From assembly GCA_050633305.1 (NCBI GenBank), contig JBOEGF010000018.1, forward strand, positions 736,001 to 800,000: a DNA stretch of 64,000 bases, read 5' to 3'. This DNA comes from Nannocystales bacterium (GTDB taxonomy: Bacteria; Myxococcota_A; Polyangia; Nannocystales; Nannocystaceae). The notes under the pieces are model-generated. The model was not told the origin of the DNA. It was given only the letters and a program-made list of their open reading frames with translations, and ran no database searches. The translations under genes were made by a program, and so were the position numbers. Shown in pieces: positions 1 through 64,000 of this stretch; positions within the stretch are counted from its first letter, which is position 1; every line of letters starts with the position of its first letter.

Positions 1-1782
1 GTAGTCAGATGACTCGATCGTCTCGCCGTACAGTTCGAAATCCTCCTGCACCACGTCCACAAAGTGCGCGAACGTGTTGCCGATGTTGGCGCCGTTGGCC
101 CAGTCGAGCTGCAGGTAGCCGCTGGCTTCTTGGCCCAACCGGGCGTCGTACTCAGGCGTGGTTTCCACCGAGAAGGTTGGGCCGAAGTTGACCTCCCGTA
201 TCGTGGCGTTTTTTGGACGAGGGGCGAACACGAGCCGAGCCTGCTGCCGCGTCGCGTTGGTGCGGCGGTAGAAGCCAAGCCGTGGATCGAAATCGTCATC
301 GCTCCACAGCCACGACACCCCGGGCCGCACGTACAGCCCGCGATATTCCAGGGAGCCGTACGCTGAGGAGCCGATCTCCGGGGGGGCGAGCGGGAGTTCG
401 GGCTCGTCCGGAGGCGGGGGGCGGTCCGGCGCCTGCTCTGCCCAGGTGCCCGCGACGAATCCGTAGCCCTGGAGTTTTCCGTCGGCCGCAATGAGCTGCG
501 CATCGACCCCCCCAGCGGCGTCGTCGTGGCCGGTTGTCCCGACGCGGTGGCGCCCCAACAGCATCATCCCGACGTTGAGTTCTCGTGTGGCTTGCACCCG
601 AATCCGACCCACGGTGAAGCTCTCTGGGCTGCTCGCTTGAACGCCTCGGGTCGGTTCATCGGTCGCGCCCAACGTCTGGACTTGCAGGAGCCCGTACTGG
701 ATCACGCCCGTGCGGCCGTAGACCTTGGCACCGCCCAGAATCGGGACCGGGCTCCCTCGCTGTAACCCGATTCTCCGAGAGAAGAACAGCTGTGCTTCGC
801 TGCGGCGCCCGAAGTTGAACACGTCGAGGCCGTTGATGAAGAACGGTCGGCGCTCGGGGAAAAACAGGGGAAATCGGTTCCGTGCGACCTGAACCGCGTC
901 CGCTTCGACCTGCGCGAAGTCGGTGAGCAGGCTGGCTTCGGCGTAGGAGGCCGCGCCGAGCTGGACGCGAAAGTCGGCCCCGGTGGCGACGTTGGGTCGA
1001 CGCGTGGGGTCGGCGCTAAACGAGCGGTCGAAGGACGTCTGCGCAAGCAGGTATGGGGTGGCCTCGAAGGCGCGCCCGCCCCGAATCCGCTCCAGCCCCT
1101 CGAGGGTGCCGAACTGACTTGCGGCCATCGCCGAGCGCGGTGGAACGAACAGCCGCCAATCGTAGGTCGCGTTGTCCGTGGGCACATCGCGGGAGAAGTT
1201 GAGCCCCATCGTCGCGACGTCGGCGCTCTTGATCCCAAGAACCGCGAACGGGATCCGGTACTCGACAGAATACCCGTCGTCCCGTCGAACGGTCTCTGCC
1301 GTCCACACGCTGTCCCACTCGGTGATGAAGCTCTGCCCATCCTCGAGGCCGAGGATGTCGATCTGCGCGCCGTCGGCGTTGACCCCGAAGCTGTAGGCGT
1401 TGCGTCGGGTGCGTGTCGGGTCGATCTTCACATAGACCGTGTCGTCCGAGAAAATGCCGCCGTTGTCTCGGCGGAGGGTTCGGACGATGACTTCGCCCGG
1501 ATTGGACTCCGCTTCAATGAAGAAGTAGAGGTACTGGTCGTCGTACGCGACCTTGAACTCCGTGCGCAGGGGCGCGTCTTGGCCGAGGTTGGGGGACCGC
1601 TCGCGAAAGCGATCCTCGGGAGGCGCGAGGGCCCAGGTCTTCTCGTCTGCGCGCCCGTCGATGACCATCTTGTCCACGGTTCGCACTGCGACATAACGCC
1701 GAGGCTGCGGGGTGATGGGCTCGGCCGAGCCGGTCGCTGCAGGCGCAAGGGCGAGCACGACACCGGTAAGAGTTGCGAGCAT
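1..1782 (-). CDS. Exported CBM9-like domain + DUF5916-type protein (runs off the window start, 3' partial)
   Basis: Not in the ORF track. Manual translation of the first ~320 codons from ATG at 1782: signal peptide MLATLTGVVLALAPAA, then VIDGRADEKTW..FKVAYDDQYLYF..AYSFGVNADG..WDSVW..YSVEYRIPF (CBM9/DOMON-like) and TDFAQVEAD..RFPLFFPERRPFF (DUF5916 signature). Confidence 0.8.
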   Translation of the reverse strand, partial: MLATLTGVVLALAPAATGSAEPITPQPRRYVAVRTVDKMVIDGRADEKTWALAPPEDRFRERSPNLGQDAPLRTEFKVAYDDQYLYFFIEAESNPGEVIVRTLRRDNGGIFSDDTVYVKIDPTRTRRNAYSFGVNADGAQIDILGLEDGQSFITEWDSVWTAETVRRDDGYSVEYRIPFAVLGIKSADVATMGLNFSRDVPTDNATYDWRLFVPPRSAMAASQFGTLEGLERIRGGRAFEATPYLLAQTSFDRSFSADPTRRPNVATGADFRVQLGAASYAEASLLTDFAQVEADAVQVARNRFPLFFPERRPFFINGLDVFNFGRRSEAQLFFSRRIGLQRGSPVPILGGAKVYGRTGVIQYGLLQVQTLGATDEPTRGVQASSPESFTVGRIRVQATRELNVGMMLLGRHRVGTTGHDDAAGGVDAQLIAADGKLQGYGFVAGTWAEQAPDRPPPPDEPELPLAPPEIGSSAYGSLEYRGLYVRPGVSWLWSDDDFDPRLGFYRRTNATRQQARLVFAPRPKNATIREVNFGPTFSVETTPEYDARLGQEASGYLQLDWANGANIGNTFAHFVDVVQEDFELYGETIESSDY

Positions 1783-1785
1783 CGG

Positions 1786-2505
1786 CTAGAAGAGGGACTG
1801 CTGCTCGGGCGCAGGTGCTGGAGGGTCGATCGGATCGAGACACTCCGGGTCGTCATTGCGTACGTCGCTGACCCTACGGGATACCGGGGTGCTGACCAGC
1901 CAATCGTCGGCGATCGGTTGCAGGAACTCGCTGAGCTCCCCCACAGCTTCGGGTGTTCGAGCCCGGGGCGACCACCGGAGCCAGGCGTCGGCTCCACGGG
2001 CATCGAGGATCACGGGCATGCGGTCGTGGTGTGGCGCGACGAGTGGGTTGGGGCGCGTGGTCAGGACGGTGAAGTTGCGAGAGACCTCGCCGGAGCTTGG
2101 GCTGACGTCATCGCGGTAGAGACCGGCGAAGACGAACGGTGCGTCGTCGGGCCGATGAAACCAGTAGGGTTGTCGGGCTCCCTTGGGCCCGCTCCATTCG
2201 AGGAAGCCATTGGTCACCACACCGCATCGGTGAGTCCACACTGCGTCGCGGAACGTCGGCCGGACGTGCATGGTTTCGCTCCGCGCATTGATCATCGGCC
2301 CGCGGGGACTTGGGAATCCCCACGTGCCCCGAGCAACGGCCGGCCTCGGCGCCTCCGGCTCGAGGCACACGATCCAGTGAGCATCGGAGGGCGCCACGTT
2401 GAACCGCGGCTGGTAGGCCTGGGCCAGCGACGGGTTGAAGTCAGCGTCGAGCGCCTGACCCACCGACACGTAGTCCGCTGTAGTCAGGGTAAACCGACCG
2501 CACAT
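1786..2505 (-). CDS. SOS response-associated peptidase (SRAP/YedK/HMCES family, abasic-site protection)
   Basis: N-terminus MCGRF (catalytic Cys2), RFNVAPS, INARSET, GFLEW, HHDRMPVIL. Start moved from 2559 to 2505 because Cys must be residue 2. Confidence 0.93.
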   Translation of the reverse strand: MCGRFTLTTADYVSVGQALDADFNPSLAQAYQPRFNVAPSDAHWIVCLEPEAPRPAVARGTWGFPSPRGPMINARSETMHVRPTFRDAVWTHRCGVVTNGFLEWSGPKGARQPYWFHRPDDAPFVFAGLYRDDVSPSSGEVSRNFTVLTTRPNPLVAPHHDRMPVILDARGADAWLRWSPRARTPEAVGELSEFLQPIADDWLVSTPVSRRVSDVRNDDPECLDPIDPPAPAPEQQSLF

Positions 2506-2724
2506 TAGGAGATCTCTCCTGGCCCACGCGAGAACCGCCAGGCAGCGGGTTCTCCGCATTCGTGTCGGTCGCAGTTTGAACGGCGGCCTGCGGGTTTCTG
2601 AAGCGTCGCGTCATTGCTCGCTGCCAAGCCCGTGGGGCTGCTGACGAAGAGATCTGCGAGAAACCCGCTCCCGAGCACGGCAAAGCTCTACCGCACCCAA
2701 CGTGGGTTTGCTATATCCATCCTT

Positions 2725-3033
2725 GTTGAGTGTGGCCTAGCCGACCGGGGCTTCCCCCCTTCCGCATCCAACCCCGGTCGGCTAGGCCCCCAACGTTTTA
2801 TCCCCATGAGTTCCGGGTCTGAATCCGGGCTTCTGGGGTTTCGCCTTTTGGTTCAACTCCGGGCCCCCACCCGAGGGCTGAACCAGGAAACGCAACTCTG
2901 AGAGGAGGCCCCCACCGAGCTGGCGAGGGGAGCGAGTTGCGCGCGGGCGAAACGTTGAGAACGGCATCATCCTGCGCCGTCACAGATCAGACACCGGGTC
3001 TTCGAGTTCTTCCGGGCTCCGCTCGGGTTTTTT
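2725..3033 (+). ncRNA. Candidate structured RNA or leader with C-rich loops
   Basis: Extended -10-like TGCTATATC at 2709-2717; perfect 17-bp inverted repeat 2734-2750/2772-2788; second stem-loop 2847-2887; hairpin plus T-tract at about 3012-3033. No convincing ORF. Confidence 0.4.
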
Positions 3034-3224
3034 CACCCCCGCCTGCGCTACCGAAACTGCCTCCCCGCGATGGTGCGCAACAGGCTGCCATTGCTTCCGA
3101 AGAGCCAACACCGCACCTGCGTTGGTGCTGGGGGCTGTCATCCCCGAGTGTCGCAATGCGAGTCGCTTTCGGAGGCGAGCAAGCGTGCGATCCTGCACGG
3201 GTGGTCGACGCCGGAGAACCTGAA

Positions 3225-3848
3225 ATGGTCCGAGCTGAGGAACCCCTACCCAGTTCGGTCGCGGTCGCCGGGCTCGTCCTCGCGGTGAGCAGTGCACTCC
3301 CGTGGACGCCAGAGGGGCATTCGTTCTTGGCTCTGCTCCGCTCCGAGTTCTCCCGTGGTGTGCTCGAAGGACTGCTGATGATGGTCGGGTTCGGCTCGCC
3401 ATTCTTGTTTGGCATCGCAGTCGCGGTCGCGCCCATGGCCTGCCCGCCCGCGGTTGCTCGTCGCATCCTTCGTGTCCCGGTCGCGTTCATGCACAGCCAA
3501 CTCGTCTTGGTCGCGCTGGTGTTGTGGCTCTCCGGGGTCTCCGTGGCCGCGGTGCCACTGCTCGGCTTTGCGTTGGTGTCCGGAGTCCGACTTGCGGTTC
3601 ACACAGCACGGGCTCACGCGGAAGGTGATGGGCCGCGGGTCGGCTGGTACGTGCGGTGGGGCGGCATGGTCGTCGCCGCAATCGCGGCGTGGATGGAGCT
3701 GCAGCGCTCCGGAGACCTCGTGTTCGGCTGGGGCCTGCACGTGGCGCTTCTGGCTGGGCTGGGCATGGCGGGTGCACTTGCTGGACGCGCTCTGGGTTCG
3801 GCGGCGCCGGGGCTCCCCGAGGAGTCTCGCCCCTCGACCCTCTTCTGA
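3225..3848 (+). CDS. Hypothetical multi-pass membrane protein
   Basis: About 6 hydrophobic segments in the C-terminal part of ORF 2937..3848. ATG 3225 is preceded by GGAGA; alternative start 3156. Confidence 0.65.
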   Translation: MVRAEEPLPSSVAVAGLVLAVSSALPWTPEGHSFLALLRSEFSRGVLEGLLMMVGFGSPFLFGIAVAVAPMACPPAVARRILRVPVAFMHSQLVLVALVLWLSGVSVAAVPLLGFALVSGVRLAVHTARAHAEGDGPRVGWYVRWGGMVVAAIAAWMELQRSGDLVFGWGLHVALLAGLGMAGALAGRALGSAAPGLPEESRPSTLF

Positions 3849-3884
3849 TCGATGCGCGTGTGTTCCACGACCCTCGAAGACGCG

Positions 3885-4751
3885 CTAGGGGAATGAGCCC
3901 TTGGCGCCCGCTTCAAGAGACGTGCAGCCCGTGGCGTGTTCGCAGCGTCGAACCACGCTGTTGCCGATGACTTCGTAGGTCGATCCATGCACGAGGATCG
4001 CGGTGTCTTCGTCGATGCCGTATCCGATGCGCTCGGGGTGGCGTGAGAGGATCGCGAGGAGCCGGGGTTCGCGTTCCTTGGCGAGGAAGTGTTGGTCGAC
4101 GATCACGCCTGGGAGAACGCCGAAACCGACATCTTCGACCGGGTCGGGGTTGCCGCGTCGAATGATGACATCGGAGAGAATCGCTGCGCCGGCGGAGTAG
4201 CCTCCGACGATCCCGCCGCGCAGAAGGACGGCGTGCAACGCTTCTTGGACCTTCGTGTCGACGTAGGCGTCCCGCAGTCTGCCCTGCGCCCCGCCGCCGA
4301 GCCACACGCAGTCTGCGTCTTGTAGCGGGGCGAGAAAGCCCCGTTCGTTCGCGCGCGCTGGGTCGAGCGTGTGCAAGACATCGACCTGCCCCACGCGGTC
4401 GCGCCAGCGCTTGGGGAGCTTCTGCAGCGTTGCCGGGTTGCTCGCGCCCTCCGCAGCGGTGGGGATCAGTACGAGCTTGCCGTCGGCACCGCACACTTCG
4501 CAGAAGCGCTTGATGATGTCCGCGCGCAGCGGGCCACCTCCGTGGGCGAGCACGGTTCCCACCAGAGGGACCGAGACACGACGGGAAGGAGGAGGCGGTG
4601 GTGGGGGGATATCGAAGCGTGGCAACGGCGCGGGCGTGCGGCGTTCCGGCTGCGGTGTGGTGTCGAACACTGGCGCATCGACGCGGGTGGGCTCTGGCTG
4701 CGGTGTGCCACAGCCTGCGAACCCTAACGCCGCGATGATCAGTCTGCGCAT
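3885..4751 (-). CDS. Cyanophycinase-like peptidase S51, lipoprotein
   Basis: LIPTA, VWLGGGAQ, GGYSAGA (Ser nucleophile), VDQHF, GYGIDEDT; lipobox-like FAGC and Pro-rich linker. Confidence 0.88.
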   Translation of the reverse strand: MRRLIIAALGFAGCGTPQPEPTRVDAPVFDTTPQPERRTPAPLPRFDIPPPPPPPSRRVSVPLVGTVLAHGGGPLRADIIKRFCEVCGADGKLVLIPTAAEGASNPATLQKLPKRWRDRVGQVDVLHTLDPARANERGFLAPLQDADCVWLGGGAQGRLRDAYVDTKVQEALHAVLLRGGIVGGYSAGAAILSDVIIRRGNPDPVEDVGFGVLPGVIVDQHFLAKEREPRLLAILSRHPERIGYGIDEDTAILVHGSTYEVIGNSVVRRCEHATGCTSLEAGAKGSFP

Positions 4752-4781
4752 CGTTCGAGCTCCCGCGAGTCGACCCAGATC

Positions 4782-5342
4782 CTATGCGTCCGGGCGGAGG
4801 TCGGCTTCGAGTGCGGCGCGCTGCTCGTCGGTCAAGGCGACTTCCACGGTGTGCTCAGGCAAGTCCGAGCCCATCGCGACCGGCGTCACCCCGCCGACCG
4901 GGAACCGCAGGTACTGGACCGAGCTCAGCCGGGTCTCTCCGACCTGACGGTCGTCGAACACGGGTCGGACGAGTGTGCCGTCGGGCAGCTTGGCGTACAG
5001 GTGCTTGGGGAGCTGCAGCCAGGCGCTGAGCTTCACGTCCCGCTCCGCTTCATCGTCGATGCCGATCAGCAGCGTGGAGCCCAGCTCCCCGGGTCCGCCG
5101 AGCAGCTCGTTGTAGGTCTCGAGCTCGTGCTCGATGTCCTTCTCTTTGACGATCCGCTCGACCCGCATCATCTCCTGCACCTGGTAGCGCACGGTGTCCC
5201 GGTTCTCGAACAGGAACACCAAGAAGTCTCCGACGCAAACGCGGCGAGGAGCCTTGGCTGCCAGTGCGAGGGGGCGAAGCTCGGCGCGCTTTTCGGTGTA
5301 GGTGACGTGGTCGAGCAGCTCGTTGCGTAGGACGGGTTTCAT
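4782..5342 (-). CDS. DUF3501 family protein
   Basis: MKPVLRNELL..FLFENRDTVRYQVQEMMRVE..ELETYNELL..RLSSVQYLRF. ATGA overlap with the upstream stop. Confidence 0.85.
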   Translation of the reverse strand: MKPVLRNELLDHVTYTEKRAELRPLALAAKAPRRVCVGDFLVFLFENRDTVRYQVQEMMRVERIVKEKDIEHELETYNELLGGPGELGSTLLIGIDDEAERDVKLSAWLQLPKHLYAKLPDGTLVRPVFDDRQVGETRLSSVQYLRFPVGGVTPVAMGSDLPEHTVEVALTDEQRAALEADLRPDA

Positions 5343-6715
5343 GGCTTGGAGTCCTTGTCGGACGGGGTCGCGGGCGGAAGCTCCGCTTTCTTGAACGACT
5401 CGCCACGGTACGCCTTGGCGAGCAGAGACATCGGGTGCATGGGGCGAACGCCAGCGTGTTGCTCGAACTGCAGCGCGGCCAGCGGGCAGTCGGTCGCCCA
5501 GATCTCGGTCTGCGCATCTTTCATGCCTTCGAAGGAGCGCTTGCCGATGCGCTGGGAAGGCTCGAACCCTTCGACCCGCATCGCGTACGTCCCGTCGTGA
5601 CCGCAGCATTCCATCACGGTGGCTGGTTTGACCCCGGGAAGCTTGCGCAGCAGGTCCCGGCCCTTGAATCCTTTGCCTTGGGTCCGCAGGTGGCACGGCG
5701 CGTGGTAGGCCACCTTGCCGTCGGGGCTGCTGGCGAAGTCGGTGTTGAACCGCTCCTCCTTGCGCAGCGACCACAGGAACTCGCTGGGGTCTTGGACGGC
5801 ATCGGCGATCTTCTGAGCGCGCGGCTTGTCGGCCTCCTCGACGAGCTCGGGGTACTCGCGCCTGAGCATCATCGAGCACGTGGGGTTGATTGCGAGGACC
5901 TTCGAGCCAGCATCGACATGGGGTTCGAGCAGGTCGAGGTTGGCCTTGGCCTTCTTGCGGAGCAGTTCCAGGTCGCCTCGCTCCCACGCTGGCATGCCGC
6001 AGCAGTTCAGTCCCTTCACGCAGCCGATATCGACGCCGTTGCGCTCGAGCACTTCGACCGTGTCTTTGCCGATGTCGGGCTCGTTGTGCTCGACGTAACA
6101 GGTCTGAAAGAGCACCGCTTCGCTGCCCGGTGTGTCCTTGACCTTGTTCTCGCGGGCTGCCCACGACGAGAAGGTCTGACCGGCGAAGTCGGGCAGGAGC
6201 TTGTCGCGGTGAATGCCGATGACCTTCTCCATGAACCACCGGTGCAGTCCGACTCGGTTCATCACGTTGGCCATGCCGAGGCTGGCGCGGGCGAGGCCGG
6301 CGGCGGCGTCCGGGTCACGCATCGCCCGGTCTTGGAGCGTGGGGCCGTTCTTCTTGTAGCGGATGGCTTGGTACCGATGGACGAGCTTCGGAAAGTCGAG
6401 TTGAAACTCGTGCTCGTCTCGCGGGGTGTATGGGCACTGGACCTCGCACAGCTTGCACTGGAAGCACGAGTCCATGACCCCGTCGGTCTCTTCGGGGGTC
6501 AGCTTGGTGACGTCGCCGTCGTGTTTGTCGTCGATGAGCTTGAACAGGTCTGGGAACGAGTCGCAGTACTTGAAGCACATGCGGCACCCGTGGCAGACCT
6601 CGAACGTGCGCTCGACTTCTTTGTCGAGGGCGCTCTGGTCCCAGTACTTGTCTTCGCTGGGGTCGTAGGACAGGCCGTCGGTCGGCTGGTACGAGATGTT
6701 CTTGGCGTCGCCCAC
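5339..6715 (-). CDS. Rubrerythrin-associated Fe-S oxidoreductase (GlpC/HdrD-like, 4Fe-4S + CCG domains)
   Basis: CHGCRMCFKYC, CFQCKLCEVQCP, NCCGMP, YHAPCH, ECCGHDGT, TDCPLA. Confidence 0.9.
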   Translation of the reverse strand: MGDAKNISYQPTDGLSYDPSEDKYWDQSALDKEVERTFEVCHGCRMCFKYCDSFPDLFKLIDDKHDGDVTKLTPEETDGVMDSCFQCKLCEVQCPYTPRDEHEFQLDFPKLVHRYQAIRYKKNGPTLQDRAMRDPDAAAGLARASLGMANVMNRVGLHRWFMEKVIGIHRDKLLPDFAGQTFSSWAARENKVKDTPGSEAVLFQTCYVEHNEPDIGKDTVEVLERNGVDIGCVKGLNCCGMPAWERGDLELLRKKAKANLDLLEPHVDAGSKVLAINPTCSMMLRREYPELVEEADKPRAQKIADAVQDPSEFLWSLRKEERFNTDFASSPDGKVAYHAPCHLRTQGKGFKGRDLLRKLPGVKPATVMECCGHDGTYAMRVEGFEPSQRIGKRSFEGMKDAQTEIWATDCPLAALQFEQHAGVRPMHPMSLLAKAYRGESFKKAELPPATPSDKDSKP

Positions 6716-6795
6716 GGTGCGGCCGGCAGCCTAGCAGGCGCCTGAAGTCGGTGCTCAGCCCCAGGGGAGCGTCGGCCGTGAGGGGCCATCAACCA

Positions 6796-6837
6796 ACGAA
6801 AATGGCGGTGGGACCGAAGTCCGCACCGCCATTTCGT
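6796..6837 (-). terminator. Stem-loop/intrinsic terminator downstream of rubrerythrin
   Basis: Minus strand ACGAAATGGCGGTGCGGAC-TTCG-GTCCCACCGCCATTTTCGT: long stem with a cUUCGg tetraloop and a T-rich 3' side. Confidence 0.7.
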
Positions 6838-6855
6838 GGAACACGATGTTCCGGT

Positions 6856-7275
6856 CTAGCCGATGTCGTTGAGAAGCTTCTGGAAGCGACCCGCGTGGGC
6901 TTTTTCGGCCTTGGCGAGGGTTTCGAACCAGTCGGCGATCTCGTCGAAGCCTTCTTCGCGAGCGGTCTTCGCCATGCCCGGGTACATGTCCGTGTACTCG
7001 TGCGTTTCGCCCGCGACGGCTGCGGCGAGGTTCTCCGCGGTGTCACCGATCGGAAGTCCGGTGGCGGGATCGCCGACCTTCTTGATGTAGTCGAGGTGGC
7101 CGTGTGCGTGGCCGGTCTCGCCTTCGGCGGTCTCGCGGAAGTTGCCTGCGATCTCGGGGTAGCCTTCGACGTCGGCGACTTTTGCGAAGTAGAGGTAGCG
7201 GCGGTTGGCCTGGGATTCCCCCGCGAACGCGGCCTTGAGGTTGTCGTGCGTCTTCGAATCTTTGAGGTCAGCCAT
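6856..7275 (-). CDS. rbr: Rubrerythrin (short type, no rubredoxin domain)
   Basis: [39 protein letters not shown] di-iron motifs; GGAG upstream of ATG 7275. Confidence 0.93.
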
Positions 7276-7427
7276 GATGACTCCTTGCATGTGCGCCGGT
7301 CGCGGGACCGCTGAAGACGGCCTCCGCGCTCGGCGACGTGCATCGTTAGCATGCTGAGCCGCGGCGAACCATGGGCGAGCGTCAAAGCGGGCCCAAGAGC
7401 GCTGCAAAGGGGGGTAGGCTCGCCCCG

Positions 7428-8492
7428 GTGGACGCACAGGGCTCCGAACCCACACATTTGCCCAATCTTGGAGCCCTCGAGGCCAAGGGGGGCTTGTTCA
7501 CCGCATATGCGGTGCTGCGCTCGGTCCGGAAAGCGCAGACGCGGGCCGGAAAGCCGTTTGTCGAGGTGAAGCTGGTGGATCGCGAAGGGTCCGCCGCTGG
7601 GAAGATCTGGTCAGACAGCTCGCGCGCGATGCAGGCCATCGACGGTCTCGAGGTCGGGGATCACGTCAAGGCTCTGTTCGAGGTCGACACCTACAAGGGC
7701 GCCGTGCAGCTCAACGTCCGCCGGATCCGCAAGGCCGAGGAGGGCGACCCCGGCTACTCCGCGGACTCGCTGATGGAGGAGGGGTACGACCTGGTCTCCG
7801 ACATCCTGTGCAAGACGCTGGTGTTCGACATCGAGACCGCGCCCGCCGTCGACATCCGCAAGGAGCCGTCCACGATCGCGCAGTCCGTGGCCAAGGTCGC
7901 CGAGCGGAAGGACTGGGATCAGTCGAAGGTCATGAGCCTGTCGCCGTACTTCGGCAAGGTCATCTCGTTGGCCGTCGGCGATGGCGAACAGGATCCGCGG
8001 ACGATGGAGGTCACCGTGTTCGTCGTGCTGCCCGAAGGCGTCGACGTGGATGTCGCGGCACTGCCGGCTTGGATTCGTCCTGTGTCCGAGAAGGACCTGC
8101 TTCGCGCGTTCTGGGTTCTCGCTGGTCACGCCGAGGTCGTCGTGACCTACAACGGTCGCGGTTTCGACGTGCCGTTCTTGCAGGGACGCAGTCTGATTCA
8201 CGACATCGATGCCCGCGTCGACCTGTTGTCCAACCGCTTTTCCCTCCGGCCGCACCTCGACCTGTACTACGCGCTGGGCCAGAACGCGGGCCCGTCGTCG
8301 CTCGACGTCGTGTGCTGGGCGCTCGGGCTCACCTCGCCCAAGGAGGACATGGACGGATCCATGGTCGCCTCGACGTACGAAAAGGGCGACATCGCTTCGA
8401 TTGCGCTCTACAACGCCGGCGACGTGCGAGCGACGAGCGGCGTGTACCAGCGGGTGCGGGACAAAGTGTTGCGGTTCCGCGATGACTGGTAG
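7428..8492 (+). CDS. OB-fold + PolB-related DEDD 3'-5' exonuclease fusion
   Basis: N-terminal OB fold (GKPFVEVKLVDREGSAAGKIW..GDHVK..YKGAVQLNVRRIR); exonuclease motifs LVFDIET, VTYNGRGFDVPFL, HLDL, YNAGDV. Start uncertain (GTG 7428 or ATG 7371). Confidence 0.82.
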   Translation: MDAQGSEPTHLPNLGALEAKGGLFTAYAVLRSVRKAQTRAGKPFVEVKLVDREGSAAGKIWSDSSRAMQAIDGLEVGDHVKALFEVDTYKGAVQLNVRRIRKAEEGDPGYSADSLMEEGYDLVSDILCKTLVFDIETAPAVDIRKEPSTIAQSVAKVAERKDWDQSKVMSLSPYFGKVISLAVGDGEQDPRTMEVTVFVVLPEGVDVDVAALPAWIRPVSEKDLLRAFWVLAGHAEVVVTYNGRGFDVPFLQGRSLIHDIDARVDLLSNRFSLRPHLDLYYALGQNAGPSSLDVVCWALGLTSPKEDMDGSMVASTYEKGDIASIALYNAGDVRATSGVYQRVRDKVLRFRDDW

Positions 8493-8819
8493 GGGCAGGC
8501 GTGCCCTGGGGATGGCGGGTCTCGGTCGTCACCGCGACCCGACGCCGCTCGAGCAGATTCGCGTCTTTCGCGGCGCCTGCCTACGCCGCGATCAGTTCGG
8601 GGCCCGCATCCCGGCCGTCGCAGCCACCGGCGAACGCCGGCCGGGCCAGGATCGTCGCTAGAGCGTATCCATGCTGCGATCCCCGATTCTGAGTGTCCCG
8701 ATCTGACCGCAGAGCCCTGTCTCGGCGGACGCAGGTTTCCTCACTTGCCGCTGCTGTCGCGTTTTCGGGTCGGGGTCCCTCTTTTGCGGCTCTAACCCCA
8801 GTGGTATACCGCGCTCGCT

Positions 8820-10043
<1,224 letters not shown>

Positions 10044-10065
10044 AGTCCGACGCGTAGACGGCATC

Positions 10066-10677
10066 ATGCCGAAACGAGCCCAGCCCGCCGCGCACGAGGG
10101 AGACCTCGGGGGCGGCTGCTGGGTTCAGTTGATTCCGGGGTTCGTGCACGGGCACGAGTCGGTGATGCAGACGCTTCTGGGGACGCTCCCGCTGCGGCAG
10201 GAGCCGATCACGATGTTCGGCAAGACCCATCTGACGCCGCGCCTGACCAGCTGGCACGGGGACGCTGGATGCGGATATCGATACTCGGGCCGCGGGTTCG
10301 AGCCGCTGCCTTGGGTTCCCGAGCTGGCTGAGATTCGAGACCGGTTGCGCGAGACGACGGGGTACGCGTTCAACAGCGTGCTGGCGAACTTTTACCGCGA
10401 TGGTGCAGATGCGATGGGTGCCCACGCGGATGACGAACGCGAGCTGGGGCCGACCCGAGATGACATCGGAATCGCGTCCGTTTCCCTGGGTGCGCGGCGT
10501 CGCTTCTTGCTACGACGCAAGGCCGGCGGGGAGACGAGGGAGTACGCACTGGGTGCGGGGGACCTCATGGTGATGGGAGGCCGGACCCAGTCGGTGTTCA
10601 AGCACTGGGTCCCGCGGACCAAGAAGCCTATCGGCCCACGGATGAACCTGACCTACCGGGTGATCTTGCCTCGCTGA
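10066..10677 (+). CDS. AlkB-family 2OG-Fe(II) dioxygenase (ALKBH2/3-like)
   Basis: PRLTSWHG, YRYSG, FNSVLANFYRDG, HADDE (HxD), IASVSLG, KHWVP, RMNLTYR. Confidence 0.9.
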   Translation: MPKRAQPAAHEGDLGGGCWVQLIPGFVHGHESVMQTLLGTLPLRQEPITMFGKTHLTPRLTSWHGDAGCGYRYSGRGFEPLPWVPELAEIRDRLRETTGYAFNSVLANFYRDGADAMGAHADDERELGPTRDDIGIASVSLGARRRFLLRRKAGGETREYALGAGDLMVMGGRTQSVFKHWVPRTKKPIGPRMNLTYRVILPR

Positions 10678-10689
10678 TCGAGCTCGCCC

Positions 10690-11214
10690 TCAGCCGCCGA
10701 TGTAGTCCTTGCAGTCGTCGTTCTGACAGAACATCCCGGCCGGGCAGTGGCTGTGCTCGGTGCACTCCGACCCTGCATCACAGAAGCCGTCGCTGCAGAT
10801 CTGCGCCTCTTCGCACTCCCCGTTGAAGGCGCAGGAGACGTTGGGGACGCACTCGAAGTCGATGCACCCCTGAGCGGGGGCACATTGCTCATCCTGTGCG
10901 CAAGCCCGTCCCCCTCGACAGATGCCGTCCAGGCACGTGAGACCGTCGGGACAGTCTTGATCTCCGCCGCACGGGTTGCAGCCGGTGATGCACACGCACG
11001 CTTCTTCGACACAGATCGAACTCTGGGGACAATCGAGGTTGACCGCACATTCGGCCCCCGGCGGCAGGCTTGTACTTCCGTCTCCAGAGTTCGTGGTCGG
11101 AACATCCGAATCAGTGTCCGAATCTGAACCTGATTGCTGGGCGAGTTCGGACCGCCCGCACGAACTGAACACGAGCACGACCAGAACGCCGACGATGACG
11201 AGCCAGCGGGGCAT
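10690..11214 (-). CDS. Cys-rich repeat lipoprotein
   Basis: Signal ending FSSC, S/D/T linker, then repeated Cx4-5Cx5Cx4C modules. Confidence 0.75.
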   Translation of the reverse strand: MPRWLVIVGVLVVLVFSSCGRSELAQQSGSDSDTDSDVPTTNSGDGSTSLPPGAECAVNLDCPQSSICVEEACVCITGCNPCGGDQDCPDGLTCLDGICRGGRACAQDEQCAPAQGCIDFECVPNVSCAFNGECEEAQICSDGFCDAGSECTEHSHCPAGMFCQNDDCKDYIGG

Positions 11215-11267
11215 CGTGGGTCAGTCCGCGCCTCGGACAGAGTCCGTGAAGAAAAGATCGCGAGCGA

Positions 11268-12524
11268 TCACGCCCCTGGCCGAAACCGCCGAACGGCGAA
11301 CCCTGGGCCTGGGCTCTCGACAACGAGGTCGCCGTCGATGAGCATGGCATTTTTCGGACTGGGGCTCCCGAATGCGCCGTGGGTGCTGAGGGCGGCACAG
11401 CACGTCTCGGCGATGGCGTGGACTTCGAGCGCATCCTGTTCGAACACCGCCCAGCGCTGTTCGCCTTCGATCGCGAGTGCAATTGTTGTAGGACCGACGC
11501 CGTCCTCGATGGGGGCGAGCGCGAAGGTCTCGAGCGCTCCTGTCCCGACGTCGAGAACCCTGACCGTTGGGCTGGAGTTGGTGGACGCTGTCGCGAGGTA
11601 GGCGCGTCCGCTATCCAGGGCAACGTCGCGTCCGCTGCTGGGAAGGAGAAATACAGGAGACTCCCAGTCGAAGACCGTGGTGCTCGACGTCGTGTCCACG
11701 TTGCGCACGAACCAGTGCTGCTCGTTGGATGTTGTGGAGTCCCGTATTCCAAGAAGCCACAAGCCTGCCTCGTCCATCTGGGCAAGAAGCATCGACTCCC
11801 CGGGGGAGAGGAGTGCGGGCCAGAGCTGAGGTTCCGCACCACACTCGTCGACTCGCACGACGTCGCTGCTGTCGGTGAGCAGCCAGGACCCATCAGCCTG
11901 CGCGAACGTGGTGGTGGCGAGCATCGGAGCAGGCACCACGCACAGCGAGTTCATGTCGGTGTCGAAGAGGTGGAGGTCGGTCTGTCCTCTGGAAGCGTCG
12001 ACCGCGACCGCGAGCCTGGTCGCGGAGGCGGCCAGCCCAACGATCGCGCCGACATCGACTTCCCCGAGCTCACCCAGTTCGGCGATGTTGGTGAACTCGA
12101 GTTCGCCCTGGGGGTCCGCGTGCAGCAGCAGTGCGGTCTGTGGGCTCTCCGGGAGCGGTTGTCGCAGTGCCCAGCTGTGGCCGCTGGTGGCGATGCTCGA
12201 GCCAAGATCCGCGAACCCCTGCTCGCGTCCGATCGTGAAGTCGATGCTCCAGTCCAGCGTGAGCTCCGGAACTCCGCACGCACAGCTCGGACCTCCGGAG
12301 GAGGACACCTCGCTGCTTGTCGTCGCGCTGCCCGTCGAGGTCGTGGACGGCGCGGTGGTGTTCGTACCGTGACTTGTGGAACTCGGTGCGCTGCCCGAGC
12401 TCGCAGGGTCTTCGGGTCCCGAAGAGTCGGCGCCCCCGGTCCCGGCCATCTCGGAGGTCGAGACCGCGGGACCGCAAGCGAGCGAACAAGCCGCCAACAA
12501 CCCCCCCCCCCGCGACGCGAGCAT
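11268..12524 (-). CDS. Hypothetical lipoprotein (S/T-rich linker, probable beta-rich domain)
   Basis: LLAACSLAC lipobox-like signal, Ser/Thr tether, 418-aa ORF starting 12 bp after the upstream gene. Confidence 0.65.
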   Translation of the reverse strand: MLASRGGGLLAACSLACGPAVSTSEMAGTGGADSSGPEDPASSGSAPSSTSHGTNTTAPSTTSTGSATTSSEVSSSGGPSCACGVPELTLDWSIDFTIGREQGFADLGSSIATSGHSWALRQPLPESPQTALLLHADPQGELEFTNIAELGELGEVDVGAIVGLAASATRLAVAVDASRGQTDLHLFDTDMNSLCVVPAPMLATTTFAQADGSWLLTDSSDVVRVDECGAEPQLWPALLSPGESMLLAQMDEAGLWLLGIRDSTTSNEQHWFVRNVDTTSSTTVFDWESPVFLLPSSGRDVALDSGRAYLATASTNSSPTVRVLDVGTGALETFALAPIEDGVGPTTIALAIEGEQRWAVFEQDALEVHAIAETCCAALSTHGAFGSPSPKNAMLIDGDLVVESPGPGFAVRRFRPGA

Positions 12525-12536
12525 GGGTCAGGCGAC

Positions 12537-14630
12537 TCATGGACTACAGAGGTCTTCGTTTTCCTCGCCGCCCTCGCACCCGGACAGCTCGGGGAACGAG
12601 CAGACGCCGTCGGGGCAGGAGTTCACAACCTCGCCGGTCCGTAGGAAGCGGTCGAGCTGCTCGTCGGCGGACGGCAACCCGCGCAGCCCGCCGTGCGGAT
12701 CGGTGCACAGCCGCATCGGGACCGGGCAGGCAGGCTCGGGCGGGAGTCCAAAGTCGTACTCGATGTACCCGATGCCTTCGGCCTCGGTGGCGGTCTCCAG
12801 GCCGAACACCTCGCGAACTCCGGACTCCACGTGCGGGGCACCGAGTGAGCGCGCCTGAAAGTGGGCCGACGCGGTGGACACGGAGTGGTCCCCGACGGCG
12901 GCGCGCATCATCAGCTCGTGGACCGGGGAGCCCTCGAACGGGTCGTCGCGCAGGTGGGGGAGGAAGCCGACGGGTTCGGAGCGGTCCCAGAAGTTCTGCG
13001 TCAACGAGAGCGCCATTTGAACGTCTCGTGGGTCTTCGTAGGTGTTGTTCGCGATCGCGAAGAACGGGTCAAACTGCCGGCTACGGGTGAGGAGGGTGAC
13101 GAATGGGGCGCCCATCACGTCGGCGGCGCCCCGGGTCACATCCGTCGACAGGGCCAGGTACACCGTGCCCAGGATGCCGCCGAGGCTGATCCCGTAGTAG
13201 TAGTTCTGCGAGGCGTCCAAGAGCGGCGCGTAGGTCTCGTCTGTTGCAACTGTCCCGGTGACCACTCGGTTGAGCACGAGGGCGTTGATGACGGCCTGCT
13301 GCGTTCGCGCGAACTGGCCCTCGTACTCTTCGATGCGTCCGCTGTCGAAGATGACCCCGAGGAAGGCCTCGTCCGGGGCGGAGAGGCCGATCCAGTCGGT
13401 CGAGTACATCGCGTACCCGTAGGTATCCATGAAATCGAGGAAGTGGTCGCGCTCGATCTCCCCGCGTTCGCCGAGCAGGCCGTGTCCGTATTGCAGCAAG
13501 GCTGCCGGGTTCTCGTCCGACGCGGAGGCCGGGATGAGCATGGTGAAGCGGAAGTCTGCGCTGCCGTTGGCTTCGGGGAGCCCGTCGTTGCCGAGGTTGA
13601 GCACCGAGACAGGTCCCGGAACATCGAGGAACAGCGGCACGGAGAACCGCCCTTCGATGTGATACGCGATTCGGGGGTCGAAGTCGGTGGTCACCTCGAT
13701 CAGCTCGAAGCCAGGAGCGTCGCCCACTTCGGCCAGCGCGACGTCGCGCATGTGCACGAGTCGCTCGGTGTTGTTGGTGTCGCTGGCGGTTGTGAAGTCC
13801 CACGCGAGCTGCAGTGTGTCTCTTTCGACACCAGCATCGCCGAGCCGGGCGAAGATGTCCGCGTACAAGGGGCGACGGCTGCCGAGCTCAGGGTCGCCGG
13901 CTTCGGTGAGGTCGCGAAGGGCAGCGAACGCCTGGGATGCGGCCAACGGCGCCCCCGCATCGTCGACAACGTCTCGGATGGCCACGATGTAGCGGCGACC
14001 CGGGGTCAGGGCGGCGGCAGGGCGAACGAACAGCGTCGCGCGGGTGCTGTCTTCGACCCGCTCGATCTCGGTGAAGTGTGCGACCCGCTCGCCGGACTCG
14101 GCGTCGAGGAGCACGGTGGGTGAGTCGGCGTCGAGCGAGGCCGCCACGTTGGTGATGATCGGGAGGCCGGCTTCGCTCGCGCCGGGCATGTGCACCATCA
14201 TCACCGAGCCCACCGAGAAACCATCGCGCGAGTCCCAAGCCGCATTCATTGGCTTGACGTCGCTCTTGCTGGTGGGCATCAGGGATTCGGAGAGCGCGAG
14301 GCGGCGGCCTGTCTGTGTGCTGTCGTCCGCGACTGTGAAGACATTGTTGGGGAATGGATAGCCGCAGTACTCGGGGACGAGGGGATCACAGTCGAGCTGC
14401 ACCCAGTCCACCTCAGGATCGGGTTCATCTACGCTCGGTCCGCTTGTACTGGACGCGTCGGCGTCGGTATCGGGGACCGTCGTTGCTTCGGTTGTTCCCG
14501 ACGTGTCGGGGCCAGTCGTACTTGTGTCCGTGTCGGAGTCGCCCTGCGGTGTCCCGCTGTCGTCGCCGCAGCCAGTTCCAAGAGCCAATGCACAACACAG
14601 CAAACCCAACCAACGGCGACAAGTGAGCAT
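12537..14630 (-). CDS. Lipoprotein with alpha/beta-hydrolase (lipase-like) domain
   Basis: Signal MLTCRRWLGLLCCALALGTGC; PFPNN..DGFS N-domain; QYGHGLLG; nucleophile elbow YYYGISLGG; candidate Asp (GDHSV) and His (DPHG). Confidence 0.75.
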   Translation of the reverse strand: MLTCRRWLGLLCCALALGTGCGDDSGTPQGDSDTDTSTTGPDTSGTTEATTVPDTDADASSTSGPSVDEPDPEVDWVQLDCDPLVPEYCGYPFPNNVFTVADDSTQTGRRLALSESLMPTSKSDVKPMNAAWDSRDGFSVGSVMMVHMPGASEAGLPIITNVAASLDADSPTVLLDAESGERVAHFTEIERVEDSTRATLFVRPAAALTPGRRYIVAIRDVVDDAGAPLAASQAFAALRDLTEAGDPELGSRRPLYADIFARLGDAGVERDTLQLAWDFTTASDTNNTERLVHMRDVALAEVGDAPGFELIEVTTDFDPRIAYHIEGRFSVPLFLDVPGPVSVLNLGNDGLPEANGSADFRFTMLIPASASDENPAALLQYGHGLLGERGEIERDHFLDFMDTYGYAMYSTDWIGLSAPDEAFLGVIFDSGRIEEYEGQFARTQQAVINALVLNRVVTGTVATDETYAPLLDASQNYYYGISLGGILGTVYLALSTDVTRGAADVMGAPFVTLLTRSRQFDPFFAIANNTYEDPRDVQMALSLTQNFWDRSEPVGFLPHLRDDPFEGSPVHELMMRAAVGDHSVSTASAHFQARSLGAPHVESGVREVFGLETATEAEGIGYIEYDFGLPPEPACPVPMRLCTDPHGGLRGLPSADEQLDRFLRTGEVVNSCPDGVCSFPELSGCEGGEENEDLCSP

Positions 14631-14714
14631 ATGCGGAGTATACGGGAGGTCTCCGACGCTTCTTGCGCGGCGCTGACTATTCATGGGCCCTGCTCGTCGG
14701 TCATACTTGTGAGC

Positions 14715-15941
14715 ATGTCGGGGGGATGGTTGGCAACGCTGGCGACGCTCGTCGCGAGCGCGCTTGGGATGCCGCTCGCCGACCTCCAGCCCTCGGGCGC
14801 ACAGGATGCCCCGGCGGGTCAGACTGTACCCGAGGGCTCGGTGGACGAATCTACGCCGCCCGCTGAAGAGGAAGACGACGGGGCCTGGCGTTTCGATCCC
14901 GCCCGCTGCGACACCCAGCATGAGGTCGAAGTCCCGCTGCGGCGACGATGGGTGCGTCACCGCGTGCAGTCTCGCGAGACGATCTCCGACATCGCGTTCC
15001 GACATGGCGTCGCCCCCTGGGAAGTTCGTGGTTGGAACGTTCTGGGCGATACGGTCCATCGGGTGAAGCGAGGCGCGCGTCTGAAGATCAAGGCCGCCCG
15101 CATCCCGCCTCCACGAGAGAAGATCGAGTACGAGGTCCAGGAGGGTGATTCCTGGGGCAGTGTTGCGCGTGCGTTCGGTGCGACGCCCTCCGACCTACGT
15201 GCGTACAACTACCCGTATCGGGGAAAGATGGACCCTGGGACCATACTCAAGGTCCACGCAGACCCGATCCTTCGGGACTGGATCGCAGCCACGCCGGCGC
15301 AAGGCGAACTCGTGCCACGCGGTGCGGTGGGGGTCGGTTCGCCGGATATGGGCTCGCTCCTGGGCGGGGTGCGCATTCCCGAGGGAGAAGGCTACTGGCT
15401 CCGGCTCCCTCGTAGCGCCTACGGGACGACGTATGCTGTGACGGCGTTCCTCACCGCGCTGTCGGACTTCCGGGATAAGTCGTCGTGGGCCGGGACGCTG
15501 GCCATCGGTGCGATGAGTGGCCCGCGCGGTGGACCGTTGGGACATCACAAGTCCCACCAGACCGGGCGGGACCTCGACGTCCGCCTGCCGCGACGCGAAG
15601 GCGTCTCCCGCTACGCTGAACTCAAGGTCAGACGAGTCGACTGGGGCGCCGCTTGGGCGTTTGTGCAGGCGCTCTCGTTGGTCGACACCCAGGTGATCTT
15701 CTTGGACTACAAACGCCAGAAGTACCTGTACCGGGCTGCCAAGGCCGCTGGCGCCGATGAGGGAACGTTGAAGTCGATGCTCCAGTACCCGCGGGGGGCG
15801 TACGTTCGTCGCGGGCTGGTGCGCCACTACCCCGGCCACGAAAAGCACTTCCACATTCGGTTCGGGTGCGGGCCGTGCGAGGTCTCGTGCACCACGGCGG
15901 CGCTGACCGAGGCCGCGCAAGCCAACGCGCCCGCCGACTGA
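14715..15941 (+). CDS. LysM-domain penicillin-insensitive murein endopeptidase (MepA-like)
   Basis: Two LysM repeats (HRVQSRETISDIAFRHGV; YEVQEGDSWGSVARAFG) and MepA-type Zn motifs HKSHQTGRDLD and HEKHFHIR. Confidence 0.85.
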   Translation: MSGGWLATLATLVASALGMPLADLQPSGAQDAPAGQTVPEGSVDESTPPAEEEDDGAWRFDPARCDTQHEVEVPLRRRWVRHRVQSRETISDIAFRHGVAPWEVRGWNVLGDTVHRVKRGARLKIKAARIPPPREKIEYEVQEGDSWGSVARAFGATPSDLRAYNYPYRGKMDPGTILKVHADPILRDWIAATPAQGELVPRGAVGVGSPDMGSLLGGVRIPEGEGYWLRLPRSAYGTTYAVTAFLTALSDFRDKSSWAGTLAIGAMSGPRGGPLGHHKSHQTGRDLDVRLPRREGVSRYAELKVRRVDWGAAWAFVQALSLVDTQVIFLDYKRQKYLYRAAKAAGADEGTLKSMLQYPRGAYVRRGLVRHYPGHEKHFHIRFGCGPCEVSCTTAALTEAAQANAPAD

Positions 15942-16031
15942 CGCGCAACCCTGGTTGCTCGGGCCTGGGGGTCGAGCGCATCTCATGACCTCGCCACGCC
16001 ACCTCACGGGTCTTCGGGCCCACAGCGTCTC

Positions 16032-16496
16032 TTAGTTCGCGGCGCAACCGTTGGCCGCTTCGCAGGACACGGAGCAATCGGGTGCCTCGCCGCACGTGAC
16101 CGCGCAGGCCGAGCCGCAGTCGACGATCTCGCAGGTTTCCGCGTTCTCGCAGTCGAGGGTGCAGCCGCCCTGCGGGCAAGACAGGGAACAGGTCGTGGCG
16201 TTCGTACAGACGCTCGCGCAGCCCAGTCCGCCGCAGGAGATGTTGCACGTGTCCGTGTTGACGCACTCGGTCGAGCATCCCCCGAGTTCGCAGCTTTGGT
16301 TGCACGTGTCCTCGCCCTCACAGAAGAGTGTGCATCCGGGGAGGGAGCACTGCTGGTTGACCTCGGCCGTGTTGGAGTCCGACCCGCTGACATCGGTCGA
16401 GTCGGCTTGTTCGCCCGTGGTCTGGACGATGAGCACGTCGTCCTCGAGATCGCAGCCGGATGCGAGGAGCAAGGTGAGACAGAGCCGTCGCATCAT
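16032..16496 (-). CDS. Cys-rich repeat lipoprotein
   Basis: Lipobox LASGC, regular C-x3-C-x4/5-C repeats; ATGA overlap with the upstream gene. Confidence 0.75.
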   Translation of the reverse strand: MMRRLCLTLLLASGCDLEDDVLIVQTTGEQADSTDVSGSDSNTAEVNQQCSLPGCTLFCEGEDTCNQSCELGGCSTECVNTDTCNISCGGLGCASVCTNATTCSLSCPQGGCTLDCENAETCEIVDCGSACAVTCGEAPDCSVSCEAANGCAAN

Positions 16497-17326
16497 GGGA
16501 GTGCTTCGAGTTGCTTGCGGAGGCGGCCGGCGTGAACGGTGTTGGGGTGTGCCTCGAGGAAGGCCTCGATGCCACGCTTTTCGGCTTCGGTGCGGCCAAG
16601 TTTGCGCAGCGCATCGATACGGCCCAGTTCTGCCTCGCGGCGGAGGCCGCCTCCGGACGATTCGAGGTACCGGTCGAACTGTGCGAGCGCTTTCTTGCCG
16701 TGGCCAGCGGAGAGCTGGAGGCGTCCCAGGGAGACTCGAGCAGCGCGGGCTTGTGGGCTGCGCGGGTGATGTCGGACCAGCGCGCTGTACTTTCGAAGGG
16801 CGTCCTTGGTGTCCTTGGCGGCAAGGGCGTCCTGGGCCGCGCGGAGCAACTCGTCCGCGGACGGTACGGGTGTCGCCTTTCGCCGGGGGGGATCCACCGG
16901 CTCAACCATCTCCGGCTCAACCATCTCCGGAGCAGCTTCGGGGGGCGGCGCCTCGAGTGAACCGGCGACGGGGGAAACCGAAGGGAGCGGTGGTGGGCTG
17001 GAAGCCTTGGACGGGGCGTGCTTACGGACGGCCTCGTCGTCCTGCTGCGGAACCTCAACGTCGGGGGCGAGGGTGCTGGGTTCTTCGGCGCCGAGCAGCG
17101 CCGCGCGCCACGATGGGGTCATCAAGGCCAGGAGCACTGCGGCGGCGAGTAGAATCACAGCCGCCGCTGCGGGGCGAACCCATCGAGGTGCGGCGGGTCC
17201 CCCCGCCCCCGGGACCTCGTCGACCTGCGCCAGTGCGACCTCCAACAGGGCATCGTCGTCCATCTCCCCGGGCAGAGGCTCGTCGCCCAGGGAGGACCAG
17301 TCGAAAGAGTCGGGTGGGTTGGTCAT
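16493..17326 (-). CDS. Probable anti-sigma factor (single TM + C-terminal TPR/BamD-like domain)
   Basis: Overlaps the ECF sigma stop; one TM (AAAAVILLAAAVLLAL), Pro-rich linker, TPR helices (YSALVRHHPRSPQA..FDRYL..FLEAHPNTVHA). Confidence 0.7.
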   Translation of the reverse strand: MTNPPDSFDWSSLGDEPLPGEMDDDALLEVALAQVDEVPGAGGPAAPRWVRPAAAAVILLAAAVLLALMTPSWRAALLGAEEPSTLAPDVEVPQQDDEAVRKHAPSKASSPPPLPSVSPVAGSLEAPPPEAAPEMVEPEMVEPVDPPRRKATPVPSADELLRAAQDALAAKDTKDALRKYSALVRHHPRSPQARAARVSLGRLQLSAGHGKKALAQFDRYLESSGGGLRREAELGRIDALRKLGRTEAEKRGIEAFLEAHPNTVHAGRLRKQLEALP

Positions 17327-17973
17327 CGGACGGCCTCCGGCTGGTCGGCGGGTGCACCGATCTTCTGCTCTCGTCGAACGAGCTTTCGGAGCGTGGCAAG
17401 GCCGAGTCGGAGGCGGCCTTTGACGGTGTTGGGACTGACGTCGGTCAGCTCGGCGACCTCATCGAGGGAGTAGCCGAGTGCGTGGTGGAGGACCAGCGCG
17501 CTTCGTTGCGCTTCGGGCAGTTCGCGAAGGTAGGCCTGCAGGCCGCGTGGAAGATCGTCCGAAAGCGGGGAATGGTCGCCCGAGAGGTCCGCTGCGTCTT
17601 CGACGCCGGCCTCGCTCGCGGTCGAGCGCTTTCGTTCGCGCTTGAGGTGTCGGAGCGCCGCGCGAGTCGCGATACGGGCGGCCCAGCGGTCGAGTGATGC
17701 GTCGCCCCGATACGTGTGACAGCTGCGCAGCACTTCCAGAAGCGCGTACTGAGCGGCGTCGTCCGCGTCGGCGGTGGACGCCGCCAAAGACCGAGCGACC
17801 TTGCGGACTCGTGGGAGGACCCGGCGGGCCACGGTCCCCTGTGCGGCTCGGTCGCCCTTCGATGCTCGCTTCGCGAGAGCGACGTCGAGCGACTCGACCC
17901 CGGATGGTTCGTCCCGCATCAGCGTTGCCCCCGCGATGCTGGAGCATATCTGTCCCGACGGGGTCGCGTACAC
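17323..17973 (-). CDS. ECF RNA polymerase sigma factor
   Basis: Region 2 DADDAAQ..YRGDASLDRWAARIA; region 4 LPEAQRSALVLHHALGYSLDEVAELTDVSPNTVKGRL. Alternative start 17919. Confidence 0.92.
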   Translation of the reverse strand: MYATPSGQICSSIAGATLMRDEPSGVESLDVALAKRASKGDRAAQGTVARRVLPRVRKVARSLAASTADADDAAQYALLEVLRSCHTYRGDASLDRWAARIATRAALRHLKRERKRSTASEAGVEDAADLSGDHSPLSDDLPRGLQAYLRELPEAQRSALVLHHALGYSLDEVAELTDVSPNTVKGRLRLGLATLRKLVRREQKIGAPADQPEAVR

Positions 17974-18006
17974 ATCCCCTGGGTGGTCCGGTTCGCGCCC
18001 GTCGGG

Positions 18007-19131
18007 TCAGTCTTTTTTCGCCCGGCCGAGTGCCACCTCGACCCCGGCGGCGACGAGGATGCGGACACGGTCCGGTTCGTGGCGAAACGAGTCCTCGCCG
18101 CTGCGAACCACAATGTCGGCGCGGGAGAGCAAGACGTCGAGCCCGAGGTCGAGGCCAACACGGACTCGTCTCGCCGCATGAACACCAAGCCCCGCGTACG
18201 CGATGCCGCTGGTGAACACTCGAAGCCCGTCGTCGCCTTGTTGCAGCTGCGGGTTGTTGGGGTGGAGCACCCGAGTCACGGGATCCACGGAAAATGCGCC
18301 ACCCGCAGCCACGTCGATTCGAGGAGCGAGCGGTAGCCGGGTGCCAAAGCCGAGCGTGATCGGGTGGCGTCGAACGTCGGCTCGAACCTCGCCAAGCGCG
18401 ATGGCTTGTGTTGCCACGTAGGCGTACCGCGCCCACAGGGCCAGTCGCGGGCGGATCTTCCACGTGACGCGAGCGGCGACGGCGCTCTGCCACGGCATCT
18501 GATCGGAGTAGGTGTTGCCGACGTAGCTCAGCCGCACCCAGATCGGCGCCTGTTCTCGCGTTGGCCACGCGGGGGGGGCGGGCCCGGGTCGTGGCTCGGG
18601 CACGGGGGTCTGCTCGGGCTCGGGCTCGGGTTCCTGCTCAGGCTCGGGCTCAGGTTCCGGTTCCGGTTGGAACTCGGCAGGATCGACCGGCACCATGTCG
18701 CGGACCTCGCCCGCCTGAAGCGCCAGGCCGATACTCACCGTCACGTTGGCGATGACTTCGGCAGCCATGGCATCGAGCGCGTCGCCCTCAAGGCGCCGCG
18801 TCCAAACCGCCTGGGTCGACCCCTCGAACAGATATAGCCGCATCGGTTGAGGTTCGGGGACCAACCACAAGACGTTGTCGATGTCGGTCGTCTTTAGCAG
18901 TGCCTGCGAGCGCGGGCCGAGTTGCGTGATCTCGAAACTCGCCGGGTCGTAGAACTGCAGTTCGAGATCGACCCCAGCCGTCTCGGCATGCGCGACCAGG
19001 GACGCGGCGACCCGCTCATGGCCCGGTGAGCGCGGCAGCTGGAAGCCCACCACGGGCTCGTGCTCTGCGGGCGGGACGGGGTCGGAGAGCACAAGGGCTC
19101 CCAGAAGCGTTCCTGCGATGAGGGCAATCAC
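18007..19131 (-). CDS. Exported protein with PEPE linker and C-terminal outer-membrane beta-strand-like domain
   Basis: Signal peptide, (PE)n/QEPE linker, amphipathic beta strands ending ILVAAGVEVAL. Confidence 0.65.
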   Translation of the reverse strand: MIALIAGTLLGALVLSDPVPPAEHEPVVGFQLPRSPGHERVAASLVAHAETAGVDLELQFYDPASFEITQLGPRSQALLKTTDIDNVLWLVPEPQPMRLYLFEGSTQAVWTRRLEGDALDAMAAEVIANVTVSIGLALQAGEVRDMVPVDPAEFQPEPEPEPEPEQEPEPEPEQTPVPEPRPGPAPPAWPTREQAPIWVRLSYVGNTYSDQMPWQSAVAARVTWKIRPRLALWARYAYVATQAIALGEVRADVRRHPITLGFGTRLPLAPRIDVAAGGAFSVDPVTRVLHPNNPQLQQGDDGLRVFTSGIAYAGLGVHAARRVRVGLDLGLDVLLSRADIVVRSGEDSFRHEPDRVRILVAAGVEVALGRAKKD

Positions 19132-19225
19132 GCGATGCGCAGGCTACCACCGGTCAGAGGGGGCCGGGTCGTCGAAGCAGACGCTGTCCGGGGAAGGGAC
19201 CGCGCCTGCTCCGAGCAACGGGGTC

Positions 19226-19912
19226 TTAGCCGCAGGTCACGATGCCGTCGCCGCCCGCGGTTCCGAGCGAACCATCGGAGCAGCTCACGACGCAACCGCC
19301 GAGCAGATCGCAGTTGTTCACGGTGCAACCCCCCGCCGGGCAGTTCACGACGCAGGAGGTGGAGCCGTCGCACTCGACGTCGCATGCTTCGGCCGAGTCA
19401 CACTCGACGTTGCAGGGTGCGTTGGCAGGGCACGCGACCGCGCAGTCTGAGGACTCCGCACAGTTTACCGCGCAGCCCAGGTCGTCGGCGCAGGTCATCT
19501 CGCATGTGTCCTCGGCCTCGCACAGGCATTGGTTTTCGACGTCACAGGTTCCGGCTCCATCGGTGTCGAAGCCCGTGTCGTCGGTATCGAACCCACCGCT
19601 CGAACTCGAATCGCCGCCTTCGGTGTCGCCGACATCGGTGTCGGTGCCCGCCTCAGAGTCGGACGCACTCTCCGAGTCCGAGGCGCTGTCGGAGGCGGAC
19701 TCGGATGCCGAGGCGGAGTCGCTGTCGGTCGCCGAGGCCGTGGCGCTGTCCGAGGCGCTGTCGGTCTCCGCGTCGCTGTCTGAGGCCGAGGCGCTATCGG
19801 AGGCGGAACCCTCCGTTCCTGCGATACCGTCGTCGTCGTCCGTGGTTTCGATGATGCAAGCGGGGGTCAAGCTGAGGGCAGCAAACAGGGGAGCAAGGCG
19901 GAACAGGTTCAT
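19226..19912 (-). CDS. Cys-rich repeat lipoprotein with Ser-Asp-Ala stalk
   Basis: Signal ending LTPAC, SASDSASASDS low-complexity stalk, Cys repeats resembling 16032..16496. Confidence 0.75.
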   Translation of the reverse strand: MNLFRLAPLFAALSLTPACIIETTDDDDGIAGTEGSASDSASASDSDAETDSASDSATASATDSDSASASESASDSASDSESASDSEAGTDTDVGDTEGGDSSSSGGFDTDDTGFDTDGAGTCDVENQCLCEAEDTCEMTCADDLGCAVNCAESSDCAVACPANAPCNVECDSAEACDVECDGSTSCVVNCPAGGCTVNNCDLLGGCVVSCSDGSLGTAGGDGIVTCG

Positions 19913-20015
19913 GCCCCCCACGTGCGGGGATATGGAGGGGCCGGGTCAACGAAACTCGGCTCCTGCGACGCAACTGTGTCGTGGATCAATCGCGCCGGTC
20001 GCGGGTGAATAATCT

Positions 20016-20429
20016 TCAGGCAAGGGCGTCGCGCAGGCGTTGAGCGAGGGCCGCACCCGCCGCGCTGTCGAGGTTCCCCGCAGGCCATCGGAGCCCGAGT
20101 CCAGCAACATCGTCGGGCTTGGGGATGATGTGGAAGTGCACGTGGAACACCGCTTGGTGAGCGCCGGCTCCGTTGTTCTGAAGGACGTTGTACTCGTCGC
20201 ACCCCGAGACCTCCATCACGGCTCGGGCGAGCCGCGGAAGCACGCGTCCGATCGCCGCGGCGGCATCGTCGTTGAGCTCGTGCAGCTTCGCCTTCCGCTC
20301 CTTGGGGATCACCAGGGTGTGGCCTTTGGACAGCGGCCCGATGTCGAGGAACGCGAAGACGTGGTCGTCCTCGTAGACCTTGTGGCAGGGGATCTCACCG
20401 TCGAGGATCTTGTCGAAAATCGTGCTCAT
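20016..20429 (-). CDS. HIT family nucleotide hydrolase
   Basis: TIFDKIL.GEIP..VYEDD, AFLDIGP, GHTLVIPK, HVHFHIIP histidine triad. Confidence 0.95.
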   Translation of the reverse strand: MSTIFDKILDGEIPCHKVYEDDHVFAFLDIGPLSKGHTLVIPKERKAKLHELNDDAAAAIGRVLPRLARAVMEVSGCDEYNVLQNNGAGAHQAVFHVHFHIIPKPDDVAGLGLRWPAGNLDSAAGAALAQRLRDALA

Positions 20430-20484
20430 GGCCGTTGCAGCGAGGATGGAGGAGGGGGGGCTCGTTGTCGAATCCGCCGTTGTT

Positions 20485-21063
20485 ATGCTCGCGGCGGTGA
20501 ATGAGCGCAGATTGCTGATCCTCGCCGCCGTGGGGGCCTCGGTCGTCGCCTACGTGGTTTATGCGCTGCTTTCGAGGAATGTGGCTGCGCCACCGGAGTC
20601 CGAGCCGACGCGTCCCGGCGCAGGTGCGGTGGAGGCCGCGCGCGAGGAGCCCAAGGAGAAGCGTCGCCCTCGGATGCCCGCGAAGAAGGCGGTTCTTCCC
20701 GGCAAGCCGTCGGTCGCACCACCGCCAGGCGGTCCCCCGCCCCCACTGCCCATGCCGGACATCAGTCTCGATGAGGCGCGGGAAGACTACAGCGACTTGC
20801 TCGCCGAACTCGAGCGCGAGCTGCAGCGGAACAAGGACACCGGAAAGGCGCTCGCCAACAAGCATTGGGTCGAGTACTACCGCCGCGGCCACGAGGTCAT
20901 GACTCCGTTGCGTCGCTATCTCAGCATCGGCAGCGAGGAGGGCAAGACGGAGGTCGCGGGTATGGACGAGGAACTCCGCGACATCATGGGCAAGCTCCAG
21001 ACCGACCCCGCCGACCTCGAAGAGGACCGCCCGAAGCTCGAAGAAAACCCCGCCGAGCCATAG
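20485..21063 (+). CDS. Hypothetical membrane-anchored protein
   Basis: N-terminal TM (LLILAAVGASVVAYVVYALL), Pro-rich linker, helical C-domain; divergent from the HIT gene. Start approximate. Confidence 0.7.
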   Translation: MLAAVNERRLLILAAVGASVVAYVVYALLSRNVAAPPESEPTRPGAGAVEAAREEPKEKRRPRMPAKKAVLPGKPSVAPPPGGPPPPLPMPDISLDEAREDYSDLLAELERELQRNKDTGKALANKHWVEYYRRGHEVMTPLRRYLSIGSEEGKTEVAGMDEELRDIMGKLQTDPADLEEDRPKLEENPAEP

Positions 21064-21075
21064 GCGCAGACGCCA

Positions 21076-21546
21076 CAAGCCCGCCCAACCGCGACGCCAC
21101 GCAGTCGTTTGCGGGCACCGGAGTCGCAAACGCGACGAGCAACCCCAACCGAGCGCGATGCCGCGCAGTCGTTTTGCGGCCGCCGGAGTCGCAAACGCGA
21201 CGAGCAAACCCACCCAAGCGCGACGGAGCGCAGTCGTTTTTGCGGCCGCCGGAGTCGCAAACGCGACGAGCAAGCCCAACCGAGCGCGACGCAGCGCAGT
21301 CGTTTTGCGGCCGCCGGAGTCGCAAACGCGACGAGCAAACCCACCCAAGCGCGACGCAGTGCAGTCGTTTTGCGGCCGCCGGAGTCGCGAACGCGACGAG
21401 CAAGCCCACCCAAGCGCGACGCCACGCAGTCGTTTTGCGGGCGCCGGAGTCGCGAACGCGACGAGCAAGCCCACCCAAGCGCGACGCCACGCAGTCGTTT
21501 TGCGGCCGCCGGAGTCGCGAACGCGACGAGCAAGCCCAACCGGGCG
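21076..21546. repeat. Tandem array of about 7.2 copies of a 65-bp palindromic unit
   Basis: Units start at 21076, 21140, 21205, 21271, 21336, 21401, 21466 and 21531 (partial); approximate consensus CAAGCCCACCCAAGCGCGACGCCACGCAGTCGTTTTGCGGCCGCCGGAGTCGCRAACGCGACGAG. Confidence 0.95.
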
Positions 21547-21560
21547 CCCACCAGGGGGTG

Positions 21561-21697
21561 AAGCGAAGGGGGCTACGCCCCCGCAGCGAGGGGGACTGTG
21601 AAGTCCCCCTCTAAAAACAACTGCGAGAAGCGAAGGGGGCTACGCCCCCGCAGCGAGGGGGACTGTGAAGTCCCCCTCTAAAACCACTGCGAGAAGC
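21561..21697. repeat. Two copies (67-bp period) of a double-hairpin REP-like element
   Basis: AAGCGAAGGGGGCTACGCCCCCGCAGCGAGGGGGACTGTGAAGTCCCCCTCTAAAA at 21561 and 21628. Confidence 0.9.
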
Positions 21698-22361
21698 CGA
21701 CCGCGATGCTCGTGGAGAGCGTGGTGTCTCGATACCGCCAGCTCGCGGACGTCGCGTCCGCCTGCGCACCGGGATCTGCGAGCGGACGGGCGAGGTTCCA
21801 GCGCTGGTCGAGCCCGAGCTTGGCGTCGAACGAGATCGTCTCCGTCACGAACACGTGGGTCCCGAAGCCTACGCCGAGCATCGGGTACCAAGTTCGGGGT
21901 CCAACCGCACGGACGCCATCGTCCGCGGCCCGCAAGGTGTTGGAGCGTCCCGCGCCAACGCGGACGTAGGCAAACGGCCGGACATTGCGGTCTCGTGCGA
22001 AGAACACCTGCGCGAACGGGCTGAAGCCGCCGCGGATGGTGATCTCTTCGCCTCGGGGCTCCACCGCCCAGTCGAATCGACCGCCGATCGCGAGCCACTC
22101 GCTGAGCGCGAAACTGGCAGAAAGACCGCCTGGGATGCGGCGGTAGCCGAAGACGCCCGCCTCCTGGTCACGCAGCCAGAGCTCGCCCTGGGCCTGCGGC
22201 GTCAGCACCGTCCCTTGGATGTAGGCGGCTTCCAGGTCAAAGGCGATGCGACCGCGGTTCGCGACATCACCGGACCCCGGCATGGGCGAGGGCTTGGCTT
22301 CGGCGACTGCGGGGCTCACGAGGAGCGTACATCCGACGACCCAACCCCAACCACCACGCAT
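21678..22361 (-). CDS. Outer-membrane beta-barrel protein
   Basis: Signal peptide ending AVAEA, alternating beta strands, C-terminal VGFSQWF. Confidence 0.75.
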   Translation of the reverse strand: MRGGWGWVVGCTLLVSPAVAEAKPSPMPGSGDVANRGRIAFDLEAAYIQGTVLTPQAQGELWLRDQEAGVFGYRRIPGGLSASFALSEWLAIGGRFDWAVEPRGEEITIRGGFSPFAQVFFARDRNVRPFAYVRVGAGRSNTLRAADDGVRAVGPRTWYPMLGVGFGTHVFVTETISFDAKLGLDQRWNLARPLADPGAQADATSASWRYRDTTLSTSIAVGFSQWF

Positions 22362-22455
22362 GCCCCAATCATAGCGCCACAAGCCGGCGGTAGGGGCGGC
22401 AAGCGTGCATCTCGCGTTCAACACGCGTCCCGAACGCGCTATCACTGCGCAACGC

Positions 22456-24681
22456 ATGAGTGAGATCGACGGATCCTTCTCCGGAGAGACGCTGGATCAA
22501 GCGTTCCTGCAGATGTTTCGAGCGGCGGAACCAGACCCCAGCTCGGAGGCCGGGGACCGCCTCGCTTCGGTGCTGACGCCCGAGGAAGCACTCGCGATCT
22601 TCGACGCCCAGCTGACCAGCCGACACATCGACTTTGCGGCCTTGGCGATGCGAGAGCGCGGCAAGGGCTACTACACCATCGGATCGTCGGGGCACGAGGG
22701 CAACGCCGTGGTCGCGGAGGCGCTGCGGCCGACCGACCCTGCGCTGCTGCACTACCGGTCGGGGGCGTTCTTCCTCCGCCGTGCGCAGCAGCTCGAGTAC
22801 ACCAGCGCGGCACACGACGTGTTGCTGGGTGCCGCGGCTGCTCGGGATGAGCCGATCTCGGGCGGGCGTCACAAGGTGTTCGGCAGCCGCTCCATGGCGG
22901 TGCCGCCACAGACCTCGACCATCGGTTCGCACCTGCCTAAAGCGGTCGGGATGGCGTTCCATCTCAAGCGGGCGGCACGGCTGGGTCTCAACGAGGATAT
23001 CCCGGCGCGGTCCGTCGTGATGTGCAGCTTCGGCGACGCCTCCGCCAACCACTCGACCGCAACCGGGGCATTCAACGCGGCGGGGTACATCGCCCACCAG
23101 AACATCGATCTGCCGTTGTTGTTCGTGTGCGAGGACAACCGCATCGGGATCAGCGTTCGCACGGCGCCCGGCTGGATCTCCCGGCGGTTCGGAGCCAAGC
23201 CGTACCTCAAGTACTTTCAGGCGGACGGCTGCGACTTGATCGATGCGCTTCGCACCGCCCGAGAAGCCGCCGACTTCGTTCGGAACTCCCGCAAGCCGGC
23301 GTTCCTCCACCTCGACGTGGTTCGGCTGTTCGGCCACGCAGGCTCTGACGTGGCGCTTGCGTATCGAACCGTCGAAGAGCTTCGCGCTGAGCTCGCCCGC
23401 GACCCGGTCGCGAGCACGGCCAGGTTGCTGCTCGATGCAGGGATCCTGCACCGAGATGAGTTACTCGAGCGCTACGAAGCGAAACGTGCCGAGGTGGCGG
23501 CGCTGGCCGAAGACTCGATGGCGCGCGAGGGGCTACGGGATGCCGAGGAGGTCATGCGACCGATCAGCCCACGTACGCCTGAAAAGGTCTCGGTCGAGCT
23601 CGGTCGAGCGGTTGAACCTGACGTGCGGCGGGAGTTTTGGGGCGCCCGGTTGCCCGAAGAGGGGGGGCCGCTCGCGCTCTCCGGCCACATCAACCGCGCC
23701 TTGGGCGATGCGCTCGTGAAGTACCCCGAGGTTGCGATGTTCGGTGAAGACGTCGCGAAGAAAGGGGGCGTGTACGGGGTGACCCGCGGTCTGCTCAAGC
23801 GGGCAGGAGGGGTTCGTGTCTACGACACGTTGCTGGATGAGCAGACCATCCTCGGACTCGCGATCGGGGCCGCACAGGTCGGCTGCATTCCGATCCCCGA
23901 GATCCAGTACCTCGCGTACTTGCACACGGCCGAAGACCAACTCCGCGGCGAGGCGGCGTCGCTCCAGTTCTTCAGCCAGGCTCAGTTTCGCAACCCGATG
24001 GTCGTCCGGATCGCGGGTTACGCGTACCAAGCCGGTTTCGGCGGGCACTTTCACAACGACAACTCGATCGCGTTGTTCCGAGACATCCCGGGCATCATCA
24101 TCGCCTCTCCCAGCAACGGTCCCGACGCAGCCGCGATGATGCGGACGTGTCTTGCGTCGGCAAGGGTCGACGGTTCGGTGTCGGTCTTCCTCGAGCCCAT
24201 CGCCCTGTACCACACCCGCGATCTCCACGAAGAGGGCGACGGCCTGTACGCGGCGCCGTACGATCCGAATGGCACCGAAGTCCCCCTGGGCGTTGGCAAG
24301 ACGTATGGCGAGGGAGAGGACCTCACGCTGGTGAGCTTTGCGAATGGGGTCCGCATGTCTCGGAGAGTCATGCGGAAGCTGGAGGCGCAAGGGATCCGGG
24401 CCCGGGTCCTGGACCTCCGTTGGATCGCCCCGCTGCCCGCCGAGGATCTTCTTCGGGAGGCGATGGCAACCGGGCGGGTGCTCGTGGTCGACGAGACGCG
24501 CCGCAGCGGCGGTGTCTCCGAGGGCGTGTTCGCGTCACTCATCGACAATGGCTTCAAGGGCTCGATGTCCCGTGTCGCGGCGGAGGACACGTTCATTCCG
24601 CTCGGCCCGGCCGCGGACCTGGTGCTCGTCACCGAGGACGACATTGAGGCCGCCGCGCTCGAGCTGATGTCGCGCGGCTGA
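22456..24681 (+). CDS. 2-oxoacid (2-oxoisovalerate-type) dehydrogenase E1, fused alpha/beta
   Basis: YYTIGSSGHEG, LHYRSG, FGDASANH (ThDP), FGEDVAKKGGVYGVT, DTLLDEQ, EIQYLAY, GGHFHN, VVDE. Confidence 0.92.
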   Translation: MSEIDGSFSGETLDQAFLQMFRAAEPDPSSEAGDRLASVLTPEEALAIFDAQLTSRHIDFAALAMRERGKGYYTIGSSGHEGNAVVAEALRPTDPALLHYRSGAFFLRRAQQLEYTSAAHDVLLGAAAARDEPISGGRHKVFGSRSMAVPPQTSTIGSHLPKAVGMAFHLKRAARLGLNEDIPARSVVMCSFGDASANHSTATGAFNAAGYIAHQNIDLPLLFVCEDNRIGISVRTAPGWISRRFGAKPYLKYFQADGCDLIDALRTAREAADFVRNSRKPAFLHLDVVRLFGHAGSDVALAYRTVEELRAELARDPVASTARLLLDAGILHRDELLERYEAKRAEVAALAEDSMAREGLRDAEEVMRPISPRTPEKVSVELGRAVEPDVRREFWGARLPEEGGPLALSGHINRALGDALVKYPEVAMFGEDVAKKGGVYGVTRGLLKRAGGVRVYDTLLDEQTILGLAIGAAQVGCIPIPEIQYLAYLHTAEDQLRGEAASLQFFSQAQFRNPMVVRIAGYAYQAGFGGHFHNDNSIALFRDIPGIIIASPSNGPDAAAMMRTCLASARVDGSVSVFLEPIALYHTRDLHEEGDGLYAAPYDPNGTEVPLGVGKTYGEGEDLTLVSFANGVRMSRRVMRKLEAQGIRARVLDLRWIAPLPAEDLLREAMATGRVLVVDETRRSGGVSEGVFASLIDNGFKGSMSRVAAEDTFIPLGPAADLVLVTEDDIEAAALELMSRG

Positions 24682-24736
24682 AGCGTCCGCCGTTCACGCG
24701 GTACCCGGGGGCCTGTGGCGGGCTATCCTGTCGGCT

Positions 24737-25840
24737 GTGGAGCACTCCGAGCCACAACCGGGTGCTCACGCGCCGCACGCTCCCGGTCCGTTGGAATCGC
24801 CGGCGGTGGACGTTCCGCCGGACCCTCCCGCGGGGCGATTCGCCAGGTACGGCCGTCTTTTGTGGTGGCTCCACTCGGTGTACGCGCTCGGGCTCGGCAT
24901 CGGGGTCCTGATGTTTGCCCGCAAGGGATTCGGGCACGCTCGGTGGCTCGCGATTTCGCTGGGGACGTTGTGGATCGTCCTGTTGGTGTTCTTCCGCTGG
25001 TTCGGAGGCCGGGCAGGTGCGCCGCAACAGCGCAACGCCAAGATCAAGTTCTACGTGATGACCTATGTCCTGAAGAATCTCTATCAGGGCATGTTGTTCT
25101 TCCTCTTGCCGTTCTACTGGCGCTCGGCGGTCTACGGGGCATCCAGCCAGTGGTTCGTCGTGGTGCTGGGTGTGTGCGCGCTGTTGTCCACGCTCGACGT
25201 CGTATTCGACCAAGTGTTGATGCGGTTCAAGCTCGCCGCGTCGGTCTTCTACTTCCTCACCCTGTTCTGTTGCCTGAACCTGGTCATCCCCGCCATGTTC
25301 CCCAACACGCGGAGTCTGGTCACATTGGTGGCCGCGGCGGTCATCTCCGCGCTCGCGTTTTGGACCATGCACATCCCGGTTCGGTTCCTCGGGCGTCCCG
25401 CCGTCGTCGCGCTCCTGGTCATCTGGAGCGCAGGGTCTTTGGTCGGGGCGTACTTCGGCCGATCGTATGTCCCACCGGTCGCGATGCACGTTGCTTCGGG
25501 CGCCGTCGGACCCGACCTGCTCGACGACGGTCGCCTGTCGATCGAAGCCACCCGGATGCACCACGCCTTGATCGAGGACACCTTGCACGCGGTGACCGAT
25601 GTGTCGATTCCCGGTGGCAAGGGAGACACGCTCACACACGTGTGGAGGAAGGACGGCGCGGTCGTGCATCGGTTCGAGGATGTCGATGCGGAGCCTGCTG
25701 GCGTCGTGGGGCAGGTTCGCCTGTCGTCCTCGTTGGGGCCCGACTGGTGTCCTGACGATCGGGTGGGGCAGTGGTGGGTGGACGTCGAGACGACCGACGG
25801 TCAACTCGTGGGTCGAGTCGCGTTTGAAGTCACGCCGTGA
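24737..25840 (+). CDS. Multi-pass membrane protein with C-terminal DUF2914-like domain
   Basis: About 8 TM segments including LFFLLPFY; C-terminal LTHVWRKDG..GQWWVDVETTDGQLVGRVAFEV. Confidence 0.75.
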   Translation: MEHSEPQPGAHAPHAPGPLESPAVDVPPDPPAGRFARYGRLLWWLHSVYALGLGIGVLMFARKGFGHARWLAISLGTLWIVLLVFFRWFGGRAGAPQQRNAKIKFYVMTYVLKNLYQGMLFFLLPFYWRSAVYGASSQWFVVVLGVCALLSTLDVVFDQVLMRFKLAASVFYFLTLFCCLNLVIPAMFPNTRSLVTLVAAAVISALAFWTMHIPVRFLGRPAVVALLVIWSAGSLVGAYFGRSYVPPVAMHVASGAVGPDLLDDGRLSIEATRMHHALIEDTLHAVTDVSIPGGKGDTLTHVWRKDGAVVHRFEDVDAEPAGVVGQVRLSSSLGPDWCPDDRVGQWWVDVETTDGQLVGRVAFEVTP

Positions 25841-25889
25841 TGCACGACGAAGTCACCGTGCGGACACGCGGGCTGCGTAGACTGTCTTC

Positions 25890-27008
25890 ATGATGCGTCG
25901 CTTCTCGGTCGCGTTCACGCTCCTGCTCGCGTGCGCTGCACCTGGACCCGCCGCGCCTGGGAACTCCACGAGCCCCCAGGTCGCCCCCTCTCGGCCCCGG
26001 TTGCATCCAACGGCACCGTTGAGCACGGTTGTGTTCGGTTCGTGTCTCGACCAGTCTCGGCCGCACCCGATCCTCGGAGATGTGGTCGCCGCCGACCCCG
26101 ACCTTGTCGTGTTGCTGGGCGACAACGTCTACGCAGATGCGGGCGTCGAGGCCGATCTCGAGCGCGCCTATGCGGGACTCGGGGACAGTCCGGGGTTCCG
26201 GCGGATGAGCGCGGCCGCTCCGATTCTCGCGGTGTGGGATGACCACGACTACGGCCGCAACGACGTGGGTAAGGAGTTCGAGCTCAAAGAGGCGTCGAAG
26301 CGCATCATGTTGGACTTCTTCGCCGAACCGGCGGACTCGCCACGGAGGCAACGACCGGGGAACTACGATGCGGTTGTGGTGGGGCCGCCGGGGCAGCGCG
26401 TCCAATTGCTGCTCCTGGACACGCGGTGGTTCCGCGATCCGCTTCGTGCGGGCGGGTCGAGTCGACGGTACCTCCCGCATGAAGAGTCGGGACCAACCGT
26501 CCTCGGAGAGGCGCAGTGGACATGGCTCGAGGCTCGACTGCGGGAACCGGCCGACGTTCGGTTCCTGGTGACGAGCATTCAGCTGGAAGTCGACGAGCAT
26601 CCGTTCGAAGGGTGGGGGCTGTTCCCCGCCGAGCGACGGAGGATGTTCGACCTCATCGCATCCACCGGAGCGGGCGGTGTTGTCGTGGTCAGCGGGGACC
26701 GCCACCGGGGGGAACTCTCGTGCGCGTTCGATCCAGGGATCGGTTATCCGCTCCTCGAACTCACGGCGAGCGCCCTCAACCGGCCCAACTACAACCTCGA
26801 AGACAACCGCTTCCGCCGCCCCGGGGCTCCCTTGATCGGCGACGAAAACTTCGGCCTGGTGAAGGTCGACTGGTCGCACAGAACCCTCAGCATCGGGCTT
26901 CACGGTATTGGCGGGGTTGTGCACTTCACCTCGGAGGTGTCCCTCGATGCACTTCAGCCCGGCCGCGGGATCTCCGGGGTCGCGGATTGCCATGCGCTGA
27001 ACCAATGA
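25890..27008 (+). CDS. phoD: Alkaline phosphatase D family protein
   Basis: FGSC, LLGDNVYAD, WDDHDY, LLDTR, LGEAQWTWL, SGDRH; RRF signal with LLAC. Confidence 0.9.
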   Translation: MMRRFSVAFTLLLACAAPGPAAPGNSTSPQVAPSRPRLHPTAPLSTVVFGSCLDQSRPHPILGDVVAADPDLVVLLGDNVYADAGVEADLERAYAGLGDSPGFRRMSAAAPILAVWDDHDYGRNDVGKEFELKEASKRIMLDFFAEPADSPRRQRPGNYDAVVVGPPGQRVQLLLLDTRWFRDPLRAGGSSRRYLPHEESGPTVLGEAQWTWLEARLREPADVRFLVTSIQLEVDEHPFEGWGLFPAERRRMFDLIASTGAGGVVVVSGDRHRGELSCAFDPGIGYPLLELTASALNRPNYNLEDNRFRRPGAPLIGDENFGLVKVDWSHRTLSIGLHGIGGVVHFTSEVSLDALQPGRGISGVADCHALNQ

Positions 27009-27108
27009 AAAACGCACCACGGATGCGAGCGATTGGTTCGCTGCGTCGTCGAGGTGCGCTTGCAAGTCCCAGCCTTGGACGGCGGAGGGCTTGCCCTGAC
27101 GCGGTGAA

Positions 27109-27786
27109 CTAGATGCCCGCGAGCGGGTCGCGAGAATCGCTGATGTCGACCTTCCGGCCGTCGTTCTTCTTCTTGCCCGTGTTGCGCGGTCGCTTCTTCC
27201 CACCGCCACCGCCATGGCCACTACGTTTCGGCGCCGCGGTGCCCTCGGGGATCTTCGTCCCTGGCGTCCGGTCGGCGCTCCCGCCCTTCGCTGCCTGGGG
27301 CTCTTGGGTGTCTTCGGGGACCGAGCTGGCGCCGATGACTTTCTCCTCGCCGACAGGCTCGGGCGCGGGTGCAGGTTTGGCCTGCTGAGTCATGTACCAG
27401 TACCCGCCACCACCGGCGGCGAGCAACGCCACGACCGCGACCGCCAGCAGTCCTCCGTTGCCCTTGGGCTTGAAGTCGTCATCCCCGTAGTCATCCATCG
27501 GCGCCATCACGGGCGGCGCGGCGGCTGGAGCGGCCGCGGCCGGGGCCATGACCGGAGCCGCGAAGGGGTCGTCTGGCGCAGCCGCGGGTGCTGCCGCCGC
27601 TGGTGGGGCTTCCGCTGGTGGGGTGTCACCGTCATCCGCTTCGGACTCGAGCGCCTCGTACAGCGTCGCAATCTCCTCTTGGATTTGCGGCGGAACGGGT
27701 TCACCGGCCGCTTCGTGTTGGGCCTTCTGCGCCTCGAGAGTCTCGAGTCGGGCAAGGGACTGTTCGATCCACGCCTCGTCGGTCAT
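27109..27786 (-). CDS. Hypothetical single-TM protein with low-complexity linkers
   Basis: MTDEAWIEQ helical N-terminus, PAA-rich linker, TM, C-terminal DPLAGI. Confidence 0.65.
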   Translation of the reverse strand: MTDEAWIEQSLARLETLEAQKAQHEAAGEPVPPQIQEEIATLYEALESEADDGDTPPAEAPPAAAAPAAAPDDPFAAPVMAPAAAAPAAAPPVMAPMDDYGDDDFKPKGNGGLLAVAVVALLAAGGGGYWYMTQQAKPAPAPEPVGEEKVIGASSVPEDTQEPQAAKGGSADRTPGTKIPEGTAAPKRSGHGGGGGKKRPRNTGKKKNDGRKVDISDSRDPLAGI

Positions 27787-27913
27787 TCGTCTGGGTTCCG
27801 TTCGTTGGGGGCAGTTGCACCCGTCCGGCGGAACTATACCGGACCGGCTCGGGTTCGCGCAGCCCCTGGGCGCGCGCTGGCCGAACGGCGCTGGGGTTGG
27901 TATTTCGGCACCT

Positions 27914-28396
27914 ATGGGAGAAGAGGCGGCACCTTCTGACGCAAAGCCCGAGGCGGACGCGGTCCCCGCGGCAGACGCGGACACGAGATCGTCGCCGACC
28001 GAGGCCAAGAGCCGCGGAAGTCGCTGGTGGTACCTCCTGCTCGTCGTCCTCGTGGTCGAGTTCTATGTCTACGGACGGCAAGGGGAGATCCAAGTCTGCG
28101 TGGGCAAACAGGGACAGCACGACTTCGCCCTGCTGGGTCAGGAACGCGGCGACTCCAACCGCTGGCAGTTTCCGCGATGCGAAGCCCGAGAAAACCTTGG
28201 GCTTCGCTCGAACTTCGACGAGCTTGTGGAAGACGCGACCAAGAGCGCCTGCCGCGGGCAGACGATGCTCCGAAACCGCGGCGATGGTCCGGCCTGTGTG
28301 GAGCAGGAGGACGGTTGGCAACGGCAGGTCGAGACGTCGTTTGTCCCACCGTGGGACAGTCGCTACTACGAGCACCTGTTGTGGTTCTTGTTCTAG
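27914..28396 (+). CDS. Hypothetical membrane protein
   Basis: TM WWYLLLVVLVVEFYVY, four-Cys domain, aromatic C-terminus. Confidence 0.65.
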   Translation: MGEEAAPSDAKPEADAVPAADADTRSSPTEAKSRGSRWWYLLLVVLVVEFYVYGRQGEIQVCVGKQGQHDFALLGQERGDSNRWQFPRCEARENLGLRSNFDELVEDATKSACRGQTMLRNRGDGPACVEQEDGWQRQVETSFVPPWDSRYYEHLLWFLF

Positions 28397-28557
28397 GCTC
28401 GAGCGCTCGTGTCCAAAGTGCCGGTGGACGCTGTTCGCACGTCGCAGGCGGTGGCCGGGCATGGACGAACACAGGGTTGGGCTGGAGTCCTCGACGTCGG
28501 GTGTGACATCGCTGTGGATCGACGGCCCGTCGGAGGGGTGGCATCCTGCCGCAACCC

Positions 28558-31329
28558 GTGGATTCGCTCCCCGATTCACGCTCTCAGACCCCGACGGACG
28601 CGCCGCCGGTGCACACGTTCGTGCCGGGCGAGAAGATCGGGCGCTATGTGCTGCTCGAAGAAGTCGGGCAGGGCGGGATGGGCGTTGTATTCGCGGCGTT
28701 CGACCCGCAGCTCAACCGCAAGATCGCGCTGAAAATTCTCCGCGCACAGCAGGCCGAGCCGGACAACAAGCGCCAGCTGCGTGCGCGGTTGTTCCGTGAG
28801 GCACAGGCCATCGCGAAGCTTTCGCACCCCAACGTCATCACCGTGTTCGATGTCGGGAACGTCGGGGCGTCGGTGTTCGTGGGCATGGAGTTCGTCGAAG
28901 GACTCACCCTGACCGACTTCCTCGCGACACCACGCCCGTTGGAGTCGATCTTGGACGCGTTTGCCCAAGCCGGGCGAGGGCTGAGCGCCGCGCACCAAGC
29001 CGGGCTCGTGCATCGGGACTTCAAGCCCGACAACGTACTGATGGGGTTCGACGGGATCGCCCGCGTCTCCGATTTCGGTCTCGCGCGTAGCGATCCCAGC
29101 CTCGTGGTCGAGGAAGGGGATTCGGACGAGTTCGAGGCTCACTCCCCGCAGGCGGTGGACGACGTCGACCTTCTCTCCTCGCCGATGACGCAGGCGGGGG
29201 CGGTGGTCGGCACGCCGCGGTACATGGCACCTGAGCAACACGCGGGCGCGCCACCGGACCCGAGAAGCGACCAGTTTGCGTTTTGCGTGGCGCTGTACCA
29301 GGCGCTGTATCGACAGGACCCGTACGTCGCTCACTCGATGGAGCGGCTGGTGCACGCCAAGCAAGAAGGGCGGATCGCGGAGCCCCCGAGCGGGGTCCCG
29401 ATTCCCGGGCGCATCGAGCAGCTGATCTGGCGGGGGCTCGCACCGGATCCGCGCCGACGGTACACAACGATGGAGGCTCTGCTGGAGGACCTCCGGGATC
29501 TTCCCGCCGTGGCGGGCCGTCCGGTGCTTCGATGGGTGGTCGGACTGGGGTTGTCTTCGGCCGCGCTTGGCATTGCCGCGCTGCAGTCCGGTGGCACGAC
29601 CCGGGCACCGTGTGACGACGGTCCGAGTCGTTGGCAAGCGACCTGGAACCCCGAGCGACGGGAGGCGGTTCGGTCTGCGTTCGCGGGGGTCGACCCCGAG
29701 GCGAGTACGCTGTCGTGGCTGTCCGTGGAGCGAGGCCTGGACGCCTACGGAGACGCTTTCAAGCAGCAGTACGCGGAAGCCTGTGCGTCCGTCAAAGGTG
29801 CTCGCCCGGCCGACGACATGTTCTTCCGGCTGCGTCAGTCTTGCCTCATGGAACGTCGGGACTTTGCGGCGTCGCTTGTAGATCTTCTCGAGGACCCCGA
29901 TGCCGCGCTGGTCCACGCCGCGCCACAGGCTGTCGCCGAGCTTCCCGGGATGGCGCGGTGCTCAGAGGTGGCGGGTCTGATCGCACGCGGGATGCCGACG
30001 CGGGTCGAGGAGGAACTCGCTGCCACGGAGTTTCGCGGTGCGCTGATGCAGACCCGAGTTCTGGGATTGGCTGGACAGTTCTCCGCTGCGCAAGCGCGTG
30101 CGACGGAAGCCCTCGAGCGGGCGGAAGCGCTCGGGTTCGGCGAGTTTGTCGCGGAGGGCCACCTCGTGCTCGGCCGAGCGCTGGCCCAGGGGGGTCGATA
30201 CGCGGATGCGGAGCAGCATCTTCGGGAGGCCGTGCTGGGAGGCACGCGGTTTGCCCATGATGAGGCGGCAGCCGAGGCTGCGATCGCGCTCGTGGAGGTC
30301 GTCGGTGTTCGGTTGGATCGCCACGCCGAAGCGGACCTGTGGGAGGCCCAAGCCGGGGCGCGGCTCGACCGGATCGCGGAGCGGGGGATCCTTCGTGCTC
30401 GGCTCGAGAACAGAGCGGGGCGCCTCGACGCGCGGCGTGGTGACAACGCTGCCGCGAGGGCGCACTACACCGTGGCGCTGTCGTTGCGGAGTCAGGTCCA
30501 AGGGATGGACGACCCCGGGCGCGCTGCGTGGCTCATCGACCTGGGCAACGTTGCGTTGGCCGAGGGAGCGTTCGACGAAGCGGTCGAGACCTTCGACCGA
30601 GCACTCGCGCTCGCCGAGGCCACGTTGACCGCGTCCCACCCGGCGCGTGCGGCATCGCTGGCTGCCCTCGGCCGTGTTCACCTGCGACGTGAGGAGTACG
30701 GTCCTGCCCGCGAGGCTCTGCTCGAAGCGAAGTCAGGGCTTCAGGGGTCGTTGGGCGCGGAGCACCCTCGCACTGCCATGGTGTTGCTGGGGTTGGCCAA
30801 CGCGGATGAGGGGCTTGGAAATGCTACCGCCGCCGAGGCCGGGTACGCCCGCGCGGCTGACTTGCTCGGCAGCACCCTCGGTCGCGGGCATGTGGCCTAC
30901 CGCCGCGCGCTGTTGGGACGGTCCCGAAGCGCGCGCCGCAGCGATCAACTCGAGGATGCTGTCGGATGGCTGACCCGGGCTTGTGGAGGTCCGGCGGTGC
31001 CTGCTTCGGTTCGCGGTGCGTGCCTGATGGAGCGAGCCGAGTTCGATTTTGCGGCGGAGCGATTCGTCGACGCGGCGGCCGGGTTCACAAACGCGGCGGC
31101 ACGCTTCGAAACGGGGGCGCTTGCCGATCCGCGACGCCGGGCAGAGGCGTTGTTGGGCGTCGCACGGAGCCAACGCTCGTTGGGCCAGGACGACGAAGCC
31201 GCCCGCACGCTGGGGAGCGCTCGAACGGCGGCAGGGCAGGTGAAGGGCTATGTGCCCAACGTCCGCGCCGACATCGACCGGTTCTCGACTCGGCTGAACG
31301 CGGTGGTCGCCGCCACGCTCGAGGAGTAG
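28558..31329 (+). CDS. Hanks-type Ser/Thr protein kinase with TM and TPR repeats
   Basis: VGQGGMGVV, IALK, HRDFKPDN, DFGLA, GTPRYMAPE; TM then TPR repeats (LGAEHPRTA). Confidence 0.95.
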   Translation: MDSLPDSRSQTPTDAPPVHTFVPGEKIGRYVLLEEVGQGGMGVVFAAFDPQLNRKIALKILRAQQAEPDNKRQLRARLFREAQAIAKLSHPNVITVFDVGNVGASVFVGMEFVEGLTLTDFLATPRPLESILDAFAQAGRGLSAAHQAGLVHRDFKPDNVLMGFDGIARVSDFGLARSDPSLVVEEGDSDEFEAHSPQAVDDVDLLSSPMTQAGAVVGTPRYMAPEQHAGAPPDPRSDQFAFCVALYQALYRQDPYVAHSMERLVHAKQEGRIAEPPSGVPIPGRIEQLIWRGLAPDPRRRYTTMEALLEDLRDLPAVAGRPVLRWVVGLGLSSAALGIAALQSGGTTRAPCDDGPSRWQATWNPERREAVRSAFAGVDPEASTLSWLSVERGLDAYGDAFKQQYAEACASVKGARPADDMFFRLRQSCLMERRDFAASLVDLLEDPDAALVHAAPQAVAELPGMARCSEVAGLIARGMPTRVEEELAATEFRGALMQTRVLGLAGQFSAAQARATEALERAEALGFGEFVAEGHLVLGRALAQGGRYADAEQHLREAVLGGTRFAHDEAAAEAAIALVEVVGVRLDRHAEADLWEAQAGARLDRIAERGILRARLENRAGRLDARRGDNAAARAHYTVALSLRSQVQGMDDPGRAAWLIDLGNVALAEGAFDEAVETFDRALALAEATLTASHPARAASLAALGRVHLRREEYGPAREALLEAKSGLQGSLGAEHPRTAMVLLGLANADEGLGNATAAEAGYARAADLLGSTLGRGHVAYRRALLGRSRSARRSDQLEDAVGWLTRACGGPAVPASVRGACLMERAEFDFAAERFVDAAAGFTNAAARFETGALADPRRRAEALLGVARSQRSLGQDDEAARTLGSARTAAGQVKGYVPNVRADIDRFSTRLNAVVAATLEE

Positions 31330-31349
31330 CGGCGGCGCTCCGGGTCGGC

Positions 31350-32348
31350 CTAGAAGCGGCCGGAGAGTGAGAACCCGCTGTAGTTGCGACCGAAGCTGGG
31401 CGAGGCGGTGAGCGTCTCGGCCGGGCGAAGGGCAGTCGGGCTGTTGGCCGCCCGGCGTTTCTTGACGCCGATCACGATGAGGGCGGCGGCGCCACCGAGA
31501 AGGAGCGGAGTGAGCACGGCGCCGGCGATGAGGATTCCGTTGGCACGTGCCCCCGCATCGTTGGCTTCCTGCTGGTCGGCCAGGGCATCGCTGGTGGATT
31601 CCCCTGCGTCGATGGCTTCCTGTTCCGCGGTCTGGGCAGCCTTGAGGTCTCGCTCGGCGTTTTGTCCAAACACGCTGCCAAGCGGGATCATGATCCCGGT
31701 GCCCACGGCAACGACACCGAGCCCCACACCCCCGATGATCAGGCCAAGCCCGTCCGTCGAGGCTCCTTGCTGGATGATGACAGTCTCGGGCTGCTTGTCC
31801 TCGTCGGTCTTGTCCTCGGGCTCGGTCCCGTCTCCCTCACCCGCCGGCGTGGCCGTGTCGCGCTCAGCTTCCTCGATCATCTGATCGAGCTTGGTCGCGG
31901 TCGTCTGGATCTCCGCGATCACAGCGACGCTGTCGCCGTGCACAGCCTGAAAGTTCTTGTAGTAGTCCTGGAGCGTCGACTTGCCCTCGCGAAGCTGGGA
32001 GATGTCGCGGTTCCCATTCTCATCGACGATCCCCTCGTACGCCTGCATGTGCGCGTCGAGGATGTTGAGGATGAGGCTCTCCCGAATGGCTTTGTTGTCC
32101 GCGGACTCATCGATGAGGTTCAGAAGTCGCGAGAAGACGTCAGCCGCCCGCTTGTACTCCTTCTGCTCCATGTGCTCCTGGCCTTCACCGTACATGCGAC
32201 CGATCTCCTCTTGGCTGGGCGCGGCAAGGGCGACCGAGGGAACCGAAGTGCCAATGAGGGCAGAGGCCACGACCAGCGCGCCCAGGCGCTGCTGAAGGCG
32301 CCGGACCAGGAGGCGGTCAGCGACACGGGAGTGGGCGGGGGTTGCCAT
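31350..32348 (-). CDS. Exported TPR-like protein with C-terminal hydrophobic hairpin
   Basis: Signal/TM, helical TPR-like domain, two hydrophobic segments, C-terminal GFSLSGRF. Confidence 0.7.
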   Translation of the reverse strand: MATPAHSRVADRLLVRRLQQRLGALVVASALIGTSVPSVALAAPSQEEIGRMYGEGQEHMEQKEYKRAADVFSRLLNLIDESADNKAIRESLILNILDAHMQAYEGIVDENGNRDISQLREGKSTLQDYYKNFQAVHGDSVAVIAEIQTTATKLDQMIEEAERDTATPAGEGDGTEPEDKTDEDKQPETVIIQQGASTDGLGLIIGGVGLGVVAVGTGIMIPLGSVFGQNAERDLKAAQTAEQEAIDAGESTSDALADQQEANDAGARANGILIAGAVLTPLLLGGAAALIVIGVKKRRAANSPTALRPAETLTASPSFGRNYSGFSLSGRF

Positions 32349-32411
32349 GGCGTGGAGTCTCACCAAAGTGACGCAGCACGTCAAACAAACACCCGGTCCA
32401 CCGGCGTGTGA

Positions 32412-34760
32412 TCAACTGGACAGTCGGGCAGCGGCCGCGGGATCGACCAAACAGAGCTGCTCGAACGCCTCATTCGCCCCTTCATGCTTCGCCCCGGCCT
32501 TGTTTGCCGCGCGGATACTCCGCACCAGGCCCTCTAGGCATCGGGACGCGAGGTCCGGCTCCCAGGACAGGAAGCCCCTGGCTGCCATCTCTCGCTCGAG
32601 CCCGGCAAACATGCCGCGCGCCAGCTTCGGTTGGGCGGCACCGAGGCAGATCTCCGCCAGCATGAGCTGGCGAACGAAACGGGAGCGGGGGGTGGAGGCT
32701 TCGTCGATGCGGACCCGGGCGAGCTTGATCGCATCACCGGGTTTGGCCGCCATCTGGCCTCGGACATCGCTCATCGCCGCTTTGTCCTCGCCCTCGCCCC
32801 CTCCGCCTCCATCCCCGCCCTCGGACGGGGAGAGCGTGGCCAGCCAAGCCTTGGTCTGGTCGTCCGCCAGAGGGGAACCGTCCCCCGCAGTGTAGTCCAC
32901 CAGCTCTGGCATCCGCCGCAGCAGCGTCGAGACCTCCCCTGCGAGGGCAGCCCGAGCGGGCGCGTAGGCGTCCCCGAGCTGCTCGAGGGCCTGGTCGCTC
33001 ATCCGGTTGAGGTCGAGCAGGAACCGAAACTGGCCGATCGCCGACTCGGTCTCTTCGAGGAGCGCCTTCCACTTGGAGTTGGCCGCGAGCGTTTCGAACT
33101 GCTTGCGCCGGTTCGCGGGCAGCGGGGGGATCTGGGTCTTCCCGCCCGCGTCGGCCGGCGGCGCCTTGTGGAGGTGCAGCCACAGGCCGGCGCGGACCAG
33201 GCGATACGCGGTGGGCGAGGAGTCGTCGGCCCGACGGAGCAGGCCACCGGCTTTGGCCAGCCCCCGCCCGGTCTCGAGCAGGAACTTGCTGACCTCCTCG
33301 GCACTCCCGACGTCCGTGGTGGTCGCGGGCATTGCCGCGGTCACCCGGGCGGCAGGTGGGGCTGCCTGGGGCGCCGCTGGGGTCGGGGCGGCTGGTTTGG
33401 GTTCTGGCTTTGGCTGCGGTTTGGGTTCTGCCTTCGGCTGCGGCTTGGGGACCGCCATCAGCATCCGCGTCATCCGGTCGGTCATCGGGGACGTCGGCGG
33501 TGAGTGGTCCTCCAGTCGGCTGCGCATCGTGCTGGACAGCGCCTTGACCACCTTCTCCAAGAGCACGACCGTGTCTCGATCGCTAGGCTGCAGCTTCTCG
33601 AGGCCAAGCGCCGGCTCGAGTTGGTCGACGAGCCAGCCGACTGCGTTGCCTCGACCCCGGGGTCGGGTCGGGAACACGCCTTCGTGGTGCTGCTCCAGCA
33701 GTTGCTCGAGGACGGTCAGCCCCAGCGGCAGCTCCTTGAGTCCGCGCTCCTTGTAGCGAGCGAAGGCGAAGTACGAAGCCATCAGCAGGTCCTTCGCCTT
33801 GGTCTTGAGGATGTCGCCCGCGAGCTGCTCGACTTTCTTCCAGTCAGGGTCGCCACCCGTCGGGGCCTCGAGCTGAGCGATCTCGGCTCGTGCTTCCGAG
33901 TACGACTCGTCGTACCGAGCATCCTCGCCACACGGCGTCGTCTCGGAGATTGGCCTGACCCACGCCTCGGCCTCCGCGCGGATGGTCTCGAGCGGGTCGG
34001 TGGGGGCTGGTGCAGGGGCGGCCGATTCCGAAGGGGCGGATACCGGTGCTGGTGGCTCGGCTGCTGCTGGGACGGCGGCGGGTGCTGGCTGCTCAGGCGT
34101 GGGGGCCTCGGGGGCCTGGGGGGTCTCGGGGGCAGCGGGGGACGCAGATGCAACGGGGGGAGGCGGCTCGGGGGCAGCACTGGGCTCCGGTGGAGCCTCG
34201 GGCAACTTGAGCTTGATCCGGGTGAGCGCCGTTTCGACACCTCCCATCGCGGGTGCATGGTCCTCGAGCTTGTCCCGGCTCTTCGAACCCAACGCCTTCC
34301 ACAGGGAGTCGACGAGGTCGATGGCGCGTCGGTCCGCCGGTTGCAGCGGCATGCTCGGCAGGGCCGCCTCCAGTCGGTCCGTCAGCCACCCCAGCGCGTT
34401 GCCGCGACCCCGGAGGCGGCGTGCGGGCGGAAACATCGTGTCCCAGTAGGTCTCGAACAGACCGTCGATCGTGGCCAGTCCCACCGCGAGGCCCGTAGGG
34501 CCCTCGGTTTTCATCATGGCGTACCCGAAGTAGCTGGCGATGAGGAGGTCCTTGCTGGCGGTCTTCAGCAGGGCCTGCGTCGTCTTGGCGACCTCTTCCC
34601 ATTCAACCTCGCCGCCGGTGGGCGAATCGAGCGAGGCCATCTGCGCACGGACTTCTTCGTAGCGGGCGTCCTGCGATGCATTCTGCCCAGCGGGCTCGGC
34701 GTCGGAGATGGGGGCGAGGAGTTCGTTGGCGCGGGACTGGACGTCTTCAGCGAGGGCCAT
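32412..34760 (-). CDS. tssA: T6SS TssA (2x ImpA_N + VasJ-type domain)
   Basis: LLAPIS..W..V..LL...SKDL..YWDTMFP..RGRGNALGWL occurs twice; C-terminal AYRLVRAGLW..LLRRMPEL..DGSPLADDQTKAWL. Confidence 0.9.
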   Translation of the reverse strand: MALAEDVQSRANELLAPISDAEPAGQNASQDARYEEVRAQMASLDSPTGGEVEWEEVAKTTQALLKTASKDLLIASYFGYAMMKTEGPTGLAVGLATIDGLFETYWDTMFPPARRLRGRGNALGWLTDRLEAALPSMPLQPADRRAIDLVDSLWKALGSKSRDKLEDHAPAMGGVETALTRIKLKLPEAPPEPSAAPEPPPPVASASPAAPETPQAPEAPTPEQPAPAAVPAAAEPPAPVSAPSESAAPAPAPTDPLETIRAEAEAWVRPISETTPCGEDARYDESYSEARAEIAQLEAPTGGDPDWKKVEQLAGDILKTKAKDLLMASYFAFARYKERGLKELPLGLTVLEQLLEQHHEGVFPTRPRGRGNAVGWLVDQLEPALGLEKLQPSDRDTVVLLEKVVKALSSTMRSRLEDHSPPTSPMTDRMTRMLMAVPKPQPKAEPKPQPKPEPKPAAPTPAAPQAAPPAARVTAAMPATTTDVGSAEEVSKFLLETGRGLAKAGGLLRRADDSSPTAYRLVRAGLWLHLHKAPPADAGGKTQIPPLPANRRKQFETLAANSKWKALLEETESAIGQFRFLLDLNRMSDQALEQLGDAYAPARAALAGEVSTLLRRMPELVDYTAGDGSPLADDQTKAWLATLSPSEGGDGGGGGEGEDKAAMSDVRGQMAAKPGDAIKLARVRIDEASTPRSRFVRQLMLAEICLGAAQPKLARGMFAGLEREMAARGFLSWEPDLASRCLEGLVRSIRAANKAGAKHEGANEAFEQLCLVDPAAAARLSS

Positions 34761-34908
34761 GGCAGGAACGGTCGGTCAACAAGAGCAGGGAATCGAAAAC
34801 GAAGACGCCGCAGCCCCGAATCCATCTGAGGTTCGAGACTACGGCGACGTGGGCTGGGCTGCCTATGTGTGGGGCAGGCGGGAGGTGCCGCCCAGGCGTG
34901 GCCTCGGA

Positions 34909-36393
34909 TCAGGTCTTGTCGAGCTTGCCGACCAGCGACAGCGTGAAGGATGCACCCATGTACTTGAAGTGCGGGCGCACCTTCATGTCGACCTTGTACC
35001 AACCGGCTTGGCCGGGCACGTCCTCGACGGTGATCTGCGCGGCGCGAAGCGGCTTGCGGGAACGGACGGCCGGGGCCGGGTTCTCCATGTCGGCGACGTA
35101 TTGACGGATCCAGTTGTTGAGCTCGCGCTCCAGGTCACCGCGCTCCTTCCAGGTTCCGATCTGCTCGCGCTGCATCACCTTGAGGTAGTGCGAGAGCCGC
35201 GTCGTGACGAACATGTACGGCAGCTGGGTGCCCAACCGGTAGTTGAGTTCGTTGGCCTTGCCCTCTTCGGTGTCCGCGAAGATCTTGGCTTTTTGGCACG
35301 AGTTCGCCGAGAAGAACGCAGCGTTGTTGGAGTCCTTGCGGAACGTGAGGCCGATGAAGCCCTCCTCGGACAGCTCGTACTCGCGACGCTCGGTCAGCTG
35401 AATCTCGGTGGGGATCTTGGTCTGAATCTCCCCCATCGCTTTGTACTGGTGGAGCGGAAGATCCTCGACCGCGCCGCCCGCTTGCGGGCCGATGATGTTC
35501 GGGCACCAGCGGTACTTGGCGAACGAGTCGGCGACGCGGGTGGCCATGGTCACCGAAGCGGGCCCCCACAGGTAGTTGTCGTGCTTGCCCGTGGAGTCCT
35601 CGGAGAAGTTGAACGACTTCACGGGAATGGTGTCCTGCCCGTAGGGCAGGCGCAGCAGGAAGCGCGGCATGCACAGGCCCACATAGCGTGCGTCTTCGGA
35701 CTCGCGGAACGAGTGCCACCGGGCGTACTGCGGACCCTCGAACAGGGACTTGAGGTCCTTGAGCTTGGGAAGCGGCTCGAACGACTCTTCCCCGAAGAAC
35801 TCGGGGCCCGAGTTGGCGAGGAACGGGGCGTGCGACATCGCGGCCACGGACGCGCAGCTCGTGAGGAGCTGCATGTCTTGGGGGCCGGGGCCAACGTCGA
35901 AGTTGGCGACCATGAGCCCGAACGGCTTGCCACCAAAGGTGCCGTACTCGGCGGAGTAGACGGTGCGGTACAGGCCCGACTTGGGGATCTCCGGGGAGTC
36001 CTCGAAGTCGTCCATGAGGTCCTGCTTCGAGCAGTTCAGAACCTCGAGGCGGACGTTCTCGCGGAAGTTGAACGAGTCCACCATATACTTGAGGCCGCGC
36101 CACGCGGACTCGAGCTGCTGGAACTTTTCGTGGTGCAAGACCTCGTTGATCTGGCTCGTGAGTCGCTCGTCGATCTCGGCGATCATCGAGTCGACGGCCG
36201 CTTTGTCGATGCGGCTGAACTTGCCGGAGTTCGCGATCGCCTCAGCGATGAACGCGGTGACCCCCTGCTTCGCGATGTCGTAGGTCTCTTGACCTGGGGT
36301 GACCTTGGCTTCGCTCAGCAGCTCGCTGAGGAGTGAGCCACCGGCTTCGGTCGTTGCCGCCGCGCCGCCTTCTTGTGCTTGCTCTTCGGACAT
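34909..36393 (-). CDS. tssC: T6SS sheath large subunit TssC
   Basis: FQQLESAWRGL, EYGTFGG, RFLLRLPYG, GGAVEDLP, RLSHYLKV, VRPHFKY. Confidence 0.98.
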   Translation of the reverse strand: MSEEQAQEGGAAATTEAGGSLLSELLSEAKVTPGQETYDIAKQGVTAFIAEAIANSGKFSRIDKAAVDSMIAEIDERLTSQINEVLHHEKFQQLESAWRGLKYMVDSFNFRENVRLEVLNCSKQDLMDDFEDSPEIPKSGLYRTVYSAEYGTFGGKPFGLMVANFDVGPGPQDMQLLTSCASVAAMSHAPFLANSGPEFFGEESFEPLPKLKDLKSLFEGPQYARWHSFRESEDARYVGLCMPRFLLRLPYGQDTIPVKSFNFSEDSTGKHDNYLWGPASVTMATRVADSFAKYRWCPNIIGPQAGGAVEDLPLHQYKAMGEIQTKIPTEIQLTERREYELSEEGFIGLTFRKDSNNAAFFSANSCQKAKIFADTEEGKANELNYRLGTQLPYMFVTTRLSHYLKVMQREQIGTWKERGDLERELNNWIRQYVADMENPAPAVRSRKPLRAAQITVEDVPGQAGWYKVDMKVRPHFKYMGASFTLSLVGKLDKT

Positions 36394-36439
36394 CTTGTTT
36401 TCCAATCTGTTCGGTTCAGAAGTGACCCAAAGGGCGGGG

Positions 36440-36937
36440 TCAGCCCTCGCCGCCGTCTTTGTTGAGGCCGAGCTCGGCCATCAAAGCATCGCGCTGCTCG
36501 GGGCTTTCGAGCATCGCGGCGAGCTTCTTGCGGAACGTCGGCACGTTGCCCATCGGGGACTTGAGCGCGGTGAGGGAGTTGCGCAGATCCATGAGCTTTT
36601 GAAGCTCGGGCACCTGCTGGAGAACGCCTTCGGGGGTGAAGTCCTTGAGCGTCTTGAACTGGAGGCTGGCGGACATCTCCGAGCCTTCTTCGCCGGAGAG
36701 CTTGTCGGCAACGTTGATGTCGATGCCGAGGCCGTGCTTCTCCATGACCTCGTTGAAGTTGTCCTTGTCGATGTTGATCGGCTTGCGATCCTCAAGCTGC
36801 CGATCATCGGCACGGCCCGTGTAATCCCCAATGGCGAGGATTTTCAGGGGAAGTTCGACTTCCTCCGCTCCGTCGACTGCGGGTTTGTAGACGATGTTGA
36901 CACGCTCTTTGGGCGCAACCGATCCTTCTTTCGCCAT
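36440..36937 (-). CDS. tssB: T6SS sheath small subunit TssB
   Basis: SVAPKERVNIVY, ELPLKILAIGDY, IDKDNFNEVM, DFTPEGV..QVPEL. Confidence 0.97.
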   Translation of the reverse strand: MAKEGSVAPKERVNIVYKPAVDGAEEVELPLKILAIGDYTGRADDRQLEDRKPINIDKDNFNEVMEKHGLGIDINVADKLSGEEGSEMSASLQFKTLKDFTPEGVLQQVPELQKLMDLRNSLTALKSPMGNVPTFRKKLAAMLESPEQRDALMAELGLNKDGGEG

Positions 36938-37083
36938 GACTCTTCGCTACCTTGCTTCCTAGGGGTTGAACTCGACGATCCGCACGCTAACACAGCGTGT
37001 GGAGTGAAAAAATGACAACGGGGTTCCACGGTCAGGGGCAGGCCCGGTGGCCTGGCGCCCAGGCTCCGTGGTGAGAGGGGAGG

Positions 37084-38028
37084 TCAGGGTTGAACGAGGG
37101 CCGACAACAACCCGGCCGCTGTAGGTGCGGGAGGTTCGAGGGCCTGACGTTGGGTGGAGCCGAGCGCATTGCGTCCAGCTTCGATCGCGGCCGCCGATGT
37201 GGTGCGGGTGGGCCACAGCCGGTCCGCCGCGGCGGACGGATCGGCGAGGTAGTGCAGGAGTCCCAACGGAGGGGCGCCGAGGCACAGCAGGAGTCGAGAG
37301 TCCTCGCTGGACACGTCGGTCCAGAAAAACGATGGAGGGGCGGCGTTCCAGCCCAACAAGCTCTCGGCCAGACACAGCCAAAAGGCGATCTGAACATCGT
37401 CCCCGGCATGGCACTCGACGATGATGCCGGCGTTTCCGGGGTCGCGACCGTGGCACTGCGCGCATGCGGTCCGCATCATGTTGAGCCCGTGGTAGTGCAC
37501 GCCCTGGGCGACGGGGCCGAAGAGGTGTTCGAGCAGGAGCGTGCCCGGTGTGGCGCCGAGGGCTTCGTGGGTCCAAAGCGCCGCGTCTCGGAGTTCCCCG
37601 GCACCCGGGAGGTGGAGTCCCCCGATGCGAGCGGCAAGCGTTGGTAGGTCCATGGACGCCGCGTCTGTGAGCGTTTGTGCGGCGCCGTCGAGAAAAGCAT
37701 CGAACGCCGTCGGCAAGGCGGAGAACCGCGGCATGGCCGTGTGGGTATCAATGTGTGTGTAGATGGAGAGCGGAAACGTCCGCCCGACCGTGTCGCGGCT
37801 GGGCCCGAGGGCCCCGACCAGCGCGGCTCCGGCCGGGTCGCGATACACGAACCGGATCGGAGCGGTTGGAAACGGTCGCTTTTTGGAGGCGAGGTAGTCG
37901 TTCTCTTGCTGCAGCCAGCCCTGGAACGCCTGGGTGACCGCGGAACCGCTCCCGACAGAGACGAAGTCTCCGGCCGCCGGGACCTTGCCGAAGCTACCGA
38001 TCGGGGATGAACCGGACAACCCGGTCAT
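37084..38028 (-). CDS. tagF: T6SS-associated TagF
   Basis: FGKVPAAGDFV, GALGPSRDTVGRTFPL, SFFWT; ATGA overlap with tssM. Confidence 0.88.
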   Translation of the reverse strand: MTGLSGSSPIGSFGKVPAAGDFVSVGSGSAVTQAFQGWLQQENDYLASKKRPFPTAPIRFVYRDPAGAALVGALGPSRDTVGRTFPLSIYTHIDTHTAMPRFSALPTAFDAFLDGAAQTLTDAASMDLPTLAARIGGLHLPGAGELRDAALWTHEALGATPGTLLLEHLFGPVAQGVHYHGLNMMRTACAQCHGRDPGNAGIIVECHAGDDVQIAFWLCLAESLLGWNAAPPSFFWTDVSSEDSRLLLCLGAPPLGLLHYLADPSAAADRLWPTRTTSAAAIEAGRNALGSTQRQALEPPAPTAAGLLSALVQP

Positions 38029-41000
38029 TCGGAGCATCCCTTCGTGTCGAGGAGCAGCTGCGGGGGCGGCCGCAGGTCGGCGTGGCGGAACACCTGGAGG
38101 AACTCGGTCGGGCGCTCCTGGGTCCCGAAGAACGGCGTGTCGTCTTCAGCGGCACGGAACTTGACCTTGACGACACCTGCAGACTGGTCGCGGAGGTCCC
38201 ACTTGAGCACGAAGACCGCGCTGTCCGTGGACCCTGAGATGGTGCCTTCCTCGAGCACTTCGAAGAAGCCCCAGGGACCTTTGCGTTCGAGTTGACCTCG
38301 GACCGCCTTGCTTCGCGTCTTGAGTTGGGTGCCGGGCTCGCCTTCGCCGGGCCACTGCATCGGGACAAACCGGCCCGGTCCGTTCTTGTGCTCGATCTCC
38401 TTGCCGTCGATCTCGAGCGTGGTGATTGCGGCCGCCGGGTTGTCGTCGATGAAGACGTCGAACTCGACCAGCAGGGCGCCGTTGGGGAACAAGACCCGGC
38501 TGAGGTCGTCCGCTCGCTCGAGGAACTTCACGACCGCGGGGTCGTACTTGATGGTCTCTTTCGCGCCGCGTTTCTCGAACTCGAAGGTGCCGTGCTTGCG
38601 CGGGATCCGAGAGGCGAGGGCGGTGCCGTAGTACGTCCACAGGGCGCCGGTCTCGGGGTGCAGCAGCTCCTCGAGGTCCTTGAACTTCACGTTCTTGCCG
38701 TTCTTGGAGAACGGATAGCGACCCAGCATGTCCTTCATCGGCTTGTAGACCGACTCGCAGTAGTTCTTGGCGAGCACGCCCTTGAACTCCTTGCCGACCA
38801 TGGCCTGGACCGCTTCGAATGGGGGCGGGAGCCACCGCGCGAGGGTGGGCCGCCAGCCCTTGAGATCCGACTCGTTGAGCACCGCATCGATGGTGGTGAG
38901 GCCGCCTTTGACCGCGTTCTTGAGCGACTTCGCGGAGTCCTCATCGTCGTGGTCGATCTTGGCCCGAAGCGCGTCTCGGACCGTCTTGAGTTCCTCTTGG
39001 TAGCGGTCGAGTTGAACCGGGGGCGGTGGTGGAGCGGCCTGTCCTTCGGGGACGGCGGGGACGGCTTGGTATCCGAACCCGGCGAGTCCCTCGAACGCCT
39101 TCTTCACGTCCTCCGTGGTCTTGAGCAGTGGGTTGGCGTCGTTGCCTCCGCCCTTTTTGAGCCGCTTCGCAGCCGCGGCGGCAGCTTTGCCCTTCTTGCC
39201 GCCCTTCTTCGAGGCCTGCTCCAGCGCCTTGTCGCCGAGCTCACCCGCGAGGTCGCCGGCCTTGTCCTCGGCGGTCTCCTCTTCGAGCAGCGTCGTGTGG
39301 TAGTCGAGGTTCTGGCACAGGCGCTTGAGCGGTGGCGTGGCGCCGCTGGTCAGGTCGCCGAAGACCTTCTGCGCTTCGAGCAGGTCGTCGGGCGCGACCA
39401 CGTAGATCGCGTTGATGAAGCCTTTCCACTCGCCGATGTAGTTCTCGAAGTACAGGGAACGCAGCGCGACGAGCTGGGTGTCTTTCGACTTCTTGGCTTC
39501 TTCTTCGGTCCGCCCCAAGACCCATTCGTTGCCCTGGGCGGTCTCGAGAACCGCTTCCAGGTTTCCGCGAATCTCGTTCTCCCACGAGGTCCGGGTGTAG
39601 GCCCCGCGAATGGTGCGGTTGTCGTTCTTGAGCGCTGTGTTGCTGGCGGTGACGGCGTTGAGCGTGAGGTCCTGAGTCTCGACGCCACGGAGCAGCTCAT
39701 CGAGCAGGGCCTGGGTCTGGTCGGTGCGCTTGAGGATCTTGCGGACGTCTTTGACCAGCTTGACGTTGCGCTCGAACAGCAACTTGTCAGGATGCTCGGC
39801 GAGGTTGTCGACGTACGCATCGGCGACGGCCTTCATCGTGGAGACGTCGCCGGTCAGGTTCATGCGCTCGAGGATCGCTCCCCACGAGGTTCCCAGGCGG
39901 TCGGAGAGCCACTTGCTTTGCTCTTCGTCCAGGCCCGGCTCGTCTTCACTGTACTCGCCAGACAACAGGAGGTACGTGCGCAACCGGGCCCTGTATTCCT
40001 CCTGTTCGTCGGGTTTGGGCTGGTCGGTCAGCGGGCCGTAGGTCTGCACGAACTTCTTGAGCTCGCGGACCTCGATGGTGATGAGAGGCTGGACCACCTC
40101 TTCGCGTACCGTGGTGACGTAGAGGTTCTCGACGCGGTCGGTGAAGCGGGCGCCCTGATACATGCCCATTCGCATCATCAAGGGGACGCCGTCCGACTCG
40201 TGTTCATCAAGCTCGCGCTCGATGTTGTACAGCGGCTTGATCTTATCGATCTCGATCGGATCGACGCCTGCGTGCTCGCTCTGCTTGTGTTCGTTGAGCT
40301 TCGCGATGGCGTCCTCGCCCCGACCGAGGAACTCGCGGTTTCGGTTGAACGACAGCACCGGAAGCACCGCCAGCCCAACCGACGTTGCGAACAGGGCGCC
40401 CGCGATCGCGTGGCCCATGATCGCCTGGCGCTTGACGTGCGCTGCGCTGCGCGTCGCGACGTTCTTGTCGGGGAAGATGACCTTGCCGAAGACATCGCCC
40501 AGGAAGTAGCTCTTGGCTTCGACCTGCTGCTGCGTGAAGCTCATCTGCGGCTGGACGCCGAAGGCCTCCGCCATCGAGTTCATGATGCGGTCGATCGGGC
40601 TGCCCTCTTGGGTGCCCGAGGTGAAGTACGACCCGCGGAAGATCGGCGACTCGGTGTAGATGCTGTCGGCCATGAGCTCGCCGACAAACATCGACAGGTT
40701 CTCTCGCAGCGGCTCAAAGTACTGCGGGAACGTGAAAATCTTGTCCTTGGCCGCGTCCGCGCGCTCTTCGGCAAGGCGTCGCATCGCGCGGCGCTCGACC
40801 ACTTGGGTCAGCTCGCCGAAGTGGTCGTCGAACAGCGCGGCGGGTTTGTCCTTCGTGGACACCGGGACTGTGAAGCCCCAGATCTGGCTGCGTTCTTTCT
40901 GGCCCAGGTCCGAGAACATGTCGACGAAGCCAGGCAGGAGGTCGCACTTGGTGAACAGGACGTACACGGGCACGACCATCTCCAGCTTCCCCATGACCTC

Positions 41001-41681
41001 GTCGACACGGGCGCGAATCTCTCGCGCTCGGGCCAAGACGTCGTCGGGGCTGCTCTCGGAGAGGTCTGTCAGCGCGATGGCCACAAGCACACCGTTGACC
41101 GGTCGCTTGGGGCGGTTGCGCTTGAGCAGGTCCAAGAAGCCCATCCACTCCTCGCGGTCGGCTTCTTCGGTGGTGTAGCGGCCAGCGGTGTCGAGAATGA
41201 CGGCCTCGTTGGTCATCCACCACTGACAGTTTCGCGTGCCGCCCACGCCCTGAACGGCGCCCGCGGAGTACGGGAAGCGCAGGCCCGAGTTGCGAAGTGC
41301 GGTGCTCTTGCCGGCGCCAGGAGGGCCGATGATCATGTACCAGGGCAGGGCGTACAGCGCATCGGCGCCCTTCTTGTTGCCGCCAAGCTTGGAGGTCTTC
41401 AGGGCCGCGACGGCCTTGAGGAACTCGTTTTGCATCGCGTCGACCTCGGCCTTGAGGTCGGGGCGGGCGCTCGCAGATTGGGCTGCGGCCTGGGCCGCAA
41501 GCGCCTTCTCGATCTCGCGAGCCGCCTTCTTGGCCCGCAGGATTTTGACGAGGACGACCGTGATGAGGATCGCGACGATGACCGCCGTGGCGACGATCGC
41601 GATCCACATGGGGAACTCGAGCAGCAGGACGACGGCCCAGACGGCTCCGATGAGCAGCGCACTGAAGATGTACTTGAGCAT
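38025..41681 (-). CDS. tssM: T6SS membrane subunit TssM (IcmF)
   Basis: LYALPWYMIIGPPGAGKS, CQWW, LDTAGRY, PVYVLFTKCDL, RGSYFTSGTQEG, RYPF, GPWGFF. Confidence 0.97.
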   Translation of the reverse strand: MLKYIFSALLIGAVWAVVLLLEFPMWIAIVATAVIVAILITVVLVKILRAKKAAREIEKALAAQAAAQSASARPDLKAEVDAMQNEFLKAVAALKTSKLGGNKKGADALYALPWYMIIGPPGAGKSTALRNSGLRFPYSAGAVQGVGGTRNCQWWMTNEAVILDTAGRYTTEEADREEWMGFLDLLKRNRPKRPVNGVLVAIALTDLSESSPDDVLARAREIRARVDEVMGKLEMVVPVYVLFTKCDLLPGFVDMFSDLGQKERSQIWGFTVPVSTKDKPAALFDDHFGELTQVVERRAMRRLAEERADAAKDKIFTFPQYFEPLRENLSMFVGELMADSIYTESPIFRGSYFTSGTQEGSPIDRIMNSMAEAFGVQPQMSFTQQQVEAKSYFLGDVFGKVIFPDKNVATRSAAHVKRQAIMGHAIAGALFATSVGLAVLPVLSFNRNREFLGRGEDAIAKLNEHKQSEHAGVDPIEIDKIKPLYNIERELDEHESDGVPLMMRMGMYQGARFTDRVENLYVTTVREEVVQPLITIEVRELKKFVQTYGPLTDQPKPDEQEEYRARLRTYLLLSGEYSEDEPGLDEEQSKWLSDRLGTSWGAILERMNLTGDVSTMKAVADAYVDNLAEHPDKLLFERNVKLVKDVRKILKRTDQTQALLDELLRGVETQDLTLNAVTASNTALKNDNRTIRGAYTRTSWENEIRGNLEAVLETAQGNEWVLGRTEEEAKKSKDTQLVALRSLYFENYIGEWKGFINAIYVVAPDDLLEAQKVFGDLTSGATPPLKRLCQNLDYHTTLLEEETAEDKAGDLAGELGDKALEQASKKGGKKGKAAAAAAKRLKKGGGNDANPLLKTTEDVKKAFEGLAGFGYQAVPAVPEGQAAPPPPPVQLDRYQEELKTVRDALRAKIDHDDEDSAKSLKNAVKGGLTTIDAVLNESDLKGWRPTLARWLPPPFEAVQAMVGKEFKGVLAKNYCESVYKPMKDMLGRYPFSKNGKNVKFKDLEELLHPETGALWTYYGTALASRIPRKHGTFEFEKRGAKETIKYDPAVVKFLERADDLSRVLFPNGALLVEFDVFIDDNPAAAITTLEIDGKEIEHKNGPGRFVPMQWPGEGEPGTQLKTRSKAVRGQLERKGPWGFFEVLEEGTISGSTDSAVFVLKWDLRDQSAGVVKVKFRAAEDDTPFFGTQERPTEFLQVFRHADLRPPPQLLLDTKGCSE

Positions 41682-41684
41682 GGC

Positions 41685-42389
41685 TCAGCCCTCGCCTTTC
41701 TTGGCATCCGGGGCGTCGTCGGAGGACGCGGTGACCTCGTCGATGTCGCTCGTGAAGTCGCCCGCTTGCTTGTCCAGCGCGAGACGCAACACAACGATCA
41801 GGACCAGCGAGAACAGCAGCGCGAACAGGCCCAACCACACGGTGAGGTAGCTCTGTGAGCGCCGGGTGACACGTTCGCGAGGCCGCATGTGCCGCTTGGA
41901 CAACGCTTCGGGCCGCATCGCCTGTCCCAGCGCGTCTTGGACCCGTCGCTGCACCGCCGCGAGTTGGAGCTCACCGCCGCGGATGGCGAACTTGCCCTGA
42001 AAGCCGAACACCAAGCACCAGTAGTAGACGCGCAGGGCCTCTTGCCGGCTCGGGTCGACGAGAAGATGTTCGAGCCGATTGAAGAAGTTCTCGCCGGCGA
42101 GGTTCTCCTGGAAGTAGTGGAGCTGAAGCGGGTTGCTCATCCACATGTCCCGAAGGGCGCCCGGCTTGCGCATCGCGAACTCGTCGGCAAGGGCCACGAG
42201 CGCATACATGATGTCGTGTACGTCGCGATCTTGCAGACCCGCTTGCGAGGCTGTCTGCCGCATTTGATCGACGTAGCCGCAGATCCGCTGGTGGAACATC
42301 TCCGGCGCCAACATGGCGCTGTCGTCGACGTTCTTCAGCTGGATCAGCGCGTTGATGCAGTCTTTGGTGACTGCGTAGACCCGTTCCAT
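41685..42389 (-). CDS. tssL: T6SS TssL (DotU), no OmpA domain
   Basis: YALVALADE, W..NPLQL.YF, AGENFF, VYYWCLVFGFQGKF, C-terminal TM. Confidence 0.95.
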   Translation of the reverse strand: MERVYAVTKDCINALIQLKNVDDSAMLAPEMFHQRICGYVDQMRQTASQAGLQDRDVHDIMYALVALADEFAMRKPGALRDMWMSNPLQLHYFQENLAGENFFNRLEHLLVDPSRQEALRVYYWCLVFGFQGKFAIRGGELQLAAVQRRVQDALGQAMRPEALSKRHMRPRERVTRRSQSYLTVWLGLFALLFSLVLIVVLRLALDKQAGDFTSDIDEVTASSDDAPDAKKGEG

Positions 42390-42429
42390 CCTGGCGTTGC
42401 TCCCTTGGGGTGATCAGGCTCGCGGTGAA

Positions 42430-43812
42430 TCAGGAAGGCCGTGAACCCTTGGGCGGAATGCCCATGAGCGAAATCTTGGCCTTGCTGGGGTCGTAGGGCG
42501 GGGGAAGGTAGATGGCGATGGTGCGCTCGGTGGCGATCGCGCGCCAGTACGTGTCGGACGTGGCCAGCATGAAGTAGACCTGCTTGGGCCGAACGGGGAT
42601 CTCGGGAGGCGGTCGGTGCGTGACCGTCAGCGAGACGCCCGGCGTCGCGGAGCGAACGATCTGGTTGATCTGCTTCCACGAGGCGATCTTCGAGAGCTTG
42701 GGGAGCCGGTTCGAGACTTCCTGGGTCTCGGACTGGGCCTCCACGGCGAGGACGAATGCCTCGCACTTGGGCAGGCGGTCGTCCTTGAGCTGACCGATCC
42801 ACATGCCGTCGGCTCGCGCTTCGAGGGGGACCTCGAGGCAACGCTGCTTGACCGTGGCCCCGAGCATGGCGTTGAGGCTCTCGACCAGCGGTTGAAACGT
42901 GGCTCGAAGGTCGTTGTGGGCAAACGTGGGGAAGGTCGAGGGATCGACGCTCCCGGTGAAGGTGGTCAGCGAGCCGGCCAGCTGCAACAAGGTGAGGTAC
43001 GTCGACAATGGGGTCGGCGACTTGTCCTCCGCGATGTAGCGAACCAAGGGGATGTTGCTCGCCAGCGCGTTGAGCAGCAGGAACCGGGTGGTGTCCTGAG
43101 GTGCAAACTCGACCGAAGCCGCGTCGACCTGGCGGCGGGTTTCGGCGAGGGCGCGGTGCTTGCTGAGCATCGTGCTGAGCAGGTCTTGCAGGTAGCCCTG
43201 AAGCACCGGAGCCGCGGCAACCTTAAGCGCGGGCGGAATGTACGTGTTGGACAGTTGGTACTGCCCCGTCGGGTCGCGAACCACCTCGGCGAGCTTGATC
43301 GAGTCGAAGTCGTCGCGAGACTCCTTGCCCAAGATGATGCGGAGGTTGGGCCGGCCGAAGCCAATGACCTGCTCGGTCTTCGCGATGGTGAGGTCGGGGA
43401 CCGGCCGGTTGGCGATCTTGTAACGGGCCGCGGCGGAGTCATCGAGCGCCTCCGCGTAGTTGGGGACGCCTTCTCGAGTGGACGGGACGCCCAGGTAGAC
43501 CTCGAGCGTCGATGCGGTCGCGGAAAACTGATCGCCGATCGGGCGTGCGGGAGGACCTCCGGAGTCGCCGGGTTCGAGGTCGACGACGAGTCCGCGCGGG
43601 AACACGCCTTCAAACGCCGAGAGCTTGAAGGTGCCCGAGCTGAGCTCGCCTTCGTCGATCGTCATCTCGCTGATGCCCCAGATGTGGGGCACCGCGGCGG
43701 CGAGCCTGGCCCCGATCGAGGCTTCGTAGAAGAGGTCCTGTTGCTGGAGGTGCTGAGGGCACATCAGCATGCCCTCGCTCCACACGACCCGGTTCAAGTT
43801 CTTGCGCGACAT
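42430..43812 (-). CDS. tssK: T6SS baseplate TssK
   Basis: RVVWSEGMLMCPQHLQQQD, WGI, YIPP, PGVSL..PPEIP..YF. Confidence 0.95.
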   Translation of the reverse strand: MSRKNLNRVVWSEGMLMCPQHLQQQDLFYEASIGARLAAAVPHIWGISEMTIDEGELSSGTFKLSAFEGVFPRGLVVDLEPGDSGGPPARPIGDQFSATASTLEVYLGVPSTREGVPNYAEALDDSAAARYKIANRPVPDLTIAKTEQVIGFGRPNLRIILGKESRDDFDSIKLAEVVRDPTGQYQLSNTYIPPALKVAAAPVLQGYLQDLLSTMLSKHRALAETRRQVDAASVEFAPQDTTRFLLLNALASNIPLVRYIAEDKSPTPLSTYLTLLQLAGSLTTFTGSVDPSTFPTFAHNDLRATFQPLVESLNAMLGATVKQRCLEVPLEARADGMWIGQLKDDRLPKCEAFVLAVEAQSETQEVSNRLPKLSKIASWKQINQIVRSATPGVSLTVTHRPPPEIPVRPKQVYFMLATSDTYWRAIATERTIAIYLPPPYDPSKAKISLMGIPPKGSRPS

Positions 43813-43828
43813 GACGGACCTCGGGGGC

Positions 43829-44626
43829 TCAGGCGCCCGGTTTCTCCGGGGCTGTGGGAGCCTCGGGCGTGGACGGTTCTTCGGGTTGCTCGGGCGCCTC
43901 GACGTCCTTGAGCTTCTTGCGCTTTTTCTTCTTTTTCTTCTTCTTGCCGTCGTCTTTGAGCTCGACGGGCGGCGTTCGGCTGGGCTTGCCGGGGCATTGA
44001 AGCCCGTGTCCTTCGGCGTCCCAGCCCGTTGGCGGGGTGGGTCCGCCGTCGAGCAGCGAGCGCTCGAGCAAGACGTGGAAACACGGGTCCGGCCACGGCT
44101 GCTTCTTCTTCTTGGCCGTGCAGACGTCGTTGCCGTGGTAGCGCGGCACCTCGTAGAGGCGGAACCAATCCTGACCGAGAGGTTCTCGGTAGATCGCCGC
44201 CGCAAGGACGAACTTGGCCTCGGGGTCCGGTGTCAGCTCCAAGGTGTCGTTTTTGCCCGGGTAGACCGTGATCTCCTCTTCGGAGATGAAGTCGTCGCCG
44301 AACGCCACCTCGCCGCCCTCTTCCCAAACGGTCTCGAAGTCGATGATGTCGACACTCTCGTCGCCCTTGAGCTGGTAGACGTGTAGCTGGACCGACAGCG
44401 GCTGGCCTTCGTCGTCGAGGTTGATCATCTCGTCCGGCTGGATGACCACCCGGATCGCCTCGAAGACTTCGTCGTCGGGGTTGCAGGTCGGGCCCTTGTT
44501 TTTCTTCTTGCAACCAGCGGCGGCCGTGAGGGCGAGGGCCGCGGTGAGACCCAGGCCCAGGCCAGCACGAGCGAGTGGGCGGAGCGAGGACACAGCGGTG
44601 AGCGACGGACGCACGAACACAGTCAT
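43829..44626 (-). CDS. tssJ: T6SS lipoprotein TssJ with Lys-rich C-terminal extension
   Basis: Lipobox AAGC; INLDDEGQPLSVQLHVYQLK, VYPG, AAIYR..W. Start approximate. Confidence 0.88.
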   Translation of the reverse strand: MTVFVRPSLTAVSSLRPLARAGLGLGLTAALALTAAAGCKKKNKGPTCNPDDEVFEAIRVVIQPDEMINLDDEGQPLSVQLHVYQLKGDESVDIIDFETVWEEGGEVAFGDDFISEEEITVYPGKNDTLELTPDPEAKFVLAAAIYREPLGQDWFRLYEVPRYHGNDVCTAKKKKQPWPDPCFHVLLERSLLDGGPTPPTGWDAEGHGLQCPGKPSRTPPVELKDDGKKKKKKKKRKKLKDVEAPEQPEEPSTPEAPTAPEKPGA

Positions 44627-44709
44627 TTGAGGGCGCGGCGCTGAGGCAAAAAAACAGCGCGTCGGCCGCGGAGAATCCCACGGCGAACAAGAGCTTGGCA
44701 AGGGCAGCG

Positions 44710-47307
44710 CTATGTCATGGCCAGGGAAATCCCGCGTTGCGCGAAGTCGGAGATGAACCCTTGGAGGGCCGCGGTGTGGGTCCAGTTCCTCGTGTGGGGA
44801 TCGAGACTGACCAGGTCGGTGACGACGGCGGTACCCGAAGATGAGACCCCCGGGGAGGACAGCTGCGTGATTCGGGTGATGCCGTCGCCGAAGCGGTTGA
44901 CCACGATGATGAGGTCGAGACTCGCGGCCACTCGAAGCACACGAGTGTCCGCAGACGCCGAGCCGCCCGCGAGCCCGCTGAGGGCGGCCAGCCGCTGCAG
45001 CCCCTCATCGGCCGTGGAGGCACGCGTGGTGAGTACAACCCCATCGAGACCTCTGCCCAAGGCCGTGAGCGCCGAACCGGCCTCCGCCCCTGTGATGTCA
45101 TGGATGAGCAGACGACCAGGTGCGAGCCCCAGCCCAGCGTCGACGAGACCAGGCATCGCGTGGGCGCGGGAGCTCTGAAGCACCACGGCGTTCTCTGGAA
45201 GCTGCGCGGCCTCGTGGTTGGGACGGACGACGACGAGCCTTTGACTGGCTGGCGCCGCGAGGGCCAGGGCGGCGGCCATCGGGAACGCTCGAGCGCCCGG
45301 ACCGGCGAACACCGCGATTCGCAGACCACTGTTCACGGCACTGCTCAACAGCTTGGCAATCGCATCCGAAAGCGCTGCGCTGGCCGTCAGCTGGCCAAGG
45401 TCGTAGCGAGGCTGGACAGACGCCGCGCGCCGGATGCTGACGATCGGGCCATCGACCGCGAGGCTCTGGTGGACGGCATGGACCCGGTGGCCGTCGGCAG
45501 TCGTGGCCTCGATGACGGGATTGGTCGGGGCAAAGCTCGATCCTGTGAGCCGGGTGACGACCCATGCGAGGGCTTCGTCGCTGGAGAAGGATGACTCTTC
45601 CGATGCGACCGACTGGCCGTTTTTTACGATCAGGCAGTGGCTGGGTCCACGGAGCAGAATCTCTGTGATGTGAGGGTCGCGAAGCAACGCGTTGAGCGGA
45701 CCGACCCCGCACAGCTCGGTCTGCATGCGCGCCGAAAGTGACATCGGCTCGAGATGACCGACGGTCTCTTTGAGGTCTTGAAGCCCGGAGCGAAGGCGCG
45801 TGACCAAGGTGTCATCGTCGAGTCCGGGTTCGGCGAGCCATCGGTCGCGTACCGTCGCAAAGACCTGCCGGCAGGCCTCTCGGGTCTGGGCTTCGCGGGG
45901 GAGCCCAACCAACGCAGCGGGGTGCAGTACGGAAGGTGCACCGTGGCCTCCGGTGGAGGGGGCCATGACCGGAGAGGAGATCGCGACCGGAGGTGCAGCT
46001 GCCGGGCCCACGCGCGGCATCGACCACGCGTCGGGCGTGGGGCCGGCGGGGCCCGGATTCGACGAAGGCGGGGCATCCTCGGGCGGCCGTTCGAGCGCGA
46101 CCACGTCGTCGGCCATCATGGTGGCGCCGGTCCGAACGGGGGACTTCGAGCCCAAGACGACCTTGGGCGCGGAGGGGGTGCTCGCATCCGGGTGATGGGT
46201 TGGCGTGTCCAACTCCCCTTTGGCCGAAGGGGCGGACGTGGACGGGGTGATCGGGGCCTGTTTGGGCGTCGAAGCCCCGGAGGGGGGATGTAGAACGGGT
46301 TTTGCGGCGGCGGGCGGGGGCTCCGGTTCCGCGGCGACCGAAGGCGGGGCGGCCGGAGGCGGCTCGGGGGCGGCCTCCGGGACCGCCGCGGGTGGGTCCG
46401 CCATCGGTGGCGGGGCCATCGGAGGAGGAGCCGAGGGTGGCTCGGGTGTGGGAGGGGCGGCCATCACCGGAGGGGTCATGGGCGGTGGAGCCATCGGGGG
46501 CGGGGCCATCGGGGGCTCTGCGATCGGGGGCTCGACGACCGGCGGCGCGCTCGGGTCCGCGCCACCGATCATCGGTGGCAGCGTTGGGGCACCGGGCGCT
46601 TTCTGAGCTCGCAGCTTGAACGGCGGTTCGGCCTCGAGCACCGGAGGGCTTGCGGGAGCGTCGAGCGGCGGCGGGAGGGATGGGTCAACCCGCGGTGCGG
46701 GGGACATCGCCGGAGGCGGGGCACCGATCGAAGGGGGTGGCTGGCCGATGGCTGGGGGCGGGGCCCCGATCGGTGGCGGTGGGGCGCCGAGCGGAGGCGC
46801 GGGGCCTCCGATGGCCGGGGGCGGTGCGCCGATGGGTGGCGGCGGTGCATCGAGCGAGGGCGGGGGTCCTCCGAGGGCCGGGGGAGGGGCTCCGATAGCG
46901 GGAGGCGGGTTGCCGATGGGGGCAGGGCCCTGGGGCGGGGTGCTGGCCGAGACGGGGCCGACCGGGCCGGGCAAACCGCCCGCTACGGGGTGCTGGGAGG
47001 GGGGTCCGGCGGAAGCACCATCGAGTTCGAACGCCAGCTTGTAGGAGCAGACGTACACCTCGTCGCCTGGCATGACCATCTGCGGACCCTGGATGCGGCT
47101 GCCGTTGACGAACGTGCCGTTGGTCGAACTCAGGTCGATCAGCGTCAGCGATCCGTCCGTGTAGAGGATACGCGCGTGGCTCGAGGAGACGCCCGGCTCG
47201 GGGATGCGGACGTCGTTGCTTGGGGTGCGCCCGATCGTGATCTCGCGCTTGTCGAACGATGTCGTGGTCGGAGGCTGGCCGGTCTTCGAGATCGTGATGC
47301 GCAACAT
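44710..47307 (-). CDS. FHA domain + Pro-rich linker + degenerate TadA/CpaF (VirB11-like) ATPase domain
   Basis: FHA IGR..SSSHA..DLSSTNGTFVN; CpaF-like GVGPLNALLRDPHITEILLRGP and GPIVSIRR; Walker A, Asp box, Walker B and His box substituted. Confidence 0.85.
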   Translation of the reverse strand: MLRITISKTGQPPTTTSFDKREITIGRTPSNDVRIPEPGVSSSHARILYTDGSLTLIDLSSTNGTFVNGSRIQGPQMVMPGDEVYVCSYKLAFELDGASAGPPSQHPVAGGLPGPVGPVSASTPPQGPAPIGNPPPAIGAPPPALGGPPPSLDAPPPPIGAPPPAIGGPAPPLGAPPPPIGAPPPAIGQPPPSIGAPPPAMSPAPRVDPSLPPPLDAPASPPVLEAEPPFKLRAQKAPGAPTLPPMIGGADPSAPPVVEPPIAEPPMAPPPMAPPPMTPPVMAAPPTPEPPSAPPPMAPPPMADPPAAVPEAAPEPPPAAPPSVAAEPEPPPAAAKPVLHPPSGASTPKQAPITPSTSAPSAKGELDTPTHHPDASTPSAPKVVLGSKSPVRTGATMMADDVVALERPPEDAPPSSNPGPAGPTPDAWSMPRVGPAAAPPVAISSPVMAPSTGGHGAPSVLHPAALVGLPREAQTREACRQVFATVRDRWLAEPGLDDDTLVTRLRSGLQDLKETVGHLEPMSLSARMQTELCGVGPLNALLRDPHITEILLRGPSHCLIVKNGQSVASEESSFSSDEALAWVVTRLTGSSFAPTNPVIEATTADGHRVHAVHQSLAVDGPIVSIRRAASVQPRYDLGQLTASAALSDAIAKLLSSAVNSGLRIAVFAGPGARAFPMAAALALAAPASQRLVVVRPNHEAAQLPENAVVLQSSRAHAMPGLVDAGLGLAPGRLLIHDITGAEAGSALTALGRGLDGVVLTTRASTADEGLQRLAALSGLAGGSASADTRVLRVAASLDLIIVVNRFGDGITRITQLSSPGVSSSGTAVVTDLVSLDPHTRNWTHTAALQGFISDFAQRGISLAMT

Positions 47308-47541
47308 GAGGCGGGAGGAGGATGGTCGCGCGGTGGGGGCGGGTTGGGAAGGGGGGCGGTTGGGGAAAACGTTGGATCCAGGGTCCCGGTCTCAACGCGG
47401 TGTCGCCGGCTCCCGGGTCGTTGCCCGCGCCGGCCTGTGCCGATGGATATCGGCGGCGCCTGGCAAGCGGAGCGGCCGGAGCCTGCCCGTGATACCGGGG
47501 TGAGTCTTTACGGGGTCGGGGGGCGCTGCTACGTTACGAAC

Positions 47542-48033
47542 ATGTCGATGTCCCTTTCCCTCATCCTCTCCGCTAACGGCACCGTGCTCGAGGGCGAGTC
47601 AACGGTTTCGAGTTTTGATCGGGGCCCCACAATTGAGTGCCAGTCCTTCTGCGACTCCGTCCGGACTGCGCGCGAAGGCGGGACCGGCCAGGCCACAGGG
47701 CGACACTCCTTCGATCCGATCAAGTTCACGAAGAAAATGGACAAGTCGTCGCCGCTCCTCGCAAAGGCGCTCTGCAACAACGAGGTTATCGAGGCGAGCT
47801 GGACTTTCTACCGCCCCAACCCTGACGGAGACGGGACCGTCCAACAGTTCTTCAGGATCGAGGTCAAAGAGGCACGGATCGCAAGCATCGTCCGGACCTC
47901 CAGCGACGCAATTGACCCGGCAAGCGCGAACCTTGCACCTATTGAGGAGATCAGCATCGTATTCCACACGATCTCGTGGGAAGATTTGGTCAACAACACG
48001 ATCCATGAAGATAACTGGCGCGAGCAAGCGTAG
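47542..48033 (+). CDS. hcp: T6SS tube protein Hcp
   Basis: LEGES, TGQATGRH, FTKKMDKSSPLL, EEISIVFHTISW. Confidence 0.96.
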   Translation: MSMSLSLILSANGTVLEGESTVSSFDRGPTIECQSFCDSVRTAREGGTGQATGRHSFDPIKFTKKMDKSSPLLAKALCNNEVIEASWTFYRPNPDGDGTVQQFFRIEVKEARIASIVRTSSDAIDPASANLAPIEEISIVFHTISWEDLVNNTIHEDNWREQA

Positions 48034-48048
48034 CTGGAGCCGACGTAG

Positions 48049-48432
48049 ATGGCGCGGGGAATACTAGGTAGGCTTGCCTCTTCGTCCCCGTCTCGAGCGG
48101 CGGACGAGGTGCAGTCCATCATCGGAAACCTGCGAGCGATTCTCAACACGCGTGTTGGGGATGCTCCGGCGGCCCCGGACTTCGGGGTCATCGATCTATG
48201 CGACCTCTATCACGACTTCCCGAACGCGACGCAGTTCCTCCAGCGGAGCATTCGGGAGACTATTCAGAAGTTTGAGCCGCGCCTCACGAGTGTGCGGGTT
48301 CGTCCCGCGGCGAGTGATGATCCGTTGACACTGGTTTTTGATATCTCGGCACGTCTCACCGGTGACCGCAAACGCGGTCTCGTGCGGGTCCGGACGCAGG
48401 TCAACCAAGGTGGACGCGTAGATATCGAGTAG
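48049..48432 (+). CDS. tssE: T6SS baseplate TssE
   Basis: NLRAILNTR, PDFGVID, IQKFEPRL. Confidence 0.94.
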   Translation: MARGILGRLASSSPSRAADEVQSIIGNLRAILNTRVGDAPAAPDFGVIDLCDLYHDFPNATQFLQRSIRETIQKFEPRLTSVRVRPAASDDPLTLVFDISARLTGDRKRGLVRVRTQVNQGGRVDIE

Positions 48433-48491
48433 CCCGGTCTGGCCTGGTTTTCGCGTTCAAGCTGACGCAATTATTCGTATCCTCCAGGGCG

Positions 48492-50231
48492 TTGGGCGCG
48501 AAGTACTACGAGAGCGAGCTGCAGTACCTCCGCGAGATGGGCAAGGAGTTTTCCCTCCTTCACCCGTCGACGGCTGGTCTGCTCGCAGAGAAGGGCAGCG
48601 ACCCCGATGTCGAGCGGCTGCTCGAGGGGGTCGCGTTCCTCACGGCGCGCATTCGAGAACGGGTTGATGACGCGGTACCGGAGGTCGTCCACGGGTTGAT
48701 GCAGCTCCTGTTGCCGCACTACCTACGCACGATCCCGCCCACGTCGGTCATCCAGTACGAGCCGCCCATCAAGTCACTTCGTGGCGTTCACACTGTGTCC
48801 GAAGGGGCCAGGGTGTCCTCCAAGTCCATCAAAGGGACGGCTTGCGAGTTCCGGACGACGATGCCGGTCGACTTGCTGCCCGTCCGCATCGAAGATGCGG
48901 TGCTCGATCAGTCGAAGGGCAACTTCCCTGTCATCCGCCTGCGCATGCTGACGAGCGAGCCGGGCATGCCGATTCTCGCCCGCAAAGAAGGCCTCCGGTT
49001 TCTTCTGCACGGCGAGTTGGGCCTGTCCTCGACCCTGCACCTGTGGTTGATGCGACACCTCAAGGGGGTGAGCATCCAGTCCGATGGCGCCGAGCCGATC
49101 GCGATCGGCACCGACGTGATCAAGCCGATCGGCTTTCGCCCGCAGGACGACATGCTGCCGTGGCCGACGTTGTCTCAGCCGGGCTATCGCTACTTGCAGG
49201 AGTACTTCTGCAACCCCTCCAAGTTCCTGTACTTCGACCTGGAACGACTCGACCGGGCGCCGCTGACCGCGGAGCGGTTTGAGATCGCGTTTGAGTTCGA
49301 GCGGCCGCCCGAACTCAACCAGCGCATCACGGCCGAGACGTTCCGGTTGTTCACGACACCGGTGATCAACCTGTTTGACGTCTCGGCCGAGCCGGTCAAG
49401 CTCGACCCCAAAGTCCACGAGCACCTGCTGCGAGCCAGCGGTACACGGCATGACCACATGGAGGTCTACGCGGTTCGGGAGGTCCTTGGCATCCGGCAGG
49501 GCCAATCGCAACGTCGGACCTATGAGCCCTTCGTGGGATTCGCCCACACGGCCGACTCGCGAGAGGGCAGCTACTACACGCTGCGGCCGACGTCCTCGCC
49601 GCTCGATGACGCGACCGACAAGTACATCTCCATCGTGACGCCGCTGGGCGACACGCCGAGCCGCGACGAAGAGGTGCTCTCGATGGAGCTGACCTGCAGC
49701 AACCGCTTGCTGCCCGCTGAACTCCAGCTCGGCGAGATCAATACGACCCCGCGCGGTGTCTCCAGTCCGGCGCCGTTCAAAAACATTTCGCCCGTCACCA
49801 ATGCATCGCGCCCCAAGCTGGGCTCGGACCTTCAGTGGCGGTTGCTCTCGCACTTGTCCTTGGGCCGAGCATCGCTCGCTGACCCCCGGGTCCTGCGGAC
49901 GCTGCTGAACCTCTATAACTTCCAGCGCGAATCCTCACCCGCTCAAGGCCGGGCCAACGAGCTTCGTGTCGAGTCGATCCGCAGCATCGAGAACGAGCCG
50001 GTCACCCGGCTGATGGGCGGCGCCCCGGTCCGGGGGGTCGAGACCCGCATCGAGCTGGAGGAATCGAAGCTCGGCACCCAGGGCGACGCGTTTTTGTTCG
50101 GCTGTGTGCTCGACGAAGTGTTCGCCACCCACGTGCCGCTCAACTCGTTCAACGAACTGCACCTCATCCTCCACCCGTCGAAGGTCGAGCTCAAGTGGCC
50201 AGCGAGAAGCGGACAGCGTCGGATTCTCTGA
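48492..50231 (+). CDS. tssF: T6SS baseplate TssF
   Basis: YYESELQYLRE, DPDVERLLEGVAFL, PHYLR, GYRYLQEYF, TPVINLF, WRLLSHLSL. Confidence 0.97.
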   Translation: MGAKYYESELQYLREMGKEFSLLHPSTAGLLAEKGSDPDVERLLEGVAFLTARIRERVDDAVPEVVHGLMQLLLPHYLRTIPPTSVIQYEPPIKSLRGVHTVSEGARVSSKSIKGTACEFRTTMPVDLLPVRIEDAVLDQSKGNFPVIRLRMLTSEPGMPILARKEGLRFLLHGELGLSSTLHLWLMRHLKGVSIQSDGAEPIAIGTDVIKPIGFRPQDDMLPWPTLSQPGYRYLQEYFCNPSKFLYFDLERLDRAPLTAERFEIAFEFERPPELNQRITAETFRLFTTPVINLFDVSAEPVKLDPKVHEHLLRASGTRHDHMEVYAVREVLGIRQGQSQRRTYEPFVGFAHTADSREGSYYTLRPTSSPLDDATDKYISIVTPLGDTPSRDEEVLSMELTCSNRLLPAELQLGEINTTPRGVSSPAPFKNISPVTNASRPKLGSDLQWRLLSHLSLGRASLADPRVLRTLLNLYNFQRESSPAQGRANELRVESIRSIENEPVTRLMGGAPVRGVETRIELEESKLGTQGDAFLFGCVLDEVFATHVPLNSFNELHLILHPSKVELKWPARSGQRRIL

Positions 50232-51385
50232 GTTTGCCGAGCACGCGGCCGCCTGCGGGCAGCCGGGGCACGGTTGCGCCTCCCAGTCGCAATGACGCCG
50301 ACGCCATTCGAGACTCGCTGCTCGAGAACGCGACTCGCTACGACTTCTTCTACACCGTGGGCATGATGGAGCGTCTCGCGCCGGAGGCGGTTCGGGTGGG
50401 CGGCAACGGCCCCTACGACCGTGAAGCGATCCGCTTTCGGCATGACGCGTCGCTGGCGTTCAAAGCCGGCGACATCATGAAGGTGGAGTGGGTCGCCAAG
50501 CCGCAGGCGGCCGAAGACGCGCTCGAGGAGAAACAGTTTCGCTTCGAGATCACGACTGCGTTCTTGGGCCTGACCGGGACCGTCTCTCCCATGCCGCTGT
50601 ACCTCGCGGAGGAGGTCGCACAGGCCCAGGACACGGCCGCGGTCAAACGCGACTTCCTCGACCTGTTTCACCACCGGTTGATCTCTTTCGTCTACCGGAT
50701 CGGGGTCAAGCACGACCTCGCGCGCGAGTACCTCAAGGACGCGACCGACTCGTGGTCCAAACGCATCCTTGCGCTGGCCGGCTTCGACAGCTGGGGTGGG
50801 CACGCGATGAAGACCATCCCGCCGTGGCGGATGCTTCGCCTCGCGCCGTTGCTCTCCAGTGGTATCCGCTCCGCCCGGACGATCGAGTTGGCGCTCGAGG
50901 ACGTGTGCGGCGAGGCCTTGCAGGGTGCCGAAGTGCACGTCGAGACGTTCTCCGGTGGCTGGAGTCCACTCGACGGAGAACAGCGGATGGCCCTGGGCGA
51001 GCGAAACCACGCTCTGGGGCATGCATCGGTGCTGGGCGCCGAGTGTTTCGACAAGAGTGGGAAGGCGGTCATCGCCATCGGGCCGCTGGGCGAGAACTTC
51101 CGGCATTTCCTGGCCGATGGAGATCAGTACCCTGTCATCGTCGAGCTATTGGCCGTTCTCACCGACGAGCCGATCGTTTTTGAGATGCGACTCGACGTCC
51201 GCGACGACGCTCGACCTCCGTTCCACCTCGGTGTGACCGGGGCTCGGATGGGCGTCGACGCGTGGCTGGGTTCCGGGGTGGAGTCCGCATCGATGACCCA
51301 CGTCAACGTCGAGTTGCCGCGCCATCTCGACCGAGTTCCTTCCAACGCGAACTACGGCTGGCAATCCCGGCCGCAACGACACTGA
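50195..51385 (+). CDS. tssG: T6SS baseplate TssG
   Basis: YDFF, IRFR...LAF, FLGLTG..SPMPLY, DFLDLFHHRL. Confidence 0.95.
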   Translation: MASEKRTASDSLSLPSTRPPAGSRGTVAPPSRNDADAIRDSLLENATRYDFFYTVGMMERLAPEAVRVGGNGPYDREAIRFRHDASLAFKAGDIMKVEWVAKPQAAEDALEEKQFRFEITTAFLGLTGTVSPMPLYLAEEVAQAQDTAAVKRDFLDLFHHRLISFVYRIGVKHDLAREYLKDATDSWSKRILALAGFDSWGGHAMKTIPPWRMLRLAPLLSSGIRSARTIELALEDVCGEALQGAEVHVETFSGGWSPLDGEQRMALGERNHALGHASVLGAECFDKSGKAVIAIGPLGENFRHFLADGDQYPVIVELLAVLTDEPIVFEMRLDVRDDARPPFHLGVTGARMGVDAWLGSGVESASMTHVNVELPRHLDRVPSNANYGWQSRPQRH

Positions 51386-51399
51386 ACCGAGATTCCGAA

Positions 51400-54018
51400 A
51401 TGTCCGTCCAACCACGCAACCTCGTCAGTCGACTCAACCCCTCCTGCAACAGCGCGCTCACGGCCATGGTCGACCGGGCGGCGTCCGGCGGCTACCACGA
51501 GATCGTGGTGGAGCATCTGCTGCTTGGTCTCATCGAGGTCGAAGACGGCGACATCGCGCACATCCTCCGCTTCTTCGGCAAGGAGCAGACGCGGGTCGCG
51601 GCCGAAGTCGAGCGCGCGGTCCAGATGATGGCGACCAACCACCAGGGCAAGCCTCGGTTCTCCGCGACGCTGTTCAAGTGGATGGAGAGCACGTGGGTCA
51701 TCGCGTCCATCGAGCGGGGGTCGGTGCAGATTCGATCTGGCGATCTGTTCCTCGAGTTTCTGTCCAACCCCGGCCGTTACACCGGTGAGGCGTTCTCGGA
51801 GTTGGACGGGCTGGACCTGGTCGAACTCAAGAACAACTTCGCGGAGATCCTCTCGGGCAGCAAAGAGGCGCTCGAGGTCCCCTCGGCGGCAGGGGCAGGC
51901 GTGGCCGGCCCGGGTCAAGCCTCCGCACCGGGACGAGAGGCGCTCGACAGGTTCTGTATCTCCTTCACCGAGAAGGCGAAGCGCGGCGAGATCGACCCGA
52001 TCTTCGGACGCGACCGCGAGATTCGTCAGATGATCGACATCCTCGCGCGGCGCAGAAAAAACAACCCGATTGCCGTCGGAGAGGCCGGCGTAGGCAAGAC
52101 CGCGTTGGTCGAAGGCTTGGCCCGGGCGATCGTTCAAGGCGATGTTCCTGCGGAGCTGGCGCAGACCGAGCTGCTGTCGCTGGACATGGGCCTGCTCAAG
52201 GCCGGCGCCGGAGTCAAAGGCGAGCTCGAGAACCGATTGAAGAAGGTCATCGCCGAGGTCAAAGGTTCGCCCACCCCGATCATCATGTTCATCGACGAGG
52301 CGCACACGCTCGTGGGTGGAGGCGGCGGTGACAACGAGATCCCGAACCTGCTCAAGCCTGCGCTGGCGCGAGGCGAGTTCCGTACCGTCGCCGCCACGAC
52401 GTACTCGGAGTTCAAGAAGTACTTCGAGAAGGACCCCGCACTCGAGCGTCGGTTCCAGCCGGTTCACGTCAATCAGCCCTCGGTCGACGATGCGATCTTG
52501 ATGCTCCGCGGCTTACGGGGTGTCTACGAAAACGCCCACAACGTCGTGATTCGGGAGGATGCCGTCGTCGCGGCCGCGAAGCTCTCCGATCGCTACATCA
52601 CGGGCCGCCAGCTGCCCGACAAGGCCGTCGACTTGCTCGACACCGCAGCCGCGAGGGTTCGCATCGAGCAGGATGCTCCGCCGGCAATGGTGGTGTCGTT
52701 GCGCTCCGAGCACGCCTCACTCGAGCGCCAGCTCGACGTCATTCAGCGAGACATCGCGGACGCGGCGACCGAGGACGACGGCCGTGTCGAGGAGCTGGAG
52801 AGTCGCATGGCTGCGATCGTTGCCGAGCTGAACGCACTCGAGGAGCAACTCGGCCAAGAGAAAGAGATCATCGCCGAGATCAAGGACGCCCAGGCGATCC
52901 TTCGGGACGAGGAAGGCGAAGCCGACGCCAAGGAGAAGGCCTCCACCGACATCGTGGATGCTCGGGCGCGGCTGCAAGCGCTGCAGGGCGAGAATCCGTT
53001 GGTGCACTACGAAGTCGACGTCGACGCGGTCGGGCAGGTTGTCTCGAGCTGGACCGGCATCCCGATCGGCAAGATGCGGTCGGACTCGATCGAGACGATG
53101 CTCAAGCTCGAGGACAAGCTTGGTTCGCGCATCAAGGGCCAAGACCAGGCGACGAGCGCCGTGGCGGAAGCCATTCGCATGTCCCACGCTGGGGTGCGAA
53201 ATCCGGACACGCCCATCGCCGTGCTCCTGTTCGTCGGCCCCTCGGGCGTCGGAAAGACCGAGATGGCCCTGACGCTCGCAGACGAACTCTATGGCGGTGA
53301 GCGGTCGATGACGACCATCAACATGTCCGAGTTCCAGGAAAAACACACGGTCTCGCGCCTCATCGGGTCGCCTCCGGGCTACGTCGGGTACGGGGAAGGT
53401 GGCGTGCTCACCGAAGCCGTGCGGCACAAACCGTACAGCGTCGTGTTGCTGGACGAGGTCGAGAAGGCCGACCTCGAGGTCATGAACCTCTTCTACCAAG
53501 TGTTCGACAAGGGGATGCTGAGCGACGGCGAGGGGCGGATGGTCAACTTCCGCAACACGGTCGTCATCCTCACCAGCAACCTCGCGACCGACAAGATCAT
53601 GGGCATGCACGAGGGCGGCACCAAGCCTCCCGTCGAGGATGTCGTCGCCGCGATCTGGCCCGAGCTCTCGGGTCACTTCAAGCCCGCGCTTCTGGCCCGC
53701 ATGTCCGTCGTCCCGTATCGCCCGATGGATCCGGAGATCCTGGCCGACATCGCAAAGCTCAAGCTTGGGAGTCTCGCCAAGCGACTCCACGGTACCCACG
53801 GCATCGACACGACCTTCGAGGACTCGCTGATCGAGCACCTCGTGGCGCGCTGCACCGAGGGCGACACGGGCGCGCGTGCCCTCGACCACGCGATGCGTGG
53901 CTCCCTCATGCCCAACCTTGCGCGCGCCCTACTCGAGAAGATGGCGGACGAAGAGATGCCGCCCACGCTGTCCATCGGCCTCGACGACGATGGCGGCTGG
54001 AAGTTCAGCTTCGCCTAA
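51400..54018 (+). CDS. clpV: T6SS ATPase ClpV/TssH
   Basis: DPIFGRDREIRQMIDIL.RRRKNNPI, GEAGVGKT, LKPALARGE, RQLPDKAVDLLD, GPSGVGKT, FYQVFDKG. Confidence 0.97.
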   Translation: MSVQPRNLVSRLNPSCNSALTAMVDRAASGGYHEIVVEHLLLGLIEVEDGDIAHILRFFGKEQTRVAAEVERAVQMMATNHQGKPRFSATLFKWMESTWVIASIERGSVQIRSGDLFLEFLSNPGRYTGEAFSELDGLDLVELKNNFAEILSGSKEALEVPSAAGAGVAGPGQASAPGREALDRFCISFTEKAKRGEIDPIFGRDREIRQMIDILARRRKNNPIAVGEAGVGKTALVEGLARAIVQGDVPAELAQTELLSLDMGLLKAGAGVKGELENRLKKVIAEVKGSPTPIIMFIDEAHTLVGGGGGDNEIPNLLKPALARGEFRTVAATTYSEFKKYFEKDPALERRFQPVHVNQPSVDDAILMLRGLRGVYENAHNVVIREDAVVAAAKLSDRYITGRQLPDKAVDLLDTAAARVRIEQDAPPAMVVSLRSEHASLERQLDVIQRDIADAATEDDGRVEELESRMAAIVAELNALEEQLGQEKEIIAEIKDAQAILRDEEGEADAKEKASTDIVDARARLQALQGENPLVHYEVDVDAVGQVVSSWTGIPIGKMRSDSIETMLKLEDKLGSRIKGQDQATSAVAEAIRMSHAGVRNPDTPIAVLLFVGPSGVGKTEMALTLADELYGGERSMTTINMSEFQEKHTVSRLIGSPPGYVGYGEGGVLTEAVRHKPYSVVLLDEVEKADLEVMNLFYQVFDKGMLSDGEGRMVNFRNTVVILTSNLATDKIMGMHEGGTKPPVEDVVAAIWPELSGHFKPALLARMSVVPYRPMDPEILADIAKLKLGSLAKRLHGTHGIDTTFEDSLIEHLVARCTEGDTGARALDHAMRGSLMPNLARALLEKMADEEMPPTLSIGLDDDGGWKFSFA

Positions 54019-54071
54019 GCACGAATACTCGACCACACGGACCGTGCCCTGCATGCGGTTCGTGAGGCGCA

Positions 54072-54102
54072 GAACCTGGGCTCTCCTCGGAGGCCCAGGT
54101 TT
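54072..54102. terminator. Hairpin between convergent clpV and cassette genes
   Basis: AACCTGGGC...GCCCAGGTT inverted repeat followed by T-rich sequence on the plus strand. Confidence 0.6.
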
Positions 54103-54125
54103 CGTTGTTGCGGCAGCCGCCCAGG

Positions 54126-54929
54126 TCAGCTCGATGACCCGTCACCGTCGGCGGCCGCGCGAGCTCGAGGGCTCAACCGCGGGGCGGGCGTCCGGTCTTC
54201 GATCGTCTCGCTGGGCAGGCGTTGGAGCATCTGCGGAGACTGCTCAGCGCCCTCGACCGCATTCGCAAGGTAGTTGGGAAGGAGCAGCACCGGGCCGAGG
54301 GCCCCGAGTTGAGCCGGGGAAAACCCGCGGTCGAGAAACACGGCAGCGGTGGCGGCTGCGATGTTCATCGGTGCACCGCGTGGTTGGAGCCGTGCGTCGG
54401 CTGCGATGAGAGTTCGCCAGTGCTCGCCGTCCTCGTAGCCGCGGGAGCGCACACATTTTGCCAACGCAACCGCACGCTCGTCTTGCTCGCGGAACGCGAC
54501 GCCGAACCCCGGGATGTGGTGCAGCCGTTCGACTTCCGCGTCGAGGTGAGTGTCTCGCTCGGCGAGGGGGAGGGCGGCGAGCGATTGGAGAAAAGACGCT
54601 GCCGGGGCGTAGGTGCCCCAACCCATAAATCCGCCCGCGGTGCTGAGCATGCCCGCCGCCAAGGCTGGGACGCCGTTGCCGAAGGAGGATACGAGACGCG
54701 TGACCTTGAGTGGCCAGATGTGGGGGTCGGCTGCGAGGGAGCAGACCACGACATCTCCAAGAATCTCGCACTCTCGTTGGGATAGGCAGCGGTGCCCGAC
54801 GGCGAGAGAGAGCGCTGACCAGTGCTCGGTCTTGCCTGCGAGTTGGGATCCGACGGCAAACCCCCGGAACTGGTTTTCTCCTCGGTCTGCCCGGCCAACG
54901 GAGGTCGGGAGTTCATGGCCGTCAGTCAT
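54126..54929 (-). CDS. Divergent citrate synthase/citryl-CoA lyase-fold protein
   Basis: TSVG..FRGF..L.GK..LAVGHR N-terminus, ADPHIWP, IPGFG, QDERA, MNIAAA..AVFLDRGF. Confidence 0.65.
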   Translation of the reverse strand: MTDGHELPTSVGRADRGENQFRGFAVGSQLAGKTEHWSALSLAVGHRCLSQRECEILGDVVVCSLAADPHIWPLKVTRLVSSFGNGVPALAAGMLSTAGGFMGWGTYAPAASFLQSLAALPLAERDTHLDAEVERLHHIPGFGVAFREQDERAVALAKCVRSRGYEDGEHWRTLIAADARLQPRGAPMNIAAATAAVFLDRGFSPAQLGALGPVLLLPNYLANAVEGAEQSPQMLQRLPSETIEDRTPAPRLSPRARAAADGDGSSS

Positions 54930-55578
54930 GCCCGTCGCTCCGTGGCGGTTGGTAGTCAAAGTTGGGGAGCTGCATCGGGTAGCCGCGAACATCATTCCGT
55001 GTCGCGGCCATCGCCTCTGCGGCGAGGGTCGGCAACCGGGCAACACTGCGCGCGACCATGCGCTGCATCGGTGACGAGAGTCCTGCGGCGCTCAACACCC
55101 GGTCCGCGTGGCAGCACACGGTTGAGGTGGGGACGCCGACGGTATCTTGCACCTCGCTTGGCAGAGATCGATGGAACTCCAGGGCGGCGGGGGTTGGTTC
55201 CGACGAGGCCGATGGAGCCGCGGCTTCGGCAGAGACCTGTTCGAGCAGAGCCAACATTCCGGTCTCGAGGACGCTGCGCTCGTCGGCTCCACACCGACGC
55301 GCCAGTGTTGCGACGTGCACGGCCGCTGTATCGACACCGCCGCCACCGAGGATGATGAGAGCCATGTTCACCGCTCGCCCCCAACTCGGCGAGGGGGGCG
55401 TACCCACGAGCGCGGTTACGAGAAACTCGCCAAAGTCGTAGTGACGGGCCAGGTCCTCCTGGAGCGCGTACCCATGCACGCGAGGACGGGGCCCCGGGCT
55501 TACGACGTGCGCATCGAGTTTCTCGGGCCATGGGGTTGCCTCCACGGGCCTGCGCGAGGTGGCCTTGGGCTCGGTCAT
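54922..55578 (-). CDS. Short citrate-synthase-fold protein
   Basis: RVHGYALQEDLARHYDFGEFL..LVGTPP, AAVHVATLA, ARLPTLAAEA; overlaps both neighbours. Confidence 0.55.
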   Translation of the reverse strand: MTEPKATSRRPVEATPWPEKLDAHVVSPGPRPRVHGYALQEDLARHYDFGEFLVTALVGTPPSPSWGRAVNMALIILGGGGVDTAAVHVATLARRCGADERSVLETGMLALLEQVSAEAAAPSASSEPTPAALEFHRSLPSEVQDTVGVPTSTVCCHADRVLSAAGLSSPMQRMVARSVARLPTLAAEAMAATRNDVRGYPMQLPNFDYQPPRSDGHD

Positions 55579-57320
55579 CGGTTTCGGAATCCGGCGATTG
55601 CCTTGGCCCGGGGTCCGAGCGGAGGGACGATATCTCCGTCGACCCGCACCTCGATGAGCTTGGGTCCCTCGATGAGGAGCGATTCTCGAACAACATCATC
55701 CATCTGACCGGGACGCTCGACGACCCAAGTTGTCAGACCCATCGCCCTCGCAATCGAGGAGATATCGATCGGCTGTCGGTAGCGAACCGACTTCATCGGA
55801 GCGCCATCACCGACCAGTTTGCTGCCGTGCCAAGTGATGCCATGCATCTGGTTGTTCTCGACGATCCACAGGACGTTGATGCCGTACTCGGCAGCCGTGA
55901 GCAGGTCGAGGCCGTTCATTGTGAAGCACGCGTCACCGATGATTGCGACGACCTGGCGGTCGGGTCGGACAAGGGCCGCCCCAATCGGCGCACAAGTTCC
56001 GTGCCCCATCGAGCCAAACCCGAGGTTGAGATAGAACTCCCGCGCGCCGCCGATTCGGAGGTCGTGCACGTTGAACAGCATATGGCCACCGATGTCGCTG
56101 AAGATCAGTGCGTCGTCCGGGAGCGCGTGTCCGAGGTCAACTCTCCAGCGTTGTGGGGTCACGGGTTGCGCATCTGAGGTCCTCTCCTCGGGAGCGTCGT
56201 AGTAGCCGTGCCCTTTCTCCACGGGCGGGTGCTCGCCCCATGTGGACTGCGGCTCCCGGCCTTCGCGGACGAGGCGATGAATGTGATAGATGAGTTCGAT
56301 CGAGATCGTCTGCGCATCGCCGACGAGCGGGACGTCGACGGGGTAGTTGCGGGCGATACGGTCCACGCTGATATCCAGTTGGATCAGAGCGGTCTTGGGG
56401 CGGAAGTCGGGATGCCAGTTCAGCGTGGTCGTCTCACTCAACGACGCGCCCATTGTCAGGAGAACATCGACATCTCGGCCGAGAAGCACCTCGCGGGCCG
56501 CGCGGTGTCCTCCGATCCCCATGACGCCAAGGGAGAGCGGGTGGTCTTCGGGGAACACACCTTTTGCCCGAGGGCTCGTGGCGACTCGAGCCGGTAGTAG
56601 CTCTGCGAGCGCGAGAACATGTTGCTGGGCACGGGCGGTCGCGACCCCGGATCCGACGAGTAGGACCGGGTACTCAGCCTCGACCAGCGTCCGGGATGCT
56701 TCAGCCACCCGGTTGCGATCGAAAACCTCTGTGGTGGGGCGGTAGGATGACGGCTTGAACCATTGCTCGTCGGCGGGCTGTTCCCAGAAATCGACGGGGA
56801 CGTTTAGGTGAACGGGGCCCGGTCGCCCGGTGAGAGCAAGACGCAACGCGCGGCGCAGGTGGTGCGACATCCTTCCGGGCCCGCTGACCATCGTCGAGTA
56901 CTTGGTGACGGGCTTGAACATCGCGACGATGTCGATATCCTCGGGCGGCGTTTCTTGGGCCGCACCTTTCCCCAAGGAGTGCGACGGCGCCTGTCCGGTG
57001 ATGACGAGCAGTGGGACGCCGTCGGAGTAGGCCACAGCGACGCCGGTGAGGAGGTTGGTGGCGCCGGGGCCGGAGGTGCCCGCACAAACCGCCAAGCGTT
57101 GGCCCGCGCGCGCGTACCCATCCGCCATGAACGCGGCACCCGCTTCATGCTTCGCGACGACGAGTTCCAAGTCGTCGTCTCGCTCGATCGCCGCAAAAAG
57201 TGGGTGGAGCAGGCCGCCCGGGACGCCGAACACGACGCGCGCACCCTCAGCTCGGAGGTACCGGAGGAACACATCGATCATGCGCTCCCCGGGGGCGGGC
57301 GACGAAGGCTGCTCGTTCAC
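55575..57320 (-). CDS. Thiamine-diphosphate-dependent enzyme (acetolactate-synthase-like superfamily)
   Basis: VFGVPGG, KHEAGAAFMADGYAR (catalytic Glu), TSGPGATN, GPVHLNVP, GSMG, GDACFTMNG..ENN. The GTG start overlaps the kinase TGA; alternative ATG 57281. Confidence 0.92.
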   Translation of the reverse strand: MNEQPSSPAPGERMIDVFLRYLRAEGARVVFGVPGGLLHPLFAAIERDDDLELVVAKHEAGAAFMADGYARAGQRLAVCAGTSGPGATNLLTGVAVAYSDGVPLLVITGQAPSHSLGKGAAQETPPEDIDIVAMFKPVTKYSTMVSGPGRMSHHLRRALRLALTGRPGPVHLNVPVDFWEQPADEQWFKPSSYRPTTEVFDRNRVAEASRTLVEAEYPVLLVGSGVATARAQQHVLALAELLPARVATSPRAKGVFPEDHPLSLGVMGIGGHRAAREVLLGRDVDVLLTMGASLSETTTLNWHPDFRPKTALIQLDISVDRIARNYPVDVPLVGDAQTISIELIYHIHRLVREGREPQSTWGEHPPVEKGHGYYDAPEERTSDAQPVTPQRWRVDLGHALPDDALIFSDIGGHMLFNVHDLRIGGAREFYLNLGFGSMGHGTCAPIGAALVRPDRQVVAIIGDACFTMNGLDLLTAAEYGINVLWIVENNQMHGITWHGSKLVGDGAPMKSVRYRQPIDISSIARAMGLTTWVVERPGQMDDVVRESLLIEGPKLIEVRVDGDIVPPLGPRAKAIAGFRNR

Positions 57321-59050
57321 GCTCGGGGCCGAATCCTCACCACGCGCTCGAATCGGCTGCGAGGTGTGTCGTGCCCAGAGCGAGTCTCCGTCTTGTGCCC
57401 GGGCGGCGGGTTCACTGGAAGCGTCACCCAAATCGTCGTGCCCTCTCCTGGGCTGCTCATGATCTCAAGCCGGCCGCCCATCTGGTCCAGCATGCGAACC
57501 ACGATCGAAAGGCCATCACCGTGGCTGGTGCCGGCGATTGGGGCTCGATCGGGCTGGCCGCTGAAGAACACTTGCTCGAGGCGGTCTTCCCCGATCCCCC
57601 GCCCGGTGTCCGACACCTTGAGTTGGAGGTGGCCGGGGACCCCGGAGACTTCCGCGACGATCGACCCGTCCTTGGTGTACTTGCAGGCGTTGGTGAGAAT
57701 GTTGTCGACCACCCGCTCCAGCAGGGTCTCGTCAGCGTGCAGCGTGGGTGGTGACTCCCGAGTTTGGAACACCGTGATGCGAATCCCACGTCCCATCACC
57801 GTCGCGCGAAGCTGTCGGCGGATTCGGTTGGTCAGATCATCGACGTTGATGTCGGTCGCGACCGGTGGACGTTCCCCGTCCCCGCGGACGATGCAAGACA
57901 TCTCGGTGAGGAGCGCCTCGAGCCTGTTGACCGCCGTCCCGACCGCGCCGACCGTGTCGTCGTAGTCAGAGTCCCGTTGGCCATCGAACCGGTTCAGTTC
58001 CTGCGCCGATGCTTTGAGCACCGTGAGCGGGTTGTTCATGTCGTGCGAGAGGTTGAGGAGCTGGCTGTTCTGGGCCACCTCACCGCTGCCGTCCAGCTGA
58101 CCCACGACCTCCTCGAGTTTTTCGCGCCGCTCGTGAAATCGAGTTTCGATGCTGTGGCTCCACTGCCGCTCGCGGCTGTGAAGGGCGAGGAGCTCATCGA
58201 CGGCACGGGCGTGATCCTGGACAACCTTCTCCACCTCGTAGGAGGTCTCTTCGGCAAAGCCTAGGTAGTCATGCAACATGACCCGGAGTTGCGCGATCAG
58301 GCCGAGTCCCATCCCGAGGACTGCGAGCAACACCGGCATGTAGCTCGCCGTGGAAGGCGTTGTGGCCAACAGAGCGTGGCCCGTGACGAACCCGACGATC
58401 GTGCCGAGGATGGGGTAGCGGAGTCGAAGCGGTTCGCGCCAGGAGAGCGCGTACTCGCAGTAGTCGTCACCGTCACATAGCCGCTTGTTCACTCGAACCC
58501 GCGCGGAGCGGAGTCCCCACCAAAGAGAGGGGACCGAGGCGAGCTGTGCTTGGCGGGACAGGCAGTTCAGTCGAGAGTCGGGCCGCTTGCTGTGGTAGCG
58601 GAGGAGGATGGAGTTCCGCCGGCTCTCGATAACCTCGTAGTGACTGACCCGCGTCACCAGATGGCTTGTACGAGCCATCGCCTTGTAGCCGGTGTTGACG
58701 GTCATGGACCGGATGACCAACAGCAGCGGCCCGTACATCTTCTTGAGTTCGAAGACGCAGGCCTTCATGAAGGCCTTGTCGGAACCAACGAGCTCGCGTG
58801 CGCCCGAGAGGATCGCTTCGAACACCGGGAGTGAGACCCACGGCGCAGACCGTTTCAAGACCGTGGTCTCGGCGCCCGCATCCCGGACGATCCGGTGCAA
58901 CGTATCTTCGCCGTGGTGCTCTCGCAGGTACCGAAACAGCGGCCTGAGCACCCGCAGATTCAGTTCTTCCGGCTCCCCGCGGACAACAGGAGGTTCCTCC
59001 TCTGTCACGACGCGCAGCGGTAGCTTGATCGGGCGGGATGGATTCGACAC
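57317..59050 (-). CDS. Sensor histidine kinase with N-terminal H-NOX-like/V4R domain and 2 TMs
   Basis: LFRYLREHHGEDTL..WVSLPVF; LNCLSRQ..LCDGDDYCEYALSW (V4R-type Cys); H-box LSHDMNNPL, N-box NILTNACKYT, G1 DTGRGI, G2 HGDGL. Confidence 0.88.
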   Translation of the reverse strand: MSNPSRPIKLPLRVVTEEEPPVVRGEPEELNLRVLRPLFRYLREHHGEDTLHRIVRDAGAETTVLKRSAPWVSLPVFEAILSGARELVGSDKAFMKACVFELKKMYGPLLLVIRSMTVNTGYKAMARTSHLVTRVSHYEVIESRRNSILLRYHSKRPDSRLNCLSRQAQLASVPSLWWGLRSARVRVNKRLCDGDDYCEYALSWREPLRLRYPILGTIVGFVTGHALLATTPSTASYMPVLLAVLGMGLGLIAQLRVMLHDYLGFAEETSYEVEKVVQDHARAVDELLALHSRERQWSHSIETRFHERREKLEEVVGQLDGSGEVAQNSQLLNLSHDMNNPLTVLKASAQELNRFDGQRDSDYDDTVGAVGTAVNRLEALLTEMSCIVRGDGERPPVATDINVDDLTNRIRRQLRATVMGRGIRITVFQTRESPPTLHADETLLERVVDNILTNACKYTKDGSIVAEVSGVPGHLQLKVSDTGRGIGEDRLEQVFFSGQPDRAPIAGTSHGDGLSIVVRMLDQMGGRLEIMSSPGEGTTIWVTLPVNPPPGHKTETRSGHDTPRSRFERVVRIRPRA

Positions 59051-59259
59051 GACGAACGAGGACCGTTGCCTGCGGAAATCACGATAACAAAGGCGGGATG
59101 GTGCGGGTCACCAAACTGGTCGCTAAACGGGGTTTTGTGGCGTTCTTGGGCCACATCACCTTACACGTGCATGGAGTGGTCGCAGCCGGCCATGTTCAAC
59201 GTTCTGTTGGTAGGGGTGACAGGCCGTGCCCGTGTTAAGCTGCGGCTCGCGGATTCTGC

Positions 59260-60609
59260 ATGACGGCTGTCGCAATCCGAGTCTTCGACTCCGAGGCAGG
59301 GACGACGACCGAGTACGCCTACACGGCGTCCCCGGTTCGTATCGGCCGAAACCCTCTCAATGACCTGACGCTGCCGTTCCCGTTCGTTTCGGGATGGCAT
59401 GCGGTGGTGCGCTTCGATGGGTCCGGGGCGAAGTTCTTCGACCTCGGCTCGACCAACGGTACGCTGTACAACGGCAGGCGTGTTCAAGCGGGTGAAGCGA
59501 TCCCGGTTGCGGGCGCGGTTTCCCTGACGATTGGCAAGCTGGAGCTGCGAATCCAGCAGGGGGAGGTCGCAGGGGCTACACCGGCCCCGCCTGCACCGGC
59601 CCCACGGGTGGCGGCGCAGGCCGTGGTGCACAACCCCGCGGCGTATTCGCCGACGTCGGTGCACAACTCTCCGGCCATGCCGGCTCCGGTGAACACGACG
59701 TCCGTCCCCAACGTGCCCGCGAGCCCGGTTCCGGCCCCGGCACCGGCCCAACACCGGAGCCCGAGTCCTGGGGCCGGGGCAGGCACCGCCGCAGTCGACA
59801 TGGGGGATGTTCACCAGTCGGTGAACCGGCTGCGCCCGCACTACGATGCGTACCGGCAGTCCTGGAGGGCGATGCTTCAAGAGGTCAGTGGGACGCTGTC
59901 CTCCATGCCGCCCGAGACTCACGGCTATGCGCTGTCGATTCTTCAGCGCGAGTTTCCGGAAGTCGTTGGAGAGCCGGAGTTCAAGCGCATGGCCGAGCAA
60001 GCGGGCGCTCTACAGGGTTCTTCGGCCCAACGCTCTTCGGGCGGGAGCTCGGGTGCGGTTGCACGCCTTGCCAGCTCGATCCGACCCGGAGATGCTCCTC
60101 CGGCGAGCGCGGCCGAGGAGGAACGCTTCCTCTCGTGCGTCGAGGATGTGCTGCGAGCCAGTGCCAAAGCGCTCGTCGAACTCCAAAAAGGGCAGGAGCA
60201 GTTCGGCGCGGAGATGGGAGTTCGCACCATCAAGGAATACACAGCGCTGCATGCAGCGGGCTCGTCGGAGGCAGTCCTGGCATACCTGCTCGACTGGAAA
60301 GCCGGGGGGACCGCGCGGACCCAAGAACTGGTGGGGGTCTACGCGGACCTGATGATCCACCAAGTCGCGTTGATCAACGGTCTGATGGAAGGCGTTCGGG
60401 GGCTGCTCTCCCGCCTGTCGCCTCAGGAGATCGAGCGTGGCGTCAATGCTGGTTGGGCAACCCGGGGCGCTGCGGTGTGGAAGCGCTACGTCGAGAAGCA
60501 CCAGCAGCTGACCGGGGAAGACCAAACGCTGACTTCGGTGGTCTTCGGGCCCGAGTTCGCCCGAGCATACGCTGAGGTTGGCGGCGAGGGGACTTCGTCG
60601 GGCTCCTGA
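59260..60609 (+). CDS. tagH: T6SS-associated FHA protein (TagH/Fha-like)
   Basis: FHA IGR..VSGWHA..DLGSTNGT; C-terminal DLMIHQVALING..LLSRLSPQEIE..VWKRY..FGPEFARAY. Confidence 0.85.
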   Translation: MTAVAIRVFDSEAGTTTEYAYTASPVRIGRNPLNDLTLPFPFVSGWHAVVRFDGSGAKFFDLGSTNGTLYNGRRVQAGEAIPVAGAVSLTIGKLELRIQQGEVAGATPAPPAPAPRVAAQAVVHNPAAYSPTSVHNSPAMPAPVNTTSVPNVPASPVPAPAPAQHRSPSPGAGAGTAAVDMGDVHQSVNRLRPHYDAYRQSWRAMLQEVSGTLSSMPPETHGYALSILQREFPEVVGEPEFKRMAEQAGALQGSSAQRSSGGSSGAVARLASSIRPGDAPPASAAEEERFLSCVEDVLRASAKALVELQKGQEQFGAEMGVRTIKEYTALHAAGSSEAVLAYLLDWKAGGTARTQELVGVYADLMIHQVALINGLMEGVRGLLSRLSPQEIERGVNAGWATRGAAVWKRYVEKHQQLTGEDQTLTSVVFGPEFARAYAEVGGEGTSSGS

Positions 60610-60713
60610 TCAGACGCCCGTTCCAGACCTCTTCGCAGGGCGCCTCGGGTGTCGCGGCTGGCCTTGCTTGGGCTTTGCGGCTGAAGCATCGAAGGCTGCT
60701 ATGATGCGCCGCC

Positions 60714-61712
60714 GTGAGACCCGTGCTCCGCTTCCGCTGGTTCGCTTCGCTCGCCTTCGCTTCACTCGCCGTGGCGGGTTGTAAGAAGGAAGGGCCGTCC
60801 GTTCTCCCCATCTGCAAGGCAGAGGTCGCGGGAAAAAAAGCCGCAGAGGTCGCGTCGGGGTCCATTCCTCCTGAGGTTTGGTTCTCTGTCCTGCTGACGA
60901 ACTTCAATCGCGAGAAGATGCAGCTGAAGCGTCCCGCGGTGGATTGCAGCGGCCGCCCGATCGAGCCTAAAGAGGAGGCTATCGATGCCTGCATCGTGGG
61001 GGACGAGCCCGCAAAGGCGTTGCCGGACCGGCCCCTCACGGAAGACGATCTGATGATTGAGGCGCTCGATGACGGTCGACAGCTCGTGTGGGCGAAGACC
61101 GGGGAGTACGACAACGGGGAGGCCGTGGGTCCGGTCGCGATCACCGAGTGGACCTCCCGTGGCGTGGCGGTCCGAGCCATCGGAACGCTCCGTGCTCAAA
61201 AAGATCGCGCGGCGATTCGGATGGAGGCTGTGGGCGCCGAGCAGATGCTCGTGGTCGAGAGTCGCCACTGCGATCCCGACGACCCGAAGAACTGCTCACG
61301 ACGGATCAGACTGGTTCCGCTCATCGGTGACTCGTTCGCGGAGAAGCGTCTGCAGACCGAAGATGGAGCGTGTATCGGCTCGGCCGAGGTGACGCTCTAC
61401 GAGGAGAAGCTCGTCTCCCTCGACAACGGCATCGAGCGCAAGTTCGAGGTCGCTCGGTCCGTCGAGTTCGAAGAGGGCACCGTCGTGATCAACGAGCAGG
61501 TCACGATCAAGGACAAGGACCCGACCCAGCCCGACCTCCCGGCGAAGCTGTTTCGCCGTGCCAACGTCCAGCGAAGCCTCAACGTGGGAACCGACGCGAT
61601 TGTGACGCAAGGAGGCCTCTGGGAGGACATGCTGTCGAAGCACGGCAGCGTGGTGGTCCAAGAGGCCCCGGCGGACGAAGAGCCCGACGCGGCTGAAGCG
61701 GCGGCTGAGTAG
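60714..61712 (+). CDS. Hypothetical lipoprotein
   Basis: Lipobox VAGC, several further Cys, typical GC3-rich codons. Confidence 0.75.
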   Translation: MRPVLRFRWFASLAFASLAVAGCKKEGPSVLPICKAEVAGKKAAEVASGSIPPEVWFSVLLTNFNREKMQLKRPAVDCSGRPIEPKEEAIDACIVGDEPAKALPDRPLTEDDLMIEALDDGRQLVWAKTGEYDNGEAVGPVAITEWTSRGVAVRAIGTLRAQKDRAAIRMEAVGAEQMLVVESRHCDPDDPKNCSRRIRLVPLIGDSFAEKRLQTEDGACIGSAEVTLYEEKLVSLDNGIERKFEVARSVEFEEGTVVINEQVTIKDKDPTQPDLPAKLFRRANVQRSLNVGTDAIVTQGGLWEDMLSKHGSVVVQEAPADEEPDAAEAAAE

Positions 61713-61772
61713 TCCTTGGAGTTGTGCCGGAGCGGGCCCACGTCGGGGCAGGCTCCGGCTGTGACCGCGGGC

Positions 61773-62402
61773 TTACTCGATGCCGCGGTTGCGGCGAGTG
61801 CGGGTCTGCGTGCGATCGTTGGTGACCTTCTTGACCTCGAGGGTCATGGTCAAGATCTTGCCGTTGTTCTTTTTGACGAGGTAGACCTCGTTGGCCTCGG
61901 CGAGTGAGGCGAGCTTGCCTTTGCCCAGCTTTCGCTTCTTCCAGACGCACGCACGGTACGTGCGCGGCTTGTCGTAGCCTTCGCGGTCGGGCAACTCGAC
62001 GAGGCGGTAGCGGCCGTCCTCGGTCTCGACAAACTGGTACGCGCACTCCCGCGTCTTGCACGACGCGTCGAACGTGACGAACAGCAGTGGCTTCCCGTTG
62101 AGCTCGTCGATGTCGAGGATGAGGCCGGCCGTGTTGCGGGTGGTGACCTGCTTGTCGACGACCTTGTCGGACTCTTCGGTGATCTTCCGATCGACATTGA
62201 ACGACTCGTCGACGCTCGCCTCGTTGTACAGGGCGATCATCTTTCGCTCGGTGTAGACGCGTAGCGGGGCGATGCCGGCCTCGGTCGTCACTTTCGCGAG
62301 TTCTTTGGGCGACAGCGGGGTGCGTTTCGCACAACCCGCCTGAGCCAAGGTGGCAGCGAGGAGTACGCCAAACGTCAGGGGCGAGAGGCTGAGACCGCGC
62401 AT
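61773..62402 (-). CDS. Hypothetical basic lipoprotein
   Basis: Lipobox-like QAGC, 209-aa ORF, typical codon usage. Confidence 0.72.
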   Translation of the reverse strand: MRGLSLSPLTFGVLLAATLAQAGCAKRTPLSPKELAKVTTEAGIAPLRVYTERKMIALYNEASVDESFNVDRKITEESDKVVDKQVTTRNTAGLILDIDELNGKPLLFVTFDASCKTRECAYQFVETEDGRYRLVELPDREGYDKPRTYRACVWKKRKLGKGKLASLAEANEVYLVKKNNGKILTMTLEVKKVTNDRTQTRTRRNRGIE

Positions 62403-62533
62403 TGTTCGCCCTGTGGACTACCGAATCCACGGTACCAAAGTCAAAAGGAAACGCGTCCGAGCGCAGAATCTGTCCCGAACCCGTCGTTTCCTGGCCCTAT
62501 CGGGGGCAGGAACGCTACAACCGAGCCTCGGGC

Positions 62534-64000
62534 ATGATTCGACTGTCGGTCAGTGAACAGGGCGCGCCGCCGCGGCTGGTGACGTTCGACAAACCCCAGG
62601 TCCATGTCGGCCGGGCCGGGGATTGTGAGCTGTGCATCGGCGGCAAGGGCATCTCGTCGCGGCACTGCCGGTTCACGCAGACCCCTGGCGGCGTTGTCGT
62701 CGAGGACCTTGGCTCGACCAACGGGACGTACGTCAACCGGCAGCCGATTCAGGGCGCTGTCGCCGTGACCGCGCGCGATGAGGTCATCGTCGGCATGTAT
62801 GAGATCCGGTTGCACGAGGTCGCGACCGGGATGAGCGCGGCGCCGCCCGTCTCACACGCTCCGATGGGGCCGGCGGCGGGCGGAAACCGACAGCCGACCG
62901 GCGTGGTGCCGCCCCAGTTCGCTGCACAGGCGATGTCGTCGGGCCCCATGCCGACGCCCTCCGGCGCGATGCCTGCGGTCGCGCCGGCATCAGGACCATC
63001 GGCGGTCTTGAACCCGAGTATCGACCCAGACTGGGCTCGGCAGTGGGAGAAGCTCGACAGCCTCGCGCGCGAATGGATCGCGGCGGGCAAGGACCGCAAG
63101 CGGTTGCTCCGCGGCGGCAAGCTCACACACGCTCGCACGTGGCTGGCATCAGGAAAAGGGAAAGCGCCCGCGCCGAAGCGGGAGCATCGCGACTTCATCT
63201 TCGCGTCCAGTCGGGCCCGTCAGATGCGGATCGTCCGCAACGTCACGCTGGGAGGCCTGGTCGTTTGCGTGGGGGTCGTCGGGGCGATCAAGATCGCGCA
63301 GATCGTCGGAGATGAGGCCGACGAAGGCGGGGACGAGGTCGCCAACGCCGAGCAGACTCCCAACGAGGCCGGCACCCCGAAGGGCAGCGGGGACGAGCGC
63401 GGCTCTCCGCTGGCTCGGCTTGCCGTCACCGCGGCAGCGTCGGCGGAGGAAGGTGGGGATCCCACACTTGCGGTGTTGCTTGCGACAGCGGGCCTCGACG
63501 CCTCCTCCTCCGAGGCCCGAGGAACCGAGGTGGAGCTCGCGTTCCGCTCGTCGATCGGGAAGCTCCAAGGCAAGCCGCTTCGCGGACACGACGACCCGAT
63601 CACCGACGCCGCGTTCAGCGATGACGGGCACTGGTCGATCACCGCCAGCAAGGACGGAAGCGTTCGACTCTGGGACCGGACCGGCGAGTCGCGTCGGCCC
63701 ACCTCGCTTCGCGGTCACAGCCGCGGGGTGCTCGACGTGCTGGTCACGCCAGACAGCAAGTTTCTCTTCACCGCCGGGGAGAACGGCAAGGTCTTGCGTT
63801 GGGACCTCGGCTCGTCCGAAGTGATGAGCAACTATGTCTCGCTCCCGGGCCACTCCACCTCGGTCGGCCACCTCGCGGTCAGCCGGGATGGCAGGTGGCT
63901 TGTCAGCGGGTCAGCGGACGGCAGCGTACGGGTTTGGAACGCCTCGTCACCCGTCCCGAAGTCTCGGAAGTTTCCTGGGCACGACGCGCCGATTCGGGCG
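62534..64000 (+). CDS. FHA + STAND-associated helical segment + TM + WD40 repeat protein (3' partial)
   Basis: Not in the ORF track. Manual translation: MIRLSVSEQG..VGR..ISSRHC..DLGSTNGTYVN; LAREWIAAGKDRKRLLRGGKLTHARTW..RDFIFAS; TM; LRGHDDPITDAAFSDDGHWSITASKDGSVRLWD. Confidence 0.85.
   Translation, partial: MIRLSVSEQGAPPRLVTFDKPQVHVGRAGDCELCIGGKGISSRHCRFTQTPGGVVVEDLGSTNGTYVNRQPIQGAVAVTARDEVIVGMYEIRLHEVATGMSAAPPVSHAPMGPAAGGNRQPTGVVPPQFAAQAMSSGPMPTPSGAMPAVAPASGPSAVLNPSIDPDWARQWEKLDSLAREWIAAGKDRKRLLRGGKLTHARTWLASGKGKAPAPKREHRDFIFASSRARQMRIVRNVTLGGLVVCVGVVGAIKIAQIVGDEADEGGDEVANAEQTPNEAGTPKGSGDERGSPLARLAVTAAASAEEGGDPTLAVLLATAGLDASSSEARGTEVELAFRSSIGKLQGKPLRGHDDPITDAAFSDDGHWSITASKDGSVRLWDRTGESRRPTSLRGHSRGVLDVLVTPDSKFLFTAGENGKVLRWDLGSSEVMSNYVSLPGHSTSVGHLAVSRDGRWLVSGSADGSVRVWNASSPVPKSRKFPGHDAPIRA

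Follow-up and report, generated by a model that had tools for sequence, protein, structure and literature searches.

What do a sensor histidine kinase, a ThDP-dependent enzyme and two proteins resembling citrate synthase do together inside a T6SS locus? The question arises from a stretch of 64,000 nucleotides of a Nannocystales genome (the window), for which an initial annotation had described four minus-strand genes with overlapping stop and start codons and proposed that the enzymes make a diffusible metabolite sensed by the kinase, possibly gating T6SS expression. All four ORFs were recovered as described, and gene calls and domain matches agree that the cassette lies between clpV and a divergent tagH, within a locus that comprises tssA, B, C, tagF, M, L, K, J, hcp, E, F, G and clpV:

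51400 to 54018, plus strand: clpV, left flank (Pfam AAA/Clp domains)
54126 to 54929, minus strand: CS2, 267 aa, predicted citryl-CoA-lyase fold (profile, predicted structure, column counts)
54922 to 55578, minus strand: CS1, 218 aa, putative degenerate citrate-synthase/citryl-CoA-lyase-fold protein (weak profile matches; CS2 paralogue)
55575 to 57320, minus strand: predicted ThDP-dependent carboligase, 581 aa, BbmA/CsmA-like (best PDB matches; three TPP domains above cut-off)
57317 to 59050, minus strand: sensor histidine kinase, 577 aa (Pfam HisKA/HATPase above cut-off)
59260 to 60609, plus strand: tagH-like FHA gene, right flank, divergent from the cassette (Pfam T6SS_FHA_C above cut-off)

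The genes overlap by GTGA (kinase/ThDP enzyme, 57317-57320), ATGA (ThDP enzyme/CS1, 55575-55578) and ATGACTGA (CS1/CS2, 54922-54929). Against TIGR03354 the tagH product scores 99.8 bits, under the 120.25 cut-off. The GC3 of the four cassette genes (0.74-0.80) falls in the low-normal range of the window (mean 0.81, sd 0.045), which rules out a recent foreign island. As the initial annotation had noted, the kinase has no neighbouring response regulator: the window genes scanned contain no receiver domain, and inspection by eye revealed none in the next 20 kb.

The ThDP enzyme shares its superfamily and three-domain layout with IlvB, the biosynthetic AHAS, but is not an IlvB. In a PDB search its best match was BbmA (417 bits, E 1e-123 across residues 15-567), followed by CsmA (311 bits), with AHAS I at 242 bits and the ThDP lyases of the superfamily at 148-196 bits. 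It scores under every NCBIfam AHAS cut-off (374 bits versus 538 for TIGR00118) and lacks the motifs that we take to be AHAS signatures. Searches of its 92%-complete genome for ilvN (TIGR00119) and ilvC (TIGR00465) gave no match, while controls were positive in 13 and 14 of 14, respectively. E59 and the GD..NN motif are invariant among 51 clade members. By sequence, the enzyme is likely BbmA/CsmA-like, that is, of the alpha-hydroxy-beta-keto acid synthase type, with carboligation of two 2-oxo acids as its predicted reaction.

For CS2, a single-sequence PDB search returned nothing and matches came from profiles only, which align it residue by residue with the citryl-CoA lyase 6hxp (E 6e-18). The predicted structure (pLDDT 89) matches the same entry in Foldseek (TM 0.70, E 9e-9), so that the modelled fold is that of citrate synthase and citryl-CoA lyase. 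The profile matches of CS1 are weak (3o8j, E 8e-5; 6hxp, E 3e-4), and it aligns with CS2 in hhalign at 92% probability over 209 columns. The two thus appear to be citryl-CoA-lyase-fold paralogues, the fold of CS1 being read from weak profiles and its homology to CS2. With 6hxp and citrate synthase, CS2 has in common fold, length, the CoA loop GFG, the D-x-R (D150, R152) and N (N189) motifs and the C-terminal arm. It differs from them at the positions that we take to be catalytic or substrate-binding: DH has become DP (P69 in 120 of 121 sequences), both catalytic His are gone (V144 in 117 of 121), the Asp base has given way to other residues (G, A and S are the three commonest at position 191), and the carboxylate-binding Arg is absent. 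By column counts over the same 121 sequences, K75, R147, E151 and N223 are new invariant residues, and about ten near-invariant polar residues surround the old active site. The cassette also differs from citryl-CoA lyase and citrate synthase in having two unequal paralogues. An IPGFG loop followed by V, reported earlier for both ORFs, is present in CS2, but CS1 has no such loop. Genuine citrate synthases are encoded elsewhere in the genome. Among 7999 candidates there were no longer, fused forms of CS1, a count that weighs little.

The partners of related ThDP enzymes bear on what the CS pair does. On the ThDP tree (an IQ-TREE quick tree, with swaps counted from starred branches) the partner changes between a CS pair and KAS III at least four times. 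A KAS III-partnered ThDP enzyme (locus L211) is nested inside the window's clade, ScyA-like ThDP enzymes are found with either partner, and a KAS III-like gene, assigned to the family only and not as a CybF orthologue, replaces the CS pair in genomes G409 and G282; the cassette itself contains no KAS III-like furanolide synthase. Because the CS pair swaps on this tree with a KAS III-like gene, the kind of partner responsible for furanolide ring closure, the pair is likely, on sequence grounds, a replacement acyl-CoA-dependent second enzyme. The arrangement recalls the cybE/cybF furanolide clusters (cyanobacterin, maculalactone and the Plesiocystis/Enhygromyxa pairs), in which a ThDP carboligase is likewise followed by a second acyl-CoA-fold gene. 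BbmA and CsmA, the closest solved relatives of the cassette enzyme, are described as CybE homologues, and the kinase family of the cassette also adjoins ThDP+KAS III pairs in G409 and G193. According to the accessible part of PMC12395478, CybE and CybF yield furanolides, which are bioactive; the accessible part of PMC8777810 proposes a bare cybE/cybF pair for a myxobacterial butenolide. The cassette differs from cybE/cybF in that it has a citryl-CoA-lyase-fold pair and neither KAS III nor a CoA ligase gene, and in that a sensor kinase comes first in its operon. A response regulator adjoins the kinase in G409/G193 and has no close orthologue in the window's genome (best 30-33%). The same genome carries a separate ScyA-like ThDP+KAS III pair on contig C32.

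Since the acid/base residues known for the fold are absent, CS1 and CS2 may instead catalyse nothing and serve the ThDP enzyme as a regulatory subunit or carrier that binds CoA or a metabolite; the output would then be a simple acyloin, a convergent analogue of CAI-1/LAI-1. The loss of all canonical catalytic positions from CS2 and of the CoA loop from CS1 points this way, as do the alpha-hydroxyketone synthase-kinase pairs known from the accessible text of PMC3376566. Yet the pair is found with three or more ThDP lineages of only ~30% identity, a range that a docking subunit could hardly cover; in other loci an enzyme (KAS III-like) stands in its place, and the pair's near-invariant polar residues cluster near the old active site. 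We therefore regard non-catalytic CS proteins as decidedly unlikely. The cassette could also be catabolic, the kinase detecting an external compound, such as a prey acyloin or a hydroxyacyl-CoA, for cleavage by the ThDP enzyme and the CoA-lyase-like pair. CS2 does have a lyase fold and its partner's superfamily does include lyases, but the closest characterised relatives of the ThDP enzyme are synthases, the swap partner KAS III is a condensing enzyme, and the 202 neighbours scanned include no conserved transporter, CoA ligase or dehydrogenase; this reading is very improbable. On plasmids, the best ThDP match lies in a catabolic neighbourhood that contains neither a CS nor a KAS partner, and citryl-CoA-lyase-like matches are distant only (5 records).

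The cassette is a mobile four-gene myxobacterial unit that travels together. CS2 is accompanied by CS1 in 85 of 88 evaluable loci, by the ThDP enzyme in 69 of 70 and by the kinase in 36 of 59 (58/61, 47/48 and 27/41, respectively, when collapsed at 70% identity). The four genes occur together in at least five orders (the window, L029, L150/L047, L154 and L073), and the association of kinase and enzymes, on which the earlier proposal depended, extends over many families and several gene orders. In a sample of 401 genomes of the phylum Myxococcota, ThDP enzymes of the close clade (54% identity or more) were found in 23: CS2 adjoins in 20, CS1 stands at a contig end in 1, KAS III takes the place of the pair in 1, and 1 lies on a 1.8-kb contig. 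The three enzymes plus the putative receptor occur in 13 of the 401, the enzymes alone in 22. The literature searched, mostly open main texts and including the accessible parts of the Myxococcota surveys PMC12224551 and PMC13445942, holds no description of the cassette.

Of 17 places in the sample that encode a close copy of the sensor domain, 16 have a ThDP carboligase no more than 5 kb away, in two cases partnered by KAS III instead of CS; the five distant copies inspected all belong to a cyclase or to Ser/Thr kinases and have no ThDP gene nearby. By raw count, another signalling gene adjoins the enzymes in 12 of the 23 kinase-less loci. Because signalling genes abound in myxobacterial genomes, a sensor gene next door says little by itself. 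The Enhygromyxa version, with SDR, P450 and transporter neighbours, resembles a plain biosynthetic unit. Outside the T6SS clade, CS2 and ThDP distances are uncorrelated (rho 0.0, n=21) and the co-divergence of sensor and ThDP enzyme is not significant (rho 0.22, p 0.07); the latter, together with the 23 of 59 loci without a kinase, speaks against a kinase that senses the product of its neighbours.

The input side of the kinase is a single domain:

58412 to 58969, minus strand: H-NOX/V4R-fold sensor domain, about aa 28-210 (predicted structure; column counts over 151 sequences)

It is followed by a predicted transmembrane hairpin (about aa 213-258), in which the second helix exceeds the hydropathy cut-off and the first does not, a coiled linker, HisKA (H336) and HATPase. 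The H, N, G1 and G2 boxes are intact (H336, N454, D481-G483-G485, G511-x-G513), and, of 109 full-length homologues, 99-106 keep H336, N454, D481, G483 and G485; two loci of one genus (L022, L023) encode kinases without the phospho-His. The model (pLDDT 91) matches H-NOX (Z 13.3), the VirS N-domain (Z 12.2) and DmpR (Z 7.6). According to their entry titles, the ligands of VirS and DmpR are small organic molecules, and the top matches are zinc-bearing H-NOX proteins of Shewanella and Kordia. No Pfam family exceeds its cut-off for the window's domain, and V4R matches 8 of 40 family members (best E 0.016). The sensor resembles H-NOX/HnoK, V4R (DmpR/PoxR) and AraC-N (VirS, CdpR) proteins in fold and, at the level of its family, in a zinc-cysteine layout and a YxSxR-like motif; it differs from them in being fused to its own kinase through the predicted hairpin, and the proximal His is not conserved.

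The family motif is C163-x23-E187-x2-C190-x7-C198 (C163 in 149/151, E187 in 129/145, C190 in 139/144 and C198 in 142/143), and R166 (150) and W71 (148) are conserved among the 151 sequences. In the window's protein V187 and R190 replace E187 and C190, and its cysteines are C163, C192 and C198; judged by these residues, its genus has a remodelled zinc site. The H-NOX/V4R fold proposed in the initial annotation is supported, the domain is again placed in the cytoplasm, and its three cysteines turn out to differ from the family motif. Y152-x-S154-x-R156 (Y 128, S 109 or T 26, R 60 or K 46, of 151) resembles YxSxR, presumably the heme-propionate motif of H-NOX. The nearest His, H130, is present in the window's protein and in only 52 of 151, its equivalence to the proximal His being judged by eye. 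We infer a heme-less, zinc-stabilised sensor domain.

Such a domain could serve a kinase that reads redox state, NO/O2 or a precursor and controls a bioactive metabolite (an antibiotic or predation aid) that is not its ligand. The best fold matches are H-NOX gas/redox sensors, and both the Cys site and the YxSxR-like motif are kept (R or K156 in 106 of 151), which counts against product sensing; furanolides, moreover, are bioactive. The family motif matches the C139/H161/C164/C172 layout of a heme-free Vibrio H-NOX that senses oxidation at its zinc site, and the same source, in its accessible part, describes the proximal His as absolutely conserved in true H-NOX (PMC7108781), in contrast to the sparse H130. 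The zinc ligands are altered in the window's genus, and a general redox sensor need not stay beside ThDP carboligases in nearly every place where it occurs. With these points on both sides, a kinase blind to the product seems unlikely.

We favor a make-and-sense cassette, in which the ThDP enzyme and the CS pair make a small lactone-type molecule and the kinase senses it, a reading that we judge could equally well prove right or wrong. In this scheme, (i) the ThDP enzyme, by its likeness to BbmA/CsmA, would make an alpha-hydroxy-beta-keto acid or acyloin from two 2-oxo acids; (ii) CS1 and CS2, probably a heterodimer, would bind acyl-CoA, as the partner swapping suggests, and take the role of the KAS III-like CybF, acylating and forming the C-C bond that leads to a butenolide; and (iii) the membrane-permeable product would bind the cytoplasmic heme-less, zinc-stabilised sensor pocket and switch the kinase, which would signal to a response regulator encoded elsewhere. 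As the canonical His/Asp set is gone, the CS chemistry would use the new residues K75, R147, E151, R152 and N223. CqsA/CqsS and LqsA/LqsS offer an analogy, an adjoining synthase and membrane histidine kinase, that makes acyloin-type chemistry plausible. In contrast to CqsA/LqsA, the cassette synthase is ThDP-dependent, not PLP-dependent, and is joined by two extra CS-fold proteins; in contrast to CqsS/LqsS, the predicted kinase input is a cytoplasmic H-NOX/V4R-fold domain rather than a six-helix membrane pocket.

Outside Myxococcus, little is known of diffusible signals that myxobacteria make themselves, and the cassette is a three-enzyme candidate signal source with its putative receptor. The repeated KAS III to CS-fold pair swap suggests chemistry not yet reported for a textbook fold, and clusters with a CS pair would escape furanolide mining by cybF. 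With 161 clusters at E<1e-30, the H-NOX-fold sensor family is large and has no name; the scheme suggests, for the first time, what its ligand might be. In its boldest form, which we consider quite unlikely, the cassette would represent a new chemical signalling class: the ThDP enzyme and a heterodimeric CS-fold lactone synthase whose active site has been rebuilt would make a butenolide autoinducer, a heme-free H-NOX-fold kinase would read it throughout Myxococcota, and in one Nannocystaceae lineage the signal would be wired to T6SS.

Does the cassette, then, gate the T6SS? Three elements lie between the kinase and tagH:

59081 to 59089, minus strand: extended -10-like element TGnTAnnnT, likely the cassette promoter (39 nt upstream of the kinase start)
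59152 to 59166, no strand assigned: 15-nt conserved motif between the divergent promoters, candidate regulator site (DNA alignment)
59233 to 59241, plus strand: extended -10-like element, likely tagH's own promoter (27 nt upstream of tagH)

The cassette occupies the same clpV-tagH slot in 10 of 15 relatives' loci, in three genera, and ThDP and tssF trees are congruent at genus level. The embedded cassettes form one clade and reflect one event (99* support, IQ-TREE quick tree). The trees show a single insertion between clpV and tagH, in an ancestor shared by three Nannocystaceae-level genera, after which the cassette was passed down with the T6SS. All 12 embedded loci have one kinase-directed TGnTAnnnT site before the kinase (shuffles expect 0.02-0.15 per strand), against 3 of 24 loci outside T6SS. 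The element is also found ahead of tssB, tagH and two more genes of the locus; genome-wide it is found at 10% of transcription-unit starts.

These findings favor recruitment of the cassette to gate the T6SS in Nannocystaceae, which would be compatible with make-and-sense. Against it, of the 20 cassette genomes from other families 1 has a TssF match, 13 Nannocystaceae genomes have TssF without a CS2 match, hcp has no TGnTAnnnT element, and one locus (L064) keeps the cassette with tagH and lacks the clpV side. A closely related T6SS (L204) carries no cassette; there clpV adjoins tagH, and the element that precedes tagH in all 12 embedded loci also stands 27 nt before the gene. The slot is therefore a gap between transcription units, and the tagH promoter is likely older than, or independent of, the cassette. 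The branch of L204 has low tree support, consistent with cassette gain after the split or loss from L204. Linkage to T6SS as a general feature did not survive the survey. The cassette is embedded in one lineage of one family, most cassette genomes elsewhere have no TssF match and L204 already has the tagH promoter, so that the earlier idea of gating is weakly supported: gating is unlikely, and T6SS control is possible in Nannocystaceae but is not the cassette's general job. A stock promoter/terminator scan yielded nothing beyond chance. The 15-nt motif is kept in the same-genus alignment rows, and its loose pattern matches four places in the genome.

Re-reading of the window reproduced the four open reading frames, their overlaps and their slot between clpV and tagH as the initial annotation had described them:

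57317-59050, minus strand: sensor histidine kinase
55575-57320, minus strand: ThDP enzyme
54922-55578, minus strand: citrate-synthase-fold protein CS1
54126-54929, minus strand: citrate-synthase-fold protein CS2

They lie on contig C18 of a genome of 11 Mb and 92% completeness, among the T6SS genes tssA, B, C, tagF, M, L, K, J, hcp, E, F, G and clpV; close homologues carry the source-given name Nannocystaceae. Compared with the window, GC3 of the four genes is low-normal (0.74-0.80; mean 0.81, sd 0.045). A GC-rich hairpin at 54073-54102, in the gap between the clpV and CS2 stop codons, which face each other (z -2.6 on the plus strand, -1.3 on the minus), is a possible two-way terminator.

The cassette is real and widespread. 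Among all fetched genome and metagenome loci, leaving out short-flank loci per count, (i) CS1 adjoins CS2 in 85 of 88 (58 of 61 after collapse at 70% identity), (ii) CS2 has a ThDP gene no more than 3.5 kb away in 69 of 70 (47 of 48) and (iii) a cassette-family kinase no more than 6 kb away in 36 of 59 (27 of 41). The four genes remain linked in at least five gene orders. CS2 occurs in 16 of 60 near genomes and matches strongly in 22 of 401 evenly sampled phylum genomes, with a ThDP gene beside all 22 and a kinase with 13. No other recurrent enzyme or transporter family was found among 202 scanned neighbours.

The closest solved relatives of the ThDP enzyme are BbmA (417 bits) and CsmA (311), with acetohydroxyacid synthase (AHAS) I far lower at 242. 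Its score falls under the AHAS cut-off, and neither ilvN nor ilvC was matched in the 92%-complete genome, where control searches were positive. Together these results set the enzyme apart from IlvB, as first supposed, and suggest that it would be a specialised-metabolism carboligase. BbmA and CsmA are CybE homologues that yield alpha-hydroxy-beta-keto acids, according to PMC12395478, where the second name is spelt BpmA.

CS2 matches the citryl-CoA lyase 6hxp by profile and predicted model. In the alignment DH becomes DP, GYGH becomes GFGV and NVD becomes NIA, and the HGG His and the Arg preceding the last helix are gone. These losses are fixed over 121 sequences, while K75, R78, G141, R147, D150, E151, R152, N189, N223, E226 and R255 are kept in 119-121 of the 121, a conservation inflated by the word-seeded search that gathered them. 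CS1 is a shorter paralogue of CS2 (hhalign, 92%) without the CoA loop; the GFG-then-V motif first ascribed to both proteins therefore stands for CS2 and not for CS1. Given these losses, and genuine citrate synthases encoded elsewhere in the genome, neither citrate synthesis nor citryl-CoA cleavage would be expected of the pair, although the site is under selection. At three fetched loci (L167:9555-10466, L168:9193-10101, L226:6223-7161), other ThDP enzymes are followed by CS2-like proteins encoded by one gene each and about 300 aa long; by eye, their N-terminal extension resembles part of CS1, and they are possibly a one-chain version of the pair.

The main new clue on CS1-CS2 is a partner swap. 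In genome G409, a KAS III-like gene takes the place of CS1-CS2 after the kinase and a ThDP gene that belongs to the clade, and in G282 two BbmA-like sister enzymes each abut a KAS III-like gene (all typed to family level only). Within a ScyA-like clade, the partner is KAS III for the C32 copy of the window's genome, G409 and G193, and CS1-CS2 for others. Starred branches force at least four changes per partner label in a quick 44-row tree with flagged long outgroup branches. In furanolide pathways, the cybE/cybF core consists of a ThDP enzyme and a KAS III (PMC12395478); PMC8777810 proposes a bare cybE/cybF pair for Plesiocystis butenolides, with no genetic proof. From the repeated swap we infer that CS1-CS2 fills the CybF slot. 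The cassette's chemistry would resemble that of furanolide clusters, although it does not belong to them.

The C32 pair (G000:C32:50000-62000, fetched as L169), a second, ScyA-like ThDP set in this genome, is a candidate furanolide core. Its neighbours are an O-methyltransferase, a hydrolase, a LuxR-type gene and an RsbR/S/T-like partner-switch cluster; the same block adjoins a response regulator and a cassette-family kinase in G409 (L211) and G193 (L213). An unnamed family of 150-190 aa proteins, with no Pfam match, is repeatedly found next to ThDP clusters, both those with KAS III and those with CS1-CS2:

L169:2142-2606, L169:9285-9743; L105, L086, L095, L100, L104: family members
L223:5890-6456, L224:7719-8213: members by eye

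Enhygromyxa-type loci (L025, L036-L038, L061) combine a ThDP enzyme (31%), CS1, CS2 and an SDR, with transporters or a P450 near and no kinase, and offer a ready test system since E. salina strains are in culture.

The kinase N-terminus, guessed to be H-NOX-like with V4R, has a confident fold prediction that bears this out: its model aligns with H-NOX at Z 13.3 (172 residues aligned, rmsd 3.3), with the VirS ligand domain at Z 12.2 and with DmpR at Z 7.6. The sensor family (161 clusters at E<1e-30) keeps C163-E187-C190-C198, W71, R166 and a YxS/TxR/K motif across 151 sequences. Unlike true H-NOX, in which the proximal His is absolutely kept (PMC7108781), it has His130 in only 52 of 151. The window's kinase deviates (V187, R190, new C192), and its kinase boxes are intact. 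Two cassette-retained kinases of one genus (L022, L023) are pseudokinases without the phospho-accepting His.

Close copies of the sensor domain number 17 across the 401 genomes. A ThDP gene is found within 5 kb of 16 of them; in the exception, on contig C4 of the window's genome (L032:7878-9791), the domain is fused to a Ser/Thr kinase. All five distant copies inspected (L217-L221) have no ThDP gene near; they are joined to Ser/Thr kinases with LysM genes alongside, or to a GAF-cyclase. Whether the cassette both makes a small molecule and senses it we judge an even call. Counting against it are a non-significant co-divergence test outside the T6SS clade and the absence of the cassette-family kinase from 23 of 59 loci, 12 of which have other signalling neighbours (a count with no null expectation). 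The cassette resembles the synthase-receptor pair of cqs/lqs (PMC3376566) but does not belong to those systems. No published description was found in the literature searched, including surveys and PMC13288894; the cassette is uncharacterised.

The supposed T6SS linkage held in part. The same slot holds all four genes in 10 of 15 relatives' loci; four have the genes with no T6SS genes on the fetched stretch, and one, of Enhygromyxa type, lacks the kinase and has CS1-CS2 after another kind of ThDP enzyme. The embedded ThDP copies form one clade. Of the 20 cassette genomes that lie outside the family, TssF was found in 1. As the embedded clade tracks tssF at genus level, there was one insertion into the T6SS locus, then vertical descent. 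Two genomes of the family that carry the free cassette, 78% and 93% complete, gave no TssF match, and 13 family genomes have TssF and lack CS2. In a related, cassette-free T6SS (L204:12910-13113), clpV directly precedes tagH, and the extended -10 element that stands 27 nt ahead of tagH in the window is present at that distance too; the cassette thus occupies a gap between transcription units. Some coupling is favoured by TGnTAnnnT elements, in counts that include kin and are not independent: they are divergent in 12 of 12 embedded loci, precede 3 of 24 free kinases (other families, windows placed from the domain start), and stand before tssB, tagH and two further genes of the locus, compared with 83 of 837 unit starts over the whole genome. 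That the cassette gates the T6SS nevertheless seems unlikely.

Control of the window's T6SS by threonine phosphorylation is likely, with tagF and the following genes:

28558-31329: TPR Ser/Thr kinase
44710-47307: FHA-domain gene
59260-60609, plus strand: FHA-domain gene (tagH)
62402-64000: FHA-domain gene

One FHA gene has, by eye, a long Pro-rich linker and ATPase-like tail, and one has WD40 repeats. At L064:8800-10708 the cassette and tagH side are kept, and DUF3623 and rubrerythrin-family genes, presumably photosynthesis-cluster puhE/acsF, stand where clpV would be. Some relatives carry a second, divergent, cassette-free T6SS (L214, L215, L216; tssF 36-37% identical).
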